The notes beneath the pieces were generated by a model. It had not been told where the DNA came from. It did no database searches and was given only the letters and a program-made list of their open reading frames with translations. From Octopus vulgaris (taxonomy: Eukaryota), in contig OX597842.1 of the NCBI GenBank assembly GCA_951406725.2, forward strand, positions 19,716,001-19,780,000: a stretch of DNA of 64,000 nucleotides. The letters are read 5' to 3'. This document shows, piece after piece, positions 1-64,000 of this stretch. Made by a program: the position numbers and the translations under genes. Positions within the stretch are counted from its first letter, which is position 1, and every line of letters begins with the position of its first letter.

Positions 1-6
1 TTTCTT

Positions 7-195
7 GGTACTACTAGCGAACAGTGGTCCCAGTGCGCTAGCTAGACGCAGGTAGTCGATCCTACGACTTTTTAACCCTAACCTTTGTTTATAAAAATAA
101 TTCATTTACTTAGTTTAAAAAATTATTTAGGATCGATTACTTATGTCTAGCTAGCGCGAGTGCGCGCACCTGAACCACTGTTAGCTAGTAGTACC
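7..195. mobile_element. MITE family A (GGTACTACT...AGTAGTACC TIRs)
   Basis: Long imperfect terminal inverted repeats; relatives at 4941-5114, 8711-~9286, right end at ~19365-19442, 55839-56027 and 60519-60703. Confidence 0.8.
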
Positions 196-384
196 CAACC
201 GTGTACAATTACTAACATTTTCTCACACTAAACCATCCCTCCTACTAAAAAATATCCTTCTTCTAGAGGCACAAGCCCTGAAATTTGGCGGATGGGGGTC
301 TAGTCAATTGGGACTTACTTTATCGACCCCGAAACGATGAAAGTCGACCCTGACGGAATATGAACTCAGAACTCTGGGATGATG

Positions 385-780
385 TCGAGCTAGCAGAAAC
401 GTTAGCACACCGGACGAAATGCTTAGCGGTATTTCGTCTGCAGTTACGTTGTGAGTTCAAATTCCGCCGAGGTTGACTTTGCCTTTCATCCTTTCGGGGT
501 CGATAAATTAAGTACCAGTTCCGCACTGGGGTCGATATAATACCTATGTCTGTCCTTGTTTGTCCCCTCTATGTTTAGCCCCTTGTGGGTAATAAAGAAA
601 TAGGTATTTCGTCTGCAGTTACATTGTGAGTTCAAATTCCGCCGAGGTCGGCTTTGCCTTTCATCCTTTCGGGATCGGTAAATTAAGTACCAGTTATGCA
701 CTGGGGTCGATGCAATCGACTTAATACCTGTCTGTCCCCCTCTGTGCTTAGCCCCTTGTGGGCAGTAAAGAAATAGGTTA
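385..780 (+). mobile_element. tRNA-derived SINE with tandem partial duplication
   Basis: A/B-box-like head (GAGTTCAAATTCC) and tail TTAGCCCCTTGTGGGTAATAAAGAAAT; relatives at 5985-6130(-), 20435-20585, 47895-48020, 53748-54150 and 56218-56425. Confidence 0.75.
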
Positions 781-1573
781 GGGAGCTGAGCAGAGGAGGA
801 AGCACGCACAAGCAGGGTACGATTGCGCCCTTTTCAATCGGGGAATCCGTGAGTGCAGGACGTGTCAGTGCTTCGACCAGGTGAGGGATAGCAGCTGCTA
901 TGTTTAGCGTTTTGGGGACGGGCCACGTAGAAAGACTTCCACCCGTCCCTAGCCCATCTTCTCCCAAATTTGTTTATTTTTGTAACCCTTTTTTTGCCCA
1001 AAATCGTCATTGTGAAATTCCCACCGTCACCAACTTCTTCAATTTTGACTTTTCTCCCCGACACTAACCCTAACACCGTAACTCTTTTATTTGTTTCAGT
1101 CACTTGACCGTGGCCATACCGGAGCACCGCCGTTAGTCGAGCAAATCGACCCCAGGACTTATTCTTTGTAAGACACACACATATATACGACAGGCCTCTA
1201 CCAAATCTACTCACAAGGCTTTGGTCGGCCCGAGGCTATAGCAGAAGGCACCTGCCCAAGGTGCCACGCAGTGGGAATGAACCCCCCAAAAAATCTTAGT
1301 TTGCTTTCTGCTTGGGAATTTGCGGATTTTTCATACACACATGAAACGGGTAAGAACAAATATGCAAGGCTTTTTTTTCTTCGAGTTTAAAACGAGACAT
1401 TGCTGGCATAATTTCGTTACAACTAAACTCCACCAACCACGGAAATACCCGATCGAAGGAATGCCAAATTTTACAGACATTTGGAAACTCTTTCAGAATC
1501 AGAATCTCCGCACATTTTGAAAAAAAATTAGTGAAGAACGAAGGAAATAAGTGGGGGTTATATAATAGAAATG

Positions 1574-1971
1574 GGCGATCTTTCGTCTCTAGTAGACCTT
1601 TCCGTCGATTTCCGTAAAAAAAATCTTTTTTTTACATATGGGCTTGCGGGAACTTTTGAAGTAATATACATACATATACACATACACCGAGTAAAAAATT
1701 CCAGTTATCTCTTTCTTTCACACATTACTCTGTCTCTTCATACACACTAACAGAAGCACTTCACTTACACAACATACTGTCTCTCTCCCACACCCCATCA
1801 AACACACATGTACATCAATGCTTGCCATGCACGGTAACTTCAAAAGAACTTCCCTCGTCATAAAATCGCTTTCTCTTAGTCTCTTTCGCTCTCATTACTT
1901 CAAAAGTTCCCGCAAGCCCATATGTAAAAAAAATTTTTTACGGAAATGTCTACTAGAGACGAAAGATTGCC
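1574..1971. mobile_element. MITE family B (GGCGATCTTTCG...CGAAAGATTGCC)
   Basis: Long TIRs; copies at 57263-57653 (8-bp TSD tagaaa(c/t)g) and 48769-49939. Confidence 0.85.
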
Positions 1972-2340
1972 GAAATAAGCGGGGGTTATATAATAGAAAT
2001 GTCTACTTTTGCAAATTCGTATTCCCCGTCGGCAACAAGCAGGCTATCCGCGTGCCAGAAATAACAGCCAAATCGCCAAAACTGCGATAACAGTACAAAA
2101 AAATCATGTAATTAATCCACTCACCTTTGCACATTTTTCTATCAGAAACCTCCCGCAGTAAACGACAAAGTAAAGATACAGAAAAATAAGTGCGAAAATA
2201 ACAAAAAATAGCCAGCGCAAAACATATGCTTCTGGAACTGAAAATGTGCATTATAAGGGGAAAATCGGATCCTGGTCCCCACCCGCCAGGATCGTTTGCG
2301 CAAATCCTTCCTATTCATATTCGATTTCTACACAATTACT

Positions 2341-2854
2341 GGAACTTTTCGGTTTGAATGGCAGTTCTTTCTAGCGGTGTCATGAAATTATTACCCATAA
2401 CTATGACCCTAATATCGATCTATTGCATTTAAATGTTTTAGAGTTAGTGGGTAAAGGATATCATTTTCTCTTCAGAAATGTAAATAAAACCAATCTGTTT
2501 ATTAAACGAGGGACATATTCATACGGCACAGAATGTTTCTTTACCTCAATAGAGTATCTCTATCATGATCATGGCGATTTTATATACAATGAGACAATAC
2601 AAGACAAACGAAAGACAAAGATGCTATATGAGGTCGCATAGAGTAAATATCAAAAATATACTTAAATAATATGTACTTTATATATCGTTCTATAAACTTT
2701 GATTTAACTGAAACTAAGTCATAGAAACACACGAACAAAACATTACCTCAACAGACGTCAGTTTTACAAACACATTCTACCAGTATACGAAGTTTAAAAG
2801 TTCTTAGTTACCTAGAAACTATGTTAAAAACTGCCGTTCAAACCGAAAAGATCC
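2341..2854. mobile_element. MITE family C (GGATCTTTTCGGTTTGAACGGCAG TIR)
   Basis: TIRs with 8-bp TSD caattact/caattgct; other copies or fragments at 12788-12980, 18410-18761, 18930-19231, 21031-21215 and 58016-58522. Confidence 0.85.
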
Positions 2855-3013
2855 CAATTGCTAACACCCAGCTGGCTGGAATTTCTACTGTTTTCGCTAA
2901 GGAGCGAGGACCTTAACATTGACCAAGAAAAACTAAGGGAAGACAGAAACTGAACAAACATAAACGATTAGCATATCAACGATCGAAAGAGAATACTTAG
3001 GATATAACGTGGC

Positions 3014-3029
3014 GGCCCTAAAAAGGGCC
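3014..3029 (-). promoter_or_regulatory. Histone 3' stem-loop (H3 copy 1)
   Basis: Minus strand GGCCCT-TTTT-AGGGCC, about 30 nt after the stop. Confidence 0.95.
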
Positions 3030-3058
3030 ATTTAATATGCTGACAAAGCAACGGCGAC

Positions 3059-4060
<1,002 letters not shown>

Positions 4061-4090
4061 GCGAACATTCTTAAGCTTCTAGAACATACC

Positions 4091-4106
4091 GGCCCTTTTC
4101 AGGGCC
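4091..4106 (+). promoter_or_regulatory. Histone 3' stem-loop (H4 copy 1)
   Basis: GGCCCT-TTTC-AGGGCC followed by ACCCA. Confidence 0.97.
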
Positions 4107-4940
4107 ACCCACTTTTTAATTTAAGTCAACTCTTCTAAATCGCGATGTGCTTCTTGTGTTTAAATGTTATTTTGCAGCTATTGGTTTTCAAGGTGCCCCT
4201 TGGTGGGAAGACTTTGTTCACACCCTTTTGGGCAAAAAAATTATTTCACACCGATGTGCGATCCTTTACGAAATATTTACCTTGGTGGTGTGATTCGGTC
4301 CACACTTTTCGGGGGCGATCCTTCGGTATAACTACTGTAAGTGACTTTGTTACATTTCTGAAGATAAACCCTTTTCTCCCACCAACCCTAAACCCCTATA
4401 TATATATAAAGATACTTTGTTGATACCGAAGTTACGCCTTTTCGGGAAAACGTTAGGGGTAAGCTCGAGTCCGTGTGTATCATAAGTTGAAGACGGGAAG
4501 GGTGGCTTGCCTTTGCAAACACTGATAGGGCACAGAAAGTGTCTAAAGCCAGCTGGAGGTCCTCCTGGGGCTACAAACTACAGTAACATCCACCCTTGGG
4601 TTAGCTATATTTAAATGGCAAATACGTCAAAGTTAGGGAATCAGCTGCACGAAGTATTTGCCCTATACCATCTGCGTTTTATTATCGTTTAATCGGATAT
4701 TTCGGGACACTTGCATCGCCCTAGTGCAGAATATTCTGTGCAAACACTTGGATGCGATTGCTGATTCGATTTCTCTTTGGAAGGTCTAATAACATTTAGG
4801 AGCATTATGGTAGTAGTAGCTTTGGTTACACGGCCACCAATCTAATAGACAAGATGTTCTTTGCCTGCTAATCGATTGTTCAGTGGAAGAAATCTGCAGC
4901 CTCTTAATGCGGGTGAATTTAATTTTGGGGTACATATTGC

Positions 4941-5114
4941 GGTACTACTTAAGGTCCCGGTGCGCTCACTCGCGTTAGCTAGTCGTGATTTGTCGATCCT
5001 ACGACTACCTAGCAAAGTATATAATGCAAAAGTAAATAAAAAACAATAAGGATCGACTAATCACGACTGGCTAGGCGAGTGCGCGCACCAGGACCACACT
5101 TCTTCAGTAGTACC
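4941..5114. mobile_element. MITE family A copy in the H4-H2B spacer
   Basis: GGTACTACT...AGTAGTACC; the matching copy 60519-60703 has TSD cgtatttc/catatttc. Confidence 0.8.
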
Positions 5115-7393
5115 TATATTTCCCTCCGATATTCATGGGATCGGACGGCTGTCTCTGCTAATATAGTAAATCAGCTTTGTTATTGCATAATCGTTCCATT
5201 GTGCAGAGGACAATCGGAAAACTGGGGAACCGAGTAATCTGTCTGTACACTTTTTACCGCTATAAGATTTTTTGTTTTGGTGGCTGTGTTAAGCTTATTA
5301 AGGGTATACATCTTTACGTATAAAAGGTATTGGGTGTGTGCGAGCGCCTGCTTTCCATCGTGTAAAGCAAACGATATTCAAATGTACAGTAGTAGTCCCT
5401 CGTCGCTATATCAGTTATTTAAGCTAACGATTCCTCCGTTGTGGTTTGCATTTAGAAATAGTTTATTCAAATAATAAAGAAATATATAGTACTTTATCAG
5501 ATTTTCGGTGTTTGGAGGGATTATTGTACTGATGAGGAACAAGCCCAGCTGCTAACTGCAGGCGTTCGACAGGACAGCCTTTAATGAAATTTCACATAAA
5601 TAAATTCTCAGTCGGTTATTAGTTCAGTTTAAATAAAACATTTCATTCCATGTTCTGTTTAAGCTTTATAAATAAATATATTCTTGCATTATTCATTATT
5701 GTTTTTAAAAAGGAAATCACACCAAATCTACACAAATGACCACCACCGCGATCACATACACACGTGTGTGTGTGTGTGTGGCTATATTGTATGTGGTATA
5801 AGTAGTTATGCTTATATTATCCATTATAGTAATATTTGTCTGTTGAAATCCGTTTTAAGGCGGTCAATAGTTTAATTAAAGATGTGTATATACATGTATA
5901 TATATACATACATGTGTATATACATATATAAAATCATGCTTCGGGTTTTATTGTATTGTGAGAAACACCCCAGCTGCTGAATGCAGTGTGTAACTGGTAC
6001 TTGTTTTATCGACCCCGAAAGGATGAAAGGCAAAGTCGACCTCGGCGGAATTTGAACCCAGAACGTAACGGCAGACGAAATACGGCTTCGCATTTCGCCC
6101 AGTGTGCTAACGCTTCTGCCAGCTCACCGCCTTTACGTATAAGGGATAATGGGGTGTGTGCGAGTGCCTGCTTTCACTGACCATGATCGTGAAAAGCAGG
6201 CGATATTCAGGGTACAGTAGTCAGTCCCTCGTCGCTATTTAAAGATTACTATTCCCCCGTGATGTTTTGCATTCATATTAGTATAAAATCTTTATTATAA
6301 TCATGCGATCTTACATAGATCGGGACATAACAAGACAATTACAGAGAATGTTATGAGACTTAGAAATTTAGTTGTAATATGACAAACGAAAATTTGGCTT
6401 AATTTTTTGCCTTTAAACGAGAACTTGTGTTTTTTTTTAATAAAATTGGAAAACATGACATATTCAAGTAGTAAATATATATATATAGTACTGTTTCTAC
6501 TTCAGGTTTTATTGTATTGTTAAGAAACACCCCAGCTGCTGAATGCACACGTTTTCACCTCAAGACAAAACCTTTATTGAAATTTCACAATGAATACCTT
6601 TTTCTCACACTCGGTTATTATTCATACGGGCCAACCCAGCGACTTCTTTTGGAGACACGGAAGAGGTACGATGGCGCATTTAATACTATACACACGTCTT
6701 CGTACACCCGTTAGGCCTGTCTACTTGCTTATTGATGACTAAAATATGAAAATAAGGAAGGTATCAGACGGTTGTTAGTTACAAGCCCTCAACTTTTTCT
6801 GAGAGGGCAATTAAAAACAATTAAGAATTTGCCTGTTTTCTGTTTTGTTTTAATTTATAGAATAAAATTTAAAAATGAATGGACCCGCCTCCACCCCAAA
6901 ACCACCCACTTTTTAAACTTCTTCGACGCAAACCCCCTTTTTCGGTTACGGTGAATTCGAATCTGCATAATAAATTGGCAAAAAAACAATCAACATTTCT
7001 AAACTACCACCCGTTTCCTTCATTTTTTACATAAATCTTTCAGGAATTAACTTATCCTAAATATGCGGGAAAATTCGGACATTATGATTCGGACAAAAGT
7101 TTCAAAACATTCCTGTAATTACGGTTAAGGTTAGCGCTGGGGGACACAAGACAAAATTGAAGTTGGAGGAGGGATTTCTTAAATTTCAAAAAGAAAATCG
7201 TGAAAAACTTACAAACATGTTTATATATTCGAGTGAGTATACAAATACCTGTGCTTCGATGTACACAAATTGTTTCCACCCCCAATCCATTCTATGGCTG
7301 TTGTCTCCTGCGCAAAGCCTGGAGAAATTAACCCCAAAAACATGGATCGCAAATCGGCAGAAAATCTGAATCAACTTTCATGAGAATGTGGGT

Positions 7394-7409
7394 GGCCCTG
7401 AAAAGGACC
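7394..7409 (-). promoter_or_regulatory. Histone 3' stem-loop (H2B copy 1)
   Basis: Minus strand GGTCCT-TTTC-AGGGCC then ACCCA. Confidence 0.95.
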
Positions 7410-7441
7410 GTTATTCTTCGATGAAGAGAAACGAAGCAGGT

Positions 7442-7819
7442 TTATTTGCTGCTAGTGTATTTGGTGACGGCCTTGGTACCCTCAGAGACTGCGTGTTTGG
7501 CCAACTCACCAGGAAGGAGAAGACGGACAGCAGTCTGCACCTCACGGCTACTGATGGTCGAACGTTTGTTGTAGTGAGCCAAGCGGCTGGATTCAGAAGC
7601 TATTCTTTCGAACAGATCGTTGACAAAACTGTTCATGATGGACATAGCTTTGCTGGAGATGCCAGTGTCCGGGTGGACTTGCTTCATCACTTTGTAGATG
7701 TAGATGGAATAACTTTCCTTCCTCTTCTTCTTACGTTTCTTGTCCCCGGCAGGGCGAGAGGTCTTGGCCTTGGAGGCCTTCTTGGCTCCTTTCGAAGCAG
7801 TTGCTGGTGCTGGTGGCAT
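7442..7819 (-). CDS. H2B: Histone H2B (copy 1)
   Basis: Likely ATG at 7819 ([14 protein letters not shown]...[11 protein letters not shown]...KYTSSK, 125 aa); the ORF track start at 7843 is a non-ATG extension. Confidence 0.98.
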
Positions 7820-8088
7820 AATGTCACTTGCTCTACTAATCAACCCTCGTCCACGCTATTTATAATTGACAAGTAGGCTCAGCCGAGCACCTTGCTGACG
7901 TTTCGCGCCAATCAATTTCATTGGTGGAATTTGACAGCAGTCTAATCACGTGACATAAACCCGCTCCTTTTTCGCTCGGCAGTTTCTGACTGCTGGAGCC
8001 TCCTGACTGCTATTTAAAGCCAAAAGCCGCCCTCGTAATTAGTCGCCAACTCTCTTCTTTGTTGAGAACTACTGTCGAACTTTGAAAT
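7820..8088. promoter_or_regulatory. Divergent H2B/H2A promoter region
   Basis: TATAAATA on minus strand (~7857-7864), CCAAT (~7908), ATTGG (~7920), TATTTAAA (~8011). Confidence 0.75.
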
Positions 8089-8466
8089 ATGTCTGGACGT
8101 GGTAAAGGAGGAAAAGTAAAGGGAAAGAGCAAGACCCGTTCGTCCCGTGCTGGACTTCAGTTCCCTGTCGGTCGTATCCACCGTCTTCTCCGTAAGGGAA
8201 ATTATGCCCAACGTGTCGGTGCCGGAGCCCCAGTCTACTTGGCCGCTGTGATGGAATATTTGGCTGCTGAGGTGTTGGAATTGGCAGGAAATGCTGCCAG
8301 AGATAACAAGAAATCGAGAATCATTCCCCGTCACTTGCAGTTGGCCATCCGTAACGACGAAGAATTGAACAAACTTTTGTCCGGAGTGACCATCGCCCAG
8401 GGTGGTGTTCTTCCCAACATTCAGGCTGTTCTTCTGCCCAAGAAAACCCAGAAGGCTTCCAAGTAA
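8089..8466 (+). CDS. H2A: Histone H2A, canonical (copy 1)
   Basis: 125-aa [13 protein letters not shown]...[12 protein letters not shown]...[11 protein letters not shown]; no SQEY tail. Confidence 0.99.
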
Positions 8467-8504
8467 ATTAATTCGGTGGCATTTTTGGCTTTATCCGTAT
8501 CAAC

Positions 8505-8520
8505 GGCCCTTTTCAGGGCC
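8505..8520 (+). promoter_or_regulatory. Histone 3' stem-loop (H2A copy 1)
   Basis: GGCCCT-TTTC-AGGGCC. Confidence 0.95.
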
Positions 8521-9669
8521 TCTTACACTTTGCGTATTTGTCTTCTCTCGACTTAATATTTGCGATTTATAATCTGTCAAAAGTATGTTATTTGGTATTG
8601 GTGCCGAATGAATGTTTTATTATTTATTCTTTCACCCGCATAATTTTCACTAGACGAAGAATACTCTTTTTTTTTGTATGGGATCAGGAACCGTTGACCT
8701 CAAGGTGTGCGGTACTATTTAAGCAGAGTGGTCCCGGTGTGTTTGAGAATGTTTTTATGAGACACGGTTTTTTTTTTTACTTATATTCCATACTTTGTTT
8801 AAAAGCAGCGGAGAGGTTTAACAAAAGCTGCTGCTCGGGGTTCCACGTTCCCGTTTGTCGGACAGTTTTGTTTGAAATACGGAGGGACTGTCCGGCGAAC
8901 GGAAGCGTAAAGCCCCGGGTAGCAGCATTAGAATTTCTGCTGCTTTTAAATAAGGCATATTACTCTACTTATGGTATTTGAGTACGCTTTTTTTCCACCT
9001 TTTTTAACATGTGTTTACTCCGGTGTATGTATATATATAGGAATTGTCTTACACCTATTACACTTTTTTTGGGCTTTTGTGCCAGGGTTAGACCCGTAAG
9101 ATTCACGATGTGGATTTTCCGAGTCCTCTCCCCCACCCAACCCCTTTCGCGAGTGCGCCTTTTTTTTTTTTTTTTTTGCCATATTCGTTTAGAGGAAGTT
9201 TTTACACTTTTTATATTTTGTTTTTTTCTGACCGGTTTGACGAGCTAGTGCGTGTGCGCGCACAGGGACCACTCGTCATAAATAGTGGTGGGGCTGGAGA
9301 AAATGTGTCTGCATTTAAAAAAGGACGGATGCTAGGTGTGAGAGGCCTTGCATGAACACGCCGTGATCCCTTACCAAAAGGTTTCAGTTAAAATAACAGG
9401 GCTCATGGGGTCGGCTATCCTGTTCTTTTCACTTCATATGTCCCTTTTTATTTGTTCTTGTAACTCATTCAATTTCATTTTCATTGTAAATAATCCATTC
9501 GATTTCACTGTAAATAGTTCCATTTCATCCACATGACCCCAAATCATTGTATTGTCCCCATCTATGTAAACCCTTACGGGTAATAAAGAAATACACTCTT
9601 CATAAATAGTACCATGTTATGCTGCAAGCCCCTTATTTTTGTTCGGGGAGAAAAGGGATGGGTGGAAAA

Positions 9670-9950
9670 CTGTAGGGGCCATGCGCAGGGATGCTGTCGG
9701 TGAGGTGAGGGTTGGCAACGAGTATAGTGGAGAGTTCCTGGTAGAAGTAGGCTGTTCACCAAGGTTCAGTCCTCAGCCCACTCTTATTCATTAGTCCTCT
9801 GGGCAATAGCAGGAATTCATGACAAGCTGACCCTAGGGGCTCCTCTGTGTTGGTGACCTTCGCTTATAGCTGGGTCACTACCAAAGCTGAAGGAGAAATT
9901 TCAGGTGTGGTAGGCAAGGCTAGAATTGAAGGGCCTTTGGGAAAAGACCA
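9670..9950 (+). mobile_element. Degenerate RTE-like reverse transcriptase fragment
   Basis: Frameshifted translation includes EVG.HQGSVLSPLLF. Confidence 0.65.
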
Positions 9951-10049
9951 TAGTCTTTATGTATACATATATATATATATTATATGTACATGTGGAGGTA
10001 GGTACGTACATATATGTTTTATTTTATTTATTAATATATTGTATATATA

Positions 10050-10467
10050 CATAAGTTCAGCAAAAATTTAGATTCGAATGAATATGGTACTTATGCACCA
10101 GAATTTTGTATGGTGTTATCCATAAAAATTTGCGGGGTGATTATAATCAAAAATAAGCAACAAGAATGACTCTGGTAATTTGGTACAATTGTTTCGCACT
10201 ACAACATTTTATTAAAAGTTGGTTGGACTTCACAACCTCATATGTTCTTAAAATTTAAATCTACATCTTTGTCTGTATATCTACCTTCTCTATAATGTTG
10301 CCATTTGATTTGAAAATTTTTATATTAATGGAAAACCTATATAATTGGCTGATGAGTACTCAACATCTTAAATCTGTTGTAATACTTACAGCATTTAATA
10401 AAATGATGTAGTGCAAAACAATTGTACCACATTACCGGAGTCATTCTTGTTGCTTATTTTGATTATA
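10050..10467. mobile_element. Penelope-like-derived inverted repeat with a hammerhead motif
   Basis: 10140-10220 is inverted relative to 10390-10467; CTGATGA-GTACT...AGTGC-AAAAC-AATT-GTA (G12 mutated); same family as 33805-34292. Confidence 0.6.
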
Positions 10468-10474
10468 TATATAT

Positions 10475-10748
10475 GTGGAGGCGCAATGGCCTAGTGGACT
10501 CGCAGGATCGCGGTTTCGATTCCCAGACCGGGCGTTGTGAGTGTTTATTGAGCGAAAACACCTAAAAGCTCCACGAGGCTCTGGCAGGGGGGGGGGGGGT
10601 GATCCCTGCTGTACTCTTTCTCCCACTCTTCTGTCGGCCTGCTCGCTTAGCCAGCGGGGTGGCGTCCTTCGAAGGCTAAAACAATGCGAACACATTGTGA
10701 CCAGCGATATGTAACTACATCTGATGGTCTGGTCGGTCACGTGATCAC
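10475..10748 (+). mobile_element. tRNA-derived SINE (GTGGAGGCGCAATGG head)
   Basis: B-box GGTTTCGATTCC; relatives at 18075-18262(-), 26997-27335(-) and 35861-36246(-). Confidence 0.8.
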
Positions 10749-10868
10749 ATATACACATATATATCTATATATATATAGAGAGAGTTTACGAAAATAATCA
10801 AAAGACGAAGACAGGTGGTGTACAAAACAAACAGTTGTATTAGTATAATGCTTAGGAATAGAAAAAGT

Positions 10869-10904
10869 CTTTTACGTTTCGAGCCTACGCTCTTCTACAG
10901 AAAA
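10869..10904 (-). ncRNA. Minimal hammerhead-like motif with a variant core
   Basis: Minus strand CTGTAGA-A-GAGC-GTAG-GCTC-GAAAC-GTA; A6 replaced by U. Confidence 0.4.
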
Positions 10905-11537
10905 AACAAGGAGGGAAAAAGATGTGTGTAGTGGCTAATGATCTATCATGGGGACGGCCATATATATATACATACATACATACTTTTATTAAAGCTGCAA
11001 ATTTATCACAAAACTGTTAATCTGAGTGTCAGGTTTGCATTCAAGAGACAGGTGTGATGGAAACATTTCATTCCAACTGTCCAACAGACAAGAACATGAA
11101 ACTCTGAGAAACAGTTTTGTAATAATTGGACAAACATTAATAGAATTTTTTATTCATTCAGAAATTATCTTAAATGGAATATATATATGAATATTATGAA
11201 AGAACAGCTTTTATTAAAAATATCAGAATTGATAAGGATATATAAAAATATAGTGTTAGTAAGTTGTTATAACATGCTGTTATATCTTCTTTATCCTGTG
11301 GATATATTTATTGTTATATAAGATATTCCTTTCAACAAATGACTTTTGATATTGATACAGTCACTCTTCTCTATGATGATAAAGATATCTGTAGTTAATT
11401 GTCTTTTTTCAGAGAAGGATATACCACAGAATCAGTTAGATGGTTTCTCTTCCATATCAATGTGTGTCTGTGTTTATCTAAGAGATTTATTTGAGAGAAC
11501 CATTCACCACAGATATCACAATGACATGGTTTCTCTC

Positions 11538-12224
11538 CTAATGAATGAGTCTGTGAGTGGTCAAGTGATCTATTTCAGAGAATGATTCACCACAGGTGTC
11601 ACAATGATGTGACTTCACCCCTGAATGAATACCTTTGTGTCTACTTAAATGTCCCTTTTGAGTGAATGATTTACTGCAGATATCACAGTGGTAAGGTTTA
11701 TCACCTGTATGGATAAATCTGTGAGTGGATAAGTCACCACTTTGAGAGAATGATTTATCACAGATATCACATTGATATGGCTTTTCACCTGTATGAGTAC
11801 GTTTATGTACAATTACACCACTTTTGTGAGTGAATGATTTACCACAGATATCACACTGAAATGGTTTCTCTCCTGTATGGATAACCTTGTGAGCAGCTAA
11901 GTTACCATCTCGAGAGAATGATTTACCACAGATATCACACTGAAATGGTTTCTCTCCTGTATGAATACGTTTATGTACAGTTACAGCACTTCTTCGAGCA
12001 AATGTTTTACCGCAGATATCACACTGATATGGTTTCTCCCCTGTGTGAGTAAGTCTGTGTGTATCCAAGTTAAATTTCATGGAGAATGATTTACCACAGA
12101 TATCACAGTGATATGGTTTCTCTCCTGTATGAGTAAGTTTGTGAGTAGCTATGTAACTCTTTAGAGAGAATGATTTACCACAGATATCACAGTCGTATAC
12201 AGATTTTCCTCTTTCTTTTGGCAT
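11538..12224 (-). CDS. C2H2 zinc-finger protein, 8 fingers with TGEKP linkers
   Basis: ATG at 12224 (MPKERGKSVYDCDICGKSF...), 228 aa; splice-acceptor-like tttctctcttatttcag immediately upstream of 12636. Confidence 0.85.
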   Translation of the reverse strand: MPKERGKSVYDCDICGKSFSLKSYIATHKLTHTGEKPYHCDICGKSFSMKFNLDTHRLTHTGEKPYQCDICGKTFARRSAVTVHKRIHTGEKPFQCDICGKSFSRDGNLAAHKVIHTGEKPFQCDICGKSFTHKSGVIVHKRTHTGEKPYQCDICDKSFSQSGDLSTHRFIHTGDKPYHCDICSKSFTQKGHLSRHKGIHSGVKSHHCDTCGESFSEIDHLTTHRLIH

Positions 12225-14285
12225 CTCTGCAGCTAAAACTAACAAAACTCCAAGATTCTCACACAATTCCTCTTTCTGTAATTTTTTTCTTCAACAAAAT
12301 GGTCTGGAAATTTCATTTCTTCTTGTTTCTATATTTTATTCCTAACAAATGTTACAACTGCCATATTTTTATCAAATATAAGCTTTGCTGATATCTTAAG
12401 ATGTTGCAAATGTCTTTGTAAATTTATCCAAGTTTATTCAGAATCCAAATTTAGGTTTTACCCATTTCAGAGTGAATCCAAGAAATTTCACCAATAATGT
12501 CACTCAGAAGAAATATTTTACTGAAATTCACAGTTAATTTACATAAACAGGGTTCTTATATCCAGTTCTGTGTAACATCGTCTTCAAAATATGATAAATA
12601 TTGATGACGCTTCTGCAGTAAATTTCCTCTGATATTCTGAAATAAGAGAGAAACAACAGTTTAACACAGAGTGTAGCTTTGGTTATGACAAAGGCTTGGT
12701 GTTCATTTATATACGACATTTACTGCTACAATGATAAATCTCATTTAAGAAACAGATTGGGTTTATTTACATTTCTGAAGAGAAAAAGGGATCTTTTCGG
12801 TTTGACCGGCAGTTTTTTCTAGTGGTGTCATATGAAATTGTCACCCATAATTATGACCCTAGTATCAATCTATTGCATTTCAATCTGTTTTAGGGTTAGG
12901 AGTGGGGGAAGGGTAATTTTCTTTTTTTTTCCACAAATGTAAATAAACCCAATCTATTTCTTAAACGAGGGACATATTCATACTGCCTTTAGGCAGTACA
13001 AAAACAACAAAAAAGTGGAAGGTGCAGTTATGACAAAAGAAAAGCAGGACAAAAACGATGCATGCAAATGGGTTGGCTGGAGGTAAATCTAGATGGAAAA
13101 GCATGATAAATTTATGAGAACCCGCTGGGACATTAATATATATATAATTATAATAAAGGGTTATTTGCAACAAGTTGCTTAAACCACATACCGAAAATAT
13201 TAGAAATAGCAGCCAAATAGGCTACTATTACTATTACTACAAAAATAAGTCTCCACAAACAACAGTATTTGCAACCCAAACAACAGTATTTGCAACCCGT
13301 ATATGGTAAAAGGAATGAAGACAACGAAATCACACAGTCTACTTTATATATATATATATACACATGAGCAAAATACCCCCTCCTCCCGGCCGTCCAATGG
13401 AATGTGCTGAGTTGTCAAACATTTAAACCAAATTTTCTCAAGATAACTTGTCCGACCGCTCCATAGGCCTCCCCTTTGAGAAACACTGATTTAACCTAAA
13501 TTAGGGACACCAGCAAAAGAAGAAATAAAGATAGACTTTTTTTCTATTCCAAAGAAAAACGATTTTATTCACAAAAATATGCAACCGAAGAGTTTAAAGT
13601 ACCAGTAATTATAAGGCTGTTGACTGGGAGAACACAAACATGGTTTAAACAGTAAGCTTGGCAGGAAAGAAACGTGCCTTTAAGCAGGACAAAAACAACA
13701 AAAAATGGAAGGTGCAGTTATGTACAGGTTGACGGAAGAAAAGCAGGACAAAAACGGCTTTATTGATCGCATTCTCACCTGGAATATATTATTGTAATTT
13801 TTTCTCACCTGGAAACGATTTTTGTAATTTTTTCAAAGACTAATACACGCCCTGATACAGTCGGTATCTACAAATCAAATTTAAGTGCAATCGGATGGAG
13901 GATGCCTGAAATCCAAGAAGACACACAGACAGAACGGATTTTATATAAGAGATTATGAAAAACAGCTTTTATTAAAAATATCAGAATGGTAGATATTGAT
14001 GAGTATAAATAAAAATATAGTGTTTTGTTATATCTTCTTTATCATCTGGATATATTTATTGTTATATAAGATATTCCTTTCAACAAATGACTTTTGATAT
14101 TGATACAGTCACTCTTCTCTATGATGAGAAAGATATCTGTAGTTAATTGTCTTTTTTCAGAGAAGGATATACCACAGAATCAGTTAGATGGTTTCTCTTC
14201 TATATCAATGTGTGTCTGTGTTTATCTAAGAGATTTATTTGAGAGAACCATTCACCACAGATATCACAATGACATGGTTTCTCTC

Positions 14286-16488
14286 CTAATGAATGAGTCT
14301 GTGAGTGGTCAAGTGATCTATTTCAGAGAATGATTCACCACAGATATCACAATGATAAGGCTTTTCACCTGTATGAGTAGGTTTGTGATTAGTTAATTTA
14401 GCTTTTACAGAGAATGATTCACCACAGGTGTCACAGAATGAACACCTGTCTACTTAAATGTCCCTTTTGAATGTGATTTCTGCAGATATCACAGTGATAT
14501 GGCTTTTCACCTGTAAGTACGTTTGTGAATAATTTAGCTTTTACAGAGAATTTCACCACAGTGTCTGATGTGATTTCTTCCTGAATGAACACCTTTGTCC
14601 TTAAATGTCCCTTTTGAATGAATGATTTACTGCAGATATCACAGTGATATGGCTTTTCACCTGTATGAGTACGTTTGTGATTAGTTAATTTAGCTTTTAC
14701 AGAGAATGATTCACCACAGGTGTCACAATGATGTGACTTCACCCCTGAATGAATACCTTTGTGTCTACTTAATTGTCCCTTTTGAATGAATGATTTACTG
14801 CAGATATCACAGTGATATGGTTTCTCACCTGTATGAAGACAACCTTTAGAGTGAATGATTTCCCACAGATATCACAGTGGTAAGGTTTCTCACCTGTATG
14901 GATAAACCTGTGAGTGGATAAGTCACCACTTTGAGAGAATGATTTATCACAGATATCACATTGATATGGTTTCTCACCTGTATGAGTACGTTTGTGTACA
15001 GTTACAGCACTTCTGTGAGTGAATGATTTACCACAGATATCACAGGAATATGGCTTTTCTCCTGTATGAGTAAATTTGTGAGTAGCTAAGTCACTATTTC
15101 GAGAGAAGGATTTACCACAGATATCACACTGGTAAGGTTTCTCCCCTGTATGAGTAAGTCTGTGCTTACTTAAATTACATTGCAAGGAGAATGATTTACC
15201 ACAGATATCACACTGATGGGGTTTCTCGCCAGTGTGAGTATGTTTGTGTTTAGCTAAGTCACCATTTCGAGAGAATGATTTACCACAGATATCACACTGG
15301 TAAGGTTTGTCACCTGTATGAGTAAGTTTGTGCGTAACTAAGTAACCACATCGAGAGAATGATTTACTACAGATATCACAGTGATATGGTTTTTCTCCTG
15401 TATGAATACGTTTATGTATAGTTACAGTACTTCTTTGAGTGAATGATTTACCACAGATATCACACTGATAAGGTTTCTCCCCTGTATGAATAACTTTGTG
15501 TGTCACTAAGTTAACTCTCACAGAGAATGATTTACCACAGATATCACACTGATAAGGTTTCTCACCTGTATGAATAAGTTTGTGTGTAGTTAAGTTACCT
15601 TTCAAAGAAAATAATTTACCACAGATATCACACTGATAAGGTTTCTTGCCTGTATGAGTATGTCTGTGTTTAGCTAAGGCACCATTTCGAGAGAATGATT
15701 TACCGCAGATATCACACTGATATGGTTTCTCCCCAGTGTGAGTAAGTTTGTGTGTATCCAAGTTAAATTTCATGGAGAATGATTTACCACAGATATCACA
15801 GTGATATGGTTTCTCTCCTGTATGAATACGTCTGTGACATGTTAAACCACTACAATTAGAAAATGATTTACCACAGATATCACAATGATATGGTTTATCG
15901 CCTGTATGAATACGTTTATGTACAGTTACAGCACTTCTTCGAGCGAATGATTTATCACAAATATCACACTGATAAGGTTTCTCACCTGTATGAGTAAGTT
16001 TGTGTTTAGCTAAGTTAACTTCATGGAGAATGATTTACCACAGATATCACAATGATATGGTTTCTCTCCTGTGTGAACTGTCTAGTCATTTGGAGAATGA
16101 TTTACCACAGATATCACAGTGATATGGTTTCTCACCTGTATGAATATGTTTATGTACAGTTACAGCACTTCTGCGAATTAATGATTTACTGCAGATATCA
16201 CAATGATATGGTTTCTCTCGTGTATGAGTAAGTTTGTGTTTAGTTATGTGACAGTTTTGAGAGAATGATTTACCACAGATATCATACTGATATAGTTTTT
16301 GCTCTGTGTGAATATTTCTGTTAATAGTTAGATTAAGTTTATTTTTAATATGATTTACCACAGATATCACAATGATGTGGCTTCTCTCCTGTATGAGTAA
16401 ATTTGTGAGTAGCTAAGTTAACTTTCACAGAGAATGATTTACCACAGATATCACAGTCATATACAGATTTTCCTCTTTCTTTTGGCAT
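14286..16488 (-). pseudogene. Disrupted C2H2 zinc-finger paralog (roughly 25 finger units)
   Basis: Same start and end as 11538-12224; stop/frameshifts near 16345, 16086 and 16015, and many small deletions in 14430-14850. Confidence 0.75.
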
Positions 16489-17011
16489 CTCTGCAGCTAA
16501 AACTAACAAAACTCCAAGATTCTCACACAATTCCTCTTTCTGTAATTTTTTTCTTCAACAAAATGGTCTGGAAATGTCCTTTCTTCTTGTTTCTATATTT
16601 TATTCCTAACAAATGTTACAACTGCCATATTTTTATCAAATATAAGCTTTGCTGATATCTTCAGATGTTGCAAATGTCTTTGTAAATTTATCCAAGTTTA
16701 TTCAGAATCCAAATTTAGGTTTTACCCATTTCAGAGTGAATCCAAGAAATGTCACCAATAATGTCACTCATAGGAAATATTTTACTGAAATTCACAGTTA
16801 ATTTACATAAACAGGGTTCTTATATCCAGTTCTGTGTGACATCATCTTCAAAATATGATAAACATTGATGACGCTTCTGCAGTAAAATTCCTCTGATACC
16901 AATGTCCTCTGATATTCTGAAATAAGAGAGAAACAACAGTTTAAGACAGAGTGTAGCTTTGGTTATGACAAAGGCTTGGGGTTCATTTATATACAACATT
17001 TATTGCCACTG

Positions 17012-17564
17012 TTGTATTTAGGAATGGTCATTTTGCCAGTTTAGCCAATAAAAACACACGCACTATATTTGGTGTTATTTGCTTCAGTGTTATTTATTTT
17101 TTACATTAATCCTTAATCTTATTTCGTGTTACAATCCTGTGACCTTCATTTTATTATTATTATTATACATTAATAATAATAATAATAAGTAGGTGTAAAC
17201 ACATGAACAAAATAAAAATAAACAAAAACAAATTACACGAACGTATATAAACAGGAGATACAAATATTACAGGTATTTCTCCACCCACTTAAACATCACA
17301 TAGAGATATACGCATGTGCAAATGAAGACACATACAATAGCAAAATACAAAATGGTTGATTGTTAGTAAGGAGAGACACACAAATAAGAAAGAAGAAAGC
17401 AAAGGACCACTGATGCGGTCACAGGAGTGTGATGAAAGAACTCTGGCCGAAATAAGATTAGGATTAATGTAAAAAATAAATAACGTTGAAGCAAAGTAAC
17501 ACCAAATATATAGTGCGTGTGTTTTTATTGGCTAAACTGGCAAAATGACCATTCCGAAATACAA
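17012..17564. repeat. Inverted repeat with ~115-bp arms
   Basis: 17012-17127 is the reverse complement of 17448-17564; degenerate CTGATG...GGCCGAAAT motif before the right arm. Confidence 0.75.
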
Positions 17565-19589
17565 CAATGTCTGTTTCAACACACAATTTCACATCAAAAA
17601 TCTGGCAAAAGGCTTCAGAAAATACAGACTCAATCTTATATGAACATTGTATTTGAGAGAGTAGAAGGCCTTCAACAGATAACATTGTGTAACAAGATTT
17701 TGGGCCTTGGGTAGCAATTGTTAATTCCTACATGCTTACCCCTAGAAAGTGGAGGCGCAATGGCCCAGTGGAGTCAACAGATGATCAAGCAGCTTTGTAT
17801 CGCCTTGAAAAGAGTCTAAAAACGGCCAGAGTTGGAAGAATCTCTCAATCATTTCGTAAGTACTGGACCAACAGGATTTATTTCTTTGTATAAGGTTTGT
17901 TTGTTCCTTCTCGAGCCACACCTGGCTCATAAGGGCCAGTTCCTCCCCCACCTGGTTTCCTTTGTTTATGAGGTTTCCCCACTGCTGGATGGGACGTCAG
18001 TCCGTTGAACCTGAGGTGAGTCCCTTCTCGAGCCATGCATAAGATGCAGGGTTCCCAGGAACCTATACGCAGGTAGTGAGAGAAAGAATAAGAGAAGTTG
18101 TGGCGAAAGAGTCAGCAGAAGTTCGCCATTACCTTCTGCCAGAGCCACGTGGAGTTTAGGTGTTTCGCTCATAAACACACACATCGGCCAGTCTGAGATT
18201 TGAACCCGCGATCCCTCAACTGCAAGTCTGCTGCTCTAACCACCAGGCCATGTGCCTCCACTTTTGTATAAGGTGTAAAGGTGTTTTTTCCCCAAAGTTT
18301 ACCCACAAGTTTTAATGATTTTAGCTTGTCCATCAATATATTAATTTTATCAAGCAGAACTTTCTGCCTGTCGAGATGAGCAGAAACAGCTAGATTGAAT
18401 TAATGAGAGGCACATCCAATCAATGTTATTGATTGGTTGAAATTGCCAAAAATTAACAAATTAAACGACAAATATCTTACAAACTATAGAATTTTCTCAA
18501 TAAAGCCAAGAGAAAAAGATGTTTTATAAACATATTCTACCAGTATACGAAGTTTAAAAGTGTTTAGTTACGTGGAAATTATTTTAAAAAACTGCCGGTC
18601 AAACCGAAAAGACCCAAATATCTTACAAACTATAGAATTTTCTCAATAAAGCCAAGAGAAAAAGATGTTTTATAAACACATTCTACCAGTATACGAAGTT
18701 TAAAAGTGTTTAGTTACATGGAAATTATTTTAAAAAACTGCTGGTCAAACGGAAAAGATCCAGACATGTATTCCCTTACGGCTGATGTAGTTTAACTCTC
18801 TTTTTTTTTCAAGGCTTGAGCACCAATTGAAGAATTCAAATTTGATGGCAAAGAATCCAAATTAAATTGAAAACGTCTGTGGCTGTGTGGTAAGTAGCTT
18901 GTTTACCAACATGGTTCCGGGTTCAGTCTCTTGGTTTTATTGAGAAAATTCTAGAGTTTGTAAGATATTTGTTGTTTTTTTCTTCAATTTCTGCAATTTC
19001 AACCAATCAATGACGTCTTTGAGGTGAAACCATTCTGTGCCGTATGAATATGTCCCTCGTTTAAGAAACAGATTGGGTTTATTTACATTTCTAAAGAAAA
19101 AAAGATGCCCTTCCCCCCAACCCTAACCCTAAATTAGATTGAAATGCAATAGATCGATACTAGGGGCATAATTATGGGTGACAATTTCATATTACGCCAC
19201 TAGAAAAACTGCCGTTCAAACCGAAAGATCCAACAGATTAAATAAGAACAACACACAGTACCTGTTTTTGGTAAACCCCCCCCCCCCATCATACACTTAA
19301 AACATCGTTTTACGTTCTCTAAAAACTTTCAACCGAATTTTTATGAACATTTGTTATAGGATAGGTAGTCGTTTTAGGATCGACTAGTCACGACTAGCTT
19401 GTGCGAGTGCGCGCACCGGGACCACTCTTCTTAAATAGTACCAACATCTTAGTTATTCCAATTTTTAAATTCGCATTTACATTGTGCGAGACCCTTCCGT
19501 GTATGGATTAAAACAATTATTTTCCTCCTTCAGTTTCTTTCCGATAATTTACTGAACACACAAAAAAAAAGTTCAAGTGAATAATACTC

Positions 19590-19793
19590 TCTCTTTACCC
19601 TTTTACTTGTTTCAGTCATTTGACTGCGGCCACGCAGGAGCACAGCCTTTAATCGAGCAACTCGACCCCGGGACTTATTGTTTTTGTAAGCCCAGTACTT
19701 ATTCTATCGGTCACTTATGCCGAACCGCTAAGTAACGGGGACATAAACACACCAGCAATTCTCAAGCAATGTTAGGGGGACAAACACACACGC

Positions 19794-19844
<51 letters not shown>

Positions 19845-20225
19845 TACGACGGGCTTCTTTTCAGTTTCTGTCTACCAAATCCACTGACAAGGCTATAGTA
19901 GAAGACACTTGCTCAAGGTGCCACGCAGTGGGACTGAACCCGAAACCATGTGGTTTGGTGGGGACAAACAGACACACAAACACATATATATACACCAGCA
20001 TCGGTTGTCAAGCAATGCTAGAGGGACAAACACAGTCACACACATATATATATACACATCTATACGACAGGCTTCTTTCAGTTTCCGTCTACCAAATCCA
20101 CTCACAAGGATTTGGTTGGCTCGAGGCTATAGTAGAAGACACTTGCCCAAGGTGCCACGCAGTGGGACTGAACCCGGAACCATGTGGTTGGTAAGCAAGC
20201 TACTTACCACACGGCCACTCCTGCG
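19590..20225 (-). mobile_element. tRNA-derived SINE (GGAGTGGCTGTGTGGTAAG head), partly duplicated
   Basis: Head with GGTTCAGTCCC B-box, internal (TA)n and AAAAGAGT-type tail; many copies, e.g. 1080-1285, 31765-32040, 37705-38103, 43990-44490, 46980-47545 and 56697-56890. Confidence 0.85.
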
Positions 20226-21214
20226 CAATACTGACACATTAATGATAAATCTAAAGAGAGATGCCCAGCCAAGGTAGACAATGACAGAATAAATATAACA
20301 CTTACGTATTATATAATAGACCCAGTGTAGAGGAGGAAGATATCACACTAAATCCAAGGTGGACAATGACAGTAAGCAGGTAACATAGAGATCCAGCAAG
20401 GAACAAGTCGCAGTACGTTCAAGCAAGTCAGAAATTAAACCGAGGTCGACCTTGCATTTCGTCCTTTCGGGGTCGATTAAATAAGTACCAGTTACGTACT
20501 GGTGTCGATATAATCGACTTAATCTGTCTGTCTGTCCTTGTTTGTCCCCTCTGTGTTTAGCCCCTGGTGGGTAGCAAAGAAATAGGTATATAGGATCCGG
20601 CAACGAAGTCGCAGAACGTTGAGGCAGTCAGAACTTTAGCCAAGGAAGCGAATGATGGCTTCGTAAGAAATTCTAGGTTTTACCATGAATGCTGATTTAT
20701 ATTTTTAAGATCAACGTAGTAAAGAATGCAGGAGATAAATTATTGATATTGTTAATTAGCAATCACGTCTATTAAATTAAATGTTGGCTAATTATCTGTT
20801 AAACGAACGAGACAAGTAATAATGTAGGCGAGGGTCCATCAACGGCAGGGAATGAAAAATATTGCGGGAAAACGTACAATGGGGAAGTAACTCTGCATTT
20901 AAAGAATTCTTTAATTCACACCTGGGGTTATTTCGAGTTCAGTTAAAATATCAGTTACACGTGGTAGTCCTGGGACTTTTTTTTTGGGGGGATGGGGGTA
21001 TTGCCCACAAGGGGCTAAATATAGAGGTTCGGATCTTTTCGGTTTGAACGGCAGTTTTTTTCTAGCGGTGTCATATGAAATTGTCACCCACAATTATGAG
21101 CCTAGTATCGATCTATTGCATTTCAATCTGTTTTAGGGTTAGGGTTGGGGGGAAAGGTATCTTATTTTCTTCAGAAATGTAAATAAACCGAATCTGTTTC
21201 TTAAACGAGGGACA

Positions 21215-21641
21215 TATGTATATATACAAATACATATATATATACATATACATATATATATATACATGTACATATATACACACACACACACACATATATA
21301 TATACACACATATATATATATATATACATATACACATATATATACATGTACATATATATACTCACATATATATATATACACACACACATATACATATATA
21401 TATATATACAAACATATATATATATACATATACACATATATATACATGTACATATATATACTCACATATATATATACACACACACATATACATATATATA
21501 TATATACAAACATATATATATATACATATACACATATATATACATGTACATATATATACATATATATATACACACACATATATATATATATATTTACATA
21601 TACACACACATATATATATATACATTATATATACATATATG

Positions 21642-21682
<41 letters not shown>

Positions 21683-21820
21683 GTACATATATGTATACAT
21701 ATACTTACATATATATGTATACATATATATATACATACATATATATATATATATGTATACACATATATATACATACATATATATGTATACATGTATATAT
21801 ATACATATATATATATATCA
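21215..21820. repeat. Complex (TA)n/(CA)n microsatellite
   Basis: Continuous tata/caca/tacatg run; a second block lies at 22169-22416. Confidence 0.95.
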
Positions 21821-21831
21821 TCATTCATCAT

Positions 21832-22168
21832 TGTTCGACCGTGGTCGAGACAATGGAATTTCCCATGCTACGCCAGTCTTCACGGTCCATCATAGCATTA
21901 CGGAGGTCCTGTTGCTGGATGCCTGTATCCCTGGAGATTACATCAGGGTAGGAGAGTGTGCGCCCTCTGGTGTTGCGAGCAGATGGCTTCCAGAGGAGAA
22001 GAGTAGAATTTACTTCTTTTTCAGCTCTACAACAATGTCCAGCAAACTGGACTCTTCTACCTTTCACAAGAGATGACACAGGTGGTAGTTTCCCATATAT
22101 TTGCATTTTGGTTGGATGGCGCCTCCACGAGAGATTTTGAGCTCTCATAAGGAGGCGAGTGTAGGTTC
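21832..22168 (-). mobile_element. RTE/RTEX-like LINE 3' fragment
   Basis: [20 protein letters not shown]...[13 protein letters not shown]; longer copy on + at ~29640-30230. Confidence 0.8.
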
Positions 22169-22187
22169 CATATATATATATATATAT

Positions 22188-22218
<31 letters not shown>

Positions 22219-22269
22219 CATACATATATATATATATATACATACATATATATGTATACATGTATATAT

Positions 22270-22314
<45 letters not shown>

Positions 22315-22383
22315 CATATATATGTATACATGTATATATATACATATACATATATATATATACATATACATGTATATATATAC

Positions 22384-22414
<31 letters not shown>

Positions 22415-22417
<3 letters not shown>

Positions 22418-22625
22418 GCCGTTTGCCAGCGTCGTGTGGCACGTAAAAAGCACCCACTACACTCATGGAGTGGTTGGCGTTAGGAAGGGCATCCAGCCGT
22501 AGAAGCATTGACAAATCAGACTGGGCCTGGTGCAGCCTTCTGGCTTCCCAGACCCCGGTTGAACCATCCAACCCATGCTAGCATGGAAAGCGGACGCTAA
22601 ATGATGATGATGATGATGATGATGA
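22415..22625 (-). mobile_element. Non-autonomous retroelement with (CAT)n end and GGATGCCCTTCC core
   Basis: Family also at 25795-26090, 28930-29305, 39590-39825, 42070-42325 and 45985-46545. Confidence 0.7.
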
Positions 22626-22685
22626 TATATATATATATGTAATAAATGTATATCTGAACCACACTGTTCCAACATGGCCTGGCAG

Positions 22686-22958
22686 GGCACCTTGGGCAAG
22701 TGTCTTCTACTATAGCCTCTGGACGACCAAAGCCTTGTGAGTGGATTTGGTAGACGGAAACTGAAAGAAGCCCATCGTATGTATATATATATATAGGTGT
22801 AGGAGCGGCTGTGTGGTAAGTAGCTTGGTTACCAACCACATGGTTCCGGGTTCAGTCCCACTGCGTGGCACCTTGCACAAATATCTTCTACTATAGCCTC
22901 GGGCCGACCAAAGCCTTGTGAGTGGATTTGGTAGACGGAAACTGAAAGAAGCCCATCG

Positions 22959-22996
<38 letters not shown>

Positions 22997-23560
22997 TGTA
23001 GGAGCGGCTGTGTGGTAAGTAGCTTGGTTACCAAACACATGGTTCTGGGTTCAGTCCCACTGCATGTCACCTTGGGCAAGTGTCTTCTACTATAGCCTCG
23101 GAACGACCAAAGCCTTGTGAGTGGATTTGGTAGACGGAAACTGAAAGAAGCCCATCGTATGTATATATATATATATAGGTGTAGGAGCGGCTGTGTGGTA
23201 AGTAGCTTGGTTACCAACCACATGGATCCGGGTTCAGTCCCACTGCATAGCACCTTGGGCAAGTGTCTTATACTATAGCCTTGGGACGCCCAAAGCCTTG
23301 TGAGTGGATTTGGTAGACGGAAACTGAAAGAAGCCTGTTGTATATATGTATATATATATATGTGCGTGTGTGTTTGTCCCCCTAGCATTGCTTGACAACC
23401 GATGCTGGTGTGTTTATGTCTCCGTGACTTAGCGGTTCGGTAAAAGGGGATCCAATAGAATAAGTACTGGGCTTACAAAGAATAAGTCCCAGGGTCGAGT
23501 TGCTCGATTAAAGGCAGTGCTCCAGCATGGCCGCAGTCAAATGACTGAAACAAGTAAAAA
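22686..23560 (+). repeat. Tandem array of SINE heads (~180 bp x 4) plus SINE tail
   Basis: Repeated GGTGTAGGAGCGGCTGTGTGG...GAAGCCCATCG units separated by (TA)n. Confidence 0.85.
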
Positions 23561-23599
23561 GAGAAAAGAGATTGGACCTAGTCACAGTGATTTCCAGGA

Positions 23600-23960
23600 G
23601 ACAAAACCATTTGACCTTCTTTTATTTTTCCCTCCTAGTTTGTTGGAAGCAATTACTGTGCAAAACCATTGCTACACAGAATATAAGCAATGTGGTAGAA
23701 AGGACCATTTCTGGCCACCCACATGCTTAGATGAAATCCAAGCATTTTCTGCTATAAATATAATAATGAGAATAAGCAAGTTACCCAGAATAGCAAACGA
23801 TTGGAGTAGCAAAGAAGCTTTTGGAGACCTGCATGTTTCCAGTATCAAGATAGAGACAGGATTTTAAAAACTGTCACAATACCTACACTGAAGACACTAG
23901 TAGTGGGCCAGTGGGTGGAGAACCAAACTGGTCCCTTATTTAAAATAAGACCTTCATCAT
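23600..23960 (+). mobile_element. piggyBac (PGBD-like) transposase relic
   Basis: PFDLLLFFPPSLLEAI...DEIQAFSAINIIMRISKLPRIANDWS resembles the PGBD N-terminal core. Confidence 0.7.
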
Positions 23961-26120
23961 AATGCTTATAAATGAGTCTCTAACCATAAGATACTTTTAT
24001 CTAGTTTCACTTTCATTTTCAAAGAGTACTCATTTGTTTTTGTTTATATGTTAATATAATAGTTTTAGCCATTATTTTCTATACTTTTTATGTGTTCTTA
24101 AGCAATACTATTACCAAAAACCATATTCTGATATTCCCTCATAAATGCCTATCCATCTATGAGGGTAGGGTGAGTACAAAGGCAGAGTATGTTTCCCACA
24201 GTACATGCTTGGCAAAATAGCAAATGGGGGATCAAAGTTTGCAACATCTGTGAAGTCAATGCTGTATACTGCTGTGGGTTCAATTTCTAAACAGGGAAAA
24301 GGGGACACTACTGTAAGCTAAATAGCCCTTAAAACATTGCACCAATTTTGTTTCTTTTCTTGCATAATCACAATCGTACGATTATGCAAAAAAAAATATT
24401 CCTAAATATATAGAAGTTACGAGAAGTTATATGCTGAGCTTAAAGCAAACTTTTGCCATATTTTCTCTGCAAAACTACTTAAAAATGTCTTCCAATGGCT
24501 TTATGATAAAATATTAACCCACTGGTGGGGTAGTTCTGTATTTTTTCATGATTAATGCAGTGGGGTATGGAGAACCCCATTAATAGTTTTAGCCATTTTT
24601 TTTAGTACTTTTTATGACTTTAGATGTGTTCCTAAGCAATAATATTACCAAAAACTGTATTCTAGAAGCAATGTTATAAATCCTAATTCATTCCCAGAAA
24701 AATATTTTACCTCTAAAATTTATAAAACTTGTAAATAAATGACATCACAGTGTCTCTTAGGAGATAGTGTTAGTTGAAGGCTGCAAAACCTGCCACACAC
24801 ACAGACAACTTCAGCTTTATATATATAGATATATCGTGCAATGCCACTCCCTGTAAGAAGCATTTGTGCCAGTTCATGTAAAAAGCACACATGCTGATCC
24901 ATGTGGTTATTCAACTTACTCCTTCCCCTGAAATTGCTGGCCTTGTGCCAAAATACTGTCAGATACAATAATGCCTTGATATATGAGTTAATTTCTTCCT
25001 GGAGATTACTCCTAAAGTGAAAACTCATAAAGCAAAGCAATAATTTCCCATAGAAGCAATGTTATAAATTGTAATTCATTCCCAGAAAAATATTTTACCA
25101 ATAAAATTTATAATACTTGTAAATAAATGACAATAAAACAACCGTAGAATGTAAAGAATATTTTATGTAAAGTCAAAAACAATGTCAAGATCATTTAGAA
25201 TAGACAAAAAATATATAATTGTTTTCTGAATCACTCTGAAAAGACTCAGGGACACCATCATTTGTAGACGTGACCACTGATTCACAAGCAAAGAAACTTG
25301 CAAAGTTCTCTGCAAAACTATTTAAAAATGTCTTCCAATGGCTTTATGATGAACCATCTTAACCCACTGGTGGGGTAGTTCTGTATTTTTTATCATTGGT
25401 GTGGTTGGGGTATGGAGAACCCCATTAATAGTTTTAGCTTGTTTTTTAGTATTTTCTATGACTTTAGATGTGTTCCTAAGCAATAATATTACCAAAAACC
25501 ATATTCTGATATAATGTGTTTAACATGTAAACAAAAACAAGCGAGTACTCTTTGAAAATGAAAGTGAAACTAGATAAAAGTATCTTACGGAGGGAGAGTG
25601 GTCCTTTCATATTCACTGTTTACTCATTGTTTGCACTCTCATCCTCATCACTCTGAGCAAAGCAGTCGATGCAGATGTGCATCGCATGTTGCAAGCAGAT
25701 TGGCTTGGAGAACTTTTGGAAGCAATTTCTTGTTTTGTGATCTTTTGACCTGGGGCATAATGACCATCTTTGTATGAAATCTTCATGATAACATCATCAT
25801 CATCATCGTTTAACGTCCGCTTTCCATGCTAGCATGGGTTGGACGGTGCAACTGGGGTCTGGGAAGCCAGAAGGCTGCGCCAGGCCCAGTCTGATGTGGC
25901 AGTGTTTCTACGGCTGGATGCCCTTCCTAACGCCAACCACTCCATGAGTGCAGTGGGTGCTTTTTACCTGTCACCGGCACAGGTGCCAGGGGAGGCTGGC
26001 AAACAGCCATGATCGGATGGTGCTTTTTACGTGCCACCGGCACAGAGACCAGATGAAGCTGGCAACGGCCATGATTGGTGGGTGCTTTTTACATCCCATC
26101 TTGGAGGTAATTCTTTAGAT

Positions 26121-26321
26121 CAGTGCTTTTCAAACTTTTTGCTGGAGCGGAACCCCAAGGAAACATTCCACTGTCTCGAGGAACCCCTGTGCAATAATTT
26201 AATAGTCTTATGCACACATATCTGCACAGGAGAGTTAAAAATTACTGCTGATTTTAGCAGTTTTGTAACTTCTTGCGGAACCCCTAGACTGTACTGGCGG
26301 AACACTGGTTGAAAACCACTG
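26121..26321. mobile_element. hAT-Charlie-type MITE
   Basis: CAGTG...CACTG ends with a perfect 8-bp TSD ctttagat. Confidence 0.9.
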
Positions 26322-26329
26322 CTTTAGAT

Positions 26330-29300
26330 GCTGAGAAATGTCGAATCTTCCTTTTCGTGTCTTTCCTCAAATATGGATGGGTTTTGTCTTGCAATGATGA
26401 ATTTGGTCCTCCACCAACTTCAGTCCCAATTCTCTCAGAATCTTTCAGACCCTGATAGCTGTTTGAGGGTTTGCCATGAACATATTGTATACATTTATTC
26501 CTGCAACATTGAGTATGGTGAAGAAAACTGTAACTGGCCAACATCGAGTATTTCTGGAAACATTGTACATGGAACACAATTGATCCACCATGGGGCCTAC
26601 CCCTCCTTTAGTACTGTTGTAGAAGGTTCTAATCTCTGGTTTTCTTTTTTCTTTCGTACTTACATCAATTGCAGCATCATGATGCATTGTACTCCATAGG
26701 ACGACATTTTTACCTTTCGTGGGAACACATGGGGTCAATGTAACATCCTTCTGGAAACCAAACAAGCTTGTATATTCAGTTCTGCCTCTTGTGGCAACAA
26801 ACTGAGGGGGAAGTTCTATCTTGTTCTTTCTGAAAGGGTCAACAAATGTTAATCTATAATTCTTCAAGAGATTAACTCTAAATCCATAACTTGTAAACCA
26901 ATTATCCATGAAAATATTTCTTCCAGACCCTTTTATATGAGACCCCAACCATTTTACCACTGCTGCTGTTGCTGTTGAGTGTAGTGATCTTCATCCTAGT
27001 GGGAGAAGTCCGAAACGTGGTCCTTTGCTATTTGTAAGACCCGCAGGAGAGAAAGCAGGTCAACCCCTGACACCGAGAGCATCGACGGATGGATGAATGC
27101 GCATCCAGGCTCAGTGGTTGCGTAGGAAGTCGAGGACAAGAAAGAGGAAGAAAGAGTGAGAGAAAGTTGGGGCGAAAGAGTACAACAGGGGTCGCCACTA
27201 CCCCTTGCTGGAGCCTCATGGAGCTTTAGGTGTTTTTCGCTCAATAAACACATACAACGCCTGGTCTGGAAATCAAAACCGCGATCCTCTGACCACGAGT
27301 CCGCTGCCCTAACCATTGGACCATTGCGCCTCCACTAGCACTGCTGCTCCTGAATTACCTATAGAAGGGCCTTCTGCTTGTTTCCCCAAGTAGACCTCCA
27401 TATATGATGCATAGAAAGTTTTAGCATCGGCCAAAAGAAAAAATTTTTATGCCATATTTTGCTGGTTTAAAATGGATAGTTCTCTGTAAAGGCAGCCAAC
27501 ATTTCATCTACTGTCGCATACACTGAGACATTATAATTCAAGATACACTTAGCCATAAATTTCTCAAAGGACTTTCTAAAAGGTGCAATCTTATCCTCTC
27601 GCCTCCTTTCAGCTCAGGTATGGATGTCATCGAACCTCAGAGACCTCAGCAGAAATGAAACTTCTGCAAATATATAGTTGCTGGAAAAATTTTAATTCCT
27701 GTACCGTCCATTGCCCAAACATCTTCCATATTCGTTCGGTTGCCTGTAAAACTCCCAACAGATAAAGAAGTCCTATTGTAGCTTTCATCTATTACTCTTT
27801 TACTTGTTTCAGTCATTTGACTGCGGCCATGCTGGAGCACCGCCTTTTAGTCGAGCAAATCGACCCCAAGACTTATTCTTTGTAAGCCACGTACTTATTC
27901 TATCGGTCTCTTTTGCCGAACCGCTAAGTTACGAGGATGTAATCACACCAGCATCGGTTGTCAAGCGATGTTGGGGGCACAAACACAGACACACAAACAC
28001 ACACGTTTATATACATATATACGACGGGCTTCTTTCAGTTTCCGTCTATCAAATCCACTCACAAGGATTTGGTTGGCCCGAGGCTATAGTAGAAGACACT
28101 TGCCCAAGATGCCACGCAGTGGGACTGAACCCGGAACTATGTGGTTGGTAAGCAAGCTACTTACCACACAGCCACTCCTATGCCTACATATATACGACGG
28201 GCTTCTTTCAGTTTACGTCTATCAAATCCACTCACAAGGCTTTGGTTGGCCCGAGGCTATAGTAGAAGACACTTGCCCGAGATGCTACGCAGTGGGACTG
28301 AACCCAGAACTATGTGGTTGGTAAGCAAGCTACTTACCACACAGCCACTCCTACACCTACATATATACAACGGGCTTCTTTCAGTTTCCGTCTATCAAAT
28401 CCACTCACAAGGATTTGGTTGGCCCGAGGCTATAGTAGAAGACACTTGCCCAAGATGCCACGCAGTGGGACTGAACCCGGAACCATGTGGTTGGTAAGCA
28501 AGCTACTTACCACACAGCCATTCCTACGCCTACATATATACGACGGGCTTCTTTCAGTTTCCGTCTACCAAATCCACTCTCAAGGCTTTGGTTGGCCTGA
28601 GGCTATAGTAGAAGACACTTGCCAAAGATGCCACACAGTGGGACTGAACCCGGAACCATGTGGTTGGTAAGCAAGCTACTTACCACACAGCCACTCCTAC
28701 GCCTAAGTGTCTCTTTTTACCTATCTTCATATTTTCGTTGTTTATTGTGAATGTAGATATTACTGCAAGCTTCGAATTCATTCAGAAGTTCTTGTCTGAG
28801 AAACAAAGACCTTTACAGCAGACACAGGTTTTGCTGCTCCTCTTGGGTCCTGGGGAATCCTGGTAATTGTTCTGTGCACGTGTATGCCATGGAAGGCATG
28901 GGGGAATTCCTTTCCAGAAAGTTCCATTATCATCATCATCATCGTTTAACGTCTGTTTTCCATGCTAGCATGGGTTGGACGGTTCAACTGGGGTCTGGGA
29001 AGCCAGGAGGCTGCACCAGGCTCCAGTCTGATCTGGCAGTGTTTCTACAGCTGGATGCCCTTCCTAATGCCAACCACTCCGTGAGTGTAGTAGGTGCTTT
29101 TAATGTGTCACCGGCACAGAAGCCAGTCAAGGCAGCGCTAGCAAAGGCCACGATCGGATGGTGCTTTTTACATGCCACCGCCACGGAGGCCAGCCAGGGC
29201 GGCGCTGGCTACGGCCACGTTCGGATGGTTCCCTTACATGCCACCGGCACTGGTATCACAGCTACAAATTCCATTGATGTTAATTGATTGCGATTTTGAT

Positions 29301-29630
29301 TTTGATTTGCCTAAAAAATGTTTTTCTCTGTTCCTGGTAGTCTGCTGTTCATCTTCATCATCAGCTTCTTCCCTTCCTTCTAAAGAATCATCTGGTGAAG
29401 TCTGCAACATGCCATCTGCTTCAGTTCCTCCCTCATCATCTCTTATTTCTTCCTCAGCTTTACTCTCTTCTTTTGGAAGCAATTTCTTGTCTTACGATCT
29501 TTTGACCTGGGGCACAACGAGCATCTTTTTATGGAATCTTCATGATAACATCTTGGAGGTACCAGGTTCAATTCTCTTCAGATTCCTCTTCATTTGGTTC
29601 TTCGTCAAGAAATGATTCTCATTCTTCTAT
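26330..29630 (-). mobile_element. Fragmented piggyBac transposase pseudogene
   Basis: DNWFTS, STMH, KPE..FYNSTKGGV and RNTRCWP motifs (26445-26960); more N-terminal parts at 27340-27790, 28710-28925 and 29310-29630, separated by retroelement insertions. Confidence 0.85.
27795..28705 (-). repeat. SINE with four tandem 173-bp head units
   Basis: ORF-track periodicity of 173 (27968/28141/28314). Confidence 0.9.
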
Positions 29631-29639
29631 GTCTAATTC

Positions 29640-30230
29640 AAGTCTTCAAGTTTTCTACTATATGGCTCAGAAACCTGGACGTTATCAAAGAAGCTGGAGA
29701 GGCAATTGGATGGAACTTCATCATCTGAATAAGATTTTCTAACTATAAAGGGTATGGCCTGGTCAGCCTGTAATGATATGCATAAGATCTGGTCATCAAA
29801 TCTAAGTAGAGACTTCAAACTTCAAAGCCACAGTCAAACCAATTCTACTCTATGGCTCAGAAACCTGGACGTTATCAAAGAAGCTTGAGAGTCGGTTGGA
29901 TGGAACCTACACTCGCCTCCTTATGAGAGCTCAAGATCTCTCGTGGAAGCGTCATCCAACCAAAGTACAAATACATGGGAAACTACCACCTGTATCATCT
30001 CTTGTGAAAGCTAGGAGAGTCCAGTTTGCTGGACATTGTTGTAGAGCTGAAAAAGAGGTAATTTCTACTCTTCTCTGGAAGCCATCTACTCGCAATACCA
30101 GAGGGTGCACACTCTCCTACCCTGATGTAATCTCCAGGGATACAGGCATCCAGCAACAGGACCTCCGTAATGCTATGATGGACCGTGAAGTCTGGCGTAG
30201 CATGGTAAATTCCATTGTCTCGACCACAGT
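29640..30230 (+). mobile_element. RTE/RTEX-like LINE 3' fragment
   Basis: [29 protein letters not shown]... Confidence 0.8.
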
Positions 30231-31428
30231 TGCGATACCAGTAATTAGTAATTTTTATGAAACATAGCGTGTCCGAGAACTTTTTGATACCATCTCGTAT
30301 TTTTCTTGCAAATTCTGTAAAGAGTCTTTATTTTTTTTAATAAATAAATATTTTGATTTTGTTTGCTTATTTTTCTGTTGTTTTTATCTTATATAACATG
30401 TCTTTACATGATACACGTATAATACAATACCACATTAAAATACAAATCCTAAACCAAAAGAAACACAAACAGGAGGTGCAGCAAGTACCCTTATAGGGAT
30501 CACCGAACGCATTCTGTAAGGCAAGGCGCCAACAATGGTAAGAACTTCACTGTGGCAAATGTCACAGGTGGAAGAAATGGGTCACACTTCATTTCCTATG
30601 CTTAACGATTTTGTTCTCGTTGGCTACGGAAGCAGTGACCCTTTGATTATAATTGAAGATATTTATGCTAAAGCAATGGGTATACATATGCAAATGTACC
30701 CCACCGACTTTGTTTCTTCATAACTTCTGGAAAAATGAGTATTTTTAAATGAAAATTTTCAGAGATACCCTTAAGAAAGTGTAGATTGCAATTATATTGG
30801 AATAGCACATGTTGGTGGGACACCACACACACACATACACATCACATTCTTTTGCAAGAAATTTGTTTTTATAGAAAATTTCAATTAAAAAATATGAATC
30901 GTTTCTCTTTGTATTCACTTTTTGAAATTCTAAGATTCAGTCAAAATTTTCAAATTTGGAATATTCATGTAATTTTCCATGCTGAATCTGCTACCGCTCA
31001 CTTTTTCTGGACATAATTTTTTAAAAAGTGGACCTTTTCTGTTTGTGTTTTTCCCTTCAGCTCCTTCGGTTTCAAATTTATTGATTTCAAGTTTAGTGTA
31101 TTGATGTAGTTTTGTCTGTTAATTATATAAATGAAATTAGTTGTTGTCCTAAGTTGATAAATACACAGTTAATAGCTTTTAAGATTTTTAAACTCCCAGT
31201 AAAAGACGGAGCAGAGTTTTGGAAAAAATATTGCTAAAATATGGATATAATTTATTTAAAAAAACCAACTATTCCAATGCAATCAGTGAATGTCTTATTC
31301 TGATAAACAGAATTATTTCTTCTTTCCAGACCTCAGTTGAACCGTCCAACCCATGCTAGCATGGAAAGCAGACAATGATGATGATGATGATGAAAAGAAC
31401 ACAAATTGTAGCGTTCTTATACTAATGT

Positions 31429-31562
31429 TTATTTCTTAAAATATTTGTAGCCGAACAAAGCGAGTCCGACAAGGAGTCCAGCAAGGAAGAGTGAGCCAAA
31501 AATGATTCCGACAATCTCGAGTGTACTGTAGGTTTTTGGTTTAGGAGGTTCAGGTTTCGGAT
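31429..31562 (-). CDS. Predicted Ig-like membrane protein, coding exon 4 (stalk, TM, tail, stop)
   Basis: ttgtcaattgcag|AT...; (N)PKPEPPKPKTYSTLEIVGIIFGSLFLAGLLVGLALFGYKYFKK*; AATAAA overlaps the stop. Confidence 0.85.
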
Positions 31563-32129
31563 CTGCAATTGACAAACAATAAAATATATACCTTTTGTTT
31601 TTAATAAAAAATAGTAATATCTCCCAAGTTTGACCATTTTCATACTAAACTATTAAAAAATACTTTTGTTTCTGTTATACAAATTCCATTTCAAAGTGAT
31701 CTAAAGGAAAAGTCCCCATCAAAATTTCCAGTAACACTATGTTGCACACATAAGCTTGGTTATATAAAGCCTTGTGAGTGGATTTGGTAGACGGAAACTG
31801 AAAGAAGCCCGTCGTATATATGATTATATATATGTGTGTTTGTGTGTCTGTTTGTCCTCCCAGTATCGCTTGATAACCGATGCTGGTGTGTCTACGTCCA
31901 CGTTACTTAGCGGTTCGGCAAAAGAGAACCGATAGAATAAGTACTAGGCTTACAAAGAATAAATCCTGGGGTTGATTTGCTTGACTTAAGGCGGTGCTCC
32001 AGCATGGCCACAGTCAAATGACTGAAACAAGTAAAAAGAGAAAGTGAAAGAGAATATAACCCCCCCCACACACACACACACCTTGGTATTGACCCCCTCA
32101 TCCTTTGCCCTTGTGGCAAATAAAAGAAA

Positions 32130-32670
32130 CCCTTATTATATACAACTATCAGCTGAGTCCATTGTGAAGATGGCCCCTCTACTTTCCCTCAACCAGGAAG
32201 GGCAACCAGTTTTTATCTGCTCGGGCCCCATGGCAAAGGGGATCATACAGTGGACATGTCTGAAAGGGCTGAAGACCAGCAACTGCCATTTTGTCAAAAC
32301 CCTAATAAACTTTTTCAGGTTTCACTTGAAGAGGAAAATCAGGGTGGAGAGGTAAGTGCTGGCTACCAAGCAGTTTGTTGAAAGGTGGGTGAGAGGGGTG
32401 AGCATTACCTGAGTGAATGGGCCTTCTCTTAGAGCGTACCTGTATATTGGAGAGGAAAGACTGGGAGAGGGCATCAACCCTGGTGGCCAGGGAGACCTTG
32501 GATTTTGTGGGCTTTCTTTATGTGTGGCCCTTCAAAGTCCCCCTTCTATCAGGGGTTTTACTTTGAATTTCTTTTATTCTTTGTATGACTATTTACATGC
32601 TAAAACCCACACTGGACCCTCCCGAATGTTTTCCTTTGTGTTAGCCCTCTGTGGTTAATAAAGAAATTAT
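32130..32670 (+). mobile_element. L1/Tx1-like LINE 3' fragment
   Basis: IQLSAESIVKM...FFRFHLKRKIRVER and an AATAAAGAAAT end; related piece at 48122-48262(-) with DETVQHAFVHC. Confidence 0.6.
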
Positions 32671-32687
32671 TATAAATCATTTCCTAC

Positions 32688-32936
32688 TCTTTATCTTCAA
32701 ATTAATGTCTGCAGCTTTAAGGTTGTCATCATCAAATCTCCAAGTCAAACATTTCTCAGTTACGTTTCTGATCCAAAGCGTGGAGGTATCTCCTAAATGA
32801 GTCACTTTATAGTCACGGCCATCAGCGCATGTCCTGTCACATTCATATTTATAATTCTGGCACTTCCAAACCACCGGTCGTTTCATATCAGGTATTGTTA
32901 TCGAAAGGGTGAGGTTTCTATTGAGCACAGCAGGTC
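32688..32936 (-). CDS. Predicted Ig-like membrane protein, coding exon 3 (Ig-like domain)
   Basis: ttcgttatttcag|GA...A|gtagga; 249 nt, phase 1-1; GPAVLNRNLTLSI...VVW...STLWIRNVT...W. Confidence 0.85.
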
Positions 32937-33199
32937 CTGAAATAACGAAATCAGTTAAGAAGTTTGCTTCCAAATCACATGGTCCTGTGTTCAGTCCCAC
33001 TACACAGCACCTCGGGAAAGTGTCTTCTACTACAGCATCAGCCTTGTGAGTGGATTTTCTAGATGGAAATTGAAAGAAGCCCATTGTATGTATATGTGTG
33101 TGTATATATATACATACACACTTGTGTGTTTCAAAGCCTTGTGAGTGGATTTGATAGATGGAAACTGAAAGAAGCCCATTGTTTATATATATGTATATA

Positions 33200-33590
33200 T
33201 ATATATATGTAAATAGAAAATTATTATTTCTAAGTCCCTGAATGAGAAACATTCAGTAACATTAATCGAGAGTAAAGATTACTTGCCAACATAATATGGC
33301 AGTCCTAGTTAGGGTGATTGTTACTGTTATCTAGCCCTAGGAAACACTGCCTCCAGCTGGGTATATGACACGCTATCTATGTTCTATGGGATGCTAAACT
33401 CCCTTGTTTGAAAATATAAGGATGCAGCTAGTGTGTCATATAGCCTGCTGGAGACGATGTTTCCTAGGGCTAAGGAACAGTAACAATCGTCCTAACCAGG
33501 ACTGCCACATTATGTTGGCAAATAATCTTTACCCTAGAGTACTGTTACTCAATGTCTTTTGTTCAGAGATTTAGAAATAATTTTCTATTT
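33200..33590. repeat. Inverted repeat (~170-bp arms) within an intron
   Basis: ttgccaacataat..ggcagtcc..ccctaggaaaca versus tgtttcctaggg..ggactgcc..attatgttggcaa. Confidence 0.8.
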
Positions 33591-33936
33591 GTTAGATCAG
33601 AGACTTTGTGTCACTTTGGAAAGTATATATTTTGGACAAGAGTTTAGTGGAGTCATCTCTAGCCGAGCAGTTATTCTGTGCTGATGAAGGGAAATAACCC
33701 AGAGACCATTGGTATGCAGATAGATGATGTTTCCTAAGACTAAATTTACAGTATCATTCGTCCTAACCAAGACTGCCACATTATGTTGGCAAATATATAT
33801 ATATATAAGTTCAGCAAAAATTTAGATTCAAATGAATATGGTACTTAATTTAGATGCACCAGAATTTTGTATGGTGTTATCCATAGAAATCCGTGGGGTG
33901 ATTATAATGAAAATAAGCAATAAGAATGACTCCGGT

Positions 33937-34027
33937 AATTTGGTACGATCGTTTCGTACTACATCATTTTATTAAATGTTGTAAGTATTACAACAGTTTT
34001 AAAATGCTGAACACTCATCAGCCAATT
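33937..34027 (-). ncRNA. Type I hammerhead ribozyme with intact core and extended stem II
   Basis: aattgg-CTGATGA-GTGTT...AGTAC-GAAAC-GATC-GTA-ccaaatt; predicted cleavage after GUA (33944/33943). Confidence 0.7.
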
Positions 34028-34439
34028 ATAGAGGTTTTCTGTTAATACAAAAATTTTCATATCACGTGGCAACATTATAGAGAAGGTAGATATATAGACA
34101 AAGATGTGGATTTTAATTTTAAGAACGTATGATGTAGTGGAACAACCAAATCTTAGTACCTCATATGTTCTTAAAATTTAAATCCACATCTTTGTCTATA
34201 TATCTACCTTCTCTATAATGTTGCCACTTGATTTGATAACTTTTTTATTAATGGAAAACCTCTATAATTGGCTGATGAGTACTCAGCATCTTATAGAGGG
34301 ATTAGGCTATTATCAGCTCCCGGAAAAGATTTTAACAGGATACTTTTAGAGATGATGAGGACAGCAGTAAAGAAGAAGCTGGATTTAGGAAGAACCGTTC
34401 ATGTGGAGATCAAACCGCCACTCTTTGTATCATTGTAGA

Positions 34440-34722
34440 GCAAAGCGCAGAGTGGAATGCACTCTATCTGCGACAATTTCATCTCAATCGAAGAAGAGGG
34501 GCCTTCTCCGTCCGGGTTGCGGATCCGTGGAATAAGCTGCCGGACGAGATAGTGAAGATGCTGACGACTGCTCGGTTCAAAGTCTCCCTTGACCACAAAT
34601 GGCCTGAACTCTTTGCATGAACACCACCCTGTACATAACTCCATGTCCCCCTACATGGCCTTGCTTTTTTGCTTTTTGAGCCCAAAAATTAACTTAACTT
34701 ACCTTAACTTAGCTTAACTTGG
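34440..34722 (+). mobile_element. CR1/L2-like LINE 3' end
   Basis: AFSVRVADPWNKLPDEIV...FKVSLD and an (AACTT)n tail. Confidence 0.8.
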
Positions 34723-34907
34723 ATATAGAAAGAGAGGTAGGCCTAAGAACTAGTGGCGTAGATCAACACAAAAGGAACTAGAGAAAGGGGGACATTCATG
34801 GCAGAGTATAAGTACAGAGGTGAAAAATTATGCAACATGGAATTCAATTATGAGTGGCCTATACTCCATGTTGGAGGGTCAAATGTAGGAAAGAAGAATA
34901 TATTTAC

Positions 34908-34946
34908 CACTTTGGGTGATATTATACTTTTGTGCCCTTGACAAAT
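34908..34946 (-). CDS. Predicted Ig-like membrane protein, coding exon 2 (39 nt)
   Basis: ttttcatcttttacag|AT...G|gtaaat; (Y)LSRAQKYNITQS(G), phase 1-1; direct joining of exons 1 and 3 would give TGA, so an intervening exon like this one is required. Confidence 0.75.
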
Positions 34947-35489
34947 CTGTAAAAGATGAAAACAAAATTTTTTGATTTTAAGATGAAATAATTCAAAACA
35001 ATGTGAATAAATGAACATTACATTTCACAGTAATTTGATTGCTAAAGGATTAAAGCAGCCATATCTGTTTTATGTTCTAAGTGGCTGGGTCCAGCCCCTC
35101 ACACCTACCCTACAATGTCAGTCTAAAAATAAACAATCACATCGTCAAAACTACAAGATAACGAATGATTAATTCAAAAACCAAGTCTAAATGAGCATTA
35201 CATTAAACGAAATAAATTGATTGCTAACGAGTTAAAGTAGCCATACCTGGCACAAAGATTCTACCTGTTTCGTGTTTAAACTGGTAATGGGTCAGCCTTT
35301 TACACCTGTCTTACAATGTCATTCTAAAAATGAACAGACAAGGACTGCTATGTAAAGAAGTGCTGATCTTTAACTGCGGAGGCAATCTGTGGAAGAGGTG
35401 GACCCTGGAAGGTGCAGGACAAAACTGTGGAACATGAGGGCTTTGGATGTTGAGGCTGACATGTATTGATAAGTGACTGCAACTACCAA

Positions 35490-35680
35490 AAAAAAACTCA
35501 TATTGCTCAGAAACTGCCAAAAGACATTGATGAAAACATTTGTTCTGAAGGAGTGTAAAATGTTTGGGTTCTCCCTAGAAAATATTGGAAACATAAATGA
35601 AATTCCCACGTATTTCGATAAACCAGGAAACACTACAGCAGACACAGAGGGAAACGAAGCTGTTAAAGTAAAAACATCTG
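35490..35680 (+). mobile_element. pogo-like transposase relic
   Basis: IAQKLP and IGNINEIPTYFDKPGNTT...G...VKVKT (NxDET-region homolog). Confidence 0.65.
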
Positions 35681-35689
35681 AGAATTTAT

Positions 35690-36790
35690 TAAATAATGAC
35701 GGGTTGTGGTTAAGAAAACGAAGATCATGGCAACAGCAGCCACAACAAACATCAGCATCAAGATCGATAATGAAGAGATCGAAGTGGTTGATGATTTCAT
35801 CTTCCTTGGCTCCAAAAGAAATCGAGATGGTGACTGCACTCCAGAAATAAGACGGCGGATGGATGGAAGCACTCCGTCGGTTACGACGACGATGGTTCCG
35901 GTTGATCTGATCGACGGAAAAGCCTGCTCGTGAAATTAACGTGTAAGTGGCTGAACACTCCACAGACACGTGTACCCTTAACGTAGTTCTTGGGGATATT
36001 CAGCGTGACACTGAGAGTGACAAGGCCGGCCCTTTGAAATACAGGTACAACAGAAACAGGAAGTAAGAGTGAGAGAAAGTTGTGGTGAAAGAGTACAGCA
36101 GGGATCACCACCATCCCTGCCAGAGCCTCGTGGAGCTTTAGGTGTTTTCGCTCAATAAACACTCACAACGCCCGGTCTGGGAATCGAAACCGCGATCCTA
36201 CAACCGCGAGTCCGCTGCCCTAACCACTGGACCATTGCGCCTCCACAAGACGGCGGATAGTACTAGGCAGAGAGGCAATGGTCAGCATGAGCAGGGTCTG
36301 GAAGAGTAGAGACATCAGACTCGCTACCAAATGCAGATTGGTGAATGCAATTGTCTTCCCAATAGCAACATATGGATGCGAGACCTGGACACTAAAGAAA
36401 GCTGACCATAAGAGAATTAATGCATTCGAGCTTTGGTGTTGGAGAAGACTTTTACGGATTCCATGGATAACGAGGCTCACCAATGGAGAAGTTCTCAAGC
36501 AGATCAGGCCGAAAATGTCGGTAGAAGCAAGGATCACCAAGCATAGATTGGCATATTTCGGTCATATTATGTGGAGAAAATCCCTGGAGAAGGACATCAT
36601 GCTCGGAATGGTCAGTGGCAAGAGAAGAAGAGGCCGACCAAGAACCCACTGGCTTGACACCATCAAGAGTGATACCAGAATGGACATAGCCAATCTGAAA
36701 GAAGCGGCCCAGGATAGAACTGACTGGAGGACACTGATCCATCGAGTGACCGAGAGTCGACTTCGACTGAGCGGATAGAGAGATAGTGGT
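35690..36790 (+). mobile_element. RTE (BovB-like) LINE 3' part interrupted by a SINE
   Basis: KTKIM..EEIEVVDDFIFLGS..EIRRR / YGCETWTLKK..AFELWCWRRLLRIPW; SINE 35861-36246 flanked by TSD aagacggcggat. Confidence 0.9.
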
Positions 36791-37046
36791 TTTGAAAGAT
36801 AGTGGGTGATTCTCATACACAGTACCAAGATTAGTGTTGTATGGGGTGGGTGATGGGTGTGAGGGCTCACTGTTAATTAACCAGGGTGGGATATAGGGAA
36901 TGTTTTGGGACCTGAGGTTCTGTAAATAAGTTGTTAATGAGGCAGATAATTCATAAAGTTAATCCAAACATGAAAGCACAAAAAAAAACACAACACGAGG
37001 ACATGGAACAAATATAGTATTATTGGACGCTCAGGAAAGAAGGAGG

Positions 37047-37081
37047 GTTTAACGTTTCGAGCGGAGCTCTTCGTCAGAAAC
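37047..37081 (-). ncRNA. Minimal type I hammerhead motif
   Basis: gttt-CTGACGA-A-GAGC-TCC-GCTC-GAAAC-GTT-aaac; palindromic stem III. Confidence 0.6.
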
Positions 37082-37349
37082 ATATGAGAAGGAAAGATCC
37101 AGAGAAGGGAAGACAGAGAATTTATAAGTGGGATTGTGGTGGAAAATCATGAATTTTCCAAAATTTTCTTCCATAAAATGCATCATTTCTAAAGCTGTGA
37201 TGAAAACAAAATTGGGAAAATCCCTACCAAAACAAAGAAAATCCTCCTTATGTGAGTGACCCATTCCAGACCCCTGTGCACCTGAGTAAGTTTGCCTTAA
37301 CAAAAATTAGTTATGGAAAGAAATTAAATAAAATATAAATAAAACTTAC

Positions 37350-37395
37350 AGACAAATGTTACAAACAATAAGCAGAACAAGATCCATTTAGCCAT
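37350..37395 (-). CDS. Predicted Ig-like membrane protein, coding exon 1 (signal peptide)
   Basis: ttattttttcag|ATC ATG...; MAKWILFCLLFVTFV + T|gtaagt (phase 1). Confidence 0.8.
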
Positions 37396-38779
37396 GATCT
37401 GAAAAAATAATTTTCAAAAGTAGCAAAATAACAAAGTTTATAGCCCAGGGTCCGAGGCTGGTCAGGTTAAGAAAAACAAATAGTCAAAATGTCATCAGTC
37501 ATTCTTTAATAGATTTATGGTCAAGCCTGTGGCATTGGAGATCTTATTCTTAACTATTTCGAATACTACAGAACGCTGTACAGTAGAGACAAGTGCAGTT
37601 TGAACTTGCACAAACACTTTTTGCTACAGCATTTTCACGTCAAAATAAACGTTTTCTGAAGAAAATTCTAAATCATTTGAAACTTCTAACTGTGAACATT
37701 CTTCTTACTCTTTACTCTTTTACTTGTTTCAGTCATTTGACTGCGGCCATGCTGGAGCACCACCTTTAGTCGAGCAAATCGAACCCGGGACTTATTCTTT
37801 GTAAGCCCAGTACTTATTCTATCGGTCTATTTCGCCGAACCGCTAGGTGACGGGGACGTAAACACACCAGCATCGGTTGTCAAGCAATGCTAGGGGGACA
37901 AACACAGACACACACATACATATATATATATACATAAATATGACAGGCTTCTTTCAGTTTCCATCTACCAAATCCACTCACAAGGCATTGGTCGGCCCGG
38001 GGCTATAGCAGAAGACACTTGCCCAAGATGCCACGCAGTGGGACTGAACCCGGAACCATGTGGTTGGTAAGCAAGCTACTTACCACACAGCCACTCCTGC
38101 GCCTTCTTGTATAGTTTTTCTGAAAATCCAACAGTTACAGATCATGTCAGGGTCCCTGAAACTCCATGGTATTTCCTCGCATTTACAAACTTTGTTTTTT
38201 TCTTGGACTGTTGAATGACAACCCTCGTTCTAGTTCAATGCACTCAAGCACCATAACTCATGTTGCATTCAAAAATCATGTGTCCCCAAAGTCCATCCCC
38301 TCCTCACCGTGGTGGGGACACTGGCAACGAGTAGTGTCGGAGCTATGCCGTCGAGAACTTTGGTTCCTGGTAGGGCCACCCAAGGCAGATTGGTCTGACA
38401 CCGAGTGGTATTAGGCCCACAACCCGGCAGACGGTGCTCTGGTGAAAATCCTCGGAGTGTCTGTTTCAGCAACTGGCGGCTCCTCGGTCTTTGGGTTGTC
38501 TCTCTCTCTCTCACATCTCCTAATGAGTTTCCAGTAAGTTACAGATATTGATAGAGTCTTGAATTTACATTTTTAATGCTTAAAATAAGGAATTAGTTTT
38601 CACATTTTGTTTGTTCTTTAATCTATGTCTACATGTAATTCTGTGAAAGTCTGTGTGATGTGCAAGACACAACAGCTAAATCTCCCTCATATATATATCT
38701 TGTATTTTTATGACTATACAATCCAATATTTACAACAGAATCTCTTCTATTTGGACAAACCTTATAGTTGTGGCTTGAT

Positions 38780-40520
38780 GCAATGGGAAGTTTCAAAAAC
38801 CAACTGGGAAATACAAACAACGAAAAGAACTTAGTTTCTGAAAGAAAAAAATAAAAGATATTATTTTTAGAATTTTACTGAAAATGTACTGAATTTTTTA
38901 AAATTTAAAAAGTAAAAAAGGTTATGAGGGGTTATATGGGGTACTTAAACGAGAATTCCACCAAAAATCAAATTTTCAAACCAATTTTTTTTAATAGCAT
39001 AAATGCTTTGATGTGGATAAAAATATTGAAAAACATGAATACATGTTAGAGTGAGGAAGAAACAAGAAAGGTGGTTGTGGGATGTGTTAGAAACAACAGG
39101 CAGATCTCCCTTAAATCACACACCTTTCTTTACTCATAACTTTCTGACAAATGGATATTAATGGATATATCGGAATTTGATGTGAAAAAGTTTTCCGAGG
39201 GTGGGGTGAAAAGTTTTGGAAAATTCACATCAGTTGGCTTTTATTTCCTCATAACTTTTGGAAAAATGGATATTTCTTTAGTGGAATTTTCTACAAATAT
39301 CATTCGGATTGTGAAGGTGATGATTGAAAAACCATACATGTTAGAACCAACTGGGAAATACAAGCAAGAAAAGGAAATTAGTTTCTCTACATAAGCTGAA
39401 ATATAAAATTAAAAAACTATATTTTTGAATATTTTACTGAAAATGTACTGAATTTTTTTTTAAATTCCAAAAAGTTAGAAAAGGTTATGAGGGGTTATAT
39501 GGGGTTCTTAAACGAGAATTCCACAAAAAATCAAATTTTCAAACCAATTTTTTTTAATAGCATAAATGTTTTTATGGGGATGGCACATAAAAAGCATCAT
39601 CTGATTGTGATCGTTTGCCAGCCTCGTCTGGCACCTGTGCCGGTGACACGTAAAAAGCACCCACTACACTCACAGAGTGGTTGGCATTAGGAAGGGCATC
39701 CAGCCATAGAAACATTGCCAGATCAGACTGGGTCTGGTGCAGCCTTCTGGCTTCCCAGACCCCAGTTGAACCGTCCAACCCATGCTAGCATGGAAAGCGA
39801 ACGCTAAACGATGATGATGATGATGAATACATGTTAGAACCAACTGGGAAATACAAACAAGAAAAGGGACTTAGTTTCTCTACATAAGCTGAAATATAAA
39901 ATTAAAAAACTATATTTTTGAATATTTCACTTGAAATGTACTGAATTTTTTTTTAAATTCCAAAAAGTTAGAAAAGGCTATGAGGGGTCATATGGGGTTC
40001 TTAAACCAGAATTCCACCAAAAATCAAATTTTCAAACCAATTTGTTTTAATAGCATAAATGTTTTTAAGGGGATAAAAATATTGAAATACAAGCAAGAAA
40101 AGGGACTTAGTTTCTCTACATAAGCTGAAATACAGAATTAAAAAACTATATTTTTGAATATTTCACTTGAAATGTACTGAATTTATTTTTAAATTCCAAA
40201 AAGCTAAAAAAGGTTATGAGGGGTCATATGGGGTACTTAAACCAGAATTCCACCAAAAATCAAATTTTCAAACCAATTTGTTTTAATAGCATAAATGCTT
40301 TTATGGGGATAAAAATATTGAAATACAAGCAAGAAAAGGGACTTAGTTTCTCTACATAAGCTGAAATACAAAATTAAAAAACTATATTTTTGAATATTTC
40401 ACTGGAAATGTACTGAATTTTTTTTTAAATTCCAAAAAGTTAGAAAAGGTTATGAGGGGTCATATGGGGTTCTTAAACGAGAATTCCACAAAAAATCAAA
40501 TTTTAAAACCAATTTGTTTT
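38780..40520 (+). repeat. AT-rich tandem repeat (236-bp unit; longer ~545-bp variant)
   Basis: GAAATACAA..AAGAAAAGGGACTTAG at 39848, 40084 and 40320; related block at 43260-43830. Confidence 0.85.
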
Positions 40521-40914
40521 TAATGGTAGAAATTGATCAGGCATGCAATATTATGATGTGTCGATCGTCAGTAGTTCTGACGATAAAAATTTGTTGTTAT
40601 AATTGCATAATGCAGGATGTAAAAGAGGAAAAATGCATGAAGTTTTAAGGAGATATTTATTTCCCGTTAGAGAGAAAGGCATGTGTAGAGCATGAATGTG
40701 ACAGAGATAGCATTTGTGTGTGTATGAATCAAGTGTGCAGATGCATGCGCAAGGCTGTGAAGAAAGGTGCATGCGTGTGTGTATGCAACAATACAAACAT
40801 TTTCAAAGTGAACAAAAAAAAATGTACATTCAAAATATGAATAATAATAATAAGGAACATTCAAAAAGATATGCAAATGAATTTAGCTGCTTTAGTGAAA
40901 CGAATCGTCACATA

Positions 40915-41505
40915 ATTTGTGCAACGTGGAATGTGCTTCGGGGAATATGTGCAACACAGAATGTGCTTTGTGGAATGTGCTTCGTGGAATATGTACTTCA
41001 CGGAATGTGCTGGGTGGAATATGTGTAACGCGGAATGTGTGCAACGTGGAATATGTGCATCGTAGGATGCGCTTCATGGAAGATGTGCATCGCGGAATGT
41101 GTGCAACACAGAATGTGCTTTGTGGAATGTGCTTCGTGGAATGTGTGCATCGCGGAATATGTGCAACACAGAATGTGCTTTGTGGAATGTGCTTCGTGGA
41201 ATATGTGTAACGCGGAATGTGTGCAACACAGAATGTGCTTTGTGGAATGTGCTTCGTGGAATGTGTGCATCGCGGAATATGTGCAACACAGAATGTGCTT
41301 TGTGGAATGTGCTTCGTGGAATATGTGTAACGCGGAATGTGTGCAACGCGGAATATGTGCATCGTAGGATGCGCTTCATGGAATATGTGCAACGTGGAAT
41401 ATATGTATTGTGGAATATGTGCATCAGGGAATATGTTCATCGCAGAATGTGCTTCGTGGAATATGTGCTTCGTGGAATGTGTGCATCGTGGAATATGTGT
41501 AACTC
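40915..41505. repeat. GTGGAAT(A/G)TGTGC minisatellite with 60/120-bp higher-order period
   Basis: Lines 41101-41340 repeat with a 120-bp period. Confidence 0.92.
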
Positions 41506-44500
41506 GTAAACAAATGAAAGTGTGCAGTGCAAACAGAACAATAATAAAATAAGCAAAAATAACAAACTTAGCTGAAAATAGTGTCCTTTGTCTACAGCTG
41601 AAAGTGAATAGATGTGCATGCAAATAAAAAGAGTTGCTGAAAGTCTATGTGAGAGACTTACGTCCATGCAAAAGTTCACAAACCATGCAGGGTTTGTACA
41701 TCAGGATGAGACGAAAAGCGTGTGTGTGCTGAAAAGGTTGCATGTGCGGGCTTCCATATTTTCTTCCAGTTAGTTTCTTGGCATGTAAGCGAATACCTTG
41801 TGCGTCGGCTGTGTTGCATTGCAGCGAAGTGCATCGTAGATTGCATTGCAGAATAGTGCTTCCTGTAGCAGATCGATGGAGGGTGCATCATGGTGGTGTT
41901 GAAGGTTGTCATTCATTTTCCTTTGGGTTAGCGACTGTAGATGGTCCAGTTCTTTAATTCGAATCAGCATCTAGCATGAAAAGGTATTATTTCTCTTTAC
42001 ACGGGTTCACCAAATTGTTGGTAACATAGGTTCAGAAGGCAGCCAATCTTTTTCCACGGGCTCGCCAGTTTCATCATCATTATCATCATCATCATCGTTT
42101 AACGTCTGTTTTCCATGCTAGCATGGGTTGCACCAGGCTCCAGTCTTATCTGGCAATGTTTCTACAGCTGGATGCCCTTCCTAATGCCAACCACTCCATG
42201 AGTGTAGTGGGTGCTTTTTACGTGCCACCTGCACAGGTGCCAGGCGAGGCTGGCAACGGCCACGGTCGTATTGGTGTATTTTACGTGCCACCGGTACGGA
42301 AGGTAGTCGAGGCGGCGCTGGCTTGCAGTTAATCTTTGTGAAGGCTACAATGCTCTTCTTCGGGGCCACAAGTTGTAACGGGTATATTTTTATTAGACTA
42401 TTTGTAACGATAAAATTTTTAGTTGAAGTTGAGGGTCAGTAATTTAACGGTAGAAATTGATTAGTAAACAATATTACGATGTGTCGATTGTCAGCATTTG
42501 TGACGATGAAAATTTGTTGTTATAATTGCATACTGTAGGATGTCAAAGAGGAACAAGGCATGAAGTTTTAAGGAAATATTTATTTATTGTTACATTACCA
42601 ATAACTTGCATCGACGGGCAGGTTTTGAAAAATCCAAAAGCATGCGAAGTAAAGTTTGTGTTTGTATCCTCTTCATTGTTTAGTAGTAATTCCAGAGAGA
42701 GAGATAGAATGATGTTGTAAGAGAACAGAATTAGAGCTAGAGAGAGTTGTAAGGTGTGGGACGTTGTCTCGCAGTTGCTGACAGTAAACTTCATTTCTCC
42801 CTCTGAACAAGGTTCTAGCTGGTCAGCCAGACTTTGTTCTCACTGAGTTATCATTGTAGTGGCTAACTTGGTGAGTCATCACCGAAGTGACTGAACTTGT
42901 TGTGTTATCACAGGAGTTGACTTACTGATTTTTGCTTGGGGTGTTCTTGCTTTTATAACTAACCAGAAGGATAGATATATCATAGATTTAGTTGGTGGTT
43001 TTGTTATCTCTATTCTAGCTTTTGGTGAAGTAGAAAAGGTTAGAAAGGGTCAAGTAGTGAAGACATTATTTCGGCCTAGCTAAAGGCATCTGGAAAATGT
43101 AAAACTGCTGTCAGAGAAAAAAAACCATTGTTCCACCATGGGAAAAGTTTTGTTGCAGTGTTAATTTAAATTCGGCTATGGTGGATCGAATCCACTTCAT
43201 GCTAGCAAGATCCACTACAAACATTTACAGCAAAATCTCTTTTATTCCAACATACCTTGTACTTATGGCTTGATGCAATGGAAATTTTCAAGAATCAACT
43301 GGGAAATACAAGCAACAAAAGGAACTTAGTTTCTCTACATCAGCTGAAATATAAAATTGAAAAACTTTAGTTTTGAATATTTTACTGAAAATGTACTGAA
43401 TTTTTTTTTTTTATTCCAAAAAGTTAAAAAAGGTTATGAGGGGTTATATGGGGTTCTTAAACCAGAATTCTACCAAAAATCAAATTTTAAAACCAATTTG
43501 TTTTAACAGCATAAATGCTTTTATGGGGACAAAAATATTGAAAAACATGAATACATGTTAGAGTGAGGAAGAAACAAGAAAGGTGGTTGTGGGATGTGTT
43601 AGAAACAACAGGCAGATCTCCCTTAAACCACAAACCTTTCTTTACTCATAACTTTCTGACAAATGGATATTAATGGATATATTGGAATTTGTTGTGAAAA
43701 AATTTTCCGAGGGTGGGGTGAAAAGTTTTGGAAAATTCACATCAGTTGGCTTTATTTCCTCATAATTTTTGGAAAAATGGATATTTCTTTAGTGGAATTT
43801 TCTACAAATATTATTCGGATTGTGAAGGTGACGATTATATCAGAATTTAATATGTAAACAAAATTTGTGGGCTCACACACATACATAATTACATACACAT
43901 CGTGAATTGAAACTTGAAATTTTGATAGAAAAATGTTATCTGTCAGTATGTGTGTGTGTGTGTGTGTGTGTGCAAACCCATCTCTTTCTCTCTTGCTTGT
44001 TTCGGTCATTTGACTGTGGCCATGCTGGAGCACCGCCTTTAATCGAGCAAATCAACCCCAGTACTTATTCTATCGGTCTCTTATGCCGAACCGCTAGGTT
44101 TACTCTTTTTACTCTTTTACTTGTTTCAGTCATTTGACTGCGACCATGCTGGAGCACCGCCTTTAATCAAGCAAATCGACCCCATGACTTATTCTTTGTA
44201 AGCCCAGTACTTATTCTATCGGTCTCTTTTGCCGAACTGCTAAGTTACGGGGATGTAAACACACCAGCATCGGTTGTCAAGCAATGCTAGGGGGACAAAC
44301 ACAGACACACAAACACACACATATATACGACAGGCTTCTTTCAGTTTCCGTCTACCAAATCCACTCACAAGGCATTGGTCGGCCCGAGGCTATAGTAGCA
44401 GACACTTGCCCAAGATGCCATGCAGTGGGACTGAACCCGGAACCATGTGGTTAGTAAGCAAGCTACTTACCACACAGCCACTCCTGTGCCCATCAATTTT

Positions 44501-44971
44501 TTTTTTTTTTTAGAATAGATTTCAATATAATTGTAATCTACAACATCTGAAACATATTTGTTGCAAATTTCGTTTAAAAGAATATTCATTTTTCTGGACG
44601 ATATGAGGAAAGAAAGGTGTATGGACGTGGGGGGGGATGCACTTAGATATAATGAAATTATTGTATACAGTGCTCAGGTGCACCACAACTTGTGTAGATA
44701 TGCCTTTACTTCTTTCAGCAATTTGACTGTGGCCATGCTGGAGCGTCATCTCAAAGCGATTTAGTCAAACAAATTGACCCCAGGACTTATTTTTAAGCCT
44801 AGAACTAATTGTATTGATATCTTTTTGCCGAAACACTAAATTAGGGGGACCCTATCACATCAACACCTGCTGACAAGTGGGGACAGGATGATTAAACAGA
44901 GACCAAAGATAAACACACACACACACATAGAAACTGAAAAGAGCCTATCGTGTAAATATATATATATATAT

Positions 44972-45347
44972 ACTAGCAGTATCGCCTGGCGTTGCTCGGG
45001 TTTGTAAGGGAAATAACTATATAAGCATTTTTAGAGAGTTATAGCCAAAAAAATAGCCAAAAAATGCATTAAAAATGGAAAAAAAATGATGGTAAATTTT
45101 TTTTTAAATCGTTGACTCATCGTAGACATTTTTAGAGAGTTACTTCCCTTATATAATAGCGAAAAAAATTATGGTAAATTTTTTTTTAAATCGTAGACGC
45201 GTGCTAATACCCAGAAGGGCTTGATATGAATCACGACTATAAGATACCCGGTTTTGGTTAAACTGCACCGCAAAATGTGGGAGTACTTAGGAATCTAAAT
45301 CATAGGAGACAGACAGCACACAACCTCTCTTTTATATATAAAGATAT
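44972..45347. mobile_element. Helitron/Helentron-like non-autonomous element
   Basis: TACTAG end with an adjacent GC hairpin (cctggcgttgctcggg) and TATATAAAGAT at the other end; partial copy at 53370. Confidence 0.5.
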
Positions 45348-45521
45348 AGTACAGAGTGAGATAGGGGTTATGAGTGTAACCCACTATGGGATATCATTTA
45401 TCCAATATACTGCCAGTAAAGTACCCAGAAATGCTAAGAATTGCAATGCAATTCATTTATTGTATTATATGGGCGAAGGTAAAATGTTTTACCTGAAATT
45501 CATAATACAAAATAAGAAAAT

Positions 45522-45982
45522 GGAGGAATAGATTTCTTTCAATCATCAACTTCCAGATAATACCAATTCATATAATTTATTAACTAATTAAATAGGAACA
45601 TCCAAATCCAACAGAATAAGACAGAATAAAACAATATACATCTATAAGTAAGATAATACCATAAAAATAATACACATAAAATGGATCTTAAAGCTGTTTC
45701 AGCCTAGGCCTTGAGATATATATATATAAGTAACTCATTTTTAACTGCATATTACCTCAATACATCTGACTAATATGGGCATAATGAGATACCCTTATCT
45801 ACAGGCTGAAACAGCTGTAAGATCCATTTTATATGTATTATTTTTATGGTATAATCTCATTGATGTATATTGTTTTATTCTGTTTTACTCTGTTGGATTT
45901 GGATGTTCCTATTTAATTAGTTAATAAATTATATGAATTGGTATTATCTGTAAGATGATGATTCTAAGGAATCTATTCCTCC
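45522..45982. repeat. Inverted repeat with ~185-bp arms, possibly Penelope-derived
   Basis: 45522-45705 is the reverse complement of 45800-45982; GAAACAGCTGTA motif at the inner arm end. Confidence 0.8.
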
Positions 45983-46147
45983 TCCTCATCATCATCATCA
46001 TTTAGCGTCCGCTTTCCATGCTGGCATGGGTTGGACGGTGCAACTGGGGTCTGGGAAGCCAGAAGGCTGCACCAGGCCCAGTCTGATCTGGCAATGTTTC
46101 TACAGCTGGATGCCCTTCCTAACGCCAACCACTCTGTGAGTGTAGCG

Positions 46148-46470
46148 GGTGCTTTTTACGTGCCACTGGCACGGAGGCGAGGCGAGGCTGGCAAACGGCC
46201 ATGATCGGATGGTGCTTTTTACGTGCCACCGGCACGGAGGCGAAGTGCGGCTGGCAAACGGCCACGATCGGATGGTGCTTTTTACGTGCCACTGGCACGG
46301 AGGCCAGGCGAGGCTGGCAAACGGCCACGATCGGATGGTGCTTTTTACGCGCCACCGGCACAGAGGCCAGGCGAGGCTGGCAAACGGCCACGATCGGATG
46401 GTGCTTTTTACGTGCCACCAGCACAGAGGTCAGTCGGGGCGGCACTGGCAACAGCCACGTTCGGATGGTT
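46148..46470 (+). repeat. ~60-bp tandem repeat x5 inside a retroelement
   Basis: GGTGCTTTTTACGTGCCAC...GGCAAACGGCCACGATCGGAT units. Confidence 0.9.
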
Positions 46471-48015
46471 CTCTTATGTGCCACCGGCACTGGTATCACA
46501 TCTACAATTTCCATTCATGTTGATCGATTTTGATTTTTGATTTTGATTTTTCTTATTTTGTATATGTCTATATATATATGTATATACACACATATACTTG
46601 TGACAGGCTTCTTTCATTTTCTTTCTACCAAATCCACTCACAAGGCTTTGAGTGCCCCATGGTTTTAGTAGCAAACACCTGATCTAAGAGCCACGCAGTG
46701 TGACCGAACCAATGTGGCTGGAATGCAAGCTTCTTACCACACAGCCATCCTAAATCGCTTAAAGAAATAAGCTTCAAAATAAACCTAATTAACAATCTTA
46801 TTCTTAATTATTTCAAGCTGTTAAAATTAATGATGATGACTGATTGAAATAACGATAATGAAATACCATAAATATATTTTATAAAACGTTTACATTACTT
46901 AATTAAAATAAGCTAATTAACAGTCTTATTCTTAATTATTTCAAGCGATCCATTCTAAATTAAAACTACATACACGAATAGGTGCAGGGGTGGCTGTGTG
47001 GTAAGTAACTTGTTTACCAGCCACATGGTTCTGGGTTCATTCCCACTGCGTGGCACCTTGGGCAAGTGTCTTCTACTATGGCCTCGGGCTGATCAAAGCC
47101 TTGTGAGTGGATTTGGTAGACGGAAACTGAAAGAAGCCTGTCGTATATATGTAGGTGTAGGAGTGGCTGTGTGGTAAGTAGCTTGTTTACCAACCACATG
47201 GTTCCGGGTTCAGTCCCACTGTGTGACACCTTGGGCAAGTGGCCCCATGTTGACCAAAGCCTTGTGAGTGGATTTGGTAGACGGAAACTGAAAGAAGCCC
47301 GTCATATATATATATATATATATATATATGTGTATGTTTGTGTGTCTGTGTTTGTCCCCCCAACATAGATTGACAACCGATGCTGGTGTGTTTATGTTCC
47401 TGTAACTTAGTGGTTCAGCAAAAGAGACCGATAGAATAAGTACTGTGCTTACGAAGAATAAGTCCAGGGGTCGATTTGCTCAACTGAAGGCGGTGCTCCA
47501 GCATGGCCTCAGTCAAATGACTGAAAGAAGTAAAAGAGTAAAAGAGAATAGATAACATAATAATATTTGGCCACAAGAATTTTTAGAAGGAAATCTTAGT
47601 GGAAAGTTAGCCTTAAGGTTGAGCGTACACAATGTGTGTATGTGTGTGTGTGTGTGCATGCATACATACATAAAAGCATGCGTACGTGAATTCTACACTC
47701 TATATTAAGTAGGTACAGTTCAAATGTCAAGTGGTATTATTTAGTTCTGGGAAATTTATGATGCTGACCTTTTATGTCGAACAAAGTAATTTATGATGCT
47801 GACCTTTTATGTCGAACAAAGTAAATAATTTTTTGGCGACTAGCTAGCGCGGATGAGCGTACAGGGTCCAGTCTTCACGACTAGTGCCTGCCTATCATCC
47901 TTTCGGGGTCGATAAATTAAGTACCAGTTACGCACTGGAGTCGATGTAATCGACTTAATACCTATGTCTGTTCTTGTTTGTCCCCTCTATGTTTAGCCCC
48001 TTGTGGGTAATAAAG

Positions 48016-48150
48016 AAATAGATATCATCTTAATTATAGACTAAATAGGTATCATCTTAATTATAGACTAAATAGGTATCATCTTAATTATAGACTAAAT
48101 AGGTATCATCTTAATTATAGACTAAATAGGTATCATCTTAATTATAGACT
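48016..48150 (+). repeat. 27-bp tandem repeat x5
   Basis: aaataggtatcatcttaattatagact. Confidence 0.95.
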
Positions 48151-48337
48151 CAGCCGACAGCTGTACTCGTCCCAGATGCGATAACACGTATTCTGCGTAA
48201 CTTATGAAGCTTGACAGCTGCCGACAATGTACAAAAGCGTGCTGGACGGTTTCATCGTCCAAGTAAGTAGTTGATATATATATATATAAATAATGAGGGA
48301 GATAAATTAATATATATATATATATATATATACACTG

Positions 48338-48630
48338 CAACATAATTTCTTTTCCTCAACAGGCCCTGCCCTATTTAACATTGTCCCGAGGGAGATCAAA
48401 GAGGAAAAGGATCCCATCAACTTTAAACGGAGTCTGGATAGATTCCTTCAAAGAATACCAGATAAGCCACCCATAATTGGATACAACTCACCCAACAAGA
48501 ACTCACTACTTGAACAAAACTTGACTCAAACAGGATTTAGATAATCCTATCAGGTGGTGCTATTAAGTTAGACATGGCCTGGACCAATCCTTGGTCGAAA
48601 CATATCTAAGTTTTATCTAAGTTCTAAGTT
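48338..48630 (+). mobile_element. CR1/L2-like LINE 3' end
   Basis: GPALFNIVPREIK...FKRSLDRFLQRIPDKP and a CTAAGTT tail. Confidence 0.75.
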
Positions 48631-49012
48631 TTATATATATATATAATTGCAAACATATAAGGCATGGCCATAATAGGACATCCGACTCACTAGAAAGAGC
48701 AGTTAAACTCCAAACCACTAATAGTTGTAATTCTGAAATGGAAAGAGAGATAAAAGGGTAAACGTTTTGGCGATCTTTCGTCTCTAGTAGACATTTCCGT
48801 CGATTTCCGTAAAAAATTTTTTTTTTTTTTACATATGGGCTTGCGGGAACTTTTGAGGTAATGAGAGCGAAAGAGACTAAGAGAAAGCGATTGTATGACG
48901 AGGGAAGTTCTTTTGAAGTTACCGTGCATGACAAGCATTGATGTACATGTGTGTGTGTGTTTGATGGGTGGGTGGGAGACAGACAGTATGTTGTGTAAGT
49001 GAAGTGCTTCTG

Positions 49013-49696
49013 GATTAATATCTAGATCCGCACCCGGTGGGAAAAATGAGATCCGCACCCGGTGGGAAAAATGGAAACGAAAATGTGTAACAGTTGTAAG
49101 GCATCGTATATTGAAGGAATATGACGAAAAAAAAGCGCGCTGACAAACGGGGGGGAGGGGGCTTGGAAAATTGCCTACGATTTAAAGAAAAATTTACCAT
49201 CAATTTTCACCATTGTGTTTCTGATTCGCGACCCCATGTCGAATTTATCGATTTTTTTCAGAACTGGGGGAACTTTTCAAAATTTTCGCTGCGTTAGTTT
49301 TGAATTATGACATTGGGCTATGTGTGTGAAATGCGTTTAAAATGGTGAAAATTGATGGTAAATTTTTCTTTAAATCGTAGGCAATTTTCCGAGCCCCGCC
49401 CCCCCGTTTGTCAGCGCGCTTTTTTTCGTCATATTCCTTCAATATACGATGCCTTACACCTGTTACACATATTTTTTTCCATTTTTGCCACCTGGGCGTG
49501 GATCCTCTACGGTTGATCCTGGGAATTTCCCGAGCCCCCCACCCCCCACCCCCACCCCCCGTTTGTCAGCGCGCTTTTTTCCCGTCTTATTCCGTCAATA
49601 TACGATGCCTTACAACTGTTACACATTTTCGTTTCCATTTTTCCCACCGGGTGCGGATCTCATTTTTCCCACCGGGTGCGGATCTAGATATTAACC
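49013..49696. mobile_element. Foldback-type MITE with 9-bp TSD nested in a family B MITE
   Basis: Long TIRs G(A/G)TTAATATCTAGATCCGCACCCGG; TSD gtgcttctg at 49004-49012 and 49697-49705. Confidence 0.9.
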
Positions 49697-49999
49697 GTGC
49701 TTCTGTTAGTGTGTGTGAAGAAACAGAGAGAGTAATGTGTGAAAGAGAGAGATAACTGAATTTTTTTACTCGGTGGTATGTGTATATGTATGTATGCATG
49801 TATGTGTGTGTGTGTGTATGTATCTATGTATGTGTGTGTGTGTATGTATATTACTTCAAAAGTTCCCGCAAGCCCATATGTAAAAAAAAAAGAAGTTTTT
49901 TACGGAAATTGACGGAAAGGTCTACTAGGCGATCTTTCGAACATTTTTATACCCAAATCTTTTAAGAGCTTAGGGCCTCGACGGCCCTGCCCAACATTG

Positions 50000-50162
50000 G
50001 AATTAAAAAACACTTACCCGAGAACAAGTATTCCAGTAACGACGACGTGGCATCTGCTGTCGAAGACTAAAATGGATGCAAAGTTCTCCACCAATAGAAT
50101 TAACCACTGCAGCTTCGACGGTTGGGATGTGTGGGTGAGGGGGTACTATGTTCAAAAATAAA
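50000..50162 (+). mobile_element. mariner transposase C-terminal relic
   Basis: KKHL...YSSNDDVASAVE...YVQK* (degenerate). Confidence 0.5.
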
Positions 50163-50592
50163 CATTATTTGGTCTCGTACGACACTCGTATACATACATG
50201 TTGTACATACGGACCCATACAAGCCTATACATATATACAGAGGTGGGCACGGTTAATCTAAAAGTTAACTTCGTTAATTCTTTGAAAATTCAACGGAAGG
50301 TAGGGTTAAGGTTTATTGAACAAGAGGCACACCTACAGTTTAATACCCCACCGACTTTGTTGCCTCAAAACTTCCAAGAAGTTCATACTTTTTAACGAAA
50401 CTTTCACCAAAGGCGCATGAGTGGCTGTGTGGTAAGTAGCTTGCTTACCAATCACATGGTTCCGGGTTCATTCCCACTGCTTGACACATTGGGCAAGTGT
50501 CTTCCACGGGTCGACCAAAGCATTGTGAGTGGATTTGGTAGATAAAAACAGAACAGGCACACACACACACACTATGGAAATTACACGGAATC

Positions 50593-52910
50593 GGATCTTT
50601 TCCTTTTGAACGGCAGTTTGTAACATAATTTCTAGGTAACTAAAAAGTTTTAAACTTCCTGTACTGGTAGAATGTGTTTATAAAACATCTTTTTCTCTTG
50701 GCTTTATTGAGAAAATTCTATAGTTTGTAAGATATTTGGGATCTTTTCGGTTTGAACGGCAGTTTTTTAAAATAATTTCCACGTAACTAAACACTTTTAA
50801 ACTTCGTATACTGGTAGAATGTGTTTATAAAACATCTTTTCCTCTTGGCTTTATTGAGAAAATTCTATACTTTGTAAGATATTTGGGATCTTTTCCGTTT
50901 GACCGGCAGTTTTTTAAAATAATTTCCATGTAACTAAACACTTTTAAACTTCGTATACTGGTAGAATGTGTTTATAAAACATCTTTTTCTCTTGGCTTTA
51001 TTGAGAAAATTCTATAGTTTGTAAGATATTTGGGATCTTTTCCGTTTGACCGGCAGTTTTTAAAAATAATTTCCACGTAACTAAACACTTTTAAACTTCG
51101 TATACTGGTAGAATGTGTTTATAAAACATCTTTTTCTCTTGGCTTTATTGAGAAAATTCTATACTTTGTAAGATATTTGGGATCTTTTCCGTTTGACCGG
51201 CAGTTTTTTAAAATAATTTCCAACTAACTAAACACTTTTAAACTTCGTATACTGGTAGAATGTGTTTATAAAACATCTTTTTCTCTTGGCTTTATTGAGA
51301 AAATTCTATACTTTGTAAGATATTTGGGATCTTTTCCGTTTGACCGGCAGTTTTTAAAAATAATTTCCACGTAACTAAACACTTTTAAACTTCGTATACT
51401 GGTAGAATGTGTTTATAAAACATCTTTTTCTCTTGGCTTTATTGAGAAAATTCTATAGGTTGTAAGATATTTCGTCTTTAATTTCTTGCATTTCGGCAAT
51501 TTTAACCAATCACTGGCGTCCATTTAGGTAAATAACATTCTGTACATAATGAATATGTCCCTTCTTTATGAAACAGATTGGGTTTATTTACATTTGTGAA
51601 GAAAAAAAGATACCCTTCCCCCCACCCCTAACCCTAAATCTAAAATAGATTGAAATGCTAAGTTTTTTATAGCAGTGTCGTATGAAGTTGTCACCCATAA
51701 TTATAACCCTAGTATCGATCTATTGCATTTCAATCTATTTTAGATTTAGATTTAGAGTTAGGGTTAGGGTTTGGGGTGGAGGAAGGGTATCTTTTTTCTT
51801 CACAAATGTAAATAAACCCAATCTGTTTCTTAAACGAGGGACATATTCATTATGCACAGAATGTTGTTTACGTCAATGGAGGTAATTGATTGGTTAAAAT
51901 TGCCAAAATGCAGGAGATTTTAGACGAAATATGTTACAATATTTATTACGAAATATGTTACAATGTTTTTTACCTCAATAGACGTCCATTGATTGGTTGA
52001 AATTGCGGAAATTGAAGAAAGAAAAACAACAAATGTCTTACAAACTATAGAATTTTCTCAATAAAGCCAAGAGAAAAAGATGTTTTATAAACACAGTCTA
52101 CCAGTATACGAAGTTTAAAAGTGTTTAGTTAGTTGGAAATTATTTTAAAAAACTGCCGGTCAAACCGAAAAGATCCCAAATATCTTACAAACTATAGAAT
52201 TTTCTCAATAAAGCCAAGAGAAAAAGATGTTTTATAAACACATTCTACCAGTATACGAAGTTTAAATGTGTTTAGTTAGTTGGAAATTATTTTAAAAAAC
52301 TGCCGGTCAAACAGAAAAGACCCAAATATCTTACAAATCATAGAATTTTCTCAATAAAGCCAAGAGAAAAAGATGTTTTATAAACACATTCTACCAGTAT
52401 ACGAAGTTTAAAAGTGTTTAGTTAGTTGGAAATTATTTTAAAAAACTGCCGGTCAAACAGAAAAGATCCCAAATATCTTACAAATCATAGAATTTTCTCA
52501 ATAAAGCCAAGAGAAAAAGATGTTTTATAAACACATTCTACCAGTATACGAAGTTTAAAAGTGTTTAGTTACGTGGAAATTATTTTAAAAAACTGCCGGT
52601 CAAACAGAAAAGACCCAAATATCTTACAAATCATAGAATTTTCTCAATAAAGCCAAGAGAAAAAGATGTTTTATAAACACATTCTACCAGTATACGAAGT
52701 TTAAAAGTGTTTAGTTACGAGGAAATTATTTTTAAAAACTGCCGTTCAAACCGAAAAGATCCCAAATATCTTACAAACTATAGAATTTTCTCAATAAAGC
52801 CAAGAGAAAAAGATGTTTTATAAACACATTCTACCAGTATAGGAAGTTTAAAAGTGTTTAGTTACGTGGAAATTATTCTAAAAAACTGCCGGTCAAACGG
52901 AAAAGATCCC
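50593..52910. repeat. 2.3-kb foldback: six ~147-bp units, a central inverted region, six inverted ~147-bp units
   Basis: Unit starts at 50593, 50738, 50885, 51032, 51179 and 51326; inverted unit ends at 52177, 52323, 52470, 52616, 52763 and 52910. Confidence 0.92.
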
Positions 52911-54109
52911 CCCATTTTCCTAAAAGTTGATGGAAAAACTCGGATCTTGTGAATTTTCCCAAGTCCTCTCCCCACCCTCCCGTTGCGTACCACGCATTTT
53001 GTTCCCTATTCGTTGCCTACACATTGTTTTACATCCATTTGAATATTTTTTCTTTTTCTTTTTTTTTTTTTTTTGATTTTCTGTTCCGGGTCAACCTATA
53101 AACATTAACCAACTCCTTTTTAAAAGTTTGATTGTCGAATGTTTTGTCATAAATAGGCAATCTTTTGTACTTACGTTCCCAGCTACAAAATTATGCTCCA
53201 CCCACCAAATTTATCTGTCTAATTTCTGAAAAACAAAACGAAAATAAAAAGCCTTCTTCTATCATACTCTCAATTTTGGTCAACTTGCGTCGCAGGGTCT
53301 CGGAGGAGATAGTGTTAGTTGAAGCCTACCAAACCTGCCACGCACAGACAACTTCAGCTTTATATATATACTAGCAGTTATTGCCCGGGTTTGTTTCGAC
53401 CCTTTAGAATTGGAATTTTAGAAAAGTAAAAAGTTTGCATTATGTAGCTTGTTATTCTCTTTAAGTGAACAAAGATATTTGTTCGTTATTTAAAGCAAAA
53501 TTGCTTTAGATTGATCTTTTGTCTCCTGTCTGAGCAACTATTCAAGAGGCTAGAACATGCGTCTCGACCGAAATCAAAAGGAGTTGAGAATGAAGTAAAA
53601 TGCCGCAATCAAAGACCCCTTATCTTTCTGGACACTTTGTAAATATGTTTATCAGTTGACAAACTAGTAATTCGTGTGGAACAGCAAACCATTGAAATGT
53701 TAACCATTGGTCGAAATATATTAGCGTCGATACATCTCATTCCCGTAAGGCGCGGGCTGGCAGAATCGTTAGCACGCCGGTCGGAATTTCGGCTGCCGTT
53801 ACGTTCAGAGTTCAAATTCCGCCGAGGTCGACTTCGCCTTTCATCCTTCCGGGGTCGATTAAATAAGTACCAGTTACGCACTGGGGTGGATGTCATCGAC
53901 TTAATCCCTTTGTCCGTCCTTGTTTGTCCCCTATGTGTTTAGCCCCTTCTGGGTAATAAAGAAATAGGTATTTCGGCTGCCGTTACGTTGTGAGTTCAAA
54001 TTCCGCCGAGGTCGACTTTGCCTTTTATCCTTTCGGGGTCGATGAATTAAGTACCAGTGACGCACTGGGATCGATATAATCGACTTAATACCTATGTCCG
54101 TCCTTGTTT

Positions 54110-54648
54110 GTCTCTTCTGTGTTTAGCCCCTTGTGGGTAATTAAGAAATAGAAATGAACCCTGAATAGCCCTGAGCTTGTTAGCACCTTTGTCTATTTTA
54201 CACGCTGGCATGGCTTGGATGGTTAGAAAGGTGCTAACAAGCTGAGGGCTGTTCAGAGTTCATTTCTATTTCTTTGTCCCCTCTGTGTTTAGCCCCTTGT
54301 GGGTAATTAAGAAATAGAAATGAACCCTGAATAGCCCTGAGCTTGTTAGCACCTTTGTCTATTTTACACGCTGGCATGGCTTGGATGGTTAGAAAGGTGC
54401 TAACAAGCTGAGGGCTGTTCAGAGTTCATTTCTATTTCTTTGTCCCCTCTGTGTTTAGCCCCTTGTGGGTAATTAAGAAATAGAAATGAACCCTGAATAG
54501 CCCTGAGCTTGTTAGCACCTTTGTCTATTTTACACGCTGGCATGGCTTGGATGGTTAGAAAGGTGCTAACAAGCTGAGGGCTGTTCAGAGTTCATTTCTA
54601 TTTCTTTGTCCCCTCTGTGTTTAGCCCCTTGTGGGTAGTAAAGAAATA
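54110..54648. repeat. 166-bp tandem repeat x3, each unit containing a 132-nt hairpin
   Basis: Hairpins start at 54143, 54309 and 54475; 48-bp arms. Confidence 0.92.
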
Positions 54649-57600
54649 CATTCTTCCATGATGAAACTTTTTGAGGTGAATTTTCTTGGTGCTGATGTCC
54701 CTCCTGTGGCCAACCTTCACCTGATGTCTTGCAAACAACTTGCACATTCAAGTGCTACCAGTCAAAAGCTCCGTATACCTGAAGCCAGCAAGTGCATGGG
54801 GTCATCAGCAGAGAATGCACACCGTTTCGGGGCCTACCTCTCGATGGCATCAATGCGCACCGCCCTCCCCCTCACTGATATGAGGCCCCGCTTCCTAGAT
54901 CAGCTGGTTATCAAGTTAAGCTCAATATCCTTCTAGCCAAACTAAGGTATTTCCCCATGACCTGACATGTTTTTATGTCAGATTGGAGATGGACACTGCT
55001 TGTATAACAGTGACACTCGTTTACAATTATCACACAGTCTCAAGGCAAGGATATAGTAACACACACACACATTCATAAGCCCCTCACACTTCTATGAAAC
55101 ATACCCCTCTATCCTCTGTACCACTAATATTCCCCCACCACCTCTACTTTTTGTGTATGTCCTCATACAACTCCAACACCATCCATTTCTCTCTATATAT
55201 CTGAAAACAATTATAATAATAATATTTTATCTATTCTAAATGATCTTGACATTGTTTTTGACTTTGCATAAAATATTCTTTACATTCTACTGTTGTTTTA
55301 TTGTCATTTATTTACAAGTATTATAAATTTTATTGGTAAAATATTTTTCTGGGAATGAATTACAATTTATAACATTGCTTCTATGGGAAATTATTGCTTT
55401 GCTTTATGAGTTATCACTGCTTTTTACATTGCACCAGACACATTTCCTCTCCAAAACTACTTTAAAACGTTTTCCAATGGCTGAATGACGAAACGTATTA
55501 ATCTGGTTTCTGCCCTAAATATTCTGGTAAAGTAAGGATGCATCTTGTACACCAGCAAATACTCAGTGAAGTGCAAGTAAATCAGTTGACCATAAGATTG
55601 ACTCCTCGTTGTGAAACGACGGAGATCCACCACCGTTATAAGCCTATGAAGCCATCTAAAGATCGAATGCTTCTTTTTCCCGTAATTAGGCTCATGCCCT
55701 TGCTTATCTCCCTTTACTCACTAATTTTCCTTATCGTCTTTCAATGAATTAATACCAACACATTTCTCTCAGATCTAATCCCTTCCTCTAATCAATGCTG
55801 GCATTTTTTTTTGGAATATTATATGGAGCTGCTTTCTTGGTACTACTAGCGAACAGTGGTCCCAGTGCGCTAGCTAGACGCAGGTAGTCGATCCTACGAC
55901 TTTTTAACCCTAACCTTTGTTTATAAAAATAATTCATTTACTTAGTTTAAAAAATTATTTAGGATCGATTACTTATGTCTAGCTAGCGCGAGTGCGCGCA
56001 CCTGAACCACTGTTAGCTAGTAGTACCCAACCGTGTACAATTACTAACATTTTCTCACACTAAACCATCCCTCCTACTAAAAAATATCCTTCTTCTAGAG
56101 GCACAAGCCCTGAAATTTGGCGGATGGGGGTCTAGTCAATTGGGACTTACTTTATCGACCCCGAAACGATGAAAGTCGACCCTGACGGAATATGAACTCA
56201 GATCTCTGGGATGATGTCGAGCTAGCAGAAACGTTAGCACGCCAGGCGAAATGCCTAGTGGTATTTCGTCTGCAGTTACGCAGTTACATTGTGAGTTCAA
56301 ATTCCGCCGAGGTCGACTTTGCCTTACATCGTTTCGGGGTTGGTAAATTAAGTACCAGTTATGCACTGGGGTCGATGCAATCGACTTAATACCTATGCCT
56401 GTCCCCTGTGGGCAGTAAAGAAATAGGTTAGGGAGCTGAGCAGCGGAGGAAGCACGCACAAGCAGGGTACGATTGCGCCCTTTTCAATCGGGGAAACCGT
56501 GAGTGCTTCGACAAGGTGAGGGATAGCAGCTGCTATTTTTAGCGTTTTGGGGACGGGCCACGTAGAAAGACTTCCGTCCGTCCCTAGCCCATTTTCTCCC
56601 AAATCTATTTATTTTTGTAACCCTTTTTGCCAACATTCCCCTCGTCCCCAACTTCTTCAATTTTGACTTTTCTCCCCAACACTAACCCTAAAACCGTAAC
56701 TCTTTTACTTGTTTCAGTCAATTTACCGCGGCCATGCCGGAGCATCACCGTTAGTCGAGCAAATCGACCCTAGGACTTATTCTTTGTAAGATACACAAAC
56801 ATATACACACATACGATGGGTCTCTACCAAATCCACTCACAAGGTTTTGGTAGAAGACACTCGCCCAAGGTGCCACGCAGTGGGACTGAACCCCCACAAA
56901 AAATTCTTTAGGTTTTCCTCTGACGTAACTTGACAAAATCAAAACTCTGTGGAAGCAAACGACAGTTCGATTCTGTCTTCTGCTTTGAAATTTAACGGAT
57001 TTTTCATACACAAACGAAATGGGTAAGAACGAATATGCAAGGCTTTTTTTTCTTCAAGTTGAAAATGGGGCCTTGCTGGCATAATTTCGTTACATCTATA
57101 CTCCACAACCCACGGAAATACCCAAAGTGAAATGCTTTGATCGAAGGAATGCCAAATTTTACAGACATTTGGAAACTTTTTTCAGAATCAGAATCTCCGC
57201 ACATTTTGAAAAAAAATTAGTGAAAAATGAAGGAAATAAGTCGGGGTTATATAATAGAAACGGGCGATCTTTCGTCTCTAGCAGACCTTTCCGTAGATTT
57301 CCGTAAAAAAATTTCTTTTTTACATATGGGCTTGTGGGAAATTTTGAAGTAATATACATACATATACACATACACCGAGTAAAAAATTTCAGTTATCTCT
57401 TTCTTTCACACACAAACAGAAGCACTTCACTTACACAACATACTGTCCGTCTCCCACACCCCACCAAACACACACACACACACACACATGTACATCAATG
57501 CTTCCCATGCACGGTAACTTCAAAAGAACTTCCCTCGTCATACAATCGCTTTCTCTTAGTCTCTTTCGCTCTCATTACTTCAAAAGTTCCCGCAAGCCCA

Positions 57601-58627
57601 TGTAAAAAAAAAAAAATTTATACAGAAAGGTCTACTAGAGACGAAAGATTGCCTAGAAATGTCTACTTTTGCCAATTTTTTTTGCAGATTCGTATTCCCC
57701 GCCGGCACCAAGCAGGCTATCCGCGTGCCAGAAATAACAGCCAAATCTCCAAAACTGCGATAACAGTACGAAAGAAACCTGTAAACAACCTACTCACCTT
57801 TGCACATTCTTCTATCAGAAACCTCCCGCAGTAACGACAAAGTAAAGATATAAAAAAATAAGTGCGGAAATAACAAAAAATAACCAGCGCAAAACATCGC
57901 ATGCTTTTGGAACTGAAAATGTGCATTATAAGGGGAAAATCGGATCCTGGTCCCCACCCGTCAGGATCGTTTGCGCAAATCCTTCCTATTCATATTCGAT
58001 TTCTACACAATTACTGGAACTCCTCGGTTTGAACGGCAGTTCTTTCTAGCGGTGTCATGAAATTATCACCCATAATTATGACCCTAATATCGATCTATTG
58101 CATTTCAATCTGTTTTAGGGTTAGTGGGGAAAGGATATAATTTTCTCCTCAGAAATGTAAATAAACCCAATGTTTCTTAAACGAGGGACATTCATACGGC
58201 ACAGAATGTCTCTCTACCTCAACAGAGTATCTCTATTATGATCATGGCGATTTTACATAAAGAGACAATACAGGACAAACAAAAGACAAAGATGCTATAT
58301 GAGGTCGCATAGAGTAAATATTAAAAATTTACTTAAATAATACGTACTTTATATATCGTACTAAAAACTTAGAACTTTGATTTAAACTGAAACAAAGCCA
58401 ATAGATACACACCGTTACCTCAATAGACGTCAGTTTTACAAACACACTAACAGTATACGAAGTTTAAAAGTTCTTAGTTACCTAGAAATTGTTAAAAACT
58501 GCCGCTCAAACCGAAAAGATCCCAATTGCTAACACCCAGCAAGCTGGAATTTCTCCTGTTTTCGCCATGGAGCGAGGATCTTAAGCATATCAACGGTCGA
58601 AAGAGAATACTCAGGATATAACGTGGC

Positions 58628-58642
58628 GGCCCTAAAAGGGCC
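58628..58642 (-). promoter_or_regulatory. Histone 3' stem-loop (H3 copy 2), 3-nt loop variant
   Basis: GGCCCT-TTT-AGGGCC (15 nt). Confidence 0.85.
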
Positions 58643-58656
58643 ATTTAAAATGCTGA

Positions 58657-59622
<966 letters not shown>

Positions 59623-62440
59623 GCGAACATTCCTAAGCTTATTCAAGAGCATACCGGCCCTTTTCAGGGCCACCCACTTTTTAATTTAAGTCAACTCTCC
59701 TAAATCGCGATGTGCTTCTGTGTTTATTGTTATTTTGCAACTACTGGTATTTAACGCGCCCCTTGGTGGGAAAACTTTGTTCACACCCTTTTGGGGAAAA
59801 AAATTATTTCACACCGATGTACGACCCTTTACGAAATATTTACTTTCGGTCCACACTTTTCGGGGGCGATCTTTCGGTATAACTATCGTAAGTGGCTTTG
59901 TTACATTTCTGAAGATAAACCCTTTACTCCCACCAACCTTGAATCCCCTATATATATAAATACACTTTGTTGAAATGTATCCGGTACTTCTTCCGAAGTT
60001 ACGCCTTTTCGGGAAAGCGTTAGGGGTAAGCTCTAGTCCGTGTGTATCATAAGGAAGGGTGGCTTGCCTTTGCAAATACTGATAGGGCACAGAGTGTCTA
60101 AAGCCAACTGGAGGTGTCCTCCTGGGGCTACAAACTACAGTAGCATCCACCCTTAGGGGTTAGCCATATTTAAATGGCAAATACACGTCACGGTTAGGGG
60201 ATCGGCTGCACGAAGTATTTGCCCCCAGACCATCTGCGTTTTCTTTATCGTTAAATCAGATATTTCGGGACACTTGCATCGCCCTAGTGCAGAATATTCT
60301 GTGCAAACACTTGGATGCGATTGCTGATTCACAGGGACTGGCAGATTTCTCTTTAGAAAGTCTAGTAACACTTAGGAGCATTATTGGTAGCCGTAAGTTT
60401 AGTACCCGGTCACCAATCTAATAGACAAGATGTACTTTGCTAACTATAATCGATTGTTCAGTGGAGAAAATCTGCAGCCTCTTAATGCGGGTGGAGTTTG
60501 TTTTTGGCTACGTATTTCGGTACTACTTAAGAAGGGCCCGGTGCGCGCGCACTCGCGTTAGCTAGTCATGAATAGTCGATCCTACGACGACTACCTAGCA
60601 AAGTAAAATAATTTTTTTTACACAAAGTAAATAAAAAACATACAAAATAAGGATCGACTAATTGCGAGTGCGCGCACCAGGACCACGCTTCTTAAGTAGT
60701 ACCCATATTTCCCTCCGATATTCATGGGATCGGACGGCTGTCTCTGCTAATATCGTTAATGAGCTTTGTTATTGCATAATCGTTCCATTGTGCTGAAGAC
60801 AATCGGAGATGTTAGGAAATTTCATAAAAGTGGGAAAAGTTGGCGGTTTTGCTACGTGCTTCTGTCAGAACTCCGGCCGCATTTGGAGACTGCAATACTT
60901 TAATCCGGGTGCAGGGTTGAATCTGTCTACACTTTTTACCGCTTTTTATCTTCATTGTTTACTTTTCCCTATTTAATTTTCATTGTAATTTCATTCCTTT
61001 ATAAATAACTCATCCGATTTCATATCAGTTATTTAAGCTAACGATTCCTCCGTGGTGGTTTGCAATTTAGAAATAGTTTATTCAAATAATAAAGAAATAT
61101 ATAGTATTTTATCAGATCTTCGGTGTTGGAGTTATTGTACTGATGACAAACAAACCCAGCTGCTAACTGCAGGCGTTACGCCTCGACAGGACAACGCCTT
61201 TAATGAAATTTCACATAAATACCTAATTAAATTCTCAGTCGGTTATTAGTTCAGTTTAAGTAAAACATTTCATTCCATGTGCATTATTCATTATTTTGTT
61301 TTTAAAAAGGAATTCACACCAAATCTACACAAATGACCACCACCGCGATCACATACACACGTGCGTGTGTATATGTGGCTATATGTCTGACTAATGTGTG
61401 TGTCTGTATTTATTGTATGTGTGTAAAGTAGTTATGCTTATATTATCCATTATAGTAATATTTGTCTGTTGAAATCCGTTTTAAGGCGGTCAATAGTTTA
61501 ATTAAAGATGTGTCTATACATGTGTAATGTATACACATGTATATATATATAATCATGCGAACTTACATAGACAATTACAAAGAATGTTATGAGTTCGAAT
61601 GAGACTTAAAAATTTAGTTGTAATATGACATAAACGAAAACTTGGCTTACTTTTGCCTTTACGAGAACTTCTTCTGGAGACACGGAAGAGGTACGTTGGC
61701 GCATTTAATACTACACACAGGTCTTCGTACACCAGTTAGCCCTGTTTACTTGCCTATTGATGGCTAAAATATGAAAATAAGGAAGGTATCAGATGGTTGT
61801 TAGTTACAAGCCCTTAACTTTTTCTGAGAGAGCAATTAACAACAATTAAGAATTTGCCTGTTTTCTGTTTTGTTTTAATTTATAGAATAAAATATTTAAA
61901 AATGAATGGACCCGCCCACTTTTTAAACATCTTCGACGCAAACCCCCTTTTTCGGTTACGGTGAATTCGAATCTGCAAAATAAATTGGCAAAAAAATAAC
62001 AATCAACATTTCTAAACTACCACCCGTTTCCTTCATTTTTTACAGAAATCTTTTAGGAACTAACTTATTCTAAATATGCGGAAAAATACGGACAAAAGTC
62101 TCCAAACTATCCTGTAATTACGGTTAAGGTTAGCGCTGGGGGACACCAGACAAAATTGAAGTTGGAGGGATTTCTTAAATTTCAAAAAAGTATCATTAAA
62201 AACTTGCAAACATGTTCGTTTATATATTCGCGTGAGTATACAAATACCTGTGCTTCGATGTACACAAATTGTTTCCACCCCCAATCCATTCTATGACTGT
62301 TGTCTCCTGCGCAAAGCCTGGAGAAATTAACCCCAAAAACATGGATCGCAAATCGGCAGAAAATCTGAATCAACTTTCATGAGAATGTGGGTGGCCCTGA
62401 AAAGGACCGTTATTCTTCGATGAAGAGAAACGAAGCAGGT

Positions 62441-62818
62441 TTATTTGCTGCTAGTGTATTTGGTGACGGCCTTGGTACCCTCAGAGACGGCGTGTTTGGC
62501 CAACTCACCAGGAAGGAGAAGACGGACAGCAGTCTGCACCTCACGGCTACTGATGGTCGAACGTTTGTTGTAGTGAGCCAAGCGGCTGGATTCAGAAGCT
62601 ATTCTTTCGAACAGATCGTTGACAAAACTGTTCATGATGGACATAGCTTTGCTGGAGATGCCAGTGTCCGGGTGGACTTGCTTCATCACTTTGTAGATGT
62701 AGATGGAATAACTTTCCTTCCTCTTCTTCTTACGTTTCTTGTCCCCGGCAGGGCGAGAGGTCTTGGCCTTGGAAGCCTTCTTGGCTCCTTTCGAAGCAGT
62801 TGCTGGTGCTGGTGGCAT
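62441..62818 (-). CDS. H2B: Histone H2B (copy 2)
   Basis: ATG at 62818; identical protein; stem-loop at 62393-62408. Confidence 0.98.
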
Positions 62819-63087
62819 AATGTCACTTGCTCTCCTAATCAACCCTCGTCCACGCTATTTATAATTGACAAGTAGGCTCAGCCGAGCACCTTGCTGACGT
62901 TTCGCGCCGATCAATTTCATTGGTGGAATTTGACAGCAGTCTAATCACGTGACATAAACCCGCTCCTTTTTCGCTCGGCAGTTTGTGGCTGCTGGAGCCT
63001 CATGACTGCTATTTAAAGGCAAAAGCCGCCGTCTTTTTTAAACTTTGGCCGTCTTCTTTGTTGAGAACTACTGTCGAACTTTGAAAT

Positions 63088-63465
63088 ATGTCTGGACGTG
63101 GTAAAGGAGGAAAAGTAAAGGGAAAGAGCAAGACCCGTTCGTCCCGTGCCGGACTTCAGTTCCCTGTCGGTCGTATCCACCGTCTTCTCCGTAAGGGAAA
63201 TTATGCCCAACGTGTCGGTGCCGGAGCCCCAGTCTACTTGGCCGCTGTGATGGAATATTTGGCTGCTGAGGTGTTGGAATTGGCAGGAAATGCTGCCAGA
63301 GATAACAAGAAATCGAGAATCATTCCCCGTCACTTGCAGTTGGCCATCCGTAACGACGAAGAATTGAACAAACTTTTGTCCGGAGTGACCATCGCCCAGG
63401 GTGGTGTTCTTCCCAACATTCAGGCTGTTCTTCTGCCCAAGAAAACCCAGAAGGCTTCCAAGTAA
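63088..63465 (+). CDS. H2A: Histone H2A (copy 2)
   Basis: Identical protein; stem-loop at 63504-63519. Confidence 0.99.
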
Positions 63466-64000
63466 ATTAATTCGGTGGCATTTTTTGCTTTATCCGTATC
63501 AACGGCCCTTTTCAGGGCCTCTCACACTCTGCGTATTCGTCTTCTCTCGACTTAATATTTGCGATTTATAATCTGTCAAAACTATGTTATTTGGTATTGG
63601 TGCCGAATGAATGTTTTATTATTTATTCTTTCACCCGCATAATTTTCACTAGACGAAGAATACTCTTTTGTATGGGATCAGGAACCGCTGACCTCAAGGT
63701 GTGCGGTACTATTTAAGCAGAGTGGTCCCGGTGTGTTTGAGAATGTTTTTATGAGACACGGCTTTTTTTTTTTTTACTTATATTCCATACTTTGTTTAAA
63801 AGCAGCGGATATTTAACAAAAGCTGCTGCTCGGGGTTTCACGTTCCCGTTTGTCGGACAGTTTTGTTTGAAATACGGAGGGACTGTCCGGCGAACGGAAG
63901 CGTAAAGCCCCGGGTAGCAGCATTAGAATTTCTGCTGCTTTTAAATAAGGCATATTACTCTACTTATGGTATTTGAGTACGCTTTTTTTCCACCTTTTTT

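Follow-up and report, generated by a model that had tools for sequence, protein, structure and literature searches.

The V-like N domain of CEACAM proteins does without the canonical disulfide. Dpr/DIP and ZIG/RIG-5 proteins of insects and nematodes are wiring proteins which retain canonical disulfides and are evolutionarily stable, and paralogues or alleles of insect Dpr/DIP, as of Hydractinia Alr, bind one another selectively. In the CEACAM/PSG family, according to a part of PMC2832619, stops in the transmembrane (TM) exon create GPI signals, secreted members likewise arise via stops, and gene conversion takes place; selection at the bacteria-bound surfaces of CEACAMs is described in part of PMC8860441. 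The Alr domains of Hydractinia are of V type, with both pin Cys replaced by hydrophobic residues (PMC9546547, in part).

Here, I show that a minus-strand gene of Octopus vulgaris, lying in a window of 64,000 nt (the whole stretch of DNA analysed), is real and spliced, and that it belongs to a large and apparently undescribed family whose atypical Ig domain is encoded by an exon seemingly under diversifying selection, with omega about 2. Sequence inspection gives four coding exons with AG/GT ends and all three junctions in phase 1; the spliced frame computed from the exon coordinates is 468 nt and yields a 155-aa product. The sequence-only reading had arrived at exactly these exons, splice sites, phases and open frame, and they stand; its count of four was right for the coding exons but overlooked a 5' untranslated exon that joins to 37398. 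The features are as follows:

43225..43334, minus strand: diverged copy (~84%) of the 5' untranslated exon, by sequence likeness, with a head-to-tail joint for the exon type; it may be a further upstream exon
38734..38837, minus strand: 5' untranslated exon with two donors, ending at 38761 or 38734; the start at 38837 is taken from one contig joint together with an AG acceptor
37350..37398, minus strand: exon 1, with three untranslated bases, the ATG at 37395 and the leader peptide
34908..34946, minus strand: exon 2 (39 nt), end of the leader and Ig-domain strand A; its equivalent in multi-domain paralogues is the interdomain linker plus strand A
32688..32936, minus strand: exon 3 (249 nt, phase 1-1), Ig V/I-type strands A' to G, the apparent target of diversifying selection
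31429..31562, minus strand: coding part of exon 4, with a Pro/Lys hinge, the TM helix, a tail of ~6 residues and the stop
30330..31428, minus strand: 3' UTR, covered by contigs, with a putative 3' end and two candidate signals for poly(A) addition, at 30341 and 30332

Splicing was followed in contigs from runs presumed to be RNA, their type being a guess. The 5' untranslated exon is joined to 37398 with GT-AG ends, from donor 38734 in three of four runs and from donor 38761 in two of four. The exon 1-2 joint (37350 to 34946) occurs in contigs of three of the four runs and the exon 2-3 joint (34907 to 32935) in contigs of all four, both with GT-AG ends, although contigs joining exons 1 to 3 may stem from near-identical paralogues and not necessarily from the copy at 31429..37398. 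Two of the three junctions put forward for an RNA check are joined in these contigs, whereas a base-exact exon 3-4 joint is not among the contig matches listed. At that junction, contig matches end exactly at the 31562 acceptor and the sequence then continues, a contig from a paralogue spans intron 3, though inexactly, and the public gene models P0002 and P0011 use the junction; for exon 4 itself, contigs matching this copy type were found. Because exon 3 is the single open 249-nt phase-1 stretch with its splice context on either strand of the window, and because the identical exon layout recurs in 11 further nearby genes, the gene is not a product of chance. That the spliced joints derive from retrocopies was rejected, all 75 extracted intact domain exons being flanked by AG and GT.

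The product is predicted to be a one-domain Ig-fold type I membrane protein. The topology, as already read from the DNA, is suggested by a hydrophobic N-terminal leader and a hydrophobic span at about residues 128-150, the domain being followed by a hinge of ~14 residues and then by a TM helix with two GxxxG motifs (G130 and G140). The three N-glycosylation sequons (N24, N36 and N86) and the four non-canonical Cys of the ectodomain (54, 61, 65 and 91) that had been pointed out are likewise present. An Ig fold of V/I type, proposed from residue patterns, agrees with the structure model of a 93%-identical copy, P0011: a two-sheet beta-sandwich with strands A, A', B, C, C', D, E, F and G (pLDDT 89.7), whose best structural match has a Z of 11.1 (rmsd 2.6, 94 aligned). 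In Foldseek the same model has 142 matches at E<=0.001, and among the matches listed all rows are Ig V or I, the two sets being tied; the structural matches that rank level with one another include Dpr, DIP, RIG-5, Kirrel, nectin-like, titin and antibody domains.

The domain, so modelled, appears to be an Ig V/I-type domain without the usual disulfide. Loss of both canonical Cys, claimed earlier for the one gene, extends to the family: columns 41 and 96, the positions of the B-F pair (Cys23-Cys104), are Cys-free in 75 of 75 exons, where the mapping follows the residue pattern and a weak myotilin alignment and takes the EF segment to be one residue shorter. Two other landmarks persist, namely the core strand C Trp (W52, in 72 of 75 exons) and the Leu89 position of strand E (L82; Leu in 56 of 75, hydrophobic in the others). 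This gene lacks both Asp98 and the Tyr102 corner: the Tyr position is W94 (Trp in 74 of 75), and the Asp position is C91 and, among the 75 exons, Cys in 41 and Asp in 21. Two non-canonical disulfides, C54-C91 and C61-C65, are predicted from the model and are likely. Pfam gives no match to exon 3 alone; its I-set profile matches 12 of 72 members weakly (best E 1.4e-4), and the cut-off is reached only by the summed scores of the multi-domain P0002 and P0003. The family profile, run against solved structures, has myotilin as its sole match (E=1), and a viral fold library returned generic Ig matches only, a viral origin not being indicated.

The gene is far from single. Of 95 domain-exon matches listed for the genome, 79 have E<1e-5; all of these are free of stops, and 69 lie on contig OX597842.1. 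The gene at 31429..37398 is the first in a tandem array that comprises at least 12 complete genes over ~0.58 Mb, interleaved with histone clusters and zinc-finger fragments. Paralogues carry one to four domains. In the array, leader, last exon and 3' UTR are private to each gene, and a locus of the protocadherin or Dscam kind, in which constant exons are shared, was therefore rejected for it. The lineage restriction that had been supposed is borne out, named relatives being confined to Octopus and Argonauta and labelled uncharacterized or hypothetical; a quick family tree of 82 columns supports broad grouping only. The gene had also been called hidden, which is partly so, for members of the family do appear in public annotations, in the form of models that are uncharacterized or mis-fused.

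The C-termini of the 12 array genes fall into three types: five membrane-spanning (this gene included), four GPI-signal-like, which have in common a GGA-to-TGA stop within the TM span, and three secreted-type, of three to four domains, with a common stop directly after the last domain. The GPI-like pattern, a tail-less hydrophobic C-terminus with a spacer and small omega residues ahead of it, was recognised by eye in four array genes and, with a second type of end, in four further genes. GPI anchoring and secretion of these paralogues are predictions from their sequences. The same two stop positions are found on different sequence backgrounds, and a tail-less hydrophobic end is likewise present in the O. 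bimaculoides proteins P0056 and P0060. Because the tail of the 31429..37398 copy has ~6 residues and no signalling motif, this copy might serve in adhesion or present a ligand, or else signal via a partner.

Among 26 array exons, 300 of 325 pairs have dN above dS, the means being 0.156 for dN and 0.093 for dS. A single omega is estimated at 2.18 (LRT 21 against omega 1), and M2a is preferred to M1a (LRT 71) with 44% of sites at omega 4.3 and 22 of 82 sites above 0.95, bearing in mind that site-model tests can be inflated by recombination, which is detected among the copies (p=0.0005). A tree-free count gives 126 replacement and 24 silent steps, with P=0.005 at kappa 2.5 and a non-significant P=0.057 when transitions are unweighted. 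The selected sites, spread over the surface as judged by strand alternation, include two of the three sequon Asn; strands C-C' are conserved and the other surfaces variable. Median mismatch to paralogues is 11% in the domain exon, 17% in the hinge/TM exon, 1-6% in introns and 1.6-3.2% in the 3' UTR, an exon-intron contrast which homogenisation of introns by conversion may exaggerate, for the mean dS of 0.093 equals the value of the upstream intron flank (0.093) and exceeds that of the downstream flank (0.041).

These data bear on what the proteins could be for. The genes might be passengers of an unstable histone-gene repeat, drifting under relaxed selection and with stops that mark decay, as could be read from their alternation with histone clusters and zinc-finger fragments, from early last-exon stops in seven of the 12 array genes and from a few degenerate exons elsewhere in the genome. 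Such an account is disfavoured and has only a slim chance of being right: omega lies above 1, and not near it, 27 of 82 residues are invariant across 26 copies, 75 extracted exons are intact, the stops sit at the same two positions on unlike backgrounds, and the tail-less end is met again in the second Octopus species. Small Ig proteins can also have a basigin-like accessory role, and an accessory or chaperone subunit of a membrane transporter or channel had been among the roles first proposed; the single Ig domain, short tail and GxxxG-bearing TM helix would suit it. Such subunits keep conserved TM spans, however, whereas in this family no part diverges more than the hinge/TM exon, and that exon is shortened or lost in seven of 12 array genes, which makes this role very unlikely.

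The other proposed role, recognition, is favoured because of the dozens of paralogues, the diversifying selection, the one to four domains and the three kinds of C-terminus, all of which the original one-gene picture lacked. The leading account, held tentatively at somewhat under an even chance, is that the gene encodes a variable cell-surface binding protein at microbe contact, from a tandem family under diversifying selection whose predicted GPI-anchored and secreted paralogues would be likely decoys. New copies would come from unequal crossing-over in histone-containing repeat units, surface patches would be shuffled by conversion, and the arms race would be driven by microbes binding family proteins, as reported for primate CEACAMs.

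Reproductive and self-recognition proteins leave an identical evolutionary signature, which counts against a microbial reading. Reproductive proteins typically show strong positive selection, young expansion and a mixture of anchored and secreted forms, all of which this family would share, and gamete-surface or seminal proteins shaped by sexual selection or sperm-egg recognition are accordingly an alternative, with the PSGs of the CEA family as a precedent (PMC2832619, in part). It is weakly opposed by spliced or exon-covering contigs in eight of eight runs under five study codes, which are unlikely to be all gonad, and seems unlikely overall. A slightly better, still rather doubtful, candidate is a cell-to-cell identity code, in which selective binding of paralogues or alleles to one another would underlie the self-recognition of tissues or the wiring of neurons. 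Many paralogues and a short or missing tail are in keeping with Ig proteins of an adhesion code, as are conserved C-C' strands beside variable surfaces, the Dpr, DIP, RIG-5, Kirrel and nectin-like domains among the structural matches, and the absence of canonical Cys from Alr domains too (PMC9546547, in part). Those matches, however, rank level with titin and antibody domains and say nothing about function; rapid birth-and-death and secreted copies would fit a wiring code poorly, and six family gene ids were not found in three supplements of the octopus brain atlas, a weak point against wiring.

Returning to the microbe-facing reading, a broader and slightly less secure proposal is that octopods arrived on their own at a system resembling CEACAM/PSG. 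Dozens of atypical V-type Ig proteins encoded in the germline would have been made diverse, inside arrays of histone genes, by gene conversion together with positive selection, and a single stop codon would decide whether a protein takes the membrane, GPI or soluble form. The set would be the main variable system of receptors and decoys that octopods have for microbes, or else a chemical code of self-identity. As far as the cited parts of the CEACAM literature go, both families show clustered, species-specific Ig expansion, gene conversion, positive selection on a V-like domain and, as predicted for octopus, stop-made GPI signals with secreted members. On the other hand, octopus V-like domains occur as tandem repeats of two exons each and are predicted to have other disulfides, and the array is without ITIM/ITAM paired receptors. 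An ITIM- or ITAM-like tail is found in none of the 12 array genes (the five membrane-spanning ones have tails of <10 residues), unlike CEACAM1/3 and many Alr proteins, which is a further point against the microbial reading. CEACAM is absent from the family-profile matches among solved structures at E<=10, an absence that does not exclude homology, and the N domains of CEACAM1 and CEACAM7 (Z 9.4 and 9.3) match no better than titin or antibody domains. By analogy, the family may be CEACAM-like in its working without being a CEACAM.

In the open-access literature searched, no description of the family and no mention of 11 family gene ids were found. The word immunoglobulin has zero uses in the consulted parts of the cephalopod genome papers PMC9068888 and PMC10700109, and a family peptide motif was not found in part of the skin-mucus proteome table of PMC10138644, where the id-prefix places examined (two of eight and two of 11) belong to other genes. 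Of the three genes left unidentified in PMC9815951, one is peptidase-like, one neuropeptide-like and one codes for a disordered/helical protein; none belongs to this Ig family. Its size and its omega near 2 make the octopus family a direct candidate for the recognition of microbes, mates or self, one whose domains standard profiles mostly miss; the public models at the locus are mis-fused, hence expression studies are currently unable to count its genes. The proteins are small, friendly to soluble-domain work and easily tested and, if the CEACAM parallel holds, they would represent a convergent membrane/GPI/secreted receptor set reached by a stop-codon route.

Likeness to other systems is more partial. 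With Hydractinia Alr, as far as the source describes it, the family has in common a clustered set of invertebrate single-pass proteins (one to three Ig domains in Alr) mostly missed by Pfam; unlike Alr, the octopus domain retains the core Trp, the protein has neither an Fn3-like spacer nor a long signalling tail, and the array is young with highly similar copies. Dpr/DIP and ZIG/RIG-5 are also small Ig proteins with many paralogues, the likeness being at fold level with no further homology signal. Dispersed members, including both Argonauta proteins, carry in addition a C-type Ig domain whose Cys pair looks canonical, and the model of such two-domain members matches the ectodomains of butyrophilin, CD200/CD200R and Neph1 (E ~3e-9 to 2e-8) at 12-17% identity, which speaks for an architecture in common and not for orthology; the C domain of this V-plus-C layout has been lost from the array genes.

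The four minus-strand exons proposed by the sequence-only reading (window 37395-37350, 34946-34908, 32936-32688 and 31562-31429) proved exact when the sequence was read again, as did their AG/GT ends, the phase-1 junctions and the product of 155 residues. The product starts with a hydrophobic leader and carries three sequons (N24, N36 and N86), four ectodomain cysteines (at 54, 61, 65 and 91) and a transmembrane span with two GxxxG motifs, followed by a tail of about six residues. So short a tail implies that the protein would not signal on its own; a role as an accessory subunit is ranked last among the functions considered and appears very improbable.

Contigs of four sequencing runs, guessed to be RNA, join exons 1 and 2 at the GT-AG ends in three runs and exons 2 and 3 in all four; for the exon 3-4 joint no base-exact instance was seen among the matches listed. 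At the 31562 acceptor contigs cease to match, yet run on beyond it; intron 3 is bridged inexactly by one paralogue contig, and the junction is used in public gene models. The distinctive last exon of the gene is matched by one contig with 3 differences in 329 bases and by another with none in 120. The exon 1-3 joints could derive from near-identical paralogues. The same contigs, probably transcripts, also show that an untranslated exon with two donors lies upstream (minus strand, from 38837 to 38761 or 38734). Tandem repeats lie upstream of the gene (39000-40600 and 40700-41650), the first including partial copies of this exon, and 71 bases of the 3' UTR (30856-30926), not a GT-AG intron, are missing from contigs of two runs and from most paralogues.

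A genome search with exon 3, the 249-nt domain exon, returned 95 matches, 79 of them at E<1e-5 and free of stop codons, 69 on the contig of the study gene. A divergent member used as query gave 75 matches in the same places, so that the family count is near saturation for this method. The fetched DNA contained 87 candidate hits. An exon could be called for 79, and 75 intact exons of 246-252 nt were kept, the four dropped being two degenerate ones on contig C19, one on contig C2 and one with a stop. Degenerate, partly tandem domain-exon fragments, some with stops, occur at C2:214.76 Mb (L113) and C19:23.98 Mb (L114).

Twelve genes form an array at 19.74-20.33 Mb, each with a leader, one to four pairs of a 39-nt strand-A exon and a 249-nt exon, a last exon and its own 3' UTR; more distant family genes follow up to 20.47 Mb. 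Most of the interval was fetched, and in the gaps between fetched parts the genome-wide search found no domain exon. Histone clusters and zinc-finger fragments alternate with the array genes, a layout suggesting that the copies arose by unequal crossing-over. In the window these neighbours are:

3059-8466, histone quartet (H3/H4 and H2B/H2A pairs), on one side of the study gene
58672-63465, histone quartet encoding identical proteins, on the other side
11400-17000, minus strand, C2H2 zinc-finger arrays in several frames, apparently frameshifted

Fragments related to these zinc-finger arrays follow histone clusters at three other array places. Public models P0011, P0002, P0012 and P0030 are mis-fused, joining H2B, a zinc-finger gene, the untranslated exon or several neighbours to family members. 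In a two-domain gene at 16.42-16.53 Mb on the array chromosome (L072-L077), the first domain is preceded by three 39-nt strand-A exons, and four last exons of transmembrane type lie close by, one inverted; alternative splicing or orphan exons are possible explanations. Strand-A segments are also doubled in P0049 and P0054.

The immunoglobulin V/I-type fold claimed earlier finds support in the structure predicted for P0011, a copy 93% identical to the study gene, from a 72-row alignment: the model (pLDDT 89.7) is an all-beta sandwich, and its listed structural matches are all Ig V or I domains, the two types being tied (best match Z 11.1, rmsd 2.6, 94 aligned). The loss of both canonical cysteines also stands, neither column holding a Cys in any of the 75 exons. 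The core Trp is retained in 72, the tyrosine-corner position is Trp in 74, and at the Asp98 position 41 exons have Cys and 21 have Asp. On the modelled fold the domain belongs to the Ig superfamily, with several V-set hallmarks failed (list from the accessible part of PMC9546547). C54 and C91 occur together in 36 exons, neither in 32 and singly in 7, a co-occurrence that suggests a C54-C91 disulfide but is overstated by the Fisher P, the sequences being related. C61 is invariant and is accompanied by C65 in 69 of 75 exons; in five of the other six the apparent cause is a shifted alignment, in a subfamily that carries an insertion of one residue. Both the C54-C91 and C61-C65 bonds are predicted from the sequences.

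Selection was analysed in 26 exons, 25 from the array and one at 22.36 Mb. Of the 325 pairs they form, which are not independent, 300 have dN above dS (means 0.156 vs 0.093); between the study gene and its neighbour there are 17 replacement changes and no silent one. Under codon models (custom GY94 code rather than PAML, with fixed tree, scaled branches and naive empirical Bayes), a single omega of 2.18 is preferred over omega=1 (LRT 21) and M2a over M1a (LRT 71); the M2a fit places 44% of sites at omega 4.3 and 22 of the 82 sites above 0.95, and 27 residues are invariant. Because recombination, significant here (p=0.0005), can inflate site-model tests, further checks were added: half-exon trees gave omega 1.9 and 2.8, and distinct codon steps, each counted once, gave 126 replacement against 24 silent (P=0.005 at kappa 2.5, 0.057 at kappa 1; kappa estimate about 2.6). 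Median mismatch to paralogues is 11% in the domain exon and 17% in the hinge/transmembrane exon, against 1-6% in pieces of intron, excluding one with a repeat, and 1.6-3.2% in the 3' UTR, a contrast that conversion of non-coding DNA could exaggerate. Drift, ranked fourth as an account of the family, seems improbable. Judged from strand alternation, the sites under selection, which include sequon positions N36 and N86, would fall in the A'B, BC, DE and EF regions and on the outer face of strand G; conservation would centre on the C-C' hairpin and core.

The array genes end in three ways. Five of twelve, including the study gene, have a complete helix followed by a tail that is short and basic. 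In four others the same GGA-to-TGA change puts a stop inside the helix, leaving a tail-less hydrophobic end preceded by small residues and a spacer, and these ends look GPI-signal-like. For the CEA family, the available text of PMC2832619 describes stops in transmembrane exons that create GPI signals, stop-made secreted members and gene conversion. The remaining three array genes, which have 4, 3 and 3 domains, all end at the second full codon of the last exon; this stop is common to them across differing downstream backgrounds, and their products would be secreted. A second type of tail-less end is found in four more distant genes and in O. sinensis and O. bimaculoides proteins.

The likeness to CEACAM/PSG lies in genomic behaviour, the stop-codon routes of the CEA family (same portion of PMC2832619) being those of the array, and the likeness to Hydractinia Alr in the cysteine-less core; on the tests run, the octopus family does not appear to belong to either. 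The part of PMC8860441 available links selection and conversion in CEACAMs to bacterial adhesins. A putative microbe-facing receptor or decoy role is ranked most likely, if tentatively; a cell-identity code comes second and is rather doubtful, and a function in reproduction, third, is unlikely.

A search of 1.84 billion representatives gave 30 hits, 25 being named Octopus (vulgaris, sinensis, bimaculoides) or Argonauta proteins, labelled uncharacterized or hypothetical except for one zinc-finger fusion model; the other five are one unnamed full member and four short repeat matches. Profile searches returned Octopus proteins only (21 and 14 hits). In the ESM Atlas the top ranks (0.92-0.96) go to unnamed mollusc clusters, followed by V-set and other Ig clusters; since the mollusc clusters may represent either the family or deeper relatives of it, the family can be called octopod-restricted only as far as sequence searches go. 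No description was found in the literature on 11 family gene ids and on the topic, though one may exist in supplements or subscription journals outside the search. In a quick, unrooted tree the array copies cluster with O. sinensis sequences, one O. bimaculoides domain being sister, and both Argonauta proteins cluster with dispersed genes carrying a second, C-type domain. When modelled, this two-domain form matches V-plus-C ectodomains, those of butyrophilin and CD200R among them, and the ancestor was likely a V-plus-C protein whose V module expanded. A second leader-exon type lies upstream of three array genes (array chromosome, positions 19972779, 19989684 and 20156348), and in O. sinensis, isoforms P0006 and P0007 start with one or the other leader type.
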